64,000 bases of DNA from a plasmid. Below are positions 1 to 64,000 of the stretch, piece by piece. The DNA is taken from the sequence record NZ_CP020440.2. One strand, 5' to 3'. Each line of letters opens with the position of its first letter. Position 1 is the stretch's first letter. The notes beneath the pieces are model-generated. The model was not told the DNA's origin. It saw only the letters and a list, made by a program, of their open reading frames with translations, and made no database searches. The position numbers were made by a program, and so were the translations under genes.

Positions 1-71
1 TGCGCGGGATCATGGTTCGGTTGTCGCGCAGGGAAATTGGGATCTCCGGCTGACGCAAGGCCGCACGGGCG

Positions 72-491
72 TCACCGCAGGCGCTTTGCCGCGCCCGCCG
101 GAATGATGACGACCTCTCCGTTCTGGATGTTGCGTTGCGCGACAAGGTGGTCGGCGAAATGCCGGACCTCGCCGATGCTGCCTTTCAGGATCGACACCTC
201 AAGACACTGATCCTGATCCAGATGCACATGCATGGAGGATATGGTCAGGTCGTGGTGGTCGTGATGCGTGGCCGTGACCTTGCGCGCGACCTCGCGCGCC
301 TGGTGGTCGTAGGTATAGACCACCGCCGCCACGCAGGGGGCATCGGGCGTCGCGTCCGCCCGCAGCCGCGCCAGACCGGCCCGCGTCAGGTCGCGGATCG
401 CCTCTGATCGGTTGGCATAGCCGCCATCGGCCATCAGCCGATCCAGTTCCGCCATCAGATCGTCGTCGAGGGTGACCGTGACCCGCTGCAT
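72..491 (-). CDS. nikR: Nickel-responsive transcriptional regulator NikR (ribbon-helix-helix N-terminus plus C-terminal metal-binding domain)
   Basis: The ORF 72..644 contains MQRVTVTLDDDLMAELDRLM (a RHH motif) and a His/Cys-rich C-terminal part. Start trimmed to the internal ATG (CAT at 489-491) to give a ~139 aa NikR-sized protein; divergent from nikA. Confidence 0.8.
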   Translation of the reverse strand: MQRVTVTLDDDLMAELDRLMADGGYANRSEAIRDLTRAGLARLRADATPDAPCVAAVVYTYDHQAREVARKVTATHHDHHDLTISSMHVHLDQDQCLEVSILKGSIGEVRHFADHLVAQRNIQNGEVVIIPAGAAKRLR

Positions 492-612
492 CGTCCCGCC
501 TCCTGCCCGGAAGCAGGCCTGTCGATCCTGCACCCGCCGCCCCTTCCCGCCAAACTGCCCGAGCGCCGGCCGGGAGGCAAGTGCTTGACTTGGTGCGCCA
601 TCCGCGCCGATA

Positions 613-640
613 GTATGCGAAATTTTCATATTCGTCATAC
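613..640. promoter_or_regulatory. Candidate NikR operator: GTATGC-N16-TCATAC inverted repeat 19 bp upstream of the nikA start
   Basis: Read directly: gtatgc gaaattttcatattcg tcatac. It matches the E. coli NikR box GTATGA-N16-TCATAC with one mismatch and exact 16-nt spacing, and sits in the nikR/nikA divergent intergenic region. Confidence 0.7.
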
Positions 641-658
641 CCAACCAAGGGCCTCCTC

Positions 659-2197
659 ATGACGGTGATCCGAACCGCCCTGGCAATCCTTCTGGCATCG
701 GCCGCCCTGGCCCATGCCAAGACGCCGGATCTGGTCCTGGCGATCGGCGGCGAGCCCGAGACCGGCTTCGATCCCCTGCTGGGGTGGGGCGGCTATGGCA
801 ACCCGCTGTTCCAGTCGACCCTGCTGAAGCGTGGGCTGGACCTGTCGACCCAGGCCGACCTGGCCACGGACTGGACATTGTCCCAGGACCGGCTGACCTG
901 GACGGTGACGATCCGCAGGGACGCAAAATTCTCGGACGGCACGCCCGTGACCGCCAGGGACGTGGCCTTCACCTTCAACACCGCCAAGACCTCGGCCGGG
1001 GCAGTGGACCTGCAGGTGATGACCGGGGCCGAGGCCATCGACGACGATACGGTCAGGATCACGCTGGAAAAGCCTTGGATCACCTTTGTCGAGGCGTTCT
1101 ATACGCTTGGTATCGTGCCGGCGGCATCCTACGGCCCGGACTACGGCCGCAATCCGGTGGGATCGGGCCCGTTCAGAATGGTGTCCTGGGCCGAGGGCGA
1201 ACAGCTGATCGTCGTCCCGAACGAAACCTATTACGGCCCCCCCTCGCCTTTCGGCCAGATCACCTTCCTTTTCACCGGCGAGGATGCCGGGCTGGCGGCG
1301 GCGAAGGCGGGCGTGGCGCAGATGGTCTCGGTCCCCGCGCAACTGGCCGACGCGATCCCGCCGGGGTTCCATGCCGTTCCGGTCAAGACCGTGGACAACC
1401 GGGGCCTGAGCCTGCCGTTCGGCCCGCCGGCCGAGGTTGACGGCCGGAGGGTCGGCAACGCCGTCACTGCGGATCCCGCGATCCGCCGCGCAATCAACCT
1501 TGGCCTTGACCGCGACCTGGTGGTCGAGGTGGCGCTGCATGGCCACGGCACCCCGGCCTTCGGTCCGGCGGACGGCTTGCCCTGGGCGGGCACGGACGAT
1601 TGCACCGCCTTTGACCTGGACGCGGCCAAGGCGGTGCTGGATCAGGCCGGCTGGGTGCCCGGCCCGGATGGCGTCCGCGTCCGGGACGGACTGCGCGCGA
1701 GCTTTCCGATCCACTATCCGTCCTCGGACGCGACCCGGCAGGCCCTGGCGGAAATCGTGGCCGAGCTGCTGCGCCCCCTGGGAATCGAGGCGATGCCGGT
1801 CGGCAGCAGCTGGGACGCCATCCAGCGGGTGATGCACGCCGAGCCGGTTGTGTTCGGATTCGGCAGCCATTCGCCCTATCAGCTTTACAGCCTGTTCGCC
1901 TCGCGCATGGCGGGGGTGAAATGGGCGAACCCGTCCTATTACAGCAACCCCCAGGTCGATGCGCTGTTCGAGAGGGCGCAGGCGGCGGACAGCCTCGAGG
2001 CCTCGTTCCCGCTGTGGTCGCAGGCAGCCGAGGCTTATGGGCTGAAGGGGGACAATGCCTGGGCCTGGCTGGTCAACCTGGATCATGTCTATCTGGTCAG
2101 CGACTGCCTGGACCTGGGCCAGACCCAGATCGAGCCGCATGGCCACGGCTGGCCGATCACCGCCTCGCTTGCGCAGTGGCGCTGGACCTGCGACTAG
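659..2197 (+). CDS. nikA: ABC transporter periplasmic substrate-binding protein, family 5 (nickel/oligopeptide type; NikA-like)
   Basis: 512 aa with a signal peptide (MTVIRTALAILLASAALAHA) and the SBP_bac_5 architecture. It is the first gene of a five-gene ABC operon next to nikR and its operator. Confidence 0.75.
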   Translation: MTVIRTALAILLASAALAHAKTPDLVLAIGGEPETGFDPLLGWGGYGNPLFQSTLLKRGLDLSTQADLATDWTLSQDRLTWTVTIRRDAKFSDGTPVTARDVAFTFNTAKTSAGAVDLQVMTGAEAIDDDTVRITLEKPWITFVEAFYTLGIVPAASYGPDYGRNPVGSGPFRMVSWAEGEQLIVVPNETYYGPPSPFGQITFLFTGEDAGLAAAKAGVAQMVSVPAQLADAIPPGFHAVPVKTVDNRGLSLPFGPPAEVDGRRVGNAVTADPAIRRAINLGLDRDLVVEVALHGHGTPAFGPADGLPWAGTDDCTAFDLDAAKAVLDQAGWVPGPDGVRVRDGLRASFPIHYPSSDATRQALAEIVAELLRPLGIEAMPVGSSWDAIQRVMHAEPVVFGFGSHSPYQLYSLFASRMAGVKWANPSYYSNPQVDALFERAQAADSLEASFPLWSQAAEAYGLKGDNAWAWLVNLDHVYLVSDCLDLGQTQIEPHGHGWPITASLAQWRWTCD

Positions 2198-3163
2198 GTG
2201 CGGCTGATGCGCACCCTTGTCCGGCAGGTGGCGCTGCTTGCGATGGTGTCTGTCGCGGTGTTCCTGCTGATGAAGGCGTCGCCCGTGGATCCGGTCGATG
2301 CCTATCTGGGGCCGGCCATGGCCCATGTCGGTCCCGATAAGCGGGCACAGATCGCGGCAAGCTGGGGGCTGGACCGGCCGGTGCATGAACAGTTTCTGGC
2401 CTGGGCGGGGCATGTGCTGAGGGGGGACCTGGGCTTCAGCACCACCTATAACGCGCCGGTGGCGCAGGTGATGGGCGACCGGATCGGCGCGTCCCTTGCG
2501 CTGACCGGGCTGGCCTGGCTGCTGTCGGGGGCATTCGGCTTTGCGCTGGGGCTTGTCGCGGCGGCGCGGGCGGGCGGCGCGCTGGACCGGACGATCCGGG
2601 TCTATTGCTATGTCCTGGCCGCGACGCCGACCTTCTGGCTCGCGATGCTGATGCTGACGGCGTTTTCCGTCCGGCTGGGCTGGACCCCGATCTGCTGCGC
2701 GGGCCCGGTTGGTGTGCCGCCCGACCAGATCGGGTTCTGGGACAGGCTGCATCACCTGATCCTGCCTCTGGCGGCGCTGACCCTGTTCGGCGTGGCGCAG
2801 ATCGCCCTGCACACCAGGGTCAAGATGATCGAGGTCCTGGCCTCGGACTATGTGCTGCTGGCGCGCGCGCAGGGGGCGGGCCGGCTGGACATCGTGGCTC
2901 GCCACGGCATCCGCAATGCGGGCCTGCCGGCGCTGACCGTGCTGATGGCCTCGACCGGAGAGATCTTTGGCGGCTCGATCCTGGCCGAGCAGGTCTTTGC
3001 CTGGCCGGGGCTTGGCCGCGCCACGGTCGAGGCGGGCATGAAGGGCGACGTGCCCCTGCTGACCGCCATCGCCCTGCTGACGGCGCTGATCGTGTCATCG
3101 GCCAACAGGGTCGCCGATCGCATCTATCCCGTGCTCGACCCCCGGATGCGGGGAGCGACATGA
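2198..3163 (+). CDS. nikB: ABC transporter permease (NikB/DppB family)
   Basis: 321 aa polytopic membrane protein of the DppB/NikB type, immediately downstream of the SBP gene. Confidence 0.8.
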   Translation: MRLMRTLVRQVALLAMVSVAVFLLMKASPVDPVDAYLGPAMAHVGPDKRAQIAASWGLDRPVHEQFLAWAGHVLRGDLGFSTTYNAPVAQVMGDRIGASLALTGLAWLLSGAFGFALGLVAAARAGGALDRTIRVYCYVLAATPTFWLAMLMLTAFSVRLGWTPICCAGPVGVPPDQIGFWDRLHHLILPLAALTLFGVAQIALHTRVKMIEVLASDYVLLARAQGAGRLDIVARHGIRNAGLPALTVLMASTGEIFGGSILAEQVFAWPGLGRATVEAGMKGDVPLLTAIALLTALIVSSANRVADRIYPVLDPRMRGAT

Positions 3164-3972
3164 CCGGGCGCGTCCGGGCGCTGGTCCTGGGGGCGCTGTC
3201 GGCATCGCTGATCGCGGCCGTCCTTCTGTCGGCGGCGGCCTTGGGCGAGACCGGCATCCGCGCCGATTTCGCCGCGCGCAGCCTGCCCCCGGGGCCGGGT
3301 CACGTCTTCGGCACCGATCAGATGGGGCGCGACATGCTGGCGCGGTCGCTGCATGGGCTGGTGCTCAGCCTGCGGGTCGGGCTGATCGCGGCAGGACTTT
3401 CCGTGCTGCTGGCGACGCTGATCGCCATGGCCTCGGGCCTGGGGCGCCGGGCCGACCAGGCGGCGGGCTTCGTCACCGACGCGATGCTGGCCATGCCGCA
3501 CCTGATGCTGCTGATCCTGCTGTCCTTCGCTCTCGGCGGCGGCACGGGCGCCGTCATCGTCGCGGTGGCGATCAGCCACTGGCCGCGGCTGGCCCGCATC
3601 CTGCGCGCCGAACTGCTGCAGGTGCAGGCCGCGCCCTATGTCGAGACCTCGCGCGCGCTTGGCCGGTCGCGGGCCTTTGCGATCCGGCACCACATCCTGC
3701 CGCATATGGCGCCGCAGATGCTGGTGGGGTTCCTGCTGATGTTTCCGCACGCCATCCTGCACGAGGCCGGGCTGACCTTCCTGGGCTTCGGGCTGGAACC
3801 GTCGCGCCCTGCCATCGGCGTCATGCTGTCCGAGGCGATGCGCCAGATCAGCGCCGGCCGCTGGTGGCTTGCGCTGTTTCCCGGCCTGATGCTGCTGGCC
3901 ATGGTCCTGACCTTCGAGGCCCTGGGCAGCAGCCTGCGCCGCCTGACCTTCCCGCGCGAGGCGCAATGCTGA
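3160..3972 (+). CDS. nikC: ABC transporter permease (NikC/DppC family)
   Basis: Internal ATG at 3160 (MTGRVRALVLG...) overlaps the nikB stop (ATGA). About 270 aa membrane protein. Confidence 0.8.
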   Translation: MTGRVRALVLGALSASLIAAVLLSAAALGETGIRADFAARSLPPGPGHVFGTDQMGRDMLARSLHGLVLSLRVGLIAAGLSVLLATLIAMASGLGRRADQAAGFVTDAMLAMPHLMLLILLSFALGGGTGAVIVAVAISHWPRLARILRAELLQVQAAPYVETSRALGRSRAFAIRHHILPHMAPQMLVGFLLMFPHAILHEAGLTFLGFGLEPSRPAIGVMLSEAMRQISAGRWWLALFPGLMLLAMVLTFEALGSSLRRLTFPREAQC

Positions 3973-4742
3973 CGATCCGCGACCTGTCCATCGGCTTTCG
4001 CCGCTACCTTGGCCTGTTCCGGCAGGATGAGGTGACGCGCCTGTCCAATGTGACGCTGGATCTGGCGGCGGGCGAGGTGCTGGCCGTCATCGGCGGGTCC
4101 GGGGCCGGCAAAAGCCTGCTGGCCCATGCGGTCCTGGGGCTGCAGCCGCCGAATGCCATCCTGCGCGGCGCCATGACGTTTCACGGACAATCGCTGATCG
4201 GTGCCTATCCAGCCGGCCTGCGCGGCCGCAGGATCGCGCTGATGCCGCAGCAGGTCAGCCATCTTGACCCGCTGGCCCGCGTCGAACGGCAGATCGCCTG
4301 GGCCGCCCGGCGCGCGGGCGGGCGGGCTCAGGCCGCCGGACAACTGGCCACGCTGGGCCTGGCGCCGGGCACGGGGCGGATGTTTCCGAACCAGCTGTCC
4401 GGGGGCATGGCGCGCCGGGTGCTGATGGCCACGGCGACCGGGGGCACGCCGGACCTGCTGATCGCGGATGAGCCGACCTCCGGGCTGGACCTCGAATGCC
4501 GCGACCGGGTGCTGCGCCTGCTGCGCGACCGGGCGACGGCCGGGGCCGCGGTCCTGCTGATCACCCACGACCTGCACGCCGCGCTGCCCTTTGCCGACCG
4601 CGTGGCGATCCTTGACGAAGGCCGCCTGTGCGGGGTCGAGGCTGCGCGGGACTTTCACGGCGACGGCACGGCGCTGACCGCTGCGCATGCCCGGCTGCTG
4701 TGGCGGGCGCTGCCGGAAAACGGGTTCCGGGTCGATGCTTGA
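3966..4742 (+). CDS. nikD: ABC transporter ATP-binding protein (NikD-like)
   Basis: Walker A GGSGAGKS and signature LSGGMARR. Start at MLTIRDLSI (ATG 3966). Confidence 0.8.
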   Translation: MLTIRDLSIGFRRYLGLFRQDEVTRLSNVTLDLAAGEVLAVIGGSGAGKSLLAHAVLGLQPPNAILRGAMTFHGQSLIGAYPAGLRGRRIALMPQQVSHLDPLARVERQIAWAARRAGGRAQAAGQLATLGLAPGTGRMFPNQLSGGMARRVLMATATGGTPDLLIADEPTSGLDLECRDRVLRLLRDRATAGAAVLLITHDLHAALPFADRVAILDEGRLCGVEAARDFHGDGTALTAAHARLLWRALPENGFRVDA

Positions 4743-5328
4743 GGCGCGCAACCTTGCCGCCGGCTTCGGGACGATCCCGCTGTTCCAAAACGTTTCGCTG
4801 CGGCTCGAGGCGGGCCGCATCCTTGGCCTGCGGGGGCGCTCGGGGGCAGGCAAGACCACATTGGGCCGCGTGCTTGCCGGGCTGCATCCCCCGATGGCAG
4901 GCGAGGTTTTGCTGGACGGATCGCCGCTTTTGCCCAAGGGGGTACGCCCGGTTCAATACCTGCACCAGAACCCGCTGCTTGCCATGAACCCGCGCTGGCG
5001 CATCGGCCGCATCCTGGCCGAGGCCGGACGGCCCGACCCGCATCTGGCCAGGGCCTGCGGGATCAAGCCGGACTGGCTGTCGCGCTATCCGCACGAACTG
5101 TCGGGCGGCCAGGTGCAACGGATCTCGATCCTGCGGGCGCTGACGGTCCGCCCGCGCTATCTGGTCGCGGATGAAATCACCGCGCCCTTGGACCCGGCAT
5201 CGCAGGCGCGGCTTTGGCATGCGCTTTGCGACATCGCCTCGGCCCGGAGGATCGGCGTGCTTGCCATCAGCCACGACCAGGCGTTGCTGGACCGGATCTG
5301 CTGCCTGGGCCAGATGCAGGTGTCGTGA
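4735..5328 (+). CDS. nikE: ABC transporter ATP-binding protein (NikE-like)
   Basis: Walker A GRSGAGKTT and LSGGQVQRISI. Start at MLEARNL (ATG 4735) overlapping the nikD stop. Confidence 0.8.
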   Translation: MLEARNLAAGFGTIPLFQNVSLRLEAGRILGLRGRSGAGKTTLGRVLAGLHPPMAGEVLLDGSPLLPKGVRPVQYLHQNPLLAMNPRWRIGRILAEAGRPDPHLARACGIKPDWLSRYPHELSGGQVQRISILRALTVRPRYLVADEITAPLDPASQARLWHALCDIASARRIGVLAISHDQALLDRICCLGQMQVS

Positions 5329-5341
5329 CGCCCTTGGCACT

Positions 5342-6029
5342 TCAGGACTGGAACAGCCGGCTGTACTGGACTTCGTGCCAGGCGCTGACCATGGCAAGCG
5401 AGGATGCCACGTTGCCGATCTCGTCGTCGCCAAGCGTTCGGGAAACCGCTGCGGCCGCCGGAATGACTTCCGCCGCCGCGATCAGGATGCGCTGCGCGGC
5501 CGTCTGGCCCAGGGGGATAAGACGCGTCGCCGCGGCAACCTGACCCTCGGCATAGGTCCACAGCAGTCCCTCCAGCGCCTGGTGCGGCGGGACATGCCAG
5601 TGGTCGGCGGCAATGGCGAAGGCGCCCGCGAAAGACAGCTCGTCGGGCATTGTGCGGGCCGCTTCGACGTTTAGCCCGCGCAAAAGCGCCACCAGCGCCG
5701 CGCCCAGCCGCCGGTCCTCCCGCTGGAACTCTGCGCTTTCCCGCCCTGCCGCCAGCCAGGCGTCAAGCCCAAGCAGGGCGTCATGGTCCCCGGCTTGCAG
5801 CGCAAGGCACATGCGCCAGAAAAGGGCGCCGTCGAACCGGGCGAAGCTGGATTGCAGGATGCCCAGAATCCAGTCGCGGGCGTCCGCCTCGTCCTTGATC
5901 CAGCCGGCATGGACCGCGCCTTCCAGCCCGCGCGAATAGGAAAAGGCGCCGACCGGCAACCCTTGGCTGACCAGACGCAGCAGGTGCAGCGGCACCCCGG
6001 CCGAGGCGTCGTCCGCGCCGCCTGCGGCC

Positions 6030-6037
<8 letters not shown>
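5342..6037 (-). CDS. ureF: Urease accessory protein UreF
   Basis: 231 aa. [16 protein letters not shown] near the N-terminus and the C-terminal ...[11 protein letters not shown] are typical UreF. Confidence 0.85.
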
Positions 6038-6680
<643 letters not shown>

Positions 6681-6695
6681 CGGCTCTCCCCCGGC

Positions 6696-7196
6696 CTAGC
6701 CGGCATGATGGTGGTGGTCATGATGATGGTGATGATGGGCCGGGGCCGCCTGGCCGCCGTCCGCATAGGCGCCCCGCAGCGGGCTGAAGGCGGTGGTCAC
6801 CTCGCGCACGCTGGCGCCCAGCCCTTCCAGCATCGCGCGGATCACATGGTCGCGCAGGATCAGGATGCGGTCTTCCGAAACTGCCGCCGGAAGATGCCGA
6901 TTGCCTATATGCCAGGCAATCTCGACCAGGTGGCGGGTGTCGCGCGCGGTGATTTCGTAAAGATCCTCCTCGGCCGCCTCGACCGGAACGACCGATCCGC
7001 CTTCCAGGACCAGCCCGTCGCCATGGTTCAGCACCACCGTATGCGGCAGGTCGACCAGCAGGCGCGTGCCGTCGGTCAGCGTGACGACCTTGCGGCGCAG
7101 GTGGCGGTCGTCATGGCGCAGCAACGCCCTGCCTGCGCCGGACGCACCGGCGGCCATCGTCTCGGGCGGCCGGCACACGGATATCGCACGCAACAT
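6696..7196 (-). CDS. ureE: Urease accessory metallochaperone UreE (His-rich C-terminus)
   Basis: 166 aa. UreE core (VTLTDGTRLLVDLP ... AWHIGNRH) and a C-terminal HHHHHHDHHHH nickel-binding tail. Confidence 0.85.
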   Translation of the reverse strand: MLRAISVCRPPETMAAGASGAGRALLRHDDRHLRRKVVTLTDGTRLLVDLPHTVVLNHGDGLVLEGGSVVPVEAAEEDLYEITARDTRHLVEIAWHIGNRHLPAAVSEDRILILRDHVIRAMLEGLGASVREVTTAFSPLRGAYADGGQAAPAHHHHHHDHHHHAG

Positions 7197-7352
7197 CGTC
7201 TTCTCTCCTGCTCGAAAGACATCAGGTTCTGCCCGGAACCGTGCAGCCCCAAGGAATGGCGCGTTCCCGCATGCACGTCAAGTTCGTTCATCTATGGATT
7301 TTCCTTGCATAATTCCGGTCGCAGGTATTTCGTCCGCGCAGGAGATCTGACC

Positions 7353-8255
7353 ATGGCCGAAGCAGCCGCATCACCCACGCACGCGGAATCGACCGGGTTC
7401 TGTTTCCGCGCCAAGGCGCCCTCGTCCGCCGCGGACAAGGGTTGGCTTGGCAAGCTCGACATGCGGTTCGCGCCCCTTGCCGGCAAGACAAGGCTGGTCA
7501 GCCGCAGCCATGTCGGCCCCCTTGTCGTGCAGCGCCCCTTCCACCCCGAGACGGACGGCACGACGCATGTCTATGTGCTGCATCCCCCTGGCGGCGTCGC
7601 GGGCGGCGACCGGCTGGAACTGACCTGCGTGCTGGACGCCGGTGCCCGTACCCTGCTGACCACCCCCGGCGCCGGCAAGATCTATCGCACCGCAGGCGGG
7701 CCGGGCCGGATGACGACCGAGATCGAGGTCGGACCCGGCGCCGTCTGCGAATACCTGCCGCAGGAAACCATCCTGTTCGACGGCGCCGACGCGCGGATCG
7801 AAACCCGCGTCCGCCTGGCCCGGGACGCCACCTATCTGGGCTGGGATTTCCTGTGCCTGGGCCGGCCCGCCGCCGGAGAGGGCTTTGGCAAGGGCGCGGT
7901 CCGCCAGCGCGTCGAGGTGATCCGCGCCGGGCGGCCGATCTGGTATGAAAGGCTGGATCTGCCCGCCGGCTCACCCCATCTGCAGGCGCGGTTTTCCCTG
8001 GCCGGGCAGCCCATCGTCGCGACGATGGTCTATGCGGGGCCGATGCTTGAAGGAACCGACGAGCGGATCCGCGCGGAGGCTGGCGAGGACGCGCGGGGCG
8101 TCTTTTCGGTCAGCCAGCTCGAAGACGTCGTCGTATGTCGCTATCTTGGCGCCAGCATGACGCAGGCCAAGACACTTTTCGGCCGCGCCTGGCAGGTGCT
8201 GCGGGCCGGTCCCATGGGAAAGCGGGCCGTGGCCCCGCGTATCTGGGCAACCTGA
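7353..8255 (+). CDS. ureD: Urease accessory protein UreD (UreH)
   Basis: Internal start MAEAAASP (ATG 7353) inside the long ORF 6456..8255. About 300 aa UreD-like protein ([14 protein letters not shown] motif) immediately upstream of ureABC. Confidence 0.8.
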
Positions 8256-8265
8256 GGAGAGATGG

Positions 8266-8568
8266 ATGGAACTGCTGCCGCGCGAAAAGGACAAGCTCCT
8301 GCTGTTCACGGCGGCCCTCCTGGCGGAGCGCCGCAAGGAAAGGGGCCTGAAGCTGAACTACCCCGAAGCCGTCGCCTATATCTCGGCCGCCATCCTGGAG
8401 GGCGCGCGCGAGGGCCGGACGGTCGCGGACCTGATGTCCTATGGCGCGACCCTGCTGACGCGGGACGATGTCATGGAGGGCGTGCCCGAGATGATCTACG
8501 ACGTTCAGGTCGAGGCGACATTCCCCGACGGCACCAAGCTTGTCACCGTCCACCACCCCATTCCCTAA
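8266..8568 (+). CDS. ureA: Urease gamma subunit
   Basis: 100 aa [37 protein letters not shown]..., canonical UreA. Confidence 0.95.
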
Positions 8569-8577
8569 GGCACGACC

Positions 8578-8883
8578 ATGATCCCTGGCGAATATTTCCT
8601 GTCGGACGACGAGATCGAGATCAACGCCGGACGCGACACCGTCACCCTCGAGGTGAAGAACTCCGGCGACCGCCCGGTGCAGGTCGGCTCTCACTACCAC
8701 TTCTTCGAGGTGAACGACGCGCTCGTCTTCGACCGGGACAAGGCGCGGGGCTTTCGCCTGAACATTCCGGCGGGAACCGCCGTCCGCTTCGAGCCGGGGC
8801 AGGACCGGGTCGTCGAACTGGTGGCCACTGGCGGCGCGCGCGAGATCCACGGGTTCCGCGGCCTGGTCATGGGCAAGCTTTGA
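8578..8883 (+). CDS. ureB: Urease beta subunit
   Basis: 101 aa [19 protein letters not shown]..., canonical UreB. Confidence 0.95.
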
Positions 8884-8896
8884 GGAAATTTCAGAC

Positions 8897-10600
8897 ATGG
8901 TGACCATTTCCCGATCCACCTATGCCGACCTTTATGGCCCGACCACGGGCGACCGCATCCGCCTGGCCGACACGGACCTGATCATCGAGATCGAGGAGGA
9001 TTACGCCATCCGCGGCGAGGAGGTGACCTTTGGCGGCGGCAAGGTCATCCGCGACGGGATGGGGCAGTCGCAGCGCGTTTCGGCCGAGACCGCCGATGTC
9101 GTCATCACCAATGCGGTGATCCTGGACCATTGGGGCATCGTCAAGGCGGACGTCGGCATCAAGGACGGCCGCATTTCGGGCATCGGCAAGGCCGGCAACC
9201 CCGATATCCAGCCGGGCGTGACCATCGTCATCGGCCCCGGCACCGACATCATCGCGGGCGAGGGCGCGATCCTGACGCCGGGCGGCATTGACAGCCATAT
9301 CCACTTCATCTGCCCGCAACAGGCCGAGGAGGCGCTGGCCAGCGGCACCACGACGCTGGTGGGCGGCGGCGCCGGGCCGACCGTCGGCACCCTTGCAACG
9401 ACCGTGACCGCCGGTCCCTGGGCCATGCACCGGATGCTCGAGGCCGCCGACGCGCTGCCGGTCAACATCGGCCTGCTGGGCAAGGGCAACGCCAGCCGGC
9501 CCGAGGGTCTGCGCGAACAGGTCCGCGCCGGCGCCTGCGGGCTGAAGCTGCACGAGGACTGGGGCACCACCCCCGCCGCCATCGACACCTGCCTGACCGT
9601 CGCCGACGAGATGGACTTCCAGGTCGCGATCCATACCGACACGCTGAACGAAAGCGGCTTCGTGCGCGACACCATCGCGGCGATGAAGGGCCGCACGATC
9701 CACAGCTTCCACACCGAGGGCGCGGGCGGCGGTCACGCGCCCGACATCATCACCGCGGCGGGCGAGGAGAACATCCTGCCCTCGTCGACCAACCCGACGC
9801 GGCCCTACACCGTCAACACGGTGGACGAGCATCTCGACATGCTGATGGTCTGCCACCATCTCAGCCCCAGCATCCCCGAGGACGTGGCCTTCGCCGAAAG
9901 CCGCATCCGCAAGGAAACCATCGCGGCCGAGGACATCCTGCACGACCTTGGCGTCTTTTCGATGATGTCGTCGGACAGCCAGGCGATGGGGCGCATCGGC
10001 GAAACCACGCTGCGCTGCTGGCAGACCGCCCACAAGATGAAGGTCCAGCGCGGCCCCCTGCCCGAGGACAGCACCCGGAACGACAATTTCCGCGCCAGAC
10101 GCTATGTCGCGAAATACACGATCAACCCGGCGATCACCCACGGCTTTGCCCATGAGATCGGCTCGATCGCCGTCGGCAAGCGGGCGGATCTGGTGCTTTG
10201 GAAACCGGCCTTCTTTGGCGTCAAGCCAAAGCTGGTGATCGTCGGCGGCATGATCGCGATGGCGCCGATGGGCGATCCCAACGCCTCGATCTCGACCCCG
10301 CAGCCGGTGCATTACCGGCCGATGTACGGCCTTTACGGACGGGCGCTGGCCTCGACGGGCGTGACCTTTGTGTCGCAGGCGGCGCTGGACGACGGGATCG
10401 GCGACAAGCTGAAGCTTGCCAAGGCGCTGTCGGCGGTGCGCGGCACGCGCAGCGTGAAGAAAAAGGACATGATCCACAACGGCTTGACTCCAAAGCTTGA
10501 AGTCGATCCCCAGACCTACCAGGTGCGGGTGAATGGCGAGATCATCACCTGCGAGCCTGCGGAAAGCCTGCCGATGGCGCAGCGCTATTTCCTGTTCTGA
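8897..10600 (+). CDS. ureC: Urease alpha subunit (nickel-dependent amidohydrolase)
   Basis: 567 aa with the urease alpha signature regions ([29 protein letters not shown]). Confidence 0.95.
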
Positions 10601-10672
10601 CCGACAGAGGCAGTCTGCGCCGACGGCACCGGCCGGTACCTGTGCCGTTGGCACATTCCAGCCTCTCCCGCC

Positions 10673-11383
10673 CTACGCAGGCGCGATCACCTGCTGCAGG
10701 ATGTCCAGCGTCTCCATCGTGTCGCTCTTGGCCCGGGCAAGGTTCTCCCTTGCCCGTCCGCTCAGCGCGGAAGTCAGCCGAGCCGGCGGAATGAACCTTT
10801 TATAGTCAGACTTGGTCCGGGGCACGGGACCGCTCGACCGCAGCCCGAGTGCCTCGAGGAACGCGGGAAGGTCGGCATCAAGATGCTGGGTCCGCAGCAG
10901 ATGCGTGCGGTCCGGCGGCAGCCTTCGCGCTAGCGCCGGCGGAAGGTACCATCCCAGGTCCATCTGCATGTGCAGCTTGCTGGCATGCAGCGCAAGCTCG
11001 GCCATCTCGCGCCTTTTCGGATCGGTGTCGCTCAGGGCCTCGGCCACGTCGTTCGCCGTCCTGAACATGTTGAAGATCCGTTGCCAGACCCCGTTCTTGG
11101 CCTTCTTTTCAGGCCTTGTCAGAACCTTGCTGTAAAGGTCCCATTCAAAGGCAGAGATGAAGCGGCTGCAGGGATCGCGAAGGGGAATCAGGAACGCGTC
11201 CCTTTCTTCCTGCCGTAATATCACGTCGTGAATGTCTCTGTCCGCGGTTCCGACATGGTATGCGGTGAATTTCAGACGTTGGTCGGACAACACCTTGATG
11301 ACCGTCTCGCCCCCGCACTTTCCGACATGAAGGAAGTGGTAATGGAGCCGGGGACCCTGTGCGGCGCGGCTAGGTTCAATCAT
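10673..11383 (-). CDS. Sulfotransferase-family protein (PAPS-binding 5'-PSB-like motif HVGKCGGET); orphan gene in a lower-GC stretch
   Basis: 236 aa. The N-terminal HYHFLHVGKCGGETV resembles the sulfotransferase HxPKTGGTS P-loop-like motif. GC is lower than the flanks, and the gene is convergent with ureC. Confidence 0.55.
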   Translation of the reverse strand: MIEPSRAAQGPRLHYHFLHVGKCGGETVIKVLSDQRLKFTAYHVGTADRDIHDVILRQEERDAFLIPLRDPCSRFISAFEWDLYSKVLTRPEKKAKNGVWQRIFNMFRTANDVAEALSDTDPKRREMAELALHASKLHMQMDLGWYLPPALARRLPPDRTHLLRTQHLDADLPAFLEALGLRSSGPVPRTKSDYKRFIPPARLTSALSGRARENLARAKSDTMETLDILQQVIAPA

Positions 11384-11818
11384 ATCCGTTCAACCTCTAG
11401 TACGATAAGAGCCGAGGACTTTCTTTGTCCTCACGGTCCGTTGACGCCTCTGTCCTGCGCCGCCTTTGCAATTGCAAGGTTACGCAGGACAGAATCCTGT
11501 TGGTGTAGCGTCGTTTGCACAGTCGGGCTTTCGAGCATCGCAGGGAAAGGTCGGAAGGGATTGCGCGTCCTCCTGCATCATCGAACGCCAGTGCTCTGCC
11601 CCTATCCGTGCGGCGGCTCCTCCTCTTCTGCGGCCTTTCTGGCCAGGTATCTGTGCTTGCGTGTCGTGGGGCGCAGCTTGCGGAAGGACTGGCCATAGCG
11701 CAGTGGCTTAGCCGGTCGATTGTCGAGCCCATGTGCGCCAACCGCTCGGCCAGGACCTCGTCCGTGATCGAACGCGGAGGGCGTCAGAGAGGACAACTCG
11801 CCCATCCCCCGGCAACGT

Positions 11819-11920
11819 TCAGCCCGCCACCAGATAGGACGAAAGCCATTCCAGATGGGCCGCAAAAGGCTTGGGGTTGAAGCGGTCCTGATCGTCGAAG
11901 GGCGTGACGGGATAGGACAA
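11819..11920 (-). pseudogene. 3' remnant (~33 codons, ...VTPFDDQDRFNPKPFAAHLEWLSSYLVAG*) of an unknown gene truncated at the left end of the IS256-family element
   Basis: The in-frame coding-looking C-terminus begins exactly at the IS boundary and has no start codon. Confidence 0.35.
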
Positions 11921-12299
11921 AAGCGGTCACGTCTGTCAAGCTGGTGTAAATTCCGTGATAGCCTGAGGGCATGATCAGGCGGCTTTCGTGGTTATGCTGA
12001 GAATGGGGTCGATTTCCTCCTTGTCGATCTGAGCGAAGGCCTCGACCATCATGTAGCGGCTCGAGGTCTGCCATTCGTCGTTGGCTTCGAAGAGCACGGC
12101 GCCGATCAGCCGCATGATCGAGGCCTCGATGGGGAGTGAGGGCATGACTGCCATTGGTTCGAAGGAGTGCCCGAACGCCGACGACGTCGGCGCGGCGCTT
12201 CACCTCCTTGTTCAGGCGCTCGATCGGGTTGGTGCTGTGCAGCTTGGTGCGATGCTGGCGCGGGAAGGACATGCAGGCCAGCACGTCGTGTTCGCTCCT

Positions 12300-13685
12300 C
12301 GCCATTGGGCTCGAACCATGTATGGATGGCTCCCGCGTGGCAAGAGGCTTGTTATGTTCGACAACTGGTCGGGTGCGGCCATGTATTCGGCGTCTGATCT
12401 GCGGTGATCCCGCGCGCCCTGATGAACGTCCGCCTGAGGCCCGGGTCCCTATCAATGGCACGCGCTTAAGGCGCTCCGGTCCGAACGGGGTGTCCCTTCC
12501 TCATGTCCGTCAGTTTGCCATCATCTCACTCTGCCCTCGCCACCTCGTTCAGGCCAGCAGCAGCGGCCTGCAATCCTATCTGCTCAAGCCGGTCTCCAGG
12601 CTTCGCCCGTTTTCAGCATGGCCCAGATCGCCCGCGCCATGCGATTGGCCAAAGCGATGGCTGCAACCTTGAGCGGCTTTGTCGCGACCAGGCGGCCCAG
12701 CCAATCTGTGCTGGGTTCAGAAAGCCTGCGCGCGGAGATCACGCCCATGGCGCCAAGAGAGAGCAGCCGTCGGATATACCGGTTGCCCATCTTGGAAATG
12801 GAGCCCGGCCGTTCCTTGCCGCCACTTGAATGGGGCTTGGGCGTGAGCCCCAGCCAGGCAGGCAGATCACGGGCTGACCGGAAGCTCGACACATTGGGCA
12901 ACGTTGCCGCCAGAACGCTGGCGGTAATGGGCCCGATGCCGGGCATTGTCTGGAGCCGACGGGCTGTCTCGTCCACTTCCGCATCGGCTTTGATCTGAGC
13001 CGTCATGACATCGATGCGCTGCTTGGTGTCGCGGAACTGGCCGGCAAGCAGGTCGAGTGGCATCCGTGCCTCTGGCGGCAGACCAGCTGTCTCAGCCTCG
13101 GCAATGAGGCGACCCATGTTATGGACGCCTTTCGGAACGACAATGCCGAACTCGCCCAGATGTGCCCGGATCGCGTTGGCAAGTTGTGTCAGCTGACGGA
13201 CCAGAAAATCACGTGCCCGGTGCTGCATCAGCACCGCCTGCTGCTTCTCGGTCTTCAGCGGCACAAAGCGCATGTTGGGGCGAATGACGGCTTCGCAGAT
13301 GGCCTCTGCATCGGCCGCATCAGTCTTGCCCCGCTTAACAAAGGGTTTGACATAGGAAGGCGGGATCAGCCGCACGTCATGGCCAAGCTTTGCCAGTTCC
13401 CGCGCCCAGTGATGAGCTCCCGCGCAGGCTTCAATGCCAATGAGACAGGGGTGCAAGCGTGAGAAGAACAGCAGGACCTGTGCCCGCCTGACCTGCCGCC
13501 GCACGAGAACAGCGCCGTTCTCATCAACGGCATGAACCTGGAACAAGTTCTTGGCCAGATCCAGCCCGACCGTGGTAATCTCCTTCATGGATGGCTCCCT
13601 TCATTGGTCACTCTGACAGCAACCAATGTGGCACATTGTGATGCCGGGAGCGGGAGCCATCCACTCCATCAGTGGCGTTCTCATG
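12300..13685 (-). mobile_element. IS110-family insertion sequence (~1.4 kb) nested inside the IS256-family transposase gene
   Basis: It holds an intact DEDD-type transposase ORF flanked by ~280 bp (3') and ~100 bp (5') of non-coding sequence. The IS256 transposase reading frame resumes on either side (…LMDRA | SEHDVLAC…). Boundaries inferred from where IS256 homology is lost (+/-20 bp). Confidence 0.65.
12584..13588 (-). CDS. IS110-family transposase (DEDD/RuvC-like N-terminus plus Transposase_20 C-terminus), apparently intact
   Basis: 334 aa. MKEITTVGLDLAKNLFQVHAVDENG...IGIEACAGAHHWAREL... in the N-terminal domain; C-terminal ...LQTMPGIGPITASVLAATLPN...ISKMGNRYIRRLLSLGAM. Confidence 0.85.
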   Translation of the reverse strand: MKEITTVGLDLAKNLFQVHAVDENGAVLVRRQVRRAQVLLFFSRLHPCLIGIEACAGAHHWARELAKLGHDVRLIPPSYVKPFVKRGKTDAADAEAICEAVIRPNMRFVPLKTEKQQAVLMQHRARDFLVRQLTQLANAIRAHLGEFGIVVPKGVHNMGRLIAEAETAGLPPEARMPLDLLAGQFRDTKQRIDVMTAQIKADAEVDETARRLQTMPGIGPITASVLAATLPNVSSFRSARDLPAWLGLTPKPHSSGGKERPGSISKMGNRYIRRLLSLGAMGVISARRLSEPSTDWLGRLVATKPLKVAAIALANRMARAIWAMLKTGEAWRPA

Positions 13686-14835
13686 GCTCGATCCATCAGG
13701 TCGGCCAGTTTCGGCCAGCGGGGGCGCAGCTGCTCGGACACCTTGCGCCAGGTTTCCCCTGCATGGGCGCGGTCGGGCTGGTCGAACGCCTGGCGGATCG
13801 CGGCGGCAACGACGGTGTGCTGGCCGCGCGAGATATGGGCCAGGGCATTCCTGATCCAGTGAACGCGGCACCGCTGCCAGGTGGCTTCGAAGACCCGGGC
13901 GATGGCGGCCTTGAGCCCTGTGTGGGCATCGCTGATCACCAGCCTGACCCCGCCCAGGCCTCGGGCGCGCAAGGACCGAAGGAACTCGGTCCGAGACAGG
14001 TCTCCGCTTCCGAGGGGCCGATCCCCAGACCGATGATTTCGCGGCGGCCTTCGGTGTTGGCCGCGACGGCGATTATCGCCGCCACCGGCACGATCCGCCC
14101 GCCCTGCCGCACTTTCAGATAGGTGGCATCCAGCCAGACATAGGGCCATTCGCCGGTCAGCGGACGGTTCAGGAATTCGCCAACGCGCTCGTCATTCGCC
14201 GGGAAAACGATCCACCGGATCGTTTTCTGGCCCGGCTCATTCCTTGCAGAGCTTGGAAACGGTGCTCTTCGAGATACCGCTCAGCCCCATCGCCTGCACC
14301 AGATCATCGACGCGACGGGTCGAGACGCCGCTGATCCAGGCCTCCTGAATGACGGCCACCAGCGCCTGTTCCGAGGTCTTGCGGGCTTCAAGGAAGCCGG
14401 GGAAGTAGCTGCCCTGCCGCAGCTTCGGCACGCGCAGGTTCAATGTGCCCAGGCGGGTATCAAGGGCGCGCTCTCGATACCCGTTCCGCCAGGTGGTCCG
14501 CTCGCCGCTGCGCTCGTGCCGACCGGCCCCGATCAGGCCGTCGACATCGGTCTCCATGATCAGCTGCAGGACCGCCTCGGCAATGCCGCGCAGAAAATCG
14601 CCCTGATCATGCTTTGCCAGAAGCTCGGACAGGTCCATGGTGGGTTTGGTCATCGGGGGCTCCGTAGGATCCGTGGTTGAAGCGTCGAAACTCCACCTCG
14701 ATCATACACCTCGATGGCCACCCAGGATTACACCGGCAACGCCGATGAAATTACACCAGATCCTCGGACGCTAACACAAAAGCCCGGTGCGGATGATCTC
14801 GCGCAGGTGGTCGGGGGCGATCATGGGAACGTCCT

Positions 14836-15492
14836 TCATTGCAAATCCTCTGGCAGCAGCCCTTGTGGGAAGTTCTGGTAGCTGACGGGTCTGAGGAACC
14901 TTCGGATCGAGAGGGTTCCGACGGAGGTTGCGCCGAAGTTGGTCGAGGCGGGATAGGGTCCGCCGTGGACCATGGCGTCGCAGACCTCGACCCCGGTCGG
15001 AAAGCCGTTGACCAGCACCCGGCCCGCCTTGCGCTCGAGGATCGGCAGCAGCGCCTGCGCCGCGGCCAGATCGGCGTCCTCCATGTGGATCGTCGCCGTC
15101 AGCTGGCCCTCGAAGCCGCGCGCAAGGGCGGCCATCTCCTCCGGGCCGCGCACCCGCACCACCAGGCCCAGGGGCCCGAACACCTCCTCGCCAAGCGCAT
15201 GGTCCTGCAGATAAGCCTCGGCCGTGGTCTCATAAAGGTTCGGGCGCGCCATGCGGCCCTCGCTCTCGGTCGAGAGCACCGGGGTGACCGCGTTTCGCGC
15301 CTCGAACCGGGCCTGGCCCTCGCGATAGGCCCGGGCGATGCCCTCGGTCAGCATGACCTGCGCCCCGGTCCGTTCCAGCGCCGCGCGGGCCGATTGCGTG
15401 AACCTGTCGGCATGCTCGCCCTCCAGCACCACCGCGATGCCGGGGTTGGTGCAGAACTGCCCCGCCCCCATGGCGTCGTGCCCCCCGCCCGC
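14836..15492 (-). pseudogene. 3' half of an NAD(P)-dependent aldehyde dehydrogenase (KGSADH-like, catalytic GQFCTNPG region to the native stop); the 5' half is missing
   Basis: 211 aa ORF beginning MGAGQFCTNPGIAVV (the ALDH catalytic Cys motif). The upstream frame hits a stop at 15493-15495. No N-terminal ~270 aa anywhere nearby. Confidence 0.7.
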
Positions 15493-15831
15493 TCAATCAT
15501 CCATGCAGAAGGCGGTCGCCGACGATCCCGACCAAATGACGATTTTTCAGGAACTGGACGAGCTGTTCCATCAGACCCTGTTCGTCGAGTTAAACCGGGG
15601 CGGTTGCACCAGCTTGTGCGGGAACGCTCGGGCCATTTAGAACGGGGTCGGCATCTGCACCAGCCCGAGCAGGGCAAGGTGCTGAACATCCTGGCCGGTC
15701 ATCGTGCGATTGTCGAAGGGATCGCCTCGGGTGATGAATACCAAGCGGTGAACGCGATCCGGGACCACCTTAGCCAGACAGTCGCGCGGGTCGAGGCGCC
15801 GCCCCAGGAATTCCCGCACTATTTCGCCTGA
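15487..15831 (+). pseudogene. GntR/FadR-family regulator fragment (FCD C-terminal domain only, frameshifted; HTH missing)
   Basis: FCD-like ...FQELDELFHQTLFVELNRGG... in one frame (15500-15640) and ...KVLNILAGHRAIVEGIASGDEYQAVNAIRDHLSQT... in another, ending at 15831. It abuts the truncated ALDH head-to-head. Confidence 0.5.
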
Positions 15832-15888
15832 AGCCCTGCTGGGCGGGGCAAGTCGCAAGGGGGCGCGGACGCCCCCTTGCAAAACCGA

Positions 15889-16473
15889 TCACATGTCGGC
15901 CCATTCGAAGGCCGGCGCATTTTCCAGCGCGGCACGGTTGGCATTAAAGACGATGAAGTAATCGTTTTCGGAATCGCCGTCCCGGATGATGTGCAGCTGG
16001 TCCATCGCCACGGCCACGGACTTCTCGCCCATGCCCAGGAAGCCGCCGATGTCGACCAGCACGGCTTCGACCTTGCCGTCCTTGCTCAGGACCAGGTCGC
16101 TGATTTCGCCGATATCATCCCAGTCGTCGCCGGCCGCGTTCACGGTCGCGTTGGGATCGACGTCGGTCTCGGCGGCGTAAAGGCGCTTGCCGATAAAGGT
16201 TTCAGCCGACAGGTCGCCCGCCGCGGCGGTATAGCCGAAGCCCGCGGCAGGGGCCGTGGCAGTGGCGGTTGCATCGGGCGCGGCCGTCGTGGCGGCCGGC
16301 GCTTCGGCGTCCATCGGGGCCGTGGTGGCGGCGGCATCGGGGGCCGTGGTTGCAGGAGCCGTAGTGGCGGGGGCCGCGGTCCCCGGCGTGGTCGTGGTGT
16401 CGGTCGCGGTCTGCGCCAGCGCGGGGCCAGCAAGCATGGCAATCAGGGCGGTCGAGGCAAGCAGCTTGGTCAT
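15889..16473 (-). CDS. Secreted PRC-barrel domain protein with a Thr/Ala/Pro-rich low-complexity linker
   Basis: Start at MTKLLASTALIAMLAGPALA (signal peptide; CAT 16471-16473). The middle has TTTPGTAAPATTAPATTAPDAAATTAP repeats. The C-terminal FIGKRLYA...ISDLVLSKDGKVEAVLVDIGGFLGMGEKSVAV is a PRC-barrel fold signature. Confidence 0.65.
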   Translation of the reverse strand: MTKLLASTALIAMLAGPALAQTATDTTTTPGTAAPATTAPATTAPDAAATTAPMDAEAPAATTAAPDATATATAPAAGFGYTAAAGDLSAETFIGKRLYAAETDVDPNATVNAAGDDWDDIGEISDLVLSKDGKVEAVLVDIGGFLGMGEKSVAVAMDQLHIIRDGDSENDYFIVFNANRAALENAPAFEWADM

Positions 16474-16558
16474 GTCGTATCTCCATTGTTTGCCCGGCAG
16501 CGGCCGGCTGCCAAAACAACAGGCAGGCCACGGCGAGGTTCCCTGCCAACCGGGCAGG

Positions 16559-17322
16559 TCACGAATGGTTGTGTGCGCCACCCCGGTCTGGCCCGGTCCG
16601 AAGGCGCGGCCGCAGCAGGTAGACATCCATGATCCAGCCGTGGCGCGCCCGCGCCTGGGCTCGGGCGGCCAGGATCGGCGCCCGCATGCGGTCGAGCGGG
16701 CCCTGCATCAGGATTTCGCCCGGCATCCCCAGATAGGCGCCCCACCAGATGTCGAGATCGCCTTCGATTCCCGCAAGCGCGCTGCCGTCGTCCAGCATGA
16801 CCACGGTGCTGCCCGCGGGCAGGCCGTGGTCGCGGACCTGGCGGGCGGTGGTGATGGTGACCGGCCCGCCCAGCCGGTTCAGGGGAATGGCATGGGCCGC
16901 CGTCAGCGCCTGGACGGCGGTGATCCCGGGCACGACGCGCACCCGGGCTGCGGGGGAAAGCCGCCCCGCGATGCGCAGCGAACTGTCGTAAAGCGACGGA
17001 TCGCCCCAGACCAGCAGCGCGACCCGCGCGGCATTCCCCATCGCCCGGGTCCAGGCCGCCGCGACGGCATCGTGCCAGTCGCGGACCGCGCCCAGATAGT
17101 CGGACCGGGTTTCGCGCCGGGGCAGGTCGAATTCGACCACCCGCGCCGCCGGATTGGTCAGCACGCGCGACAGGATCAGCCGGCGCAGGTCGGCCAGATC
17201 GGCCTTGTCCGGGCCCTTGCGGGGCAGCAGGATGACCTCGGCGTCGTTGATCGCGGCCTCGGCGGCGCGGGTCAGGTGGTCGGGATTGCCGGTGCCGATT
17301 CCGATCAGGGCGATCTCAGCCA
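16559..17322 (-). CDS. cobF: Precorrin-6A synthase (deacetylating) CobF
   Basis: Start MAEIALIGIGTGNPDHLT (CAT 17320-17322); 254 aa; close to P. denitrificans CobF (WGDPSLYDS, VVPGITAVQAL). Confidence 0.85.
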
Positions 17323-18641
17323 TGACCGCCCCCCGCGCGCGCATCCGAAGCGACAAGGTGAAAGAATGTGCCGCTGACCCGCCCCCGGCAGGAGCCGGAC
17401 AGGGCGACGAGCGCGCCCTCGGCATCCTCGACCTGCGCCAGCGGGGGATCGGGCTGGGCCAGAACGGTCGAGTAGTGGAATTCGTGCCCGCGCAGCACTT
17501 CCCCCGCGGCATGGCCCGGCATCGGCGCCAGCAGCCGCGCCAGGCGATAGCCAAGCGCAAGCTTGCGCGCGGCAAAGCTGGTCTCCAGCCCCAGCAGGCC
17601 CGCCATGGCATGGCGCTGGCCCTGGGCGTCGACGATCCCCTGCCCCAGCACCATGTAGCCGCCGCATTCGCCATGCACGGGGCCCGCGAACCGCCGCAGC
17701 CCGTCCAGGAAGCGGCCTGCGGCCGCAAGGCGTCCCGCATGCAATTCGGGATAGCCGCCCGGCAGCCAGACCATGTCGGCCCCGGGGTCCGGCGCCTCGT
17801 CCGCCAGGGGCGAGAAGGGCAGGATCTCGGCCCCCGCCGCCCGCCAGTCCGCCAGCACATGCGGATAGACAAAGGAAAACGCCGCATCCTGCGCCAGGGC
17901 GATGCGCTGCGCAGGCGGGGGCGGCGCGGCGGCGGGCGCGCCCAGTCCGGCGCCCCGGGCCGCGTGCCGCAGGGCGCGCAGATCGACATGGTCGCGCAGG
18001 AAATCGGCATAGAGCGCGATCGCCGCCTCGAGCGCCGGATGCTCGGCCGCCTGGACCAGGCCCAGGTGCCGCTCGGGCAGGGTCAGGTCGCCGCGCCGGG
18101 GCAGGACGCCCAGCACCGGGACGCCCGCCTCCTCGCAGCCCAGCCGCAGCAGGCGTTCGTGGCGAGGGCTGGCGACGCGGTTCAGGATCACCCCGGCCAG
18201 ACCCGGCTGCGGCATCATCGCCGCAAAGCCCGCCGCGACCGCGCCCGCCGACTGCGCCTGCCCCCGCGCGTCCAAGACCAGCACCACGGGCCAGCCCATC
18301 ATCCGGGCCAGCTCCGCGCTGCTGCCGCGCCCGAGGGCCCCGGGCCTCGCCACGCCGTCGAAAAGGCCCATCGACCCCTCGGCCAGCACCAGGTCCGCGC
18401 CCTGCGCCGCCCCGGCCAGCCGCGCCAGCAGCCCCGCCCCCATCGCCCAGCTGTCAAGGTTCAGCGAGGGGCGGCCCGCCGCCTGCGCGTGAAAGGCCGG
18501 GTCGATGTAGTCCGGTCCGCTTTTGAACGGCTGGACCCGCAGCCCGTCCGCCGCAAGGGCGCGCAGCAGACCCAGCATCACCGTGGTCTTGCCGCAGCCC
18601 GAGGCAGGGGCCGCGATCATCAGGCCGGGCGGCACCGGCAT
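17316..18641 (-). CDS. cobB: Cobyrinic acid a,c-diamide synthase CobB
   Basis: Start [20 protein letters not shown] (P-loop), with a C-terminal glutamine amidotransferase-like domain. About 442 aa. Confidence 0.85.
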   Translation of the reverse strand: MPVPPGLMIAAPASGCGKTTVMLGLLRALAADGLRVQPFKSGPDYIDPAFHAQAAGRPSLNLDSWAMGAGLLARLAGAAQGADLVLAEGSMGLFDGVARPGALGRGSSAELARMMGWPVVLVLDARGQAQSAGAVAAGFAAMMPQPGLAGVILNRVASPRHERLLRLGCEEAGVPVLGVLPRRGDLTLPERHLGLVQAAEHPALEAAIALYADFLRDHVDLRALRHAARGAGLGAPAAAPPPPAQRIALAQDAAFSFVYPHVLADWRAAGAEILPFSPLADEAPDPGADMVWLPGGYPELHAGRLAAAGRFLDGLRRFAGPVHGECGGYMVLGQGIVDAQGQRHAMAGLLGLETSFAARKLALGYRLARLLAPMPGHAAGEVLRGHEFHYSTVLAQPDPPLAQVEDAEGALVALSGSCRGRVSGTFFHLVASDARAGGGHG

Positions 18642-19423
18642 CAGCCCTTCTCCGGGAAGCGGGGATTGTCGCCCCGGGGTCGATAGCGGCGGTCGTAATC
18701 GGCGGCGTAAAGCCGGCTTTCGTCGAAGCTTTCCGCCCCAAGGCTGCGGCCGACCAGGATCAGGGCGGTGCGGTCGATACCGTCCAGCGCCTCGGGCCCC
18801 AGGTCGGCCAGGGTGCCGCGCACCACCCTCTGATCGGGCCAGCTGGCGCGCCACACCACCGCGACGGGGCAATCGCCGCCCAGGATCGGCAGCAGCTCGT
18901 CCCGGACCCGGCCGTAGGCGTGGACCGACAGGTGCAGCGCCAGAACCGCGCCGGTCGCGGCGAAGGCGGCCAGGCTTTCGCCCCGTGGCATGGCGGAGGC
19001 GCGGCCGGGCGTGCGCGTCAGCACCACCGACTGCACCAGCCCGGGCAGCGTCAGTTCCGCCCCAAGCGTGGCGGCGGCGGCGGCAAAGGACGGCACGCCC
19101 GGCGTCACGTCATAGGGGATGCCCAGGGCGCGCAGCCGCCGGACCTGTTCGCCCAGGGCCGACCAGACCGACAGGTCGCCCGAATGCAGTCGGGCAACGT
19201 CCTGGCCGCGCGCATGGGCGGCCGCGATCTCCTCGACGATGGCATCGAGGTCCAGCGGCGCGGTGTCGACGATCCGCGCACCGGGCGGGCAATGGTCCAG
19301 CACCGCGCGCGGCACCAGCGATCCCGCGTAAAGGCAGACCGGCGAGGCCGCGATCAGGTCCCTGCCCCGCAGCGTCAGAAGATCCGGCGCGCCCGGCCCC
19401 GCCCCGATGAAATGCACCGTCAT
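18641..19423 (-). CDS. cobM: Precorrin-4 C11-methyltransferase CobM
   Basis: 260 aa [25 protein letters not shown]...[13 protein letters not shown], near-identical in pattern to P. denitrificans CobM. Confidence 0.9.
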
Positions 19424-19800
19424 GTCCCGTCCTTTCCCGCGCCAAGCCCCAAGGCCAGCGCCAGCGTTATCCTGTTGTTCCAGATGATCCGGCGCCCCAG
19501 CAGCCGCGCGCCCGGTCCCGCCGCCGCCAGGGCCGCGCCTTCGGCGACCGAGCCCACGCCCCGCGCGCGCAGAGAAGCCTTGCCCTGCGTCAGAACGGGC
19601 TGCGCCGCGAGCAGATCCGCCGGAACCGCGACCAGCGGCAGGCCCAGTTCGGCGGCCAGTTCGGCCAGCGCCGGGGCCTTGTCTGCAACGGTGGCCAGCG
19701 CATCCAGCCTGCCCCGGCCCGCCAGGGCCGCGCGCAGGTCGGCAACCGTCGTGCCCCGCCGGAACCCCAGCCCCGCGACGATCACAGCACCGTGCTCCAT
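19420..19800 (-). CDS. cobE: Cobalamin biosynthesis protein CobE (CbiG C-terminal-like)
   Basis: About 126 aa from [16 protein letters not shown]. Small protein between cobL and cobM, as in aerobic cob operons. The start codon is uncertain (the alternative is 19827). Confidence 0.55.
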
Positions 19801-20981
19801 TGCAGCAGCGGGCGGGCGGGCTGCCACCCGCTGCCCCGGCCCAGGGGTGCCGCGCTTTCCAGGGCGATCCGGGTCAGCGCGCCGCCATGCGCGGCGTGCA
19901 GCCCGATCAGCAGCCCTTCGGTCGCCAGCGTCACCGCATTGACCACCAGCCGGGCACGGGGTGCCGCGGCCTGCAGCCGGGCGAACAAGGCCGTGTCGAA
20001 ACCGCCGCCGACGAAAACCGCGTCCGGGGCCGGCAGGTCGGCCAGCACCTCGGCCGCCCTGCCCCTAAGCGCCGCCATCTGCCCGGCAAGGCCGAAGGCG
20101 GCGATATTGGCCTCGATATTGCCGATCCGGTCGGCGCGCGCCTCGACCGCCACCGCTCGGCCGCCCGCAAGGCACCATTCGACCGCGACCGACCCCGAGC
20201 CCGCGCCCAGGTCCCAGAGCATCTGCCCCCGGCGCGGGGCCAGGGCCGCCAGCGTCATGGCGCGGATCGCGGGCTTGGTGATCTGCCCGTCATGGGCGAA
20301 GGCCTCGATCGGGCGACCGGGAACGGCGGCCAGGCCGGGGGCGCCCGCGGCCTCGACCGCCAGCGCCAGCGCCAGCGGCGGCGCGGCGTCGGGGGGCATC
20401 GCTGCGGCCAGGCGCCGCACCCGTTCGCGCGGCCCGCCAAGCGCCTCAAGCAGCCACAGCGTCGATCCGCCGAAGCCCTGCGCGTCCAGCCAGTCCCGGA
20501 ACCCGGACGCCGCCGCCGCGTCCCGCAGCAGGCAGATCAGCCGCGCGCCCGGCGCCAGGTGCGGCAGGGCGGTGGCAAAGGGCGCGGCGTGCAGGCCCAG
20601 GCAGGCGGTCTCCTCGATCCGCCAGCCCAGCCGGGCGGTGGCCAGCGAGAATGTCGAGGGCGCGGGCCAGCAGCGCCATTCGCCAGGGCCCAGGTGGCGC
20701 GCGATGCTGCCTCCGGCCCCGAACCAGAACGGATCGCCCGAGGCGAGGACCACCACCCGCCGCCCCCGGCAGGCCAGCAGCGGGGCCAGGTCGAAGGGCA
20801 CCGGCCATGCACGCCCCCGCGCGCCGACCCCCGCCAGCGCCAGATGGCGCGGCCCGCCGAACACGATCTCGGCCGCGTCCAGCGCGGCGCGGCTTGCGGG
20901 GCAGAGGCCCGTCGGTCCATCCTCGCCCAGCCCGATGATGCCAAGCCAGGGCGCTTCGGTCCCAGCAAGAGGTTCACCCAT
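19782..20981 (-). CDS. cobL: Precorrin-6Y C5,15-methyltransferase (decarboxylating) CobL
   Basis: Start [22 protein letters not shown] (CAT 20979-20981). Two methyltransferase halves (…[12 protein letters not shown]… and …[14 protein letters not shown]…). Confidence 0.85.
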
Positions 20982-21726
20982 GATGCGCGTCCTGATCCTT
21001 GGCGGCACGACCGAGGCACACGCCCTGGCCCGCGCCCTGGCCGGGGCGGGGATCCAGGGGCTTTATTCCTATGCCGGACGCACCGCACGGCCGGTGGCGC
21101 AGCCCCTGCCCACGCGGACCGGCGGCTTCGGCGGCGCCGAAGGTCTGGCCCAGGCCCTGCGGCGCGATGCCATCACCCATGTGATCGACGCGACCCACCC
21201 CTTTGCCGCGACAATCAGCGCCAACGCAGTCGCCGCCTGTCGGCGGACCGGCACGCCGCTGCTGGCGCTGGAGCGGCCGGAATGGCGCCCCGGTCCGGGC
21301 GACCGCTGGCAGGCGGTTCCCGACATCGAAGCGGCCGCCCGTGCCCTGCCCCAGGGCCCTACACGCGTCTTTCTGGCCATCGGGCGCCAGCATCTCGGGG
21401 CCTTCGCCGCGCGCCCGGTGCACGACTACCTGCTGCGGCTGGTCGATCCGCCCGAAGGGCCGCTGCCCCTGCCCCGGGCGCGAGTCGTGGTGGATCGCGG
21501 CCCCTTCACGCTTGACGGCGACCTGGCCCTGATGCGCCAGGCGGGCATCCGGATCGTCGTCGCCAAGAACGCGGGCGGCAGCGGGGCGCGCGCCAAGATC
21601 GACGCGGCCCGGCTGCTGGGCCTGCCGGTCGTCATGGTAGCGCGGCCCCGGCTGGCAGATCGCGCGACCGTGGCAAGCGTCGAACAGGCGCTGGACTGGC
21701 TGCATCACACACCCCTTGGCGTATAG
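20980..21726 (+). CDS. cobK: Precorrin-6A reductase CobK
   Basis: Start [17 protein letters not shown] (ATG 20980) inside the long artefactual ORF 19792..21726. About 248 aa. Divergent from cobL with start codons sharing a CATG. Confidence 0.8.
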   Translation: MMRVLILGGTTEAHALARALAGAGIQGLYSYAGRTARPVAQPLPTRTGGFGGAEGLAQALRRDAITHVIDATHPFAATISANAVAACRRTGTPLLALERPEWRPGPGDRWQAVPDIEAAARALPQGPTRVFLAIGRQHLGAFAARPVHDYLLRLVDPPEGPLPLPRARVVVDRGPFTLDGDLALMRQAGIRIVVAKNAGGSGARAKIDAARLLGLPVVMVARPRLADRATVASVEQALDWLHHTPLGV

Positions 21727-22433
21727 ACCCAAGGCCCCACCCGCCGCGTCGTGGAGGAGCCCACGATGACCAGGGTGCGCATGTCGGCCATATCCTCCTG
21801 CACCTCGGCCAGGGTCACGGTCCGAATGCTTTCCTGCGGGGTCGAGACGGCGCGGGCAAAGGTGATCAGCCGGTCGGGCGCGGCGCCTTCGCGCAGGATG
21901 GCCAGGGCGCGGCCAAAGCCCACCGGCCGCGCGGCCGAGCGCGGGTTGTAAAGCGCGATGGCGAAATCGCCCGCCAGCGCGGCGCGCAGCCGCGTCTCGA
22001 TCAGCGTCCAGGGCTTGAGATTGTCCGACAGGTTGATCGCGCAGAAATCATGGCCCAGCGGCGCGCCGGCCCGGGCGGCGGCGGCCAGCATCGCGGTGAT
22101 GCCGGGCAGGACGCGGATGGGGGGCAGCGCGCCCGGCCAGCCCTCGGCCGCGTCGAAGACGGCGGCGGCCATGGCAAAGACTCCCGGATCGCCGGACGAG
22201 ACGACGACCACGCGCCGCCCCTCGGCCGCCAGATGCAGGGCGTGGCGGGCGCGGTCCAGCTCCTCGCGGTTGTCCGACGGGTGCAGGACCAGCCCCGCGC
22301 GCGCAGGGATGCGGGCGACATAGGGGATATAGCCCAGGACGTCCGTCGCCTGCGCCAGCGCCTGCGTCACCTCGGGCGTCACCAGCGCGGGATCGCCGGG
22401 GCCGAGGCCCGCGACAGCCAGCCAGCCGGTCAT
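21705..22433 (-). CDS. cobJ: Precorrin-3B C17-methyltransferase CobJ
   Basis: Start MTGWLAVAGLGPGDPALVTPE (CAT 22431-22433). ...VVSSGDPGVFAMAAA... methyltransferase motifs. Confidence 0.85.
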   Translation of the reverse strand: MTGWLAVAGLGPGDPALVTPEVTQALAQATDVLGYIPYVARIPARAGLVLHPSDNREELDRARHALHLAAEGRRVVVVSSGDPGVFAMAAAVFDAAEGWPGALPPIRVLPGITAMLAAAARAGAPLGHDFCAINLSDNLKPWTLIETRLRAALAGDFAIALYNPRSAARPVGFGRALAILREGAAPDRLITFARAVSTPQESIRTVTLAEVQEDMADMRTLVIVGSSTTRRVGPWVYTPRGV

Positions 22434-23164
22434 GCCCTGCCTCCCGGCCGGCGGCCTTGGCCATGGACCAGGACGATGGCGAAATAGGGACATTCCCCAT
22501 CGGCCAGGTCCGCCAGCCGGGCGACGCGCTGGCCCTCCATGGTGCCGCGCTCGACCAGCCAGGCGGCATCCAGCCGCCCCGCCGCCGCCAGCGCCCGGCG
22601 GATGCGCGGCAGGTTGCGCCCGGTCTTCATGACGACCAGCGCATCGGCATCGGCGGCGCGGCGGGCCAGTTCCGCCTCGGGCAGGGTGCCGGGCAGGACG
22701 GCCAGCACGTCGTCGCCCCAGGTGATCGGCAGGCCCGTCGCGGTCCAGCATCCCGCCATGCCGGGAATGCCCGGCACCACCTCGACCTCGACCCGGCCTT
22801 GCAGGCGGGCGTGCAGATGCATGAACGAGCCGTACAGGAACGGATCGCCCTCGCACAGCACCACCACGTCGCCGGCTGCTGCAAGATCCGCCAGCCGGTC
22901 CGCCCAATGCGCGTAGAAATCCGACAGCAGGCGGTCATAGTCGGGCCCGTCGAACGGCAGTTCGGTCGTGACCGGGAATTCCATCGCGTATTCCGCCGCG
23001 CCGGGGGCGATCAGGCCTCGCACGATGCGCCGCGCCATGCCCTCGCGCCCCGCCTTGGCGAACCAGGCGACCTGACGGGCGGTCGAAATCAGGCGATGGG
23101 CCCGCACACTCATCAACTCGGGGTCGCCGGGGCCAAGGCCCGCGCAGATCACCTTGCCCATCAT
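22430..23164 (-). CDS. cobI: Precorrin-2 C20-methyltransferase CobI
   Basis: Start MMGKVICAGLGPGDPELMSVRA (CAT 23162-23164). ...VVVLCEGDPFLYGSF.... Confidence 0.85.
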   Translation of the reverse strand: MMGKVICAGLGPGDPELMSVRAHRLISTARQVAWFAKAGREGMARRIVRGLIAPGAAEYAMEFPVTTELPFDGPDYDRLLSDFYAHWADRLADLAAAGDVVVLCEGDPFLYGSFMHLHARLQGRVEVEVVPGIPGMAGCWTATGLPITWGDDVLAVLPGTLPEAELARRAADADALVVMKTGRNLPRIRRALAAAGRLDAAWLVERGTMEGQRVARLADLADGECPYFAIVLVHGQGRRPGGRA

Positions 23165-23790
23165 TCGCTCCGGCTGGCCAGCGCGTTGACGGCGGCGGCG
23201 GTGATGGCGGAACCGCCGATCCGCCCCTCGACGATCAGGGCGGGCACCGGCGGGGCCTGGATCAGCGCGGCCTTGGATTCGGCCGCGCCCACAAAGCCCA
23301 CCGGGCAGCCGATGATCGCGGCGGGGCGCGGGCAGTCGGGGTCCTCGAGCATGTCGAGCAGGTGGAACAGCGCCGTCGGCGCGTTGCCGATGGCGACCAG
23401 CGCCCCGGCCAGATGCGGCCGCCACAGTTCCAGCGCCGCCGCGCTGCGCGTGTTGCCCAGGCGCGCGGCCAGCGCCGGGGTCTCGGGGTCGTTCAGCGTG
23501 CAGATGACCGGGTTCGCGGCGGGCAGACGGGCGCGCGTCACACCCTCGCTGACCATGCGCGCGTCGCACAGGATCGGCGCGCCGGCAGCCAGGGCCGCGC
23601 GGGCCGCCGCAGCCATGCCGGGGCTGAAGCGGATCAGGTCCGCGATCTCGACCTGGCCGCAGGCGTGGATCATGCGCACGGCGACCGGCTCTTCGTCGGG
23701 GTCGAAACGGGCCAGCGCCGCCTCGGCCCGGATCGTGGCGAAGGAGCGGGCATAGATCGCCCGGCCGTCGGTCTCATAGCTCTGGGGCAT
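23161..23790 (-). CDS. cobH: Precorrin-8X methylmutase CobH
   Basis: Start MPQSYETDGRAIYARSFATIRAEA (CAT 23788-23790). About 209 aa CobH/CbiC family. Confidence 0.85.
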   Translation of the reverse strand: MPQSYETDGRAIYARSFATIRAEAALARFDPDEEPVAVRMIHACGQVEIADLIRFSPGMAAAARAALAAGAPILCDARMVSEGVTRARLPAANPVICTLNDPETPALAARLGNTRSAAALELWRPHLAGALVAIGNAPTALFHLLDMLEDPDCPRPAAIIGCPVGFVGAAESKAALIQAPPVPALIVEGRIGGSAITAAAVNALASRSE

Positions 23791-24895
23791 GGAAGTCCTT
23801 GAACAGCGGAAAGGTTTCGGGATCGGACAGCAGCCGTTCCGGCGCGTCACGCGCGGCGCCGTCCCGGATCAGCGCAAAGCCGCCGGGCACGGCCACCAGC
23901 GTCACGGCGGCAGGGCCGGGATGCGCGCAGCCCTTGGCGCAGCCCGAGACATGGAGCATCGCCCCGCGCGGCACCCCTGCGGCCAGCGCGCGCGCCAGCG
24001 GCCGCGTCGGACCCCCGGCCTGCGGGCAGGCCGGCGCGCCCGCGCAGGCGGCGACCCGCAGCCGGGGGTCGTCCGGGCGGGCGATCAGCGCGGGGTGGCG
24101 GGCCAGCGCCGCGGGCAAGGGCCCCGGCAGCGCGATCATGCGCCAGGGCGTCAGACGCAGCGGGCCAACATCCGCAAGCCCGCCCAGCAGATCCGCCGGC
24201 ACCTCGCCAAAGACAAAGCCCGCCAGCCGCTGCGACGGTCCAGGCGGGGGCGGCAGCGGGGGCATCGGCACCGTTCCCGCCAGTTCGGGCGGCAGGACGG
24301 CGCCCCCCGCCAGATGCGCCGCCATCCGGCCGCGCCCGTCCGGGCCGACCCCGCCCGAGGCGATAAACCAGCGCGCCATCGCCATCGCGGCGGGCACGGC
24401 CCGATCCGCCGTCACAGGCAGGCCCAGGACCGCGCCCTGCGGGGCAAGCACCAGGCCTTCGCCCAGGCTGAGGATGCGGATGTCCGCCGCGACCGAGGCG
24501 CCCACCGCGAAGCCGAACTTGGCCGGCAGCGCCAGACCGTCGGCCGCGCGCAGGGCCTCGCCCAGCCGGGCGGCCACGGTTTCCTCGGCCGCATCATGGA
24601 AGGGGCACAGGATCAGGTTGCGCCGGGCCTCGGCCTCGGGGGTCGGGTCCAGCAGGCCGAGCCGCGCCAGGCCGGCGTGCAGGGCGGGCAGATCGGCGGG
24701 CCGGACGCCCCGGATCTGAAGGTTGGCGCGATTGGTGAGGTGCAGCGCCCCTGCCCCACAGCCCCGCGCCAGATCGGCCAGGCCACGCGCCTGCGCCGAC
24801 GATAGCCGGGACAGCGGCGGGCGCACCCGCAGGATCAGCCCGTCGCCCGAAGTCATCGGCCGCAGGGCACCGGGGCACCAGCCCTTGATCGTCAT
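23774..24895 (-). CDS. cobG: Precorrin-3B synthase CobG (oxygen-dependent monooxygenase, sulfite/nitrite reductase-like)
   Basis: Start MTIKGWCPGALRPM (CAT 24893-24895). About 373 aa. Its presence marks the aerobic pathway. Confidence 0.8.
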   Translation of the reverse strand: MTIKGWCPGALRPMTSGDGLILRVRPPLSRLSSAQARGLADLARGCGAGALHLTNRANLQIRGVRPADLPALHAGLARLGLLDPTPEAEARRNLILCPFHDAAEETVAARLGEALRAADGLALPAKFGFAVGASVAADIRILSLGEGLVLAPQGAVLGLPVTADRAVPAAMAMARWFIASGGVGPDGRGRMAAHLAGGAVLPPELAGTVPMPPLPPPPGPSQRLAGFVFGEVPADLLGGLADVGPLRLTPWRMIALPGPLPAALARHPALIARPDDPRLRVAACAGAPACPQAGGPTRPLARALAAGVPRGAMLHVSGCAKGCAHPGPAAVTLVAVPGGFALIRDGAARDAPERLLSDPETFPLFKDFHAPEL

Positions 24896-27800
24896 CCCCC
24901 GGTCTCCATCGCCAGCGAATTGCGGCGCGTCAGCCACAGCCCCGCCGCCCGCAGCGCGGCAAAGCGGTTGCGCAGCGCGGCCAGCGCCGCCGGGTTGTCC
25001 CGCGCCATGAAATCGACGACCTCGGGCCGGCCCAGCGTCGCGTCGTGATAGAGGTCGAACAGGTGCGGCGGGACCGCCCGGGTCAGGTTCGCAAAACCGG
25101 CCAGATGGTCCAGCGTCGCCGCGATCTCGGCCGCGCCGCGAAAGCCGTGGCGCATCATGCCCGCGGCCCAGGCCGGATCGGCGGCGCGGGCGCGGGTGAC
25201 GCGGGCGATTTCCTCGGACAGGGTGCGGGCGCGCAGCGCCTGGGGCCGGGTCGCGTCCAGATGATAAAGCGCGGGCGCCTCGGCCCCAAGGCGCGCCATG
25301 GCCGCCGCAAAGCCGCCCTCATGCGCCGCGTAATCGGCCGCCAGCAGCAGATCGGTTTCGGCCAGGTCCTGCACATGGACAAAGGCATCCGACGCGCGCA
25401 GCCGCGATTCCAGCGCGGAACGCGCAGGCGCCACGGCGCCGTCGCGGCCGATGGCCCAGGACGATCCGGCAAGCCATGCCTCGCCCGCGTCGTCCCGGCC
25501 GCCAGCGTAATCCTGCAAGGCCCCGCCCATGCCCAGCCCGTAATGCCCGGGCCGGGGGCCAAAGACTCGGGGGACGGCGTGGCGATAGGGGTTTTCGGCC
25601 AGTGGCTCGTCCCGCGCGGCCAAGGCAGCCGCGCCGGTTTCAAAGATTTGCGCCAGCCCCGGAAAGATGTCGCGAAACAGGCCCGAGACGCGCAGCGTCA
25701 CGTCGATGCGCGGCCGGCCCAGCATCGCCAGAGGCAGGATCTCGGCCCCGGTGACGCGCGCGCCGCCCTGATCCCAGCGCGGGGCCAGGCCCGCCAGATG
25801 CAGCGCCATGGCGAAATCCTCGCCCGCCGTGCGCATGGTGGCCGAGCCCCACAGGTCCACGACCAGCCCGCGCGGCCAGTCGCCGTGGTCCTGCAGGTGG
25901 CGGCGCAGCAATTCCTCGGCCATGCGCACGCCCTGGGCATGGGCGGCGGGCGAAGGCACGGCGCGGGGATCGACGGAATAAAGATTGCGCCCCGTCGGCA
26001 GCACGTCGCCCCGCCCGCGATGGGGCGAACCCGAGGGGCCAGCCGCGACCCGCCGCCCCGACAGCGCCGCGGCCAGGCCCGCCATCTCGCCCTGGGCTGC
26101 GCCATAGACGTGCAGCCCGTCGCCGAACCGGGTTTCCTTGAGGTCGCAGACAAAGCGGTCGATGCGGGGGATCGCCTCGGCCGGGCTGGCGTCCGAGGGC
26201 AGGCCCAGGTCGTCCTCGACCCCGGCCAGGCGGGCCTCGTCGCGGATCGCGGCGATCAGGCGGTCGCGGCGGGCGGGGTCCAGCCCGTCGGCGGTCGAAT
26301 ATTCGTCAAGCAGCACTTCCAGCCGGGCAAGGCCGGTCCGGCTGGCCGGGACCAGCGGCGGGGGCATGTGGCCCAGCGTCACCGCGCCGATCCGGCGGCG
26401 GGCCTGCGCGGCCTCGCCCGGATCGTTCACGATGAAGGGATAGATCACCGGCACGCCCGCCGTCAGCGCCTCGGGCCAGCAGTCGGCGGACAGGGCGACC
26501 GCCTTGCCGGGCAGCCATTCCAGCGTGCCATGCGCACCGACATGGACCATGGCGTGAATCCCCTGCGCCCGCAGCCACAGGTAGAAGGCGACATAGCCGT
26601 GGCGAGGAACGCGGGACAGGTCGTGGTATTCGGCATCGCGCGGCCCATCGCCGCGTTCGGGCTGCAGGGCGATCAGCGCCGCCCCGCGCCGAACGGCGGC
26701 AAAGCGGAACGCCCCCGACGCAATCCCCGGATCGTCCTCGGGCCGGCCCCAGGCGGCGGCCAGCGCCTTGCGCAGCGCCGGGGACAGCGTCTTGAGCGCG
26801 GCGCGATAATCGGCGAGCGGCCAGGATTCCCGGGTCGTCAGCAACGCGGGCGCCAGAGGGTCGCCGGGCGCCGTGTCCCAGCCGGCCGCCCCAAGTCCCG
26901 CCAGCACGGCATCGCATGAGGCCAAGGCGTCCAGCCCCACCGCATGGGCGATCTGGTCGGCGCGGCCGGGATAGGTCGACAGCACCACCGCCAGCCGCCG
27001 CTGCGGAGCGGGCGTGGCCGCCAGTCGGTGCCAGCCCGCCACGCGCTCGACCACCGCCGCCACCCGGTCGGGGATCGCATGATGCAGGGTGCGGGCGCAT
27101 TGCAGGTCCGGGTCGCGCGTGCCGGGCTGCTTGCAGCTTACGATCCCCGCGCAAAGCCGGCCGTCGACCTCGGGCAGGACGACATGCATGGCAAGATCGG
27201 CCGGCGACAGGCCGCGTTCCGCTCCGGCCCAGGCGGCCTGCGGCGCGGTCGACAGCGCCACCTGGAACACTGGGCAATCGGGCGCATCCAGGGCCGAGCC
27301 GCCCGCCGCGTCCCGCGCCGAAAAGGCGGTGGCGTTGACGATGGCCACCGGCGACAGCGCATCCAGCGCCGCCCGCACCCACTCCCCGACGCCTGGCGCC
27401 TTGAGCGAGGGCACGAACAGCCCCGCCGCCGAAAAGCCGCGCGCGCGCAGGGCCGCGATCAGGGCACGGATTGGCTGGGTGTCCCCGGCCGCGAGCCAGG
27501 CGCGATAGAAGACGACAGCCACGGCAGGCCCCTCGCCCACGGGCGGCGCCGAAACGACGCCCCGGTCGGGATCGAACCAGCCGCAATCGGGCAGCGCCTG
27601 GCCCTGCGGCGGTGGCGCGGCCTCAAGCCCCGCCGCCCGGGCCAGCGCCGAAAGCGCCGCCCAGCCCGCATCCGGCCCGCCCGCCCGGCACAGGTCCGAG
27701 AGTTCGCGCAGCACGGAAACCGGCAGCGTGGACAGCTCGTCAAGGCGCGGATCCTCGGCCCCGTCGCCGGGCAGGACTGCAAGCGCGATCCCCTGCCGGC

Positions 27801-28122
27801 GGGCCAGGTCCTGCACCGCCATCAGGCCGTAGGACCAATAGCTTTCCCCGCCGATCAGCCGGACCAGAATGGCCCGGGCGCCCGCCAGCGTGCGTTCGAC
27901 ATAGGTATCGACCGACACCGGATGGCGCAGCGCCGCAAGGTTCGCAAGCCGCAACCCGGGCAGCGGCCGTCCCGCCGCCCGGGCGCGATGCCAGCCCTCG
28001 GCAAAGCCGCCGAGGTCGCTGTCCGAAAACGACAGCACCACCAGATCGGCCGGGTCCTGGCCCAGATCGGTCGGCACCGCCGCATCCTCAAGCCCAAGGC
28101 TCTCGCGAAAGACGACGTGCAT
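24892..28122 (-). CDS. cobN: Cobaltochelatase subunit CobN
   Basis: 1076 aa CobN/Mg-chelatase H-family protein (…YHDLSRVPRHGYVAFYLWLR…, …DYAGGRDDAGEAW…). Confidence 0.9.
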   Translation of the reverse strand: MHVVFRESLGLEDAAVPTDLGQDPADLVVLSFSDSDLGGFAEGWHRARAAGRPLPGLRLANLAALRHPVSVDTYVERTLAGARAILVRLIGGESYWSYGLMAVQDLARRQGIALAVLPGDGAEDPRLDELSTLPVSVLRELSDLCRAGGPDAGWAALSALARAAGLEAAPPPQGQALPDCGWFDPDRGVVSAPPVGEGPAVAVVFYRAWLAAGDTQPIRALIAALRARGFSAAGLFVPSLKAPGVGEWVRAALDALSPVAIVNATAFSARDAAGGSALDAPDCPVFQVALSTAPQAAWAGAERGLSPADLAMHVVLPEVDGRLCAGIVSCKQPGTRDPDLQCARTLHHAIPDRVAAVVERVAGWHRLAATPAPQRRLAVVLSTYPGRADQIAHAVGLDALASCDAVLAGLGAAGWDTAPGDPLAPALLTTRESWPLADYRAALKTLSPALRKALAAAWGRPEDDPGIASGAFRFAAVRRGAALIALQPERGDGPRDAEYHDLSRVPRHGYVAFYLWLRAQGIHAMVHVGAHGTLEWLPGKAVALSADCWPEALTAGVPVIYPFIVNDPGEAAQARRRIGAVTLGHMPPPLVPASRTGLARLEVLLDEYSTADGLDPARRDRLIAAIRDEARLAGVEDDLGLPSDASPAEAIPRIDRFVCDLKETRFGDGLHVYGAAQGEMAGLAAALSGRRVAAGPSGSPHRGRGDVLPTGRNLYSVDPRAVPSPAAHAQGVRMAEELLRRHLQDHGDWPRGLVVDLWGSATMRTAGEDFAMALHLAGLAPRWDQGGARVTGAEILPLAMLGRPRIDVTLRVSGLFRDIFPGLAQIFETGAAALAARDEPLAENPYRHAVPRVFGPRPGHYGLGMGGALQDYAGGRDDAGEAWLAGSSWAIGRDGAVAPARSALESRLRASDAFVHVQDLAETDLLLAADYAAHEGGFAAAMARLGAEAPALYHLDATRPQALRARTLSEEIARVTRARAADPAWAAGMMRHGFRGAAEIAATLDHLAGFANLTRAVPPHLFDLYHDATLGRPEVVDFMARDNPAALAALRNRFAALRAAGLWLTRRNSLAMETGG

Positions 28123-28141
28123 CAGAGGGGACCGTGCCCGC

Positions 28142-29188
28142 TCATGGCGCGGCCGAAGCCGAGGCCAGGGCGGCGCGCAGCTGCGCGGGGTCCAGGTCGC
28201 CCTTTTCCGCGATCACCACCAGGCGCGAGGCGCGCGGGCCGCTCCAGGGCCGGTCGTACTGATGACGCACCCGGTCGCCCACCGCCTGCACCAGCAGCCG
28301 CATCGGCTTGCCCTGCACGGCGACATGGCCCTTGATGCGCAGCAGGCGGTGGTCGCGGGCCAGCCGCGCAAGCCTGTCCGCCAGCGCCCCGGGATCGTCG
28401 ATCTCGGGCAGGTCCAGCACCACCGTGTCGAAATCGTCGTGCTCGTGATCCTCGGCCCCGTCGTGGTGCGAGGGGCGGGCCGACAGGTCGTCCTCGGCCC
28501 GTGCGTCAAGGCCCAGGACCAGGCGCGGGTCGATCACCCCCTCGGTCAGGGGCAGGATGGGGACCGGGCGCGACAACTCGGCATGGACGGCCGCCAGCGC
28601 CGTGGCGACGCCGGCCTCTCCGGCCAGATCGGCCTTCGACAACAGCACGATGTCGGCGCAGGCGATCTGATCCTCGAACACCTCGGACAGGGGCGTTTCG
28701 TGGTCCAGGCTGTCGTCGGCCGCGCGCTGCGCCGCAACCGCCGCGGGGTCGGGGGCAAAGCGGCCCGCCGCCACCGCCTCGGCATCGGCCAGCGCGATCA
28801 CCCCATCCACCGTGATGCGCGAGCGGATCGCCGGCCAGTCGAACGCCTTGAGCAGGGGTTTGGGCAGCGCAAGGCCCGAGGTCTCGATCAGGATGTGGTC
28901 GGGGCGCTCGGGCAGCGCCATCAGCCGTTCGATGGTCGGGATGAAGTCGTCGGCCACGGTGCAGCAGATGCAGCCGTTGGCCAGTTCGACGATATTGCCC
29001 TCGGGGCAGTTCTCGTCGGCGCAGGCGCGCAGCAGGTCGCCATCGACGCCGAGCGCGCCGAATTCGTTGACCACGACCGCCAGCCGCTTGCCCTGCGGAT
29101 GGGCCATCAGGTGGCGGATCAGGGTCGTCTTGCCCGCGCCCAGAAAGCCGGTGATGACGGTGACGGGGATCTTGTTCAGGTCGGTCAT
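28142..29188 (-). CDS. cobW: Cobalamin biosynthesis GTPase CobW (COG0523 family)
   Basis: Start MTDLNKIPVTVITGFLGAGKTTLIRHLM (CAT 29186-29188). GCICCTV metal-binding motif and a His/Asp-rich stretch. Confidence 0.9.
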   Translation of the reverse strand: MTDLNKIPVTVITGFLGAGKTTLIRHLMAHPQGKRLAVVVNEFGALGVDGDLLRACADENCPEGNIVELANGCICCTVADDFIPTIERLMALPERPDHILIETSGLALPKPLLKAFDWPAIRSRITVDGVIALADAEAVAAGRFAPDPAAVAAQRAADDSLDHETPLSEVFEDQIACADIVLLSKADLAGEAGVATALAAVHAELSRPVPILPLTEGVIDPRLVLGLDARAEDDLSARPSHHDGAEDHEHDDFDTVVLDLPEIDDPGALADRLARLARDHRLLRIKGHVAVQGKPMRLLVQAVGDRVRHQYDRPWSGPRASRLVVIAEKGDLDPAQLRAALASASAAP

Positions 29189-29550
29189 GGCAGGGCCTCG
29201 GCTGGGGGGATACGGGCAAGCGTCTGCTTGCGGAACAGGATCGAGCGATCGCGCCAGGGCACGATGCCGTCGGGGGCGGCGGCATAGGCGGTCGCGCCGG
29301 CGACGATCTCGGGGGCGTGGGCCTCGGCCAGGCCGGCATAGACATAGGTCCAGCGGCCCGGGGCCGACAGGACCAGCGCACAGCCCTGAGAGCAGGCGGA
29401 CAGGCAGGCGACCGGGCGCAGGGCGAAGGGCGCGCCTGCGGGACGCGCGGCCTGAACCGCCGCGAACAGGCGTTCGCCCGCGCAGGGCACGCCTTCGTGT
29501 TGCGGCTGGCCCGCGCGGCAGGTCGTGCAGATCGTCAGCGTGACCGTCAT
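29185..29550 (-). CDS. Cys-rich DUF1636-like small protein (putative metal/Fe-S binding), first gene of the riboswitch-controlled cobW operon
   Basis: About 121 aa from MTVTLTICTTCRAG... with CxxC...C...C spacing. Its stop overlaps the cobW start. Confidence 0.6.
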   Translation of the reverse strand: MTVTLTICTTCRAGQPQHEGVPCAGERLFAAVQAARPAGAPFALRPVACLSACSQGCALVLSAPGRWTYVYAGLAEAHAPEIVAGATAYAAAPDGIVPWRDRSILFRKQTLARIPPAEALP

Positions 29551-29659
29551 ATGCCCTTCGTCCCATGGGACGGGCGGGGACGGACCTGCGGGGACGGGAC
29601 GTGCGCAAGCGGACGCGACCCTGCCCAAGCCGGTCGCGGAACACCCCGTCCGCCGTTGC

Positions 29660-29855
29660 TTCCTTGACGCTGGCAGGTCTCCCGGCTTGCGGATATCGGG
29701 GCCTTCGGCCCCGGCGGCGCCGCGCTCCTTCCCAGGCCCTTGGGGGGCCCAGTGGCATCGCGGACCTTCCCGGTCACGGTCGCGGGGGCGGCTGCGTTCG
29801 GGGCCAAGACCCCTTCGCATTCCCTCTTGGCCTGTCATAGACAGGAACCAGCGCG
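29660..29855 (-). ncRNA. Cobalamin (AdoCbl) riboswitch upstream of the DUF1636-cobW-cobN-cobGHIJ operon
   Basis: The minus strand reads ...GGTTCC...CCAAGAGGGAATGCGAAGG...CAGCCGCCCCCGCGACCGTGACCGGGAAGGTCCGCGATGCCACTGGGCC...GCCGGGAGACCTGCCAGC. The B12 box GCCACTG and the AAGAGGGAA, GGGAAGG and GAGACCTGCC elements come in the canonical order. Confidence 0.8.
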
Positions 29856-29898
29856 CGCCCAGATGACCGGGAACGCGGGGCAATGTCAAGGAGAGGCC

Positions 29899-30540
29899 AT
29901 GACCGACGCAACCCTTCCCCCCCCTGCCGTTTCCCCCGAGGAAGCCGCCCGGCACGCGCAGAAAAAGGCCCGCATCAAGCAGGCCCGCGACCGCATGATG
30001 ACCGAAAAGACCGGCGAGAAGGGGCTGGTCATCGTCCATACCGGGCCCGGCAAGGGCAAATCCTCGGCCGCGTTCGGGATGATCTTTCGCATGATCGCCC
30101 ATGACATGCCCTGCGCCGTGGTGCAGTTCATCAAGGGCGCGCGCCAGACCGGGGAACGCGCCCTGATCCAGCGCCATTTCGCGCATCTGTGCCAATTCCA
30201 CACCATGGGCGAGGGGTTCACCTGGGAAACCCAGGACAAGGCCCGCGACATCGCCGCCGCCCGCGCCGCCTGGGACAAGGGCAAGGCGCTGATCCGCGAC
30301 CCCGCCATCCGCATGGTGCTGCTGGACGAGATCAACATCGCGCTGCGCTACGGCTACCTGGACCCGACCGAGGTCGCGGCCTTTCTGCAGGGCGAAAAGC
30401 CGCAGATGACCCATGTGGTGCTGACCGGGCGGAACGCGCCGCCCGAACTGCTGGAGATCGCCGACCTGGCGACCGAGATGGCGCTGGTCCGCCACCCGTT
30501 CCGCGACGGCATCAAGGCCCAGCCGGGGGTCGAGTTCTAG
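29899..30540 (+). CDS. cobO: Cob(I)yrinic acid a,c-diamide adenosyltransferase CobO (BtuR/CobA family)
   Basis: Start MTDATLPPP (ATG 29899). P-loop HTGPGKGKSSAAFG and the conserved ...LLDEINIALRYGYL.... Confidence 0.85.
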   Translation: MTDATLPPPAVSPEEAARHAQKKARIKQARDRMMTEKTGEKGLVIVHTGPGKGKSSAAFGMIFRMIAHDMPCAVVQFIKGARQTGERALIQRHFAHLCQFHTMGEGFTWETQDKARDIAAARAAWDKGKALIRDPAIRMVLLDEINIALRYGYLDPTEVAAFLQGEKPQMTHVVLTGRNAPPELLEIADLATEMALVRHPFRDGIKAQPGVEF

Positions 30541-30950
30541 TCCCCGGCCAGGATCGCCTGGAACCGTTCGCGGGCGCGGGCGGGCAGGTCGTCGGGCAGG
30601 ACCGGGGCCTCGGCCTCGCCCACCTCGATCAGCATGACCATGCCCATCGCGACATGGGGCGAGCACTTGATGCCATAGCTGCCCGGCCGGGTCAGCGTGA
30701 CCGAGAAATCCTCGTTGATCTTCGAGCGGAAGGGTTCGGCCCCCTCGGGGATCATGCCGTCGATGGTCGCGGCGTTGTGGCCGGGCTGGGTCGGCAGGAA
30801 CCGCACCGTGTCGCCCGGCGCGATGCGCAGGCGCTGGGGTTCATAGACCATCGGCCCCTGGTCGTTGCGGTTCAGCATGTGGACCTCGTGCACCTCGGCC
30901 AGGGCGGCGTGGGGCAGGATCAGCAGGGCGGCGGTCAGCAGGGTTTTCAT
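30537..30950 (-). CDS. Pseudoazurin (type-1 blue copper cupredoxin) with signal peptide; translationally coupled to btuD
   Basis: 137 aa MKTLLTAALLILPHAALAEVHEVHMLN...GDTVRFLPTQPGHNA...SKINEDFSVTLTRPGSYGIKCSPHVAMGMVMLIEVG, with Cu ligands His/Cys/His/Met in pseudoazurin spacing. Only 3 nt after the btuD stop, with an AAGGAA RBS inside the btuD 3' end. Confidence 0.8.
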   Translation of the reverse strand: MKTLLTAALLILPHAALAEVHEVHMLNRNDQGPMVYEPQRLRIAPGDTVRFLPTQPGHNAATIDGMIPEGAEPFRSKINEDFSVTLTRPGSYGIKCSPHVAMGMVMLIEVGEAEAPVLPDDLPARARERFQAILAGD

Positions 30951-30953
30951 GGC

Positions 30954-31721
30954 TTATTCCTTGAGACAATGAAAGCGCAGCAGCGTCGCCGCGTCGACCG
31001 GATCGGTCAGGCGGCGCGCGCCGACGCGGAAGGTTCCGGCAAGGCGGGCATCGTCCAGCACCGCAGCCGGGGGGCCGCTGGCGACCATCCGGCCGCCCGC
31101 CATCACCCCCAGCCGATCGCAGCCCATTGCCTGGTTCAGGTCGTGCAGCGCCACGATCACCGTCACCGGCAAGCCGGCGATCAGGCGCAGCAGCGACAGC
31201 TGGTGGTGGATGTCCAGATGGTTCGTCGGCTCGTCCAGCAGCAGCAGGCGGGGCCGCTGGGCAAGGGCGCGGGCGATGCTGATGCGCTGGCGTTCGCCCC
31301 CCGACAACGTGGCCCAGGGGGCGTCGGCCAGGGCCATCATCCCCACCGCCGCCAGCGCCTGTTCGACGATGGCCGCATCGGCATCCGAAAAGGGTGCCAG
31401 CGCCGACAGCCAGGGTGTGCGGCCCAGGGCCACCACCTCGCGCGCGCTCAGCGCCTCGGCGGTGTCGGCCTGCTGCTCGACCAGCGCCACGCGCTGCGCG
31501 ATCTGGCGCCGGGACAGCGAGGCCAGGGGCGCGCCGTCCAGCGCGACCTGCCCCAGGGCGCGCGGCAACAGGCCCGCGACCAGCCGAAGCAGCGTGGACT
31601 TGCCCGAGCCGTTCGGACCGACCAGGCCGAACGTCTCGCCCGCCGCGATCGACAGGCTGACGCCCTGGACGATGGCGCGGGGGCCGGCGCGCCAGCCCAG
31701 GTCGCGGGTCTCGACCCTCAT
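30954..31721 (-). CDS. btuD: ABC transporter ATP-binding protein, FecE/BtuD type (cobalamin/iron-siderophore family)
   Basis: Start MRVETRDLGW (CAT 31719-31721). Walker A GPNGSGKST and LSGGERQRISIARAL. Confidence 0.8.
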   Translation of the reverse strand: MRVETRDLGWRAGPRAIVQGVSLSIAAGETFGLVGPNGSGKSTLLRLVAGLLPRALGQVALDGAPLASLSRRQIAQRVALVEQQADTAEALSAREVVALGRTPWLSALAPFSDADAAIVEQALAAVGMMALADAPWATLSGGERQRISIARALAQRPRLLLLDEPTNHLDIHHQLSLLRLIAGLPVTVIVALHDLNQAMGCDRLGVMAGGRMVASGPPAAVLDDARLAGTFRVGARRLTDPVDAATLLRFHCLKE

Positions 31722-32758
31722 ACCCGCCTCCGGTTGCCGATCAGGATCAGGGCAAAGCCCGGCGCCCCGACCAGCGCGGTGACGACGCCGATGGGCACCA
31801 CCTGCCCCGGGATCAGCAGGCGCGAGGCGACATCCGCCGCGATCAGGAACACCGCCCCCGCCAGGGCCGAGGCCGGGACCAGCGCGCGGTGGCCCGGGCC
31901 CACCAGAAAGCGCATGGCATGGGGCACGACCAGCCCGACGAAGCCGATCGAGCCGACCAGGCTGACCATCACCGCCGTCATCAGCGTGGTCACGCCGATC
32001 AGCACCACCTGGACGCGCCGCACGGGCACCCCCAGCGCCGCCGCCGACTGCGCGCCAAAGGCAAAGGCGTCCATCGCCCGCGCGTGCCACAGGCAGGCCA
32101 GATAGCCCAGCAGCGCCGCGGGGACCGCCAGCGTCACGTCGGGCCAGCGCACGCCCGACAGGTTGCCCAGAAGCCAGAACATGATGCCGCGCGCCTGTTC
32201 GGCATTCGCTGAACGCGCGATGAAGAACGAGGTCAGCGCATTGAACAGCTGCGATCCCGCGATGCCCGCCAGGACCAGCTGCGCGGGTCCGCCCCCCGCC
32301 GCCCGGGCCAGCGCCGCGACCAGGCCAAAGGCCAGTCCCGCCCCGGCAAAGGCGCCCATCGACAGGCCGATCAGCCCGCCGCCCAGGCCCATGATCGTGA
32401 CCGCGACCGCCCCGGTCCCCGCCCCAGCGGAAACGCCCAGCAGATAGGGATCGGCCAGCGCGTTCCTGACCAGCGACTGCAGGACGACGCCCGCCAGCGC
32501 CAGCCCCGCTCCGCACCCCGCCGCGACCAGCGTGCGGGGCAGGCGATAGTTCCACAGGATGCCGGCCTCGATCGGGTCGACCGCGTGGGTCCCCAGGCCC
32601 AGCCGGTCGGCCAGCACCGCCAGCACGGTCAGGGGCGAGACCGGGGTTTCCCCGATCGCGACCCCGGCCAGCACGGCCAGCGCCAGCAGGGCCCCGCCAA
32701 GCGCCCCCCGCCGCAGCAGGACGGGCGCGCGCGGGGCCGGGGCTGCGGCCTCGGTCAT
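31718..32758 (-). CDS. btuC: ABC transporter permease, FecCD/BtuC family
   Basis: 346 aa polytopic membrane protein of the FecCD family. Stop overlaps the btuD start. Confidence 0.8.
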   Translation of the reverse strand: MTEAAAPAPRAPVLLRRGALGGALLALAVLAGVAIGETPVSPLTVLAVLADRLGLGTHAVDPIEAGILWNYRLPRTLVAAGCGAGLALAGVVLQSLVRNALADPYLLGVSAGAGTGAVAVTIMGLGGGLIGLSMGAFAGAGLAFGLVAALARAAGGGPAQLVLAGIAGSQLFNALTSFFIARSANAEQARGIMFWLLGNLSGVRWPDVTLAVPAALLGYLACLWHARAMDAFAFGAQSAAALGVPVRRVQVVLIGVTTLMTAVMVSLVGSIGFVGLVVPHAMRFLVGPGHRALVPASALAGAVFLIAADVASRLLIPGQVVPIGVVTALVGAPGFALILIGNRRRV

Positions 32759-33775
32759 TTCAGGCCAAGGCCGGGCAAGGCCTCGGCCAGGGTCTCAAGC
32801 GCCGCGACGTTGCGGATCGAGGGGTCCATCGAATGGGCGTCCAGCACGATGATGCGGTCGTTCCTGACCGCGTCCACCTGGCTGGCCACCGGGTCCGATT
32901 TCAGGAAGGCGAGCTTCTTTTCCACGTCGTCCGCCTCGAACCGGCGGCGGTCCATGCGCGCCACCACGATGACCGAAGGGTTGGCGCGGGCGATGCTTTC
33001 CCAGCTGACGGTCGGCCATTCCTCGTCGCTTTCGACCACGTTGCTCAGGCCAAGCGCCTGCATCATGGAGCCGGGCGGCCCCTTGCGCCCCGCCACATAG
33101 GGGTCGATGTCCATCTCGGCCGAGGAAAACCAGAACACCGCCGAGGCATCCTTGAGGTCAAGCGCCCGCGCCTTTTCGACGGCGGCGGCCTCGCGCGCCT
33201 TCAGGCTGTCGACCAGCGCCTCGCCCCGGTCAGACACGTCGAAGATCTGCGACAGTTCGCGCACGCCGGCATAGACGCTTTCCATCTCGAACATGGCGGT
33301 GCGCGTGCCGTCGGATCCGGTCGAATTGTCCTTGGCCCAGCAATCGGCCGGCAGGATATAGGTCGGGATGCCCAGGTCGTCGAACTGCTCGCGCGTGGCC
33401 ACGATCCCCTGCGGGCCGACGTGCCATTCGTATTGCACGGCGACCAGCCCGGGCCGCTTGGCGACCACGGCTTCGAAGGAAGGATCGTTGTCGGCCAGCC
33501 GCTCAATCCCGGCATTCACCGCCTCGTATTCGGGCAGGACCTTGGTGAACCAGACGGCGGTGCCGGTCACCTTGTCGGCCAGGTCCAGCGCATAGAGCAC
33601 CTCGGTCGCGGCCTGGCCCAGGCTGACCACGCTGTCGGGCGCCTGCTGGAAGGTCAGCGTGCGACCGCAGTTTTCAAGCTGCAGCGGATAGGCGGTTTCG
33701 GCCGCGGCGGGCAGCGCAAGACAGGTCGCGCCGAGCAGCGGGGCGAGAAAACGGGCAGACGTCATGGGTGATCTC
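32755..33775 (-). CDS. btuF: Periplasmic binding protein, BtuF/FecB cluster (vitamin B12 / siderophore type)
   Basis: Start MTSARFLAPLLGATCLALPAAA (signal peptide; CAT 33773-33775). PBP class III fold. Directly downstream of a cobalamin riboswitch. Confidence 0.7.
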
Positions 33776-33934
33776 CGGTCATGAGAGCGACCGGAGACAG
33801 GCGAACGGGAGGAGCAGCCCAGGACCAGGCGCGCGCCGGGGGCGGCGCGGTCTGACGGAAACGGGCGTGACGGGTCACGCCGGGGGCAAACATCATAGGA
33901 CACCTCCCCGGACACCCCGCCCGGGCCGCGTTGC

Positions 33935-34115
33935 ATTTGTGCCGGCAGGTCTCCTGACTGGCGGGTCGCGGGGTTGTCGCGTCCTTCCCATGACAAGCGC
34001 CACAGTGGATGCGTTGCGAAAACCCTAGCCGCCTACAGTTGCGGGGGCAGTTCCGGTTCGCCTTGCGGGGTCGGACCCCGGGCCGGCGGCGGATTCCCTT
34101 TCAATTCCTTTCGGA
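33935..34115 (-). ncRNA. Cobalamin riboswitch upstream of btuF-btuC-btuD-pseudoazurin
   Basis: The minus strand reads GAAAGGGAATCC...GGCGAACCGGAACTGCCCCCGCAACTGTAGG...CCACTGTGGCG...GGGAAGG...GCCAGTCAGGAGACCTGCCGGC. This is a textbook arrangement of B12-riboswitch conserved blocks. Confidence 0.85.
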
Positions 34116-34178
34116 AACCGACGCATCCAGATAGCCCGGGCCGCACCACCGGGCAAGCCCCTTGTCACCGCGCGCGCG

Positions 34179-34953
34179 TCAGGGCGGGCAAAGCCGCACC
34201 GTGGTCCCCCAGTCGGCGCAGCGGGCCGCAAGGGCGCGGGGCAGCGGCTGGTCGGTGAAGACGGTGTCGATTTCGGACAGGCTGGCGATGCGGGCGGGTG
34301 CGGGGCGGCCCAGCTTGGAATGGTCGGTGACCAGGAAGGCGCGCCGCGCCTGGCGCAGGATCGCGCGGCTGACGCGGACCTCGGCCAGGTCGAAATCCAG
34401 CAGGTCCCCGTCGATGTCCAGCGCCGAGGTGCCGATCACCGCATAATCGACCTTGAACTGTTCGAAGAACTGGGTGGTCAGTTCGCCCACCAGCCCGCCG
34501 TCCGAACGCCGCAGCGCGCCCCCCGCCACCATGATCTCGCAGCCCGGGTTCGCCAGCAGGATGTTCGCGACGTTCATGTTGTTCGTCACCACCGTCAGGT
34601 TCTGGTGGTGGACCAGAGCGCGGGCCACCGCCTCGGTCGTGGTGCCCAGGTTCAGGATCAGGCTGGAGTTGTCGGGGATCGTCGCGGCGCAGGCGGCGCC
34701 GATGGCGGCCTTGGCCTCGGCGTTCATGCGGCGGCGCGATTCGTAGCCCAGGTTCACGGCGCCCGCGCGCGGCACCGCGCCGCCATGCACCCGGTCCAGC
34801 AGCCCCGCCTCGGCCATCTCGCCCAGGTCGCGGCGGATGGTCTGCAACGTCACCTCGAACCGCTGGGCCAGATCCTCGACCAGCACGCGGCCCTCGGACC
34901 GGGCAAGGTCCAGGATCTCGTTCTGCCGGATGCTCAGGGCCATGCGCCGTCCT
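34179..34953 (-). CDS. glpR: DeoR/GlpR-family transcriptional repressor (glycerol-3-phosphate regulon)
   Basis: Start MALSIRQNEILDLARSEGRVLVEDLAQRFEVTLQTIRRDL (DeoR HTH; CAT 34951-34953) plus a C-terminal sugar-phosphate sensor domain. Divergent from glpD. Confidence 0.8.
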
Positions 34954-35014
34954 TTCCTGTCCGACCGTCGCGCATGTGCGCAAACCGGCCGATCCGCGCG
35001 GTCAGAGGCGCATG

Positions 35015-35055
35015 ATTGTTCGTTTTTCCGGATTTCGCAAGACAAACGAAAATAT
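35015..35055. promoter_or_regulatory. Candidate GlpR operator(s) in the glpR/glpD divergent region: TTGTTCGTTT ... AAACGAAAAT inverted half-sites
   Basis: Read directly: tgattgTTCGTTTttccggatttcgcaagacAAACGAAaat. The half-sites resemble the E. coli GlpR consensus TGTTCGTT/AACGAACA. AT-rich for this genome. Confidence 0.45.
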
Positions 35056-35118
35056 TCATTGACGACTGCGTGAGCGGCGATGCACCTTCGCCCCAAGGGC
35101 TGAGGCCGTGGAGGGGTT

Positions 35119-36711
35119 TTGGTGTCGACGCAGCCGGGGTCGGTCAGCGACCTGTTCATCCTTGGGGGCGGCATCAACGGCTGCGGCATCGCGCGGGACG
35201 CCGCCGGCCGGGGCCTGTCGGTCACGCTGGCCGAGATGGGGGACCTGGCGCAGGCCACCTCCAGCGCCTCGACCAAGCTGTTCCACGGCGGGCTGCGCTA
35301 TCTGGAGTTCTTCGAGTTCCGCTTGGTCCGCGAGGCCCTCGAGGAACGCGAGACGTTGCTGCGCGCCATGCCCCACATCAGCTGGCCCATGCGCTTTGTC
35401 CTGCCTTGGTCGCCCGAGATGCGCTTTGAAAGCGACACGCCCACCTCGCGCCTGCTGGGGCTGGTCATGCCCTGGATGCGCGGGCGTCGGCCGGCCTGGC
35501 TGATCCGGCTGGGGCTGTTTTTGTACGACCACATCGGCGGGCGGCGCATCCTGCCCGGCACGCGCCGGCTGGACCTGTCGACGGACCCGCTGGGCGCGCC
35601 GCTGAAGCCGTTCCGCCGCGCCTGGGAATATTCCGATTGCTGGGTGCAGGACGCCCGGCTGGTGGTGCTGAACGCCCGCGACGCCGAGGCGCGCGGCGCA
35701 ACCATCCTGCCCCGCACCCGGGTCACCCGCGCGACCCGCACGGACGGGCTGTGGCAGATCCGGACCGAGGGCGAGGACGGCCCCCGCACCCACCACGCCC
35801 GCGCGCTGGTCAATGCCGCCGGTCCCTGGGTGGCCGAGGTGATCCGCGACGTCGCGCATATCGGCTCGACCGAAAGCGTCCGCCTGGTGCGCGGCAGCCA
35901 TATCGTCGTGCCGCGCCTTTACGATCACGACCGCTGCTATTTCTTCCAGGGCAGCGACGGGCGGATCATCTTTGCCATCCCCTATGAACAGGACTTCACC
36001 CTGATCGGCACGACCGACGTGGACCACCACGGCGCGCCCGGCGACGCCCGCTGCACGCCTGATGAGCGCGACTACCTGTGCCGCTTCGCCAGCGCCTATT
36101 TCCGTGCGCCGGTCACGCCCGACCAGGTGGTCTGGACCTATTCCGGGGTGCGGCCGCTTTACAACGACGGCGCCAAGTCGGCGACGGCGGCGACGCGCGA
36201 CTATGTGCTGAGCCTGGACCCGGACGGCCCGCCGCTGCTGAACGTCTTTGGTGGCAAGATCACCACCTATCGCCGCCTGGCCGAAAGCGCGCTGGCGAAA
36301 CTGGGGCCGTTCTTTCCCAAGGCGGGCGGGCCCTGGACCGCCGGCGTCCCCTTGCCCGGCGGCGATTTCCCGGTCGATGGCGTCGAGGCGCTGCGGGCCG
36401 AGATCGCCGCCCGCTATCCCTTCCTGACCCCGCGCGAGGTGCGGCGCCTGCTGCGCACCCACGGGACGGAAACCTTCGCCGTCCTGGGCACGGCGCAGGC
36501 GCGCGAGGACCTGGGCCGGGACTTCGGCGCCGGCCTGTCCGAGGCCGAGGTGCGCTGGTTCCTGGATCGCGAATTCGCCCGGACGGCAGAGGACGTCCTG
36601 TGGCGGCGCACCAAGCTGGGCCTGCACATGACCCCGGCCCAGATCGCGGCGCTGGGGGAGTGGCTGGGCGAAACGGCCCCCTCCGCCGCGGCGCAGGGGG
36701 GCCATCCATGA
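35119..36711 (+). CDS. glpD: Glycerol-3-phosphate dehydrogenase (FAD-dependent) GlpD
   Basis: 530 aa. N-terminal FAD fold DLFILGGGINGCGIARDAAGRG. Likely TTG/GTG start at 35119/35122. Confidence 0.9.
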   Translation: MVSTQPGSVSDLFILGGGINGCGIARDAAGRGLSVTLAEMGDLAQATSSASTKLFHGGLRYLEFFEFRLVREALEERETLLRAMPHISWPMRFVLPWSPEMRFESDTPTSRLLGLVMPWMRGRRPAWLIRLGLFLYDHIGGRRILPGTRRLDLSTDPLGAPLKPFRRAWEYSDCWVQDARLVVLNARDAEARGATILPRTRVTRATRTDGLWQIRTEGEDGPRTHHARALVNAAGPWVAEVIRDVAHIGSTESVRLVRGSHIVVPRLYDHDRCYFFQGSDGRIIFAIPYEQDFTLIGTTDVDHHGAPGDARCTPDERDYLCRFASAYFRAPVTPDQVVWTYSGVRPLYNDGAKSATAATRDYVLSLDPDGPPLLNVFGGKITTYRRLAESALAKLGPFFPKAGGPWTAGVPLPGGDFPVDGVEALRAEIAARYPFLTPREVRRLLRTHGTETFAVLGTAQAREDLGRDFGAGLSEAEVRWFLDREFARTAEDVLWRRTKLGLHMTPAQIAALGEWLGETAPSAAAQGGHP

Positions 36712-37790
36712 CGCTGGAGCTGCAAGGTGTGTCCCGATCGGTCGAAGGCCGGGTCCATATCCATCCCACGGAGCTGGTGTTTCGGGGCGGCACGATGAAC
36801 GTGCTGCTGGGCCCGACGCTTGCCGGCAAGACCAGCCTGATGCGGCTGATGGTCGGGCTGGACCAGCCGACCACCGGCCGCATCCTGTGGGACGGCGCGG
36901 ACGTGACCGGCCAGCGCGTGCAGGATCGCGGTGTCGCCATGGTCTATCAGCAGTTCATCAACTATCCCGGCCTGACGGTCTACGAAAACATCGCCTCGCC
37001 CCTGCGCATCCTGCGTCGGCCCCGGGCCGAGATCGACGCCCGCGTGCGCGAGATCGCCGCCATGCTGCGCCTGACCCCGATGCTGGACCGCCGCCCGCTG
37101 GACCTGTCGGGCGGCCAGCAGCAGCGCTGCGCGCTGGCCCGCGCGCTGGTCAAGGGGGCGGGGCTGGTGGTGCTGGACGAGCCGCTGGCGAACCTCGACT
37201 ACAAGCTGCGCGAGGAATTGCGCGTCGAAATCCCCCGCATCTTCGAGGCATCGGGCGCGATCTTCGTCTATGCCACCACCGAACCCGAGGAGGCGCTGCT
37301 GCTGGGCGGCAATACCGCGACCCTTTGGGAAGGCCGCGTGACCCAGTTCGGGCCGACGCCGCAGGTCTATCGCCAGCCGCAGGACGCGATCACCGCGCGG
37401 GTGTTTTCCGACCCGCCGATGAACTTCGCCCCGGCCGAACGCCGGGGCGGGCGGCTGGTGCTGGGCCAGGGCGTCGCCGCCCCCACGGCGGCCGGGGACC
37501 TGGCCGACGGCACCTATCTGGCGGGCTTTCGGGCCAATCACCTGTCGATCGCGCGCCCTTCCCCGGCGGCGCTGGAGTTCCCCTGCGAGGTTGTCGTGAC
37601 CGAAATCACCGGATCGCAAAGCTTCCTGCACGTCACCCATGGCCCGGAACGCTGGGTGGCGCTGGTCGAGGGCGTCCACGACCTGGCCCCCGGAACCGCC
37701 CTGCCGCTGTGGCTGGATCCCGGCCATGTCTATCTGTTCGACGGCGACGGGCGGCTGGCCGCCTCGGCCCGCCATGCGCGGGCGGCCTGA
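36708..37790 (+). CDS. glpS: ABC transporter ATP-binding protein (MalK/UgpC-like; first of two, glycerol ABC system)
   Basis: Start MTLELQGVSRS (ATG 36708). Walker A GPTLAGKTS and LSGGQQQRCALARAL, plus a C-terminal TOBE-like domain. Symbol by analogy to the Rhizobium leguminosarum glp locus, from memory. Confidence 0.7.
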   Translation: MTLELQGVSRSVEGRVHIHPTELVFRGGTMNVLLGPTLAGKTSLMRLMVGLDQPTTGRILWDGADVTGQRVQDRGVAMVYQQFINYPGLTVYENIASPLRILRRPRAEIDARVREIAAMLRLTPMLDRRPLDLSGGQQQRCALARALVKGAGLVVLDEPLANLDYKLREELRVEIPRIFEASGAIFVYATTEPEEALLLGGNTATLWEGRVTQFGPTPQVYRQPQDAITARVFSDPPMNFAPAERRGGRLVLGQGVAAPTAAGDLADGTYLAGFRANHLSIARPSPAALEFPCEVVVTEITGSQSFLHVTHGPERWVALVEGVHDLAPGTALPLWLDPGHVYLFDGDGRLAASARHARAA

Positions 37791-37791
37791 C

Positions 37792-40557
<2,766 letters not shown>

Positions 40558-40558
<1 letters not shown>

Positions 40559-40974
40559 TGGCCGGCCCCGCCGCCCGCCCCGCCCGCTGGCCCGCGATCT
40601 ATGCGCTGGCCGTCCTGATCCTGGGCGCCGCGCTGGCCTTTCTGGTCTGGGCCACACCCGTCCGGGACGGCGCCCGCGACTGGACCGCGCCGATGATCCC
40701 GGGCGGCTGGATGGCCTGGACATTCCCGGTCGCGGCCTTCTTCTGGACCATCGCCAGCCTTCTGGTGCTGTTCACCATACTGGCGATCCGTTTTCCCGAA
40801 ACCCCGCGGCGCGGCATCCTGCGGACGCTGACGACGCGGGGCGACCGGCTGTTCATCACGCTGCTCGGCTCGGCCTTCATCTGCCTGGGCTGGCTGTTCT
40901 TTGCCGGGCCGCCGCTGTGGTGGGCGCTCGGCCTGTGCCTTGTCTATGCCGCAGCGGTGTTCCGCTGGGTCTGA
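40558..40974 (+). CDS. Small integral membrane protein (DUF2160-like) embedded in the glycerol ABC operon
   Basis: Start MAGPAARPARWPAIYALAVLILGAALAFLVW (ATG 40558 overlapping the upstream stop). About 138 aa with 3-4 TM segments. Confidence 0.6.
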
Positions 40975-41031
40975 AATACCCGCCGCAGAGGGGGCGGCGG
41001 GAACGCAGGACGTCTCATCAGGGAGGATGAC

Positions 41032-42753
41032 ATGAGACCGACACGAACGACCACCGCCATCGCGCTGGCGCTGATGGTGACGGGGGCCCCGGCCTGGGCC
41101 GACATGGAGGCCGCCAAGGCATTCCTGGACGCCGAGATCGGGGATCTGTCCACCCTGTCCCGCGCCGACCAGGAAAAGGAGATGCAGTGGTTCATCGACG
41201 CCGCCAAGCCCCTGGCCGGGATGGAGATCAAGGTGGTGTCCGAGACGATCACCACCCATGAATACGAATCCAAGGTCCTGGCCCCGGCCTTCAGCGCCAT
41301 CACCGGCATCAAGGTCACCCACGACCTGATCGGCGAAGGCGACGTCGTCGAAAAGCTGCAGACCCAGATGCAGACCGGCGAGAACATCTATGACGGCTAT
41401 ATCAACGACAGCGACCTGATCGGCACGCACTGGCGCTATCAGCAAGCCCGCGACCTGACCAAGTGGATGGCCGAGGAGGGCAAGGCCTTTACCAGCCCGA
41501 CGCTGGACCTGCCCGATTTCATCGGGCTGAAGTTCACCACTGCGCCCGACGGCGACCTGTATCAGCTGCCCGACCAGCAGTTCGCGAACCTCTACTGGTT
41601 CCGCTACGACTGGTTCAACGACCAGAAGACCAAGGACGACTTCAAGGCCAAGTACGGCTATGACCTGGGCGTCCCGGTGAACTGGTCCGCCTATGAGGAC
41701 ATCGCCGAATTCTTCACCGGCCGCGACATGTCCTATATCGAGGGCGGCCCCGCCAAGGCCTGGGGCAACATGGACTATGGCAAGAAGGACCCCAGCCTTG
41801 GCTGGCGCTATACCGATGCCTGGATGTCCATGGCCGGCATGGGCGACAAGGGCGAGCCGAACGGGCTCCCGGTCGACGAATGGGGCATCCGCGTCGACGA
41901 GAACTCGCGTCCCGTGGGATCCTGCGTCGCGCGCGGCGGCGCGACGAACGACGCCGCCGCCGTCTACGCGGTGACCAAGGCGATCGACTGGCTCAAGAAA
42001 TACACCCCGCCCGAAGCCCAGGGCATGACCTTCAGCGAGGCGGGGCCGGTTCCCGCGCGCGGCGACATCGCCCAGCAGATGTTCTGGTACACCGCCTTTA
42101 CCGCCGACATGGTCAAGGAAGGCACGCCGGTGATGAACGCGGACGGCACGCCGAAATGGCGCATGGCGCCCAGCCCGCACGGCGCCTACTGGTCCGAAGG
42201 CACCAAGATCGGCTATCAGGACGTGGGATCCTGGACGCTGATGAAATCCACGCCCGTGGACCGCGCGCAGGCCGCCTGGCTTTACGCGCAGTTCGTGACC
42301 TCGAAGACCGTGGACGTGAAGAAATCCCACGTCGGGCTGACCTTCATCCGCGACAGCACCATCCACGACAAGTCCTTCACCGAGCGCGCGCCCAAGCTGG
42401 GGGGCCTGATCGAGTTCTATCGCTCGCCCGCGCGCACCCAATGGTCGCCGACCGGGACCAATATCCCGGACTATCCCAAGCTCGCGCAGCTGTGGTGGCA
42501 GAACATCGGCGATGCCATGTCGGGCGCCAAGACCCCGCAAGAGGCGCTGGACAGCCTGTGCGCCGAACAGGAACGCGTGCTGGAACGGCTGGAACGCGCC
42601 GGCGTGCAGGGCGACCTTGGCCCCAAGATGAACGAGGAAAAGGACCCGCAGGAATGGCTGGACGCCCCCGGCGCGCCCGTCGCCAAGCTGGACAACGAAA
42701 AGCCCAAGGGCGAAACAGTGTCCTATGACGAGTTGATCAAGTCCTGGCAGTAA
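41032..42753 (+). CDS. glpV: ABC transporter periplasmic substrate-binding protein (glycerol-binding type)
   Basis: 573 aa with signal peptide ([23 protein letters not shown]). Large SBP located between the permeases and glpK. Confidence 0.7.
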
Positions 42754-42805
42754 CACCAAAGGGGGCGGGGCGCCTGTCCCGCCCCCAGGCGACGGCGGAG
42801 CGTTC

Positions 42806-44299
42806 ATGTCCCATATCCTTTCCATCGACCAGGGAACCAGTTCCTCGCGCGCGATCGTCTTCGATGCCGCGCTGCGGGTGGTGTCCGTGGCGCAGGCCGA
42901 ATTTCCCCAGCACTTCCCGCAGCCCGGCTGGGTCGAACACGACCCCGGCGACCTGTGGGCCACGGTCGCGGCGACCGCGCGCTCGGCCATCGAACGGGCC
43001 GGCGCGCCCCGGATCGCGGCCATCGGCATCACCAACCAGCGCGAAACGACGCTGCTGTGGGACCGCGCGACAGGCAGGCCGCTGCACCGCGCCATCGTCT
43101 GGCAGGACCGCCGCACCGCCGACCTGTGCGAAGCGCTGGCCCCGCATCAGGCGCTGATCCGCGACCGCACGGGGCTGCTGCTCGACCCCTATTTCTCGGG
43201 GACCAAGCTGAAATGGCTGCTGGATCATGTCGAGGGCGCCCGCGCGCGGGCCCGGGCAGGCGAGTTGGCCTTCGGCACCGTGGACAGCTGGCTGATCTGG
43301 AACCTGACCGGCGGCAAGGCCCATGTGACCGACGCCACAAACGCCGCGCGGACGCTGCTTTACGACATCGGCGCGAATCGCTGGGACGAGGAAATCTGCG
43401 CCCTGCTGGACATCCCCATGGCGCTGCTGCCCGAGGTGCGCGATTGCGCGGCCGACTTCGGCACGACGCGGCCCGACCTGTTCGGCGGCTGCATCCCGAT
43501 CCTGGGCGTCGCGGGCGACCAGCAGGCCGCGACCGTGGGGCAGGCCTGCTTCCAGCCCGGCATGATGAAATCGACCTATGGCACGGGCTGTTTCGCGCTG
43601 CTGAACACCGGGGCGGAACGCGTGGCCTCGCAGAACCGGCTGCTGACCACGATCGCCTATCGGCTGGGGGGACGGACGACCTATGCGCTGGAAGGCTCGA
43701 TCTTTGTCGCGGGCGCGGTGGTGCAATGGCTGCGCGACGGGCTGAAGATCATCCGCCAGGCGGCCGAGACCCAGCCCCTGGCCGAGGCCGCCGATCCGGC
43801 CCAGCAGGTGGTGATGGTCCCCGCCTTCACCGGGCTTGGCGCGCCCTATTGGCGGCCCGAGTGCCGGGGCGCGATCTTTGGCCTGACGCGCAATTCGGGG
43901 CCTGCGGAACTGGCGCGCGCGGCCCTGGAAAGCGTGGGATACCAGACCCGCGACCTGTGGCAGGCCATGCAGGCCGATTGGCCCGGCGCGGGCCAGGCGG
44001 TGCTGCGCGTGGACGGCGGGCTTGCCGCCAGCGACTGGTCGATGCAGTTCCTGGCCGACATCCTGGGCGCGCCCGTGGATCGGCCGAAGGTGACCGAGAC
44101 GACGGCCCTTGGCGCCGCCTATCTGGCGGGGCTGCAAGCCGGCCTCTGTCCCGAGCCGGCCGAGTTTGCCGGACAATGGGCGCTGGATCGCCGGTTCGAG
44201 CCTCAGATGGACGAAGCCGAGCGCGCCAGGCGCTACCAGGGCTGGCAACGCGCCGTGCGCGCCACCATCGCCGCCGCCCCGGACGGCGCTGCCTCCTGA
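42806..44299 (+). CDS. glpK: Glycerol kinase
   Basis: 497 aa [20 protein letters not shown]...GITNQRETT..., the FGGY kinase family with GlpK signatures. Confidence 0.95.
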
Positions 44300-44307
44300 G
44301 CCCATGA

Positions 44308-44334
44308 AAAAGGGCGGCACCCGGCCGCCCCTTT
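44308..44334. terminator. Bidirectional intrinsic-terminator-like hairpin between convergent glpK and the DUF2076 gene
   Basis: AAAAAGGGCGGCacccgGCCGCCCCTTTCCC is a GC-rich 10-bp stem with an A-tract on one side and a T-rich tract on the other. Confidence 0.6.
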
Positions 44335-44360
44335 CCCGATCCTGCCTTCGGGGCGCGAAC

Positions 44361-44903
44361 CTACCATTCGCCGCCGTCGTCAAAGCCCGCGTCTTCTTCC
44401 TCTTGCGGCTCTTCCTGGTCCTCGGCGGGGGCCGGTTCGGCGGCATTGGCTTCGCCCCCGAACATGCCCATCACGGCATTGCCCAGCAGGACGCCCCCCG
44501 CGACGCCCATCGCGGTCTGGGCCGCGCCGGCCAGAAAGCCGCCGCCCTGCCCGGGCATCGGCCGGCCGCCGCTTTGGAACGGGCCGCCCTGCGCGCCGCC
44601 ATAGGCCGGGGCGGGCTGGGGCCGGGCCTGCGCCGCCGGGGCACCGCCGCCGAACATGCGCGACAGAAAGCCGCCGCCCTGCTGGGCCTGCTGTTCCAGC
44701 TGCTCGATCCGGGCCTGCGCCGCGTTCAGCGCCTGTTCCTGCACGACGATGGTCTGGGCCATGAAATAAGGCGCGCCGGGCTGGCGGGCGATCTGGTCGC
44801 CGATGAAGCGCTCGGCCTCGGCGTCGCGAGGCGGCGCCTGCCGTTCGACCTGCGAGAGCTTGCCGAACAGCGTCTCGATGGCATGCCTGTCGTTCTGGTC
44901 CAT
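44361..44903 (-). CDS. DUF2076-family protein with a Gly/Gln-rich middle and an acidic C-terminal tail
   Basis: Start MDQNDRHAIETLFGKLSQVERQAPPRD (CAT 44901-44903). Low-complexity GGGFLSRMFGGG...QGGGFLAG region. Tail EDQEEPQEEEDAGFDDGGEW. Confidence 0.55.
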   Translation of the reverse strand: MDQNDRHAIETLFGKLSQVERQAPPRDAEAERFIGDQIARQPGAPYFMAQTIVVQEQALNAAQARIEQLEQQAQQGGGFLSRMFGGGAPAAQARPQPAPAYGGAQGGPFQSGGRPMPGQGGGFLAGAAQTAMGVAGGVLLGNAVMGMFGGEANAAEPAPAEDQEEPQEEEDAGFDDGGEW

Positions 44904-44946
44904 GTCTGTTTCCTTTTTCTTATGGGCCGGTTTTCTCAAAGGGCGG

Positions 44947-45672
44947 TCATTCCTCGCGCTGGCCGGTCAGGCTCAGCAGAAGCTGGAAGATGTTGACGAA
45001 GTTCAGGTACAGCGACAGCGCGCCCATCACCGCCAGCTTCTGGCGCGTCTCGTCGTCGTGGTGTTCGGCATATTGCAGCTTGATCGACTGGGTGTCCCAG
45101 GCGGTCAGGCCGACGAACACCAGGATCCCGATGATCGAGATCGCGAACTGCAGCGCCGACGAGCCCAGGAAGATGTTGATGATGCTGGCGATGATGACGC
45201 CGATCAGGCCCATGATCAGGAAGCTGCCGAACTGGCTGAGATCGCGGTTCGTGGTATAGCCGTAAAGGCTCATCGCGCCGAACATGGCGGCGGCGCCGAA
45301 GAAGGCCCGCGCGATCGAGGTGCCGGTGAAGACTAGGAAGACCGAGGCCAGCGAAAGGCCCATCACCGCGCAGAAGGCCCAGAACAGCGTCTGCGCCGTC
45401 GCGCCCGAAATCGCCTCGATGCGGAAGGACAGGAACATCACGAAGCCCAGCGGCGCCAGCATCACCAGCCATTTCAGCGGCGTGCCGAAGATCGGGACGT
45501 AAAGCGCGGGGACCGAGGCGACCATGACCGCGACCAGCCCGGTCAGCACCAGTCCCAAGCCCATGTAGTTGTAGATGCGCAGCATATGGGCGCGCAGCCC
45601 CTGGTCATAGGCAATGGCCTGCGTCCCGGCGGGGGCAAAACCGGCGCTGCGGCCTCGGGTGTCGTAATCCAT
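44947..45672 (-). CDS. Bax inhibitor-1 / YccA (TMBIM) family membrane protein
   Basis: 241 aa, 7 predicted TM segments, BI-1 family pattern (…RIYNYMGLGLVLTG… … C-terminal charged loop QYAEHHDDETRQKLAVMGALSLYLNFVNIF). Confidence 0.8.
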   Translation of the reverse strand: MDYDTRGRSAGFAPAGTQAIAYDQGLRAHMLRIYNYMGLGLVLTGLVAVMVASVPALYVPIFGTPLKWLVMLAPLGFVMFLSFRIEAISGATAQTLFWAFCAVMGLSLASVFLVFTGTSIARAFFGAAAMFGAMSLYGYTTNRDLSQFGSFLIMGLIGVIIASIINIFLGSSALQFAISIIGILVFVGLTAWDTQSIKLQYAEHHDDETRQKLAVMGALSLYLNFVNIFQLLLSLTGQREE

Positions 45673-45687
45673 GGGTGTCTCCTTTTT

Positions 45688-46464
45688 TCAGTAGAGAGTG
45701 GCGGACAGGCGGCGCGCGGTTGCCTCGAGCGTCTCGACGCCGCCGCGGTCGGCGATCAGGACATGCGCCGTCTCGCCGATCTGGAACCAGGCGACGCTGT
45801 CGCCGTGAAGGTCCTGGGCGTGGGGCATGGTGACGGCAAAGCTGCCGGTGCGGACCGCGAAATGGGTCACGCGCCCCAGGGTGCCGCTGTCAAAGACCAG
45901 TTCGATCCCAGGACCCTGGGGCGAGGGGAAGACCTGCGCGTCGCGCATCCGCCAACCCTCGTCGAAGCGGGGCAGCAGGATGCCGGTGGCGGCCCGCATC
46001 TCGGCCGCGTCAAGCTCGGGGCTTTGCGGCTGCGACCGCATGGGCAGGCGCACCAGCGCGGCGTCGCGCGCGGACAGCGCGGCCTGAACCACCGGGGGCA
46101 CGGGATGGGCCGCGACAAGCGGCGTCACCGACAGCGGCCCCAGCCCGGCATGGGCCAGCCAGCCCGCGACGACCAGGGCCGCGACCGGGACAAGCCGGAC
46201 AAGGCGGCGCAGCCGCCGGTCGCGCCGCATCGCGCGGTCCAGCCGGGCCGCCGCCATCCTGAGGCCCGCGGGCGGGGGCGAGGCAGGCGCCAGCGCCAGC
46301 CGCAGTTCGCGCCGCAGCCGGATGTCGTGCATGACCCGCGCAGCGTCCTGCGGATGGCGCGACAGGTGGTCCTCGACCCGCATGCGCTGCCAGTCGTCCA
46401 GCTGTTCGTCGACATAGGCGGTCAGGTCCAGATCCGAGACGGTGGTATCAGGGGCGGTCTGCAT
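45688..46464 (-). CDS. Anti-sigma factor (single-pass membrane; N-terminal anti-sigma domain, C-terminal periplasmic domain)
   Basis: 258 aa. N-terminal ...DLDLTAYVDEQLDDWQRMRVEDHLSRHPQDAARV... is anti-sigma-like. One TM (LVRLVPVAALVVAGWLAHA). Overlaps the 3' end of the sigma factor gene. Confidence 0.6.
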   Translation of the reverse strand: MQTAPDTTVSDLDLTAYVDEQLDDWQRMRVEDHLSRHPQDAARVMHDIRLRRELRLALAPASPPPAGLRMAAARLDRAMRRDRRLRRLVRLVPVAALVVAGWLAHAGLGPLSVTPLVAAHPVPPVVQAALSARDAALVRLPMRSQPQSPELDAAEMRAATGILLPRFDEGWRMRDAQVFPSPQGPGIELVFDSGTLGRVTHFAVRTGSFAVTMPHAQDLHGDSVAWFQIGETAHVLIADRGGVETLEATARRLSATLY

Positions 46465-46987
46465 CGCGTCCTCCGACCAGTTTCAGGGCAGGACCGTCGC
46501 CTTGGGCGGTCCCGCCGTCCTCGAATTCGCGCAGCCAGGCACGGGCGCGCGACACCCGCGACATCAGCGTGCCGACCGGCACGCCGGCCAGCGCCGCGGC
46601 CTCGGCATAGGTCAGCCCCTCGACCGCGACCAGGGTCAGGGCCTCGCGCTGTTCGTCGGGCAGCATCATCAAGGCCGCGCGCAGTTGCGACAGGCGCACG
46701 GCAGCATCCTGGGGCGCGTCCATGGACAGGGGGGCGTGGGCGGCCACCTCGGCTTCGCGCCGCGCCTCGGCCTTGCGCGAGCGGCTGCGGTCCAGAAAGG
46801 CGTTGCGCAGGATGGAAAACAGCCAGGACTGCAGGTTGCCGCCCGGCCGAAAGCTGCGCCGTCCTTCGTGCCCGCGCAGCAGCGCCTCCTGCACCAGGTC
46901 GTCGGCATCGGCCTGGTTGCGGGTCAGCGCCAGGGCATATCGCCGCAGGGCGGGCATCTGGGCCTGTATGGGTGCATCATCATCCAT
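46448..46987 (-). CDS. ECF (sigma-70 family, sigma-24) RNA polymerase sigma factor
   Basis: Start MDDDAPIQAQMPALRRYALALTRNQADADDLVQEALLRG (region 2). C-terminal region 4 ...LTYAEAAALAGVPVGTLMSRVSRAR.... Start codon choice uncertain (alternatives upstream). Confidence 0.8.
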   Translation of the reverse strand: MDDDAPIQAQMPALRRYALALTRNQADADDLVQEALLRGHEGRRSFRPGGNLQSWLFSILRNAFLDRSRSRKAEARREAEVAAHAPLSMDAPQDAAVRLSQLRAALMMLPDEQREALTLVAVEGLTYAEAAALAGVPVGTLMSRVSRARAWLREFEDGGTAQGDGPALKLVGGRDADRP

Positions 46988-47292
46988 TGCAACAGATATA
47001 CGACGCCGAACCCGAAGACCTTGCATCGCACCGGCAAAAAAATGGCGCCCGCCGACGCGCTGCGGGAACATGCCGTCGCGTCAAGCTTTTTTCGCCGGAC
47101 GGCCGCCACGTCACGGCGGCCGATCGCCGCAAAGCCGGCCCCCGAACGGGCTTGTGCGACGAAAAAAATCCGGCCATCCTTGCCGTCGAAGCGGGGGGTC
47201 ACAGGCCATGACCGGCGCCCGTTTCGAAGCAGCGTTCCCACCCAACGGGCCCCGTCCCCGCGGCAGAAGGAGCGCACCAGGGGAGGAATAAA

Positions 47293-48492
47293 ATGCGAAA
47301 GTTTCTGCTGTCGACCGTTGCGGTCGGCTTGTCTGTCACGCCTGCGCTGGCCGAGGTTTCGGACGGCAAGGTCAAGATCGGCATCCTGAACGACCAGTCC
47401 GGCGTCTATGCCGACTTCGGCGGCAAGTCGTCCTATCAGGCCGCGCTGATGGCGGTCGAGGATTTCGGCGGCAAGGTCCTGGACGCGCCCATCGAGGTCG
47501 TGACCGCCGACCACCAGAACAAGGCCGACATCGCCTCGAACATCGCGCGGCAATGGTATGACACCGAACAGGTCGACAGCATCATGGAGCTGACCACCTC
47601 GTCCGTGGGTCTGGCGGTGCAGGCGCTGTCGCTGGAAAAGAAGAAGATCACCATCAACACCGGCGCCGCGACGACCGAACTGACCGGCGCGCAATGTTCG
47701 CCCTATGGTTTCCACTGGGCCTATGACACGCATATGCTGGCGGTGGGCACCGGCGGCGCGCTGGTCAAGGCGGGCGGCGACAGCTGGTTCTTCCTGACGG
47801 CGGACTACGCCTTCGGCTATTCGCTCGAGGAACAGACCTCGAACCTGGTCAAGGCCCAGGGCGGCACCGTGGTGGGCGCGGTGCGTCACCCGCTGGCGAC
47901 GACGGATTTCTCGTCCTTCCTGCTGCAGGCGCAAAGCTCGGGGGCCAAGGTCATCGGCCTGGCCAACGCCGGCATGGACACCCAGAACGCGATCAAGCAG
48001 GCGTCCGAATTCGGCATCACCCAGGGCGGGCAGAAGCTTGCCGCGCTGCTGTTCACCCTGGCCGAGGTGCATGGCCTGGGGCTTGATGCCGCGCAGGGGC
48101 TGAACCTGACGGAAAGCTTCTACTGGAACCGGGACGAGCCATCGCGCAAGTTCGCCGAGCGCTTCAAGGAACGGGCCGGCGTGATGCCGAACATGGTCCA
48201 CGCCGGGACCTATTCCGCCGTGACCCAGTATCTGAAGGCCATCGAGGCCGCCGGCACGGATGAAACCGAGGCCGTCGCCGCCAAGCTGCACGAGATGCCG
48301 GTGGACGATGTCTTTGCCCAGGGCGGCAAGGTCGGCGCCAATGGCCGCCTGATCAAGGATGTCTACCTGATGGAGGTCAAGAAGCCCGACGAGGTGACCG
48401 AGGACTGGGATTATTATCGCATCGTCGCGACCATCCCCGGCGCCGAGGCCTTTGCCGACCCGGCCGAAAGCGGCTGCCTGCTGGTCAAGTGA
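47293..48492 (+). CDS. HAAT-family (LivK/Peripla_BP_6) ABC transporter substrate-binding protein
   Basis: 399 aa with signal peptide (MRKFLLSTVAVGLSVTPALA). Branched-chain amino acid / amide / urea binding protein fold. Confidence 0.75.
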   Translation: MRKFLLSTVAVGLSVTPALAEVSDGKVKIGILNDQSGVYADFGGKSSYQAALMAVEDFGGKVLDAPIEVVTADHQNKADIASNIARQWYDTEQVDSIMELTTSSVGLAVQALSLEKKKITINTGAATTELTGAQCSPYGFHWAYDTHMLAVGTGGALVKAGGDSWFFLTADYAFGYSLEEQTSNLVKAQGGTVVGAVRHPLATTDFSSFLLQAQSSGAKVIGLANAGMDTQNAIKQASEFGITQGGQKLAALLFTLAEVHGLGLDAAQGLNLTESFYWNRDEPSRKFAERFKERAGVMPNMVHAGTYSAVTQYLKAIEAAGTDETEAVAAKLHEMPVDDVFAQGGKVGANGRLIKDVYLMEVKKPDEVTEDWDYYRIVATIPGAEAFADPAESGCLLVK

Positions 48493-49265
48493 TGGCAACC
48501 CCTGCCCCGCAGGCCGAACCGCGGGTGGTCCTGTCCGCCCGCGGTCTTGGCAAGGATTTCGCCGGCTTCACCGCCGTGAACGACGTCGACCTGGATGTGG
48601 AACATGCCCGCATCCATGCGCTGATCGGGCCCAATGGCGCCGGCAAGACCACGGTCTTCAACCTTTTGACCAAGTTCCTGCAACCGACCCGGGGCCGGAT
48701 CACGCTGCTGGGGCACGACATCACCCGCGAGCGGCCCGACAAGGTAGCGCGGATGGGGCTGGTGCGCAGCTTCCAGATCTCGGCGGTGTTTCCGCACCTG
48801 ACGGTGCTGGAAAACGTCCGCGTCGCGCTGCAACGGCCTGCCGGGCTTGCGGTCCAGTTCTGGCTGCCGCTCTCGTCGCTCGACCGGCTGAACGACCGGG
48901 CCGAGGCGCTGATCGAAAGCCTTGGCATCGCGCAATACCGCGACCACCGCGCGGCCGACCTGTCCTATGGCAGGAAACGCGTGCTGGAGATCGCCACCAC
49001 CCTGGCGCTGGACCCGCAGGTCCTGCTGCTGGACGAGCCGATGGCCGGCATGGGCCAGGAGGACGTGCGCATGGTGGCCGAGATCATCCGCGAGGTCGCC
49101 CGCACCCGCGCCGTGCTGATGGTCGAACACAACTTGAACGTGGTCGCCGACATCTGCGACCATGTCACCGTGCTGCAAAGGGGCGAGATCATCGCGCGCG
49201 GCGATTATGCCACCGTGGCCGCCGATCCGCGCGTCCGCACCGCCTATATGGGGACCGACGCATGA
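48489..49265 (+). CDS. ABC transporter ATP-binding protein (LivG-like)
   Basis: Walker A GPNGAGKTT and LSYGRKRVLEIATTL. GTG 48489 / ATG 48492 start. Confidence 0.8.
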   Translation: MMATPAPQAEPRVVLSARGLGKDFAGFTAVNDVDLDVEHARIHALIGPNGAGKTTVFNLLTKFLQPTRGRITLLGHDITRERPDKVARMGLVRSFQISAVFPHLTVLENVRVALQRPAGLAVQFWLPLSSLDRLNDRAEALIESLGIAQYRDHRAADLSYGRKRVLEIATTLALDPQVLLLDEPMAGMGQEDVRMVAEIIREVARTRAVLMVEHNLNVVADICDHVTVLQRGEIIARGDYATVAADPRVRTAYMGTDA

Positions 49266-49966
49266 GCGCGCCGCTGCTCGAGGTCCGCGACCTCAACGCC
49301 TGGTACGGCGAAAGCCACGTCCTGCACGGCGTGAACCTGCATGTCGACCAGGGCGAGACGATCTGCGTCCTGGGCCGCAACGGCATGGGCAAGACCACGA
49401 CCCTGCGCGCGATCATGGGCATCCTGCGCAAGCGCAGCGGAACCATCCGCTTCGACGGGCGCGACCTGATGGCGATGCCGCTGCACGGCGTCGCCCGCGC
49501 GGGCCTGGGCTTCGTCCCCGAGGAACGCGGCATCTTCGCCACCCTCTCGGTCGAGGAAAACCTGATGCTGCCCCCGCGCGTCGCCGATGGCGGCATGTCG
49601 GTCCAGGAGATCTATGCGCTGTTCCCGAACCTCCAGGAACGCCGGAACAGCCCCGGCACCAAGCTGTCGGGGGGCGAACAGCAGATGCTGGCCATGGCCC
49701 GCATCCTGCGCACCGGGGCCCGCTGCCTTTTGCTCGACGAGCCGACCGAGGGTCTGGCCCCGGTCATCATCCAGGCCATCGGCGAGGTTCTGGTCCAGCT
49801 CAAGGCGCGCGGCATGACCGTCGTGCTGGTCGAACAGAACTTCCGCTTCGCCTCGAAGGTCGCGGATCGGTTCTACCTGATGGACCATGGCGTCATGACG
49901 GCCGAGTTCCCGACCGCCGACCTGCCGCAAAGGATGGACGCATTGCACCAGGTTCTGGGGGTATGA
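49262..49966 (+). CDS. ABC transporter ATP-binding protein (LivF-like)
   Basis: Start MSAPLLEVRDLNAWYG (ATG 49262). Walker A GRNGMGKTT and LSGGEQQMLAMARIL. Confidence 0.8.
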   Translation: MSAPLLEVRDLNAWYGESHVLHGVNLHVDQGETICVLGRNGMGKTTTLRAIMGILRKRSGTIRFDGRDLMAMPLHGVARAGLGFVPEERGIFATLSVEENLMLPPRVADGGMSVQEIYALFPNLQERRNSPGTKLSGGEQQMLAMARILRTGARCLLLDEPTEGLAPVIIQAIGEVLVQLKARGMTVVLVEQNFRFASKVADRFYLMDHGVMTAEFPTADLPQRMDALHQVLGV

Positions 49967-49967
49967 C

Positions 49968-50855
49968 ATGACCATGATCTTTGGCGTGCCGGTCCAGGCC
50001 CTGATGGGGCAACTGCTGGTCGGGCTGATCAACGGCAGCTTCTATGCGCTGCTGTCGCTGGGGCTGGCGGTGATCTTCGGCCTGTTGCGCGTCATCAACT
50101 TTGCCCATGGCGCGCAATACATGCTGGGCGCCTTCACCGCGCTTCTGCTGCTGACGGTGGGCGGCGTGAACTACTGGTTCGCGCTGATCCTCGCGCCGGT
50201 CATCGTGGGCCTGTTCGGCGCGGTGATCGAACGCACCATGCTGTCGCGGCTTTACAAGCTGGACCACCTTTACGGTCTCTTGTTCACCTTCGGCCTGGCG
50301 CTGGCGATCGAGGGCACCTTCCGCTATTTCTACGGCGCCTCGGGCAAGCCCTATGCGCCGCCGTCGCAACTGACGGGGGCGGTGAACCTGGGGTTCATGT
50401 TCCTGCCGATCTATCGCGGCTGGGTGGTCGTCGCCTCTCTGGCGGTCTGCATCGCGGTCTGGCTCTTGATCGAGAAGACCAAGCTGGGTTCCTATCTGCG
50501 CGCGGCGACCGAGAACCCGGTGCTGGTGCAGGCTTTCGGCGTCAACGTGCCCCTGCTGCTGACGCTGACCTATGCGCTGGGGGCGGGGCTTGCGGGCTTT
50601 GCCGGGGTGCTGGCCGCGCCGGTCTATCAGGTCAGCCCGCTGATGGGATCGAACCTCATCATCATCGTCTTTGCCGTGGTCGTCGTCGGCGGCATGGGCT
50701 CGATCCTGGGGGCCATCGTCACCGGCTATCTCCTGGGCGTAATCGAGGGGCTGACCAAGGTCTTCTACCCCGAGGCCTCGAACATCGTGATCTTCGTCAT
50801 CATGGCGATCGTGCTGATCCTGCGGCCGGCCGGCCTTTTCGGAAAGGATGCCTGA
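49968..50855 (+). CDS. ABC transporter permease (LivH-like)
   Basis: 295 aa MTMIFGVPVQALMGQLLVGLINGSFYAL..., branched-chain amino acid permease family. Confidence 0.8.
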   Translation: MTMIFGVPVQALMGQLLVGLINGSFYALLSLGLAVIFGLLRVINFAHGAQYMLGAFTALLLLTVGGVNYWFALILAPVIVGLFGAVIERTMLSRLYKLDHLYGLLFTFGLALAIEGTFRYFYGASGKPYAPPSQLTGAVNLGFMFLPIYRGWVVVASLAVCIAVWLLIEKTKLGSYLRAATENPVLVQAFGVNVPLLLTLTYALGAGLAGFAGVLAAPVYQVSPLMGSNLIIIVFAVVVVGGMGSILGAIVTGYLLGVIEGLTKVFYPEASNIVIFVIMAIVLILRPAGLFGKDA

Positions 50856-51855
50856 CATGTCCGCGAAATCCGACGCGCCCGCCGGCGAACACATCCCCGC
50901 CCACCCGCATGCCGGCCGCTTCCAGCTTGCCCTGCTGGCCCTGGGGCTGGTCCTGCTGCTGGTTGCGCCGCAGTTCCTGTATCCCGTCTTCCTGATGAAG
51001 CTTCTGTGCTTTGCGCTCTTTGCCTCGGCGTTCAACCTGCTCCTGGGCTACACCGGGCTTCTGAGCTTTGGCCATGCGGCCTTCTTCGGGGGCGCGGCCT
51101 ATTTCACCGCGCATGCGGTGAAGGAATGGGGCTGGCCGCCCGAGGCCGGCATCTTGCTGGGCGTCGCCGGCGCGGCCCTGCTGGGGCTGGTGATGGGCGC
51201 CATCGCCATCCGCCGCCAGGGCATCTATTTCGCCATGATCACGCTGGCGCTAGCGCAGATGTTCTTCTTCTTCTGCCTGCAGGCCGGCTTCACCCATGGC
51301 GAGGACGGCATCCAGTCGGTCCCGCGCGGGCACCTGTTCGGCCTGATCGACCTGGGCCAGACCATGAACATGTATTACTTCGTCCTGGCGGTCTTCGCCC
51401 TGGGGCTGCTGGTGATCTGGCGCTTCGTGAACTCGCCCTTCGGCATGATCCTGAAGTCGATCCGGGAAAACGAACAGCGTGCCATATCGCTGGGCTATTC
51501 GGTCGCGCGCTACAAGCTGGGCGCCTTCGTCATGTCGGCGGCGCTGGCCGGGCTGGCCGGGGGCCTCAAGGCGCTGGTCTTTCAGTTCGCGACCCTGACC
51601 GACGTGGGCTGGCAGATGTCGGGCGAGGTCATCCTGATGACGCTCTTGGGCGGCATCGGCACGCTGGCCGGGCCGGTCTTCGGGGCGGGGCTGGTCGTCA
51701 CCTTGCAGAACTACCTGGCAACCTCGGACTTTCCCGTCACCATCATCACCGGCCTCGTCTTCATGGTCTGCGTGCTGCTGTTCCGCCGCGGGCTGGTCGG
51801 AGAGTTCTTCGCCTCGCGCCTGGGCCAGCGGCTGGGCTTCCGGTCCGAATCCTGA
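50848..51855 (+). CDS. ABC transporter permease (LivM-like)
   Basis: 335 aa. Start ATG 50848 (alternative 50857). Hydrophobic LivM-type permease. Confidence 0.75.
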   Translation: MPDMSAKSDAPAGEHIPAHPHAGRFQLALLALGLVLLLVAPQFLYPVFLMKLLCFALFASAFNLLLGYTGLLSFGHAAFFGGAAYFTAHAVKEWGWPPEAGILLGVAGAALLGLVMGAIAIRRQGIYFAMITLALAQMFFFFCLQAGFTHGEDGIQSVPRGHLFGLIDLGQTMNMYYFVLAVFALGLLVIWRFVNSPFGMILKSIRENEQRAISLGYSVARYKLGAFVMSAALAGLAGGLKALVFQFATLTDVGWQMSGEVILMTLLGGIGTLAGPVFGAGLVVTLQNYLATSDFPVTIITGLVFMVCVLLFRRGLVGEFFASRLGQRLGFRSES

Positions 51856-53450
51856 TGCAGGGCGCGGATTACATCGTCATCGGTGCGGGCAGCGCGGGCT
51901 GCGTGCTGGCCAACCGCCTGTCCGCCGATCCGCGCCACCGCGTCCTGCTGGTCGAGGCCGGGGGTCGCGACAATTATCACTGGATCCACATTCCGGTCGG
52001 CTATCTCTATTGCATCGGTAATCCGCGCACGGACTGGCTGTTTCGCACCGAGGCCGAGCCGGGGCTGAACGGCCGGTCGCTGCTTTACCCGCGCGGCCGG
52101 GTTCTGGGCGGCTGTTCGTCGATCAACGGCATGATCTATATGCGCGGCCAGGCGGCGGATTACGACCATTGGCGGCAGATGGGCTGCACCGGCTGGGGCT
52201 GGGACGATGTGCTGCCGCTGTTCCGCGCGCAAGAGGATTTCTATCGCGGCGCCGACGACATGCACGGCGCGGGCGGCGAATTGCGGGTCGAAACGGCCCG
52301 TGTCCGCTGGGCGGTGCTCGACGCCTTCATGGAAGCGGCCGAACAGGCCGGCATCCCGCGCACGCCCGATTTCAACCGTGGCGACAACGAGGGCAGCGGC
52401 TATTTCGACGTGACCCAGCGCCGGGGCTGGCGCTGGTCGGCGGTCAAGGCGTTCCTGCGCCCCGCCCTGTCGCGCCCGAACCTGACGGTGCTGACCGGGG
52501 CCGAGGTCGAGCGCCTGCTGATCGAAGGGGGCGAGGTCCGAGGCGCCGTCATCCACCACAAGGGCCAGCGGCAGGAAATCCGGGCGGCGCGCGAAACCGT
52601 GCTGTCGGCGGGGGCCATCGGCTCGGTCCAGATCCTGGAACGCTCGGGCATCGGCCGGGGCGAGGTTCTGCAGGCTGCGGGCATCGCTCCCCTGGCCGAG
52701 GTGCCGGACGTGGGCGAGAACCTGCAGGACCATCTGCAACTGCGGCTGGTCTACAAGGTCAGGGGCGTGCCCACGCTGAACGAAAAGGCATCGCGTCTGA
52801 TGGGCAAGGCGGCCATCGGGCTGGAATACCTGCTGAAACGGTCGGGCCCCATGGCGATGGCGCCCAGCCAGGTCGGCATCTTTACCCGCTCGGGTCCCGA
52901 CAAGGCGACGGCGGATCTGGAATATCACGTCCAGCCCGTCAGCCTGGACAAGTTCGGCGAGCCGGTGCACCCCTTTCCGGCGATGACCGCCAGCGTCTGC
53001 AACCTGCGCCCCGAAAGCCGCGGCTCGGTCCATGTGACCGGCGCCGATTTCCGCGCCCCGCCGGCGATCCGGCCGAACTACCTGTCCACCCTCGGCGACC
53101 GCGCGGTCGCGGTGCGCGCCATCCGCCTGACCCGCAAGATCGCGGCGCAGCCCGCGTTCGCCCGCTTCGACCCCGAGGAGCATTTGCCCGGCATCGCCTT
53201 CCAGACCGAGGCGGACCTGGAAAAGGCGGCGGGCGCCATCGGCACGACGATCTTTCACCCGGTCGGCACCTGCCGCATGGGCACGGACGATGGCGCGGTG
53301 GTCGATCCCCGGCTGCGGTTGCGGGCGCTGGGGCGGCTGCGCATCGCCGATGCCTCGGTCATGCCGGCGATCACCAGCGGGAACACCAACGCCCCCGTGA
53401 TGATGATCGCCGAAAAGGCCGCGCGCATGATCCTCGAGGACGCGCGCTAG
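51855..53450 (+). CDS. GMC-family FAD-dependent oxidoreductase (choline/alcohol dehydrogenase-like)
   Basis: Start MQGADYIVIGAGSAGCVLANRLSADPRHRVLLVEAGG (ATG 51855, overlapping the permease stop by 1 nt). GMC N- and C-terminal signatures (…GGCSSINGMIYMRG…, …HPVGTCRMG…). Confidence 0.85.
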   Translation: MQGADYIVIGAGSAGCVLANRLSADPRHRVLLVEAGGRDNYHWIHIPVGYLYCIGNPRTDWLFRTEAEPGLNGRSLLYPRGRVLGGCSSINGMIYMRGQAADYDHWRQMGCTGWGWDDVLPLFRAQEDFYRGADDMHGAGGELRVETARVRWAVLDAFMEAAEQAGIPRTPDFNRGDNEGSGYFDVTQRRGWRWSAVKAFLRPALSRPNLTVLTGAEVERLLIEGGEVRGAVIHHKGQRQEIRAARETVLSAGAIGSVQILERSGIGRGEVLQAAGIAPLAEVPDVGENLQDHLQLRLVYKVRGVPTLNEKASRLMGKAAIGLEYLLKRSGPMAMAPSQVGIFTRSGPDKATADLEYHVQPVSLDKFGEPVHPFPAMTASVCNLRPESRGSVHVTGADFRAPPAIRPNYLSTLGDRAVAVRAIRLTRKIAAQPAFARFDPEEHLPGIAFQTEADLEKAAGAIGTTIFHPVGTCRMGTDDGAVVDPRLRLRALGRLRIADASVMPAITSGNTNAPVMMIAEKAARMILEDAR

Positions 53451-53464
53451 CCAGCGGCCGGGCC

Positions 53465-55312
53465 TTACTCGACCTGGCTGACGTCGCGGACGGCGCCGCG
53501 CGCGGCGTTCGTGGTCAGCGCCGCATAGGCGCGCAGCGCCGGCGAGACATGGCGCTTGCGGCCCTTGGGCTTCCACGCATCCTTGCCGCGCGCCTCCATC
53601 TCCTCGTGACGGCGGGCAAGTTCCGCATCGTCCACCACCAGCCGGATGACCCGGTTCGGAATGTCGATCAGGATCCTGTCGCCCGGCGCGACCAGGCCGA
53701 TCAGCCCGCCCTCGGCCGCCTCGGGCGAGACATGACCGATCGACAGCCCCGAGGTGCCGCCCGAGAAGCGCCCGTCGGTAATCAGCGCACAGGCCTTGCC
53801 CAGGCCCTTCGACTTCAGATAGCTGGTCGGATACAGCATCTCCTGCATCCCGGGCCCGCCCTTGGGGCCTTCGTAACGGATGACGACCACATCGCCTTCC
53901 TTGACGTCGCCGCCCAGGATCGCGACCACGGCGGCCTCCTGGCTTTCATAGACCTTGGCGTTGCCTTCAAAGACCAGGATGGATTCGTCCACGCCCGCTG
54001 TCTTGACGATGCAGCCCTCGGGGGCAAGGTTGCCGTACAGAACGGCCAGGCCGCCGTCCTTGCTGAAGGGATGCTCGGCATCGCGGATCACGCCGCCGAC
54101 GCGGTCCAGGTCCAGTTCTTCCCAGCGGGTGGACTGGCTGAAGGCCTGGGTGGTGCGCACGCCGCCAGGCGCCGCGCGATAGAATTCGCGCACGCTTTCG
54201 CTGTTGGTGCGGCCCACGTCCCAGCGGTTCAGCGCATCGGCCATGCTGGGCGAATGGACGGTGGGCAGGCTGGTGTCCAGCAGCCCCGCCTTGTCCAGTT
54301 CGCCCAGGATCGACATGATGCCGCCGGCGCGGTGCACGTCCTCCATGTGGACGTCGTTCTTGGCGGGCGCGACCTTGCACAGGCAGGGCACGCGGCGCGA
54401 CAGCCGGTCGATGTCAGCCATGGTGAAATCGACCTCGCTCTCGATGGCGGCGGCCAGCAGGTGCAGCACGGTGTTGGTCGATCCGCCCATGGCGATGTCC
54501 AGGCTCATGGCGTTTTCGAACGCGGCCCGCGTCGCGATGGAGCGCGGCAGCGCGCTCGCGTCGTCCTGTTCGTAATAGCGCCGCGCCATGTCGACGATGG
54601 TGTGGCCCGCCTCGCGGAACAGCTTTTCGCGGTCGGCATGGGTCGCCAGGACCGAGCCGTTGCCCGGCAACGACAGCCCCAACGCCTCGGTCAGGCAGTT
54701 CATCGAATTCGCGGTGAACATGCCCGAGCACGACCCGCAGGTCGGGCAGGCCGCTTCCTCGATCGCCTGCACTTCCTCGTCGGTATAGGATTCGTCGGCG
54801 GCGACGACCATGGCGTCCACCAGGTCCAGCGCGACCGTCTTGCCGCGAATCTGCGCCTTGCCCGCCTCCATCGGCCCGCCCGAGACAAAGATCGCCGGGA
54901 TGTTCAGCCGCATCGCGGCCATCAGCATGCCGGGGGTGATCTTGTCGCAGTTGCTGATGCAGACCAGCGCGTCGGCGCAATGGGCGTTGGCCATGTATTC
55001 CACCGCATCCGCGATCAGCTCGCGCGAAGGCAGTGAATACAGCATCCCGTCGTGGCCCATGGCGATCCCGTCATCGACCGCGATGGTGTTGAATTCCTTG
55101 GCGACGCCGCCCGCGGCCTCGATTTCACCGGCGACCAGCTGGCCCAGGTCCTTCAGGTGGACGTGGCCCGGCACGAACTGGGTGAAGCTGTTGGCGATGG
55201 CGATGATCGGCTTGCCGAAATCGCCGTCCTTCATGCCTGTGGCGCGCCACAGGCCGCGTGCGCCGGCCATGTTGCGGCCGTGGGTGCTGGTGCGGGAACG
55301 ATATTGGGGCAT
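53465..55312 (-). CDS. ilvD: Dihydroxy-acid dehydratase
   Basis: Start [27 protein letters not shown] (CAT 55310-55312). About 615 aa with IlvD/EDD signatures ([14 protein letters not shown]). Confidence 0.9.
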
Positions 55313-55420
55313 GGGTCTATGGCTCGTCTGGATTGGTTTTGGCTGGCCGCGACCATAGACCCTTGGCACTAGGTTGTGAAATATATTATTATGGCCTGAT
55401 TAATTCACCACAGGATATGA

Positions 55421-56320
55421 ATGGCCATCGACCTGCGCCAGTTGCGCCATTTCCTGACCCTGGCGCAGACCCTGCATTTCGGCCGCGCGGCCGAAATCCT
55501 GGGCATGACCCAGCCGCCGCTGAGCCAGTCGATCATGGCGCTGGAGCGGGAACTGGGCGCAGCCCTGTTCCTGCGCTCCAAGCGCAGCGTCGCGCTGACC
55601 GAATTCGGCCGGCAATGGCTGGACCACGTCCGCCCGGCGCTGGCCGCCGTCGAGGCCCTGCCCGAGATCGCCCGCCAGCTGCGCGAGGGGCGCGCGGGCC
55701 GGCTGTCCCTGGCCTTCGTCAGCACCGCCGATTACAGCATCCTGCCGCGCCTGATCCACGATCACGCCCTGGCCTATCCGGGCGTCGAGATCGAGCTGAT
55801 CGAGGCGACCAGCGACCGCCAGTTCCAGGACCTGGCCGAAGGGCGCATCCATGCAGGCATCGCCATTCCGCCCGACACCGCCCTGCCGCCCTCGCTGGAT
55901 TACCGGCCCCTGCTGCGCGAGCCGCTGATCGCCGCCGTGCCGCAGGACTGGCTGGACGGCAAACAGATCCTCGCCCGCGCGGGGAGGATCGCGGGCGAGG
56001 ACTGGATGCGCCACCCGCTGGTCATCTTTCCGCGCAGGGTGGCGCCTCGGTTCCATGACCTGATCCTGGGCCATTACCGGGGGCGGGGCCACCAGCCGCG
56101 GATCCGGCAAGAGGCGATCCAGATGCAGACGATCATCAGCCTGGTTTCGGCCGGGATCGGCATGGCGCTGGTGCCGCAGTCGCTGCGCAGCCTGGCGCGG
56201 ACGGGCGTGCGCTATCTGGACATCGACGACGCGCCGGTGCTGGAAACCGGGCTGGTCTGGCGGCGGGGCGACGATGCGCCCACGCTGGCCGGGCTGCGGC
56301 GGCTCGCTCTGGGCGAATGA
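55421..56320 (+). CDS. LysR-family transcriptional regulator
   Basis: 299 aa MAIDLRQLRHFLTLAQTLHFGRAAEILGMTQPPLSQSIMALEREL (HTH) plus a substrate-binding domain. Divergent from ilvD across an AT-rich 108-bp spacer. Confidence 0.85.
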   Translation: MAIDLRQLRHFLTLAQTLHFGRAAEILGMTQPPLSQSIMALERELGAALFLRSKRSVALTEFGRQWLDHVRPALAAVEALPEIARQLREGRAGRLSLAFVSTADYSILPRLIHDHALAYPGVEIELIEATSDRQFQDLAEGRIHAGIAIPPDTALPPSLDYRPLLREPLIAAVPQDWLDGKQILARAGRIAGEDWMRHPLVIFPRRVAPRFHDLILGHYRGRGHQPRIRQEAIQMQTIISLVSAGIGMALVPQSLRSLARTGVRYLDIDDAPVLETGLVWRRGDDAPTLAGLRRLALGE

Positions 56321-56323
56321 CCC

Positions 56324-57103
56324 TCAGGCGGCAAAGATCGCGTCCAGGATCTCGGCCTCGATGGCGGCCAGTTCGGCGCTGCCCCGGGTGACGGGCCCGA
56401 CGCGCAGGATCTCGGTCTCGTTCAGGATGCCGCCCTGGCCCAGGACGATGATCCGGTCCGACAGGGCCACCGCCTCGGCCACGTCATGGGTGACCAGGAC
56501 GGCGGTGAAGCCCGCGCGGTCGTGCATGTCGCGGATGAGGTTCTGCATGGTCAGCCGGGTCAGCGCGTCCAGCGCGCCCAGGGGCTCGTCCAGCAGCAAA
56601 AGCCCCGGATGGCTGACCAGCGCGCGGGCCAGCGCCACCCGCTGGCGCTGCCCGCCCGACAGTTGCGCCGGCCAGAAGTCCGCCTTGTCGGCCAGTTGCA
56701 CCGACTCCAGCGCCTCGGCCACCGCCTTCGGGTCGGGCCCGCCGCGCAGGCCCACGGCCACATTGCCCGCGACCGAGGCCCAGGGCAGCAGGCGCGGTTC
56801 CTGGAACATGATCCGCAGCCGGTCCCCGGCCTGATGCGCGGGTGTGCCGTCCACCGTCACGCTGCCGACCGAAGGCCGGTCGAGCCCGGCGATCAGCCGC
56901 AGCAGCGTGGACTTGCCGCAGCCGCTTTTGCCGACGATGGACAGGAACTCGCCCGGCCGCACCGTCAGATCCAGGTTGGCCAGCACCCGGTTGCCGTCGA
57001 AGCTGCGGCTGACATGGCTCAGGGCGACGGCGGCACCGGCACGGTTTGCGCGCAGCATGGGCGGCACCGCGATGTCGCGGGGCAGAAGCTCAGCGGTTTG
57101 CAT
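56324..57103 (-). CDS. ssuB: Aliphatic sulfonate ABC transporter ATP-binding protein
   Basis: 259 aa. Walker A GKSGCGKST and LSGGQRQRVALARAL. NitT/TauT family. Confidence 0.75.
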   Translation of the reverse strand: MQTAELLPRDIAVPPMLRANRAGAAVALSHVSRSFDGNRVLANLDLTVRPGEFLSIVGKSGCGKSTLLRLIAGLDRPSVGSVTVDGTPAHQAGDRLRIMFQEPRLLPWASVAGNVAVGLRGGPDPKAVAEALESVQLADKADFWPAQLSGGQRQRVALARALVSHPGLLLLDEPLGALDALTRLTMQNLIRDMHDRAGFTAVLVTHDVAEAVALSDRIIVLGQGGILNETEILRVGPVTRGSAELAAIEAEILDAIFAA

Positions 57104-57908
57104 AGGCGGGGCTCCATTTCAGGGCGCGGCGTTCCAGCGCGCGGGTCAGCGTGTCCGCCAGCTTGCCAAGCGCCGCGTAAAGCAGGATCGACAGCACGAC
57201 GACATCCAGCACCATGAATTCGCGCGCCTGCATCGCCATGTAGCCCAGTCCCGACGAGGCCGAGAGCGTTTCGGCCACGATCAGCGTCAGCCACATGATG
57301 CCCAGCCCATAGCGCAGCCCGACGAAGATCGAGGGCAGCGCGCCCGGCAGCACGATGCGGCGGAACAGTTGCCGCCCGTTCATGCCATAGGCGCGGCCCA
57401 TCTCGATCAGTTGCGGATCGACGTTGCGGATGCCGTGCAGCGTGTTCAGGTAGATCGGAAAGAACACGCCAAGCGCGACCAGGAACAGCTTGGCGCCCTC
57501 GCCGATGCCGAACCACAGGATGACCAGCGGGATCAGCGCCAGATGCGGGATGTTGCGCACCATCTGCAGGGTGCTGTCGGTCAGCGTCTCGCTGATGCGC
57601 GAGGCGCCGTTGGCGACCCCCAGCGCAAAGCCGATGCCGCCGCCGACGACCAGCCCGGCCAGCGCCCGCGCGGCCGAGACGCCGAGATGGGTGAGCAGCT
57701 CGCCCGACAGCGTCATGCGCACGGCCGTGGCCAGGATCTCGGACGGGCGCGGCAGGACGCGGTCGCCGATCAGGCCGGTCGCGCCGGCGATTTCCCAGGC
57801 CAGCAGGATGGCAGCGGGCACCGCATAGGGCAGCAGCGCGCGGCCAGGGGGCAGGCCCGGCCGCCATCCGGCCAGGCGCTGCACGTTCAGGGTTTCGGCA
57901 AGGCTCAT
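57090..57908 (-). CDS. ssuC: Aliphatic sulfonate ABC transporter permease
   Basis: 272 aa SsuC/TauC-type permease. Confidence 0.75.
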   Translation of the reverse strand: MSLAETLNVQRLAGWRPGLPPGRALLPYAVPAAILLAWEIAGATGLIGDRVLPRPSEILATAVRMTLSGELLTHLGVSAARALAGLVVGGGIGFALGVANGASRISETLTDSTLQMVRNIPHLALIPLVILWFGIGEGAKLFLVALGVFFPIYLNTLHGIRNVDPQLIEMGRAYGMNGRQLFRRIVLPGALPSIFVGLRYGLGIMWLTLIVAETLSASSGLGYMAMQAREFMVLDVVVLSILLYAALGKLADTLTRALERRALKWSPAYANR

Positions 57909-57919
57909 GGACTGTCTCC

Positions 57920-58900
57920 TCAGCTTGCGGTCTGCGGGGTCCAGACGACCGAGGCGATGTCCAGCTGCCGGGGGATGATCCCCAGCTTGAAGAACTCGTC
58001 CGCGACGCCCTGTTCATAGGCGATGTGCTTGGGCTCGACGAAGCCGACCAGCCCGAGGTCGCTGCCCTTGCGCGTCAGGAAGCGGTGCATGACGGCTTCC
58101 GACAGGCCGGTTTCGCGGGCAAAGGTGCGGGTCGTCGCGTCCAGGTCCTGCTGCCCCTTCTGGCCCACCGCCTGCACGGTGCGGACCAGCTGGGCGACCA
58201 GTTCGGGGTTTTCCTTGGCATAGTCGCCGTTCGCGGAATAGAAGTTGTAGTCCTGTTCCAGCCCCTCGGTCGTGCGCAGGACACGGGTGTTCGGGCGCTC
58301 CTCGGCCATGGCGAAATAGGGGTCCCAGATCGTCCAGGCGCCGATCGCGCCGGCGTCGAAGGCGGCGATGGCGTCGGGCGGGGCCAGGTCCTGGGGCGTG
58401 ATGTCATCCAGCGTCAGCCCCGCCGTTTCCAGCAGCCTGATCGTGGCGTAATGGGCGGAACTCCCGCGCTTGAAGGCGACCTTCTGGCCCTTCAGGTCGG
58501 CCACGGTCCTGATCGGTGAATCCGCCGGCACCAGGATCGCATGGCCTTCCCGCGAGCCCTGGGCCGCGCCCACGAAGACCAGGTTGCCGCGCGCGGCATG
58601 GGCAAAGATCGGCGGCACGTTGCCGGTATAGCCGAAGTCCAGCGCGTTGGCCGACAGCGCCTCAAGCAACGGCGGGCCCGAGGTGAATTCGGACCAGCTG
58701 ACGTTGATGCCTTGCTGGGCCAGCGCGTCCTCGAAGGCCTGCGAGCCCTTGACCAGGCCCAGAAGGCCACCCTTTTGCCAGCCGACGCGCAGCGCCTTGG
58801 CGGGGGCGGCGCGCACCAGCGCCGGGGTGGCCAGCGTCGCCAGGGCGGCAAGCCCCAGGCCCAGGGCGGCGCGGCGCGAGACTGTCGTGGTCGTCGTCAT
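57920..58900 (-). CDS. ssuA: Aliphatic sulfonate ABC transporter substrate-binding protein (Tat signal)
   Basis: Start MTTTTTVSRRAALGLGLAALATLATPALVRA (twin-arginine motif; CAT 58898-58900). NMT1/SsuA-like SBP. Confidence 0.75.
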   Translation of the reverse strand: MTTTTTVSRRAALGLGLAALATLATPALVRAAPAKALRVGWQKGGLLGLVKGSQAFEDALAQQGINVSWSEFTSGPPLLEALSANALDFGYTGNVPPIFAHAARGNLVFVGAAQGSREGHAILVPADSPIRTVADLKGQKVAFKRGSSAHYATIRLLETAGLTLDDITPQDLAPPDAIAAFDAGAIGAWTIWDPYFAMAEERPNTRVLRTTEGLEQDYNFYSANGDYAKENPELVAQLVRTVQAVGQKGQQDLDATTRTFARETGLSEAVMHRFLTRKGSDLGLVGFVEPKHIAYEQGVADEFFKLGIIPRQLDIASVVWTPQTAS

Positions 58901-58911
58901 GGTCTGTCCTT

Positions 58912-59490
58912 TCAAAGCGCGCGCAGGATGGCGGGTTCGGGGGCCGAGCGGGACGGCGCGGAGGCGAGATAGGGGGCGAACTGGGTCACCGCGCGGCCAA
59001 GGCGCGCCCGCGCCGCCTCGTCCGCCAGCTTGCCGCCGACGAATTCGCGGTCCGAGACATAGACGCCGGTGGCCAGGCTCTGCGCCTCGAAAAAGCCGAA
59101 CAGCGGGCGCAGCTGGTGTTCGATCACCAGCGCGTGGCGATCGCCGCCGCCGGCGGCCGCCAGCAGGATCGGCTTGCCGGCCAGCATGCCCGGGTCCAGC
59201 AGGTCGAAGACATGCTTGAAGAGCCCGGCATAGCTGCCCTTGTGGACCGGGCTTGCGATCACCAGCGCGTCCGAACGGATCAGCGCGGTGACATGCTCCA
59301 GCGCCTCGGGCTCAAGATCGCCCAGATGGCGCGCGGCGCCCAGCGAGGGGCCAAGGTCGTTCAGGTCAAAGACATGGCCGATGGCGTCGAAGCGCTGGGT
59401 CGCCAGTTCGACGGCGGCTTCCACCAGCGAGCGGGTGCGCGAAGGCGCGGAAAGGCTGCCGGCAAAGCCGGTGATGGTCAGGGTGGTCAT
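58912..59490 (-). CDS. ssuE: NAD(P)H-dependent FMN reductase (SsuE/MsuE-like)
   Basis: Start MTTLTITGFAGSLSAPSRTRSL (CAT 59488-59490). About 192 aa flavodoxin-like FMN reductase. Confidence 0.75.
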   Translation of the reverse strand: MTTLTITGFAGSLSAPSRTRSLVEAAVELATQRFDAIGHVFDLNDLGPSLGAARHLGDLEPEALEHVTALIRSDALVIASPVHKGSYAGLFKHVFDLLDPGMLAGKPILLAAAGGGDRHALVIEHQLRPLFGFFEAQSLATGVYVSDREFVGGKLADEAARARLGRAVTQFAPYLASAPSRSAPEPAILRAL

Positions 59491-59516
59491 GGGATGCACG
59501 ACTCCGTCAAAGGGGG

Positions 59517-60962
59517 TCAGGTCGGGCGGGCGCCTCGGGCGTGCTGGCCAAAGGCGGGCCTGAGGATCGGCGCGAGCATGACGCGCCGGGCGATTTCACG
59601 GGCAATGCTGCGGGCGTGGGCGGCACATTCCGGCGCGCCGACCAGTTCGCCCACATGGCCCCGCGCCAGGGGACCGGCGATCAGGATGCGGTCGCTGGTC
59701 CGGCCCTGCGCATCCTGGGCCTTGCAGATCGCGGTCGTGGCAAGACCAAGGCCCAGCGGACAGGGCGCGATCAGCCCCAGACGGGCCAGCGCCGCCAGCG
59801 CGGGATTGGCGCCGATACATCGGTCCTGCGCGGGACCCGTGGTGACGACGATGCGGTCGAAGCGCTCGCGCCGCAGGGTGTCGGTACCGCGCGGCCGCCA
59901 GGTCACATCCGCGCCGCCGTCGCGCCGCTCGGCCGCGACCAGATGGCCGGCGGCATAGTCCAGCCGTCCCTCGTCCAGCAGCCGGGCGATGACCGCCTCG
60001 ACCTGGGGCGCCAGGCGATAGCGGTGGACGTCCCACCAGGTCCGCAGGTGGCGCAGCAGGCGGGCGCGGGCGTCCATGTCCAGCGCCGCCCAGATCTGCG
60101 GCCCCTGCGCGCGCAGCCGATAGAAGGTGGCATGCCAGCCCTGCCCACGCGCCTGGTCGTCGACGATGGCGTCGCGCACCCGGCGCAGCAGGTCCGAAGC
60201 CTTCGTCGCGGGCGGGTCGGTGAAATCGGTGCCGCTGTCCTGGCAGACGGGCCCCTGCGCGCGCGACCGCAGGCCGCGCCGCGACAGGCAGGTGATCTGG
60301 CCGCGATGGCCCTGCCGGTCCAGGGTCGCGATCACGTCGGCGGCGCTCAGCGCGGCGCCCAGGATCAGGACGCGCGCATCCTCGGGGATGTCGGCCAGGC
60401 GCACGGCTTCGCCCGGATCGGGCACCAGCACGGCCGAGCCGGTCAGCCCCGCCACCACCTTGGGCACGGCGGGCGCCGGATGGCCGGTCGCCAGCACCAG
60501 AAGGTCGGCGCGGATGCGGGTCTCGTCCGACAGCACCAGCACCAGCGCGCCGTCGGCGCTGCGTTCCACGTCGCTGACCCGCGCCCGGATGTGGCGGATC
60601 GCGCCGGAGTCCAGGTGCGGCGCCAGCCGTTCCGAGACATAGCGGCCGAACAGCGCGCGCTGCGGGTAAAGGTCGCCGCTGGGGGCGACCGCCTGCGGGT
60701 CCAGCCGCGCCGCATCCTCGGCGATCCATTCGGCGAAGTCGGCGCGGTTGTCGGGGTCGATCGACATGCGATGCGCCGGCACGTTGATGCGATGGGTCGG
60801 ATCGGTCGCGGAATAGGCCAGCCCCCGGCCCAGCTCGGCCCGCGGCTCGACCACGGTGATCCGCGCGGGCAGGGTCATGCCGGCAAGCTGCCAGGCCAGG
60901 CTGGCGCCGGTGAAGCCGCCGCCGACGATGACCACGCGCAGGGGGGACTGGATCGCGTTCAT
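59517..60962 (-). CDS. FAD/NAD(P)-binding oxidoreductase of unknown specificity embedded in the ssu operon
   Basis: 481 aa. N-terminal Rossmann motif LRVVIVGGGFTGASLAWQLAG and a second dinucleotide-binding motif (VLILGAALSAADV). Confidence 0.6.
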   Translation of the reverse strand: MNAIQSPLRVVIVGGGFTGASLAWQLAGMTLPARITVVEPRAELGRGLAYSATDPTHRINVPAHRMSIDPDNRADFAEWIAEDAARLDPQAVAPSGDLYPQRALFGRYVSERLAPHLDSGAIRHIRARVSDVERSADGALVLVLSDETRIRADLLVLATGHPAPAVPKVVAGLTGSAVLVPDPGEAVRLADIPEDARVLILGAALSAADVIATLDRQGHRGQITCLSRRGLRSRAQGPVCQDSGTDFTDPPATKASDLLRRVRDAIVDDQARGQGWHATFYRLRAQGPQIWAALDMDARARLLRHLRTWWDVHRYRLAPQVEAVIARLLDEGRLDYAAGHLVAAERRDGGADVTWRPRGTDTLRRERFDRIVVTTGPAQDRCIGANPALAALARLGLIAPCPLGLGLATTAICKAQDAQGRTSDRILIAGPLARGHVGELVGAPECAAHARSIAREIARRVMLAPILRPAFGQHARGARPT

Positions 60963-60966
60963 CGCC

Positions 60967-62160
60967 TCAGCCTCCGGTCACCAGCACGGGGCGCGGGCGG
61001 GTATCGGCGGGCGGGCGATAGTCGTTGCCCACCGTCTCGCCAAAGGGGCCCATGTTCGCGGCCAGCTCGGCCTGCGGCAGCGGATGGTCCAGCGGCAGCA
61101 GCGGCAGCACGCGTTCGCCAAAGCTGTAGGCTTCCTCGAGATGCGGATAGCCGGACAGGATGAAGGTGTCGATGCCGATGCGGCGGTATTCGTCGATCCG
61201 CTCGGCCACGGTCGCGGCGTCGCCCACCAGCGCGGTCCCGGCGCCCCCCCGCACCAGGCCGACCCCGGCCCAAAGGTTCGGGCTGATCTCCAGCTTGTCG
61301 CGGCGCCCGCCGTGCAGTTCGGCCATCCGGCGCTGGCCGACCGAATCCATGCGCGCGAAGGTTTCCTGCGCCTTGGCGATGGTGGCATCGTCCAGCCGGC
61401 TGATCAGGCGTTCCGCCGCGTCCCAGGCCTCGGCGGTGGTTTCGCGCACGATCACGTGCAGGCGGATGCCGAAGCTGACGTCGCGGCCTTCGGCCTCGGC
61501 CAGGCGGCGGACGCTCTCGATCTTGTCGCGCACCTGTTCGGGCGGCTCGCCCCAGGTCAGGTATTTGTGGATCTGCTTGGCCGCGACCGCATTGGCCGCC
61601 TCCGACGAGCCGCCAAAGAACAGCGGCGGGCCGTTTTCCTGAAGCGGCGGGAACAGCAGCTTGCCGCCGTCGATCTTCAGGTGCTTGCCGTGGAAATCCA
61701 CCGTCTCGCCAGCCAGCAGCGCCTTGTAGACGGTCAGGAATTCCTGCGTCACCTCATAGCGCTCGGCATGGGACAGGTGAATGCCGTCACCTGCGTTCTC
61801 GACCGGGTCGCCCCCGGTCACGACGTTGATCAGCAGCCGCCCGCCCGACAGGCGGTCCAGGGTCGCCGTCATCCGCGCCGCCAGTGTCGGCGATTGCAGG
61901 CCGGGGCGCACCGCGACCAGGAACCGCAGCTTTTCCGTCTGCGAGGCCAGGGCGGCCGCGACGACCCAGCTGTCCTCGCAGCTGCGGCCGGTGGGCAGCA
62001 GCACCCCGTAATACCCCAGCGAATCCGCCGCCTGGGCGATCTGGCGAAGATAGGGCAGGTTCACCGCCCGCCCGCCTTCCGCGGTGCCCAGATAGCGGCT
62101 GTCCCCATGCGTGGGCAGAAACCACAGCACCTCGATCTTGTCGGGAACGGCAATGGCCAT
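60967..62160 (-). CDS. ssuD: Alkanesulfonate monooxygenase (FMNH2-dependent, LLM class)
   Basis: Start [25 protein letters not shown] (CAT 62158-62160). About 397 aa luciferase-like monooxygenase with SsuD-type motifs. Confidence 0.85.
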
Positions 62161-62432
62161 GACGCATCCTCTCGCAGCTTTTGATCCGCAGCCCCCAGGG
62201 GCGCGCAGTGATTCATGGCGAAAGAATACCTGTAAAGACGACCGAGTATATAGATATTTGCAGCCTGCCCGCGATTGAGAAAATCCTTCCCCAGAAGCGC
62301 GCCAGCGGGAAAAAGACCTGTCGACACGCACACCGTCAGGGGAAGGATGCTCCTGCCCGGCCATTCCTGTCCCCTGCTTGAGCACGGCGCCCGGGGACCC
62401 TAGAGTGGGTCCAGCAGCCCCTGGATACCGCC

Positions 62433-63260
62433 ATGCCGTCCGTTCCTGCCGATCCCGGCCCGATGACCCGGCGCGAGGCCGAGGTGCGGCGCTTCGTGCG
62501 TCACCGTTTCGGCCTGCGCGGCACGCTGCGCCTGCATCGCGCGGCGCTCGGGTGGGATCTGCTGCGCGCGCCGGTCAACGTGGCCCTGTCGCCGGTTTTC
62601 CTGATCCTCAAGCTGGTCGCCGCCCTTCTGGGCTGGTGCGGCGCGCGCCGCGTCGCGCCCTGGCTGGGATCGCGGCGGATCTTTCTGCCCTCGGACGTGG
62701 CCCGGCAGCTGGAAGCCGACCTGACGGCGCTGGTCGAGCGGCTGGATGCAGAAGGCACGGGGCCCGGCGCGCCCCCGGACGTGACCCGCGCCGCCATCGC
62801 CGCCCAGGCCGAGACGCGCAATGCGGTGTCCGAGATCACCACCTCGGCCCTGGTGCTGCTGGGGGGATTCCTGCTGTTTCACCGTGCGACTCTGGGCGTC
62901 ATGTCGCTGGCGGGGCCGGTCGCGCAACTGCGCGCGCAAAGCCAGGCCATCGCGGATTTCGCCCTGGGCAGCTGGGCCGGACGGCTGTGGTACGGGTTCT
63001 TCCCCACCAGCCTGTCGCCTTGGGAGGTTCTGCTGACCGGCGTCGTGCTGGCCGTCGCGGCCTCGCTGGTCACGACCTTCGCCGGGCTGATCGCCGATCC
63101 GGTGCAGCTTTGGACCGGGGTGCACCGCCGCCGGCTGATGCGGATGCTGGCGCGGCTGGACCGCCAGCAGGGCCCCGCCGGGATCGAACGCGAGCATGTC
63201 CTGGCCCGGCTGGGCGATCTGGGCGACATCGCCTCGTCGATCTGGCGCGGGCTGCGCTAG
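62433..63260 (+). CDS. Hypothetical membrane-associated protein (no family recognised with confidence)
   Basis: 275 aa. Arg-rich N-terminus, two hydrophobic segments (…[21 protein letters not shown]… and …[23 protein letters not shown]…). Codon usage is typical for the genome. Confidence 0.4.
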
Positions 63261-64000
63261 GTGCCCGCCTGATCGGCAAAGGCGCGCGCCTCGTCCGGCG
63301 CGGTGCCAAGGCCGCCAGCGGCGGTCAGGTCGAGGGCGGGAAAGTCGCGCGCGACCAGCACGGGGAGCGCTGCGCCCGTGGCCCCGGCTTCCTTGCACAG
63401 CGCCTTGATGCGGGACTGCGCCTCGGGGCGCGGCATGTGGCGGGCCAGGGCAAAGGTGAAGGCCTCGGCGTGGATCAGCCCGCTGCCGTCGTCGAGGTTC
63501 GCGGCCATCGCCTGCGCATCGGGGCTGATCGCGCCCGCCAGGTCCTGCGCCAGCGCGATCCCGCGCCCGGCCGAGATGCACAGCTGCGGCAGGGTCAGCC
63601 ATTCGACGAACCAGGCCGCGCCGTCGCGCTGCTGGCGGTGCAGCCCCGCACCCTGGATGGCCCCCGCCAGCGCCACCGCCTGCCGCGCCAGCGCGACCAG
63701 CACCGAGGGGCCGACGGGGTTCTGCTTTTGCGGCATGGTGGATGAACCGCCCGCCCCTTCCAGCCGGATCTCGTTGATGCCGGTCTGCGTCATCAGGATC
63801 AGGTCCTCGCCCATCTTGCCCAGGCTGGTGGCCAGTCCCGCCATCCAGGCGGCAAAGACGCCCACGCGGTCGCGTTCGGCGTGCCAGCTGTGACCCGGAT
63901 CGGCCAGGTCCAGCGCTTGAGCCAGGCCCGCGCGGACCTCGGGCCCCTGCGGACCCATCGCCGACAGCGTGCCCGCCGCGCCCCCCAGCGAAACGGTCGC
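63257..64000 (-). CDS. Lyase class I (fumarase/aspartase family) enzyme, C-terminal part; likely 3-carboxy-cis,cis-muconate cycloisomerase or argininosuccinate/adenylosuccinate lyase-like; 5' end beyond window
   Basis: Contains the family signature GSSTMPQKQNPV. The ORF continues upstream past position 64000. Confidence 0.7.
   Translation of the reverse strand, partial: ATVSLGGAAGTLSAMGPQGPEVRAGLAQALDLADPGHSWHAERDRVGVFAAWMAGLATSLGKMGEDLILMTQTGINEIRLEGAGGSSTMPQKQNPVGPSVLVALARQAVALAGAIQGAGLHRQQRDGAAWFVEWLTLPQLCISAGRGIALAQDLAGAISPDAQAMAANLDDGSGLIHAEAFTFALARHMPRPEAQSRIKALCKEAGATGAALPVLVARDFPALDLTAAGGLGTAPDEARAFADQAGT

Follow-up and report, generated by a model that had tools for sequence, protein, structure and literature searches.

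The locus analysed here, carried by a Paracoccus yeei plasmid, raises the question of why a gene for the copper electron carrier pseudoazurin should close an importer operon headed by a cobalamin riboswitch, and of what that importer transports. In the 64,000-nucleotide stretch of DNA that we analysed (hereafter, the window), the four-gene unit lies on the minus strand and adjoins cobO and a second cobalamin riboswitch with cobW and cobN, genes that serve the delivery and insertion of cobalt in the aerobic pathway to B12. Gene boundaries are those of RefSeq in a 99% identical P. yeei plasmid, and the elements of the locus are the following:

33927-34137, minus strand: cobalamin riboswitch aptamer at the operon head (Rfam RF00174, full model 1-189, 100.3 bits, E 6.7e-24; gathering score 31.5 bits)
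33766-33926, minus strand: leader with putative expression platform (fold prediction)
32755-33765, minus strand: cbtJ-like periplasmic substrate-binding protein, 336 aa (Pfam Peripla_BP_2, 130 bits)
31718-32758, minus strand: cbtK-like FecCD-family permease, 346 aa (Pfam FecCD, 279 bits)
30954-31721, minus strand: cbtL-like ABC ATPase, 255 aa (Pfam ABC_tran, 123 bits; start as in RefSeq for the 99% identical plasmid)
30957-30962, minus strand: Shine-Dalgarno AAGGAA for pseudoazurin, within the ATPase coding end and 6 nt before the ATG (read from sequence)
30537-30950, minus strand: pseudoazurin, 137 aa, Sec-type signal peptide plus type-1 copper cupredoxin (TIGR02375, 129.5 bits; cut-off 109.85 bits)
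29899-30540, plus strand: cobO (corrinoid adenosyltransferase), convergent (Pfam CobA_CobO_BtuR, 210 bits; NCBIfam NF004637, 266 bits; RefSeq annotation)
29655-29867, minus strand: second cobalamin riboswitch, heading DUF1636-cobW-cobN (Rfam RF00174, 77.5 bits)
28142-29189: cobW, downstream of the second riboswitch
24892-28122: cobN, downstream of the second riboswitch

The locus constitutes one operon, in which a cobalamin riboswitch is followed by genes for a binding protein, a FecCD permease, an ATPase and pseudoazurin. The riboswitch noted in the initial annotation at 33935-34115 is recovered by Rfam with a slightly wider span. The leader that follows it is predicted to fold into a hairpin (CUCCGGUC...GACCGGAG) whose 3' arm contains the GGAG preceding the binding-protein AUG, the overall z-score of the fold being only -1.6. 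Neighboring transporter genes overlap by 4 nt, and sequence reading confirms that a complete pseudoazurin gene begins 3 nt past the ATPase stop (TAA at 30956-30954, then GCC, then ATG at 30950), with its AAGGAA ribosome-binding site inside the ATPase coding end (30962-30957), as had been claimed. A GAGGA/GGAG-like motif occupies the equivalent place in the upstream 20-mers of most orthologous loci. The pseudoazurin gene has no room for a promoter of its own, and a consensus scan of 29500-34600, in itself weak evidence, found no sigma-70-like promoter. Since the operon is headed by a riboswitch and this gene lacks promoter space, adenosylcobalamin would be expected to repress pseudoazurin and transporter together, as originally proposed. 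The stop codons of cobO and of the pseudoazurin gene share the palindrome CTAG.

Comparison across genomes demonstrates that this arrangement is no strain-specific accident. Among 80 independent genomes retrieved through their pseudoazurin, 77 carry the ATPase gene directly upstream of it, and the gene order is therefore conserved far beyond chance; in 75 of these 77 genomes the gap between the two genes falls within -4 to +25 nt. The four-gene unit is kept in about 75 bacterial species from several proteobacterial orders (Rhodobacterales, Hyphomicrobiales, Rhodospirillales, Acetobacteraceae, the Pseudomonas putida group and Lautropia), and the importer trio and pseudoazurin are the only genes that the loci have in common. 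All 12 diverse loci searched with Rfam have a cobalamin riboswitch ahead of the orthologous operon, as do four further plasmid loci, and an nhmmer profile places one upstream in nearly all 80. The initial annotation considered this not to be a described arrangement, which holds for the searchable literature, where we found no paper linking pseudoazurin to this importer operon; in genomes, however, the arrangement is common and routinely annotated gene by gene. Pseudoazurin is absent from some close relatives of the operon, found in R. tumorigenes, Pseudosulfitobacter pseudonitzschiae (binding protein 78% identical), Billgrantia and a Parvibaculaceae metagenome-assembled genome.

The names btuF, btuC and btuD initially given to the transporter genes find no support, as all three proteins fall under the NCBIfam equivalog cut-offs. 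The binding protein, whose exact sequence is labelled 'ABC transporter substrate-binding protein' in P. yeei, does not match the NCBIfam BtuF model, the permease scores 218 and 201 bits against BtuC models with cut-offs of 461 and 334, and the ATPase scores 121.7 bits against a BtuD cut-off of 281. Sequence comparison identifies instead a probable counterpart in CbtJKL of Sinorhizobium meliloti (SMb20056-58), which has the same gene order downstream of a cobalamin riboswitch; on pSymB, the riboswitch (11247-11476 of locus L081) precedes a binding protein, permease and ATPase with 54%, 64-65% and 50-51% identity to those of the window. The coordinates and riboswitch reported for SMb20056 (PMC2780559, PMC2245857) are those of the binding protein matched here, and CbtJKL has been placed within 38.5 kb of SMb20072 (PMC12239276). 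S. meliloti CbtJKL is described as a cobalt importer repressed by cobalamin (PMC7689651, PMC11009365), following the characterization by Cheng et al. (2011, J Bacteriol 193:4405) as these two articles summarize it. CbtJ is 51% identical to the riboswitch-linked copy in R. capsulatus vs 44% to the adjoining riboswitch-less paralogue. Unlike the window operon, that of S. meliloti has a methyltransferase gene and no pseudoazurin after cbtL; more than 20 other operons have the same methyltransferase gene (60-63% identity where compared, in R. capsulatus and Ensifer) after their pseudoazurin. Cobalt is accordingly the predicted substrate here, the evidence for it coming from one 54% identical system in a family that also has siderophore-annotated members (EitABC).

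Those members belong to EitABCD, a system annotated as a siderophore/iron ABC importer on plasmids of Escherichia coli, Klebsiella and Cronobacter. In NCBIfam, the window binding protein matches EitA best and the ATPase EitC, and enterobacterial Eit binding proteins are 44-47% identical to CbtJ, but the window proteins score far under the Eit equivalog cut-offs (307 vs 640 and 289 vs 485 bits, respectively), and we know of neither a riboswitch nor a pseudoazurin at EitABCD loci.

If the importer carried corrinoids, as a BtuFCD analogue, pseudoazurin might set their redox state in the periplasm, for instance by reducing aquacob(III)alamin to cob(II)alamin prior to binding or transport. Like E. 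coli BtuFCD, the window system is a type II (FecCD-family) ABC importer with a class III binding protein; such importers usually carry large chelates (B12, haem, siderophores), and control by a B12 riboswitch is typical of B12 uptake genes. The aquacobalamin Co(III)/Co(II) potential, at about +0.2 V, is within cupredoxin reach. CbtJ itself was initially taken for a BtuF relative (PMC7689651). The unmet cut-offs and the cobalt-importing counterpart speak against this possibility, as does the operon's outer-membrane company: it lacks a TonB-dependent receptor, and its Pseudomonas versions carry instead a gene for an OprD-family porin for small solutes, suggestive of a small substrate; at most of the 12 loci with this porin gene, it has a 4-nt overlap with the pseudoazurin stop. 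Moreover, Billgrantia has a separate, shorter BtuF-like system adjoining the CbtJ-like one, and the window operon has cobW, cobN and other cob genes of the aerobic de novo pathway as its neighbors. Given the scores, the counterpart and the porin, the frame of a corrinoid-transport operon is probably wrong, and we consider corrinoid redox handling unlikely. The operon, its co-regulation and the assignment to CbtJKL can, taken jointly, be put forward with high confidence.

The last gene is predicted to encode a complete, exported type-1 copper protein. It matches solved pseudoazurins with an E-value of 1.9e-39, and its AF2 model (pLDDT 90.7) superimposes on them with Foldseek TM scores of 0.86-0.90. 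With the pseudoazurins of canonical denitrification systems (Achromobacter cycloclastes 1bqk, Alcaligenes faecalis 1paz and Paracoccus PazS/Pden_4222) it shares the fold, the four copper ligands, the ligand loop and, in structural alignment, 46-55% identity (52-55% to the A. cycloclastes structures). Ligands H58, C96, H99 and M104 are kept in 83-84 of 84 members of the clade that operon pseudoazurins form in a neighbor-joining tree, with moderate support (bootstrap 71/100). Where canonical proteins have Phe, Glu and a variable residue, this clade has Y36, A61 and P119, none of which suggests a cobalt-related site. The subclade occurs almost only in this operon position, beside a riboswitch-controlled metal importer, unlike canonical pseudoazurins, which accompany nir, nor and nos genes. 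Pseudoazurins outside the clade (at most 57% identity) are found in nirK/nor, NnrS, Fnr/fix or dehydrogenase contexts, and no riboswitch was detected at the single such locus searched.

How might a copper protein serve a cobalt importer? When adenosylcobalamin is scarce, the riboswitch would permit expression of the whole operon, and the cell would co-produce the importer and a periplasmic copper electron carrier. Pseudoazurin, reduced by the respiratory chain, would pass electrons on to periplasmic cobalt species; it could convert Co(III) chelates, which are kinetically inert, into labile Co(II), or rescue Co(II) oxidized on the binding protein, so that CbtJ can pass Co(II) on to the permease. 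Co(III) complexes, [Co(phen)3]3+ for example, readily oxidize cupredoxins in their reduced form, pseudoazurin among them, and the potential of pseudoazurin (about +0.26-0.28 V) compares with about +0.37 V for Co(III/II)-EDTA. EfeO of EfeUOB and the FetP/P19 class set a precedent: these periplasmic proteins, with copper or a cupredoxin fold, are encoded alongside a metal importer and have been proposed to alter, or maintain, the redox state in which the metal is transported; they are, however, different protein families, working with Ftr1/EfeU-type permeases rather than ABC importers and on iron, not cobalt. As the importer operates in several lineages that lack pseudoazurin, the latter would be a helper rather than a core part, and the fact that S. 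meliloti CbtJKL works without an operon-encoded pseudoazurin counts against even this role. Of the suggestions made in the initial annotation, the evidence leans towards the one in which cobalt is subject to redox handling in the periplasm, or towards a link between Cu and Co. We advance the redox-helper mechanism tentatively, as the leading candidate but one with a good deal less than an even chance.

Pseudoazurin could alternatively buffer or chaperone metal without electron transfer, either as an apo-protein that takes up periplasmic copper, so that Cu cannot block the cobalt-binding protein, or by binding Co(II) itself and passing it to CbtJ. Its signal peptide, as read from the sequence, is of Sec type, so the protein would fold and acquire metal in the periplasm, where, following the Irving-Williams order, copper would out-compete cobalt at most sites; type-1 sites, in addition, can take up Co(II) in vitro. 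In 83-84 of 84 clade members, nonetheless, the ligands and their loop (C-x2-H-x4-M) are those of redox-active pseudoazurins; the clade has no extra conserved cluster of His, Cys, Asp or Glu, and one carrier per metal ion would be a costly buffer. We regard this function as improbable.

Slightly less probable still is that pseudoazurin acts as an ordinary respiratory donor, for instance to N2O reductase, sharing with the transporter nothing but a regulator. Under this scheme B12 depletion would send more electrons to NosZ, and the flow through NosZ would relieve stress, as N2O inactivates B12; in P. denitrificans, genes under B12 riboswitches are turned on by such inactivation (Sullivan 2013, cited in PMC5987163). 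One Pseudomonas strain in which cbtJKL is deleted retains riboswitch and pseudoazurin beside a B12-independent methionine synthase pair, and the use of pseudoazurin could there be independent of the transporter. In the alignment, basic residues are kept at four canonical docking positions (K10, K57, K59 and K77), whereas the docking-ring residues K38 and K46 are replaced (P56, D64). The operon is, however, frequent (15 loci) in the Pseudomonas putida group, which consists of non-denitrifying aerobes; pseudoazurin invariably comes after the ATPase gene, with the porin gene on its other side in Pseudomonas; and the denitrification pseudoazurin of Paracoccus adjoins nos genes and is separately regulated. 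Finally, that pseudoazurin is a general electron carrier with no specific function in the operon is very unlikely: the cassette is horizontally mobile, often plasmid-borne, with variable flanks, has clearly moved between classes, and several lineages lost pseudoazurin while keeping the transporter, but a neutral passenger would be expected to decay or move, and here homologues 55-99% identical to the window protein, from at least five orders, have retained their position, tight coupling and intact copper site.

Returning to the redox-helper mechanism, the whole package that it forms with the operon, its co-regulation and the CbtJKL assignment stands just below an even chance of being correct. 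The arrangement points to an undescribed role of a copper protein in the supply of cobalt for B12 synthesis.

An operon headed by a cobalamin riboswitch joins, through translational coupling, an importer of the CbtJKL type to a cupredoxin, predicted to be exported, that has an intact copper site and belongs to a dedicated pseudoazurin clade. We consider it possible, though tentative, that this clade works in cobalt acquisition, with periplasmic electrons reducing, or keeping reduced, the cobalt taken up by CbtJKL. The elements of the operon are laid out in the window as follows.

Features of the operon in the window
33927-34137, minus strand: cobalamin riboswitch (Rfam RF00174, 100.3 bits, E 6.7e-24)
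33765-32755, minus strand: class III periplasmic binding protein gene
32758-31718, minus strand: FecCD permease gene
31721-30954, minus strand: ABC ATPase gene
30950-30537, minus strand: pseudoazurin gene, 137 aa

Successive genes for the binding protein, permease and ATPase overlap by 4 nt, and only the trinucleotide GCC separates the ATPase stop codon TAA (30956-30954) from the pseudoazurin ATG, with the motif AAGGAA (30962-30957) placed inside the ATPase coding end. The initial annotation had described the riboswitch, the gene order, the 3-nt junction and the position of AAGGAA correctly in every detail, and its view that pseudoazurin has no separate promoter agrees with a scan of 29500-34600, which returned no sigma-70-like site. 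The sole hairpin close to the junction (30993-30976) is weak, and was judged non-functional because the coding end that contains it is conserved and its T tract is poor; an internal promoter or terminator at this point was therefore rejected. The window proteins are 98-100% identical to those of a Paracoccus yeei plasmid. At the distal end of the operon, pseudoazurin and the convergent cobO stop on a common palindrome, CTAG, with a 4-nt overlap (30537-30540). No terminator lies between the two gene ends and the next terminator-like minus-strand hairpin (29986-29966) falls within cobO, so the operon transcript may read antisense through this gene.

The RF00174 score compares with a gathering threshold of 31.5 bits and the match spans model positions 1-189, corresponding to the full aptamer. 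The 3′ end of the riboswitch is 161 nt ahead of the binding-protein start codon, on the same strand, and in the predicted leader fold a hairpin covers GGAG, with a z-score of only -1.6. Across 12 of 12 phylogenetically spread loci, Rfam places a cobalamin riboswitch immediately 5′ of the binding-protein gene. The same placement is seen at five further loci (L083, L084 and L092-L094: three plasmid-borne examples, plus Roseomonas and P. ferrooxidans), and a profile built from these riboswitches matches nearly all of the 80 genomic loci found through pseudoazurin. The only intact operon seen without the element is that of Paracoccus alkanivorans (L013), which carries pseudoazurin and a methyltransferase gene and shows no upstream riboswitch at 2700-3190 by either Rfam or the profile. 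Repression by cobalamin is reported only for the S. meliloti counterpart, CbtJKL (PMC11009365). Two more cobalamin riboswitches, divergently oriented at 8647-8848 (minus strand) and 8983-9194 (plus strand), sit just downstream of pseudoazurin on the Cereibacter sphaeroides plasmid (L094); they precede the gene for cobyric acid synthase and a minus-strand gene that carries no annotation. Elsewhere in the window (9046-9332, minus strand), Rfam matches the Helicobacter 5_ureB_sRNA over its full length (75 bits, gathering score 40); most likely there is no real sRNA here, and the model picks up a conserved urease gene on its antisense strand.

The initial annotation had named the transporter btuFCD, and this assignment was rejected. 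The binding protein does not match the NCBIfam BtuF model, the permease reaches 218 and 201 bits where the BtuC cut-offs are 461 and 334, and the ATPase scores 121.7 bits where BtuD requires 281; the best NCBIfam matches, all sub-threshold, are to EitA/EitC and "F420-0" transporter models. The window proteins match S. meliloti CbtJ, CbtK and CbtL (binding protein, permease and ATPase; SMb20056-58) instead, with 54, 64 and 50% identity, respectively, and the same gene order behind a cobalamin riboswitch. According to four reports (PMC7689651, PMC4207669, PMC12239276, PMC11009365), CbtJKL is a characterized ABC cobalt importer whose pSymB locus is under a cobalamin riboswitch; cobalamin represses its expression, and mutants have to be supplied with extra cobalt. 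In the 55-80 kb region of pSymB used for comparison, a riboswitch scoring 119.6 bits is followed by genes for the binding protein, permease and ATPase. This locus can be equated with cbtJKL because the published coordinates of the SMb20055/SMb20056 intergenic region fall exactly on the riboswitch, Rfam lists a B12 element before smb20056, and CbtJKL is placed, in PMC12239276, within a 38.5-kb region together with SMb20072. S. meliloti CbtJ and the window binding protein also share the same NCBIfam profile. To our knowledge, no curated HMM exists for the CbtJKL family. The closest solved binding protein was discarded as a ligand clue, the best match (4mlz) being an unliganded structural-genomics entry.

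The window operon is convergent with cobO and adjoins a second cobalamin riboswitch (29655-29867, minus strand, 77.5 bits) that heads DUF1636-cobW-cobN followed by precorrin-3B synthase (24892-29551, minus strand), such that two B12-sensing units flank cobO. In the oxygen-dependent pathway to B12, these genes provide the chaperone and the chelatase for cobalt, and this setting fits a cobalt importer better than a B12 importer. No TonB-dependent receptor gene was found in the operon or its conserved flanks. From sequence comparison, we assign the window transporter as CbtJKL-like and not BtuFCD, and we hold the operon structure, its regulation and the CbtJKL assignment, taken jointly, with high confidence. 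Import of corrinoids coupled to their reduction by pseudoazurin would share the cobalamin control of the operon; given the missed BtuFCD cut-offs and the CbtJKL match, we regard it as unlikely.

Two further sets of importers touch on substrate assignment in this family. On R. capsulatus pRCB133 (L092, 168-3954), a paralogous FecCD-type importer without a riboswitch lies directly upstream of the riboswitch operon, accompanied by DMT transporter and TonB-dependent receptor genes. Its proteins are 44, 57 and 54% identical to CbtJKL, and it is a useful natural control for substrate assignment. S. meliloti CbtJ shares 51% identity with the riboswitch-linked copy of R. capsulatus versus 44% with this adjacent paralogue, in further support of the CbtJKL match. 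Binding proteins of enterobacterial eitABC-type plasmid operons (H143-H162, plasmid matches from E. coli, Klebsiella, Cronobacter and Pantoea) are 43-47% identical to S. meliloti CbtJ. Some 260 such plasmids match; their importers are annotated as iron or siderophore transporters, have been called cbtJKL in some papers, and may deserve a second look as to their substrate.

The last gene of the window operon encodes, as judged from sequence and a structural model, a genuine pseudoazurin. It scores 129.5 bits against the TIGR02375 equivalog cut-off of 109.85 and aligns with pseudoazurins of solved structure from residue 22 to 135 (E 1.9e-39). The AlphaFold2 model (pLDDT 90.7) places a C-terminal helix (124-135) on a cupredoxin beta-sandwich, and the top 27 Foldseek matches in the PDB are all pseudoazurins (TM 0.80-0.90), with the best superpositions reaching TM 0.86-0.90 and rmsd 1.4-2.1 Å. 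The N-terminus, MKTLLTAALLILPHAALA/EV, read from the sequence, resembles a Sec signal with an AxA site, ending ALA/EV. The type-1 copper ligands H58, C96, H99 and M104 are present in a canonical C-x2-H-x4-M loop, and are kept in 84, 84, 83 and 84, respectively, of 84 clade members. Copper buffering or cobalt chaperoning by the protein is also conceivable, and we give this reading a low probability.

In a neighbor-joining tree, all operon-linked pseudoazurins group apart from the others and from the A. cycloclastes protein (bootstrap 71/100 on 41 taxa), in a clade that also holds a Roseomonas copy next to an IS5 element. The clade is marked by residues Y36, A61 and P119, with Phe, Glu and variable residues, respectively, outside it. 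Pseudoazurins at most 57% identical to the window protein occur with nirK/norCBQD (Aestuarium), NnrS (Martelella), Rrf2/truncated haemoglobin genes, a molybdoenzyme cluster, fixN/Fnr and a quinoprotein dehydrogenase cluster; the Martelella NnrS locus, the one locus of this group that was tested, has no riboswitch. Canonical Paracoccus pseudoazurin adjoins nos genes and is a denitrification gene with its own regulation. Neither the window operon nor its conserved flanks contain nir or nos genes. Of the docking positions of the denitrification proteins, K10, K57, K59 and K77 retain basic residues, and K38 and K46 carry Pro and Asp in the clade; surface charge was uninformative, as pI and net charge overlap between clade and canonical proteins. 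An electron donor for B12 stress or linked to N2O, sharing with the importer only its regulator, would be in keeping with the retained docking residues; set beside the altered positions and the nos-linked canonical protein of Paracoccus, it appears improbable.

The arrangement of the operon is widely conserved. One genome per species was scanned for pseudoazurin relatives, yielding 258 confirmed matches, and among the best 80 of these the ATPase gene lies directly upstream of pseudoazurin in 77. In 27 loci the gap between them is -4 nt; it measures -1 to +4 nt in 24 others and +8 to +25 nt in a further 24, and in the two outliers a start codon has probably been mis-called. Genes for the permease and the binding protein stand ahead of this pair in 74-75 of the 80 loci. 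Many Rhodobacterales are among the hosts, as are Hyphomicrobiales (Ectorhizobium, Pseudochelatococcus, Stappia, Ensifer), Rhodospirillales, Acetobacteraceae (Roseomonas) and Lautropia, with 15 loci in the Pseudomonas putida group and relatives. The possibility of a strain-specific accident, which the initial annotation had tied to absence of this synteny from related genomes, is rejected on these counts. Clustering of all flanking ORFs reveals only the four operon genes as common to the loci, with otherwise variable neighborhoods, and the operon is thus a self-contained cassette, often plasmid-borne, with a history of transfer between classes.

Pseudoazurin is an accessory of the importer and does not belong to its core. 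Riboswitch-cbtJKL operons or close cbtJKL homologues without it occur in several lineages: S. meliloti, Rhizobium tumorigenes, Pseudosulfitobacter pseudonitzschiae (binding protein 78% identical, with cobF/cobA/cobM alongside), Billgrantia (beside cobN, cbiM and a separate, shorter BtuF-like system) and a Parvibaculaceae MAG (beside cbtAB). These absences might suggest a mere passenger gene, which the synteny of the best 80 matches makes very improbable. At one locus (Pseudomonas sp. NPDC089392, L073, 499-1340) the riboswitch and leader are joined straight to pseudoazurin and cbtJKL is gone. A blastn comparison shows two flanking blocks of the standard operon fused there, and direct riboswitch control of pseudoazurin as an independent design was rejected in favor of a deletion derivative. 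Downstream of this locus lie MesX (PF08908), a core MetE-like B12-independent methionine synthase and a LysR regulator.

The additional genes that some of the operons carry suggest that the substrate is small. In 12 Pseudomonas loci (L060, 6369-7706; also L050, L053, L061, L063, L067, L069, L070 and L075-L078), pseudoazurin is followed by a gene for a porin of the OprD family (PF03573, 441 bits), which overlaps the pseudoazurin stop codon by 4 nt in most of them, so that the Pseudomonas pseudoazurin gene sits between inner- and outer-membrane uptake components. OprD channels pass small solutes, while B12 needs a TonB-dependent receptor. With the porin included, the riboswitch-controlled operon encodes components for the outer membrane, the periplasm and the inner membrane. 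On one Nitratireductor contig, pseudoazurin is followed by an MFS transporter gene. A class I SAM-dependent methyltransferase gene, absent from the window, comes directly after cbtL in S. meliloti (L081, pSymB, 14553-15332) and after pseudoazurin in 20 of the 80 genomes (L001-L080), as well as in R. capsulatus (L092, pRCB133, 7711-8499) and Ensifer; its position is 7770-8576 in L093 and 5385-6167 in L083. This shared gene adds support to the CbtJKL match. The genes are 60-63% identical where compared (R. capsulatus, Ensifer), and the P. ferrooxidans copy after pseudoazurin is more distant (46%). The methyltransferase gene is a frequent fifth operon gene, often with a 4-nt overlap, and its best NCBIfam match is weak (corrinoid protein-associated methyltransferase CpaM, 67-73 bits, cut-off 180).

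For cobalt acquisition, a redox mechanism can tentatively be outlined. Extrapolating from the S. meliloti work, low adenosylcobalamin would de-repress the operon, whose job would be to provide cobalt for making B12. Complexes of Co(III) are inert to substitution, yet cupredoxins readily reduce them in vitro, and Co(II) on N/O-donor sites autoxidizes in air. Inert Co(III) complexes or autoxidized Co(II) would block delivery to the ABC importer; on chemical grounds, pseudoazurin reduced by the respiratory chain could in turn reduce the Co(III) species. The hosts found are, as far as we know, all aerobes or facultative aerobes.

We found no paper tying a pseudoazurin or other cupredoxin to a B12 riboswitch, btuF, cobalt uptake or cbtJ, with a passing earlier mention possible in, for instance, the primary CbtJKL paper (Cheng et al. 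2011) or the B12-regulon comparison of Rodionov et al. (2003). Riboswitch, importer family and pseudoazurins are each known; their conserved union is undescribed and carries a testable functional implication. Cobalt supply limits B12 production in soils and in the sea, where much environmental cobalt is held in strong, often Co(III), complexes. We know of no account of how aerobic B12 producers free complexed cobalt, nor of accessory factors described for CbtJKL, the one characterized ABC cobalt importer. A conserved, riboswitch-controlled copper carrier is a concrete and easily tested candidate for this task, and it offers a function for a pseudoazurin clade that occurs in non-denitrifying organisms. 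Annotation often takes such operons for importers of B12 or iron, so what genomes have been used to predict about the uptake of B12 versus cobalt by Rhodobacterales and pseudomonads may be wrong. If the proposed role is correct, cobalt uptake would gain its first cupredoxin, and copper, cobalt and B12 would be directly linked under riboswitch control. Copper status could then influence B12 output, and many aerobic Proteobacteria, marine roseobacters and soil pseudomonads among them, would depend in part on copper to make B12.
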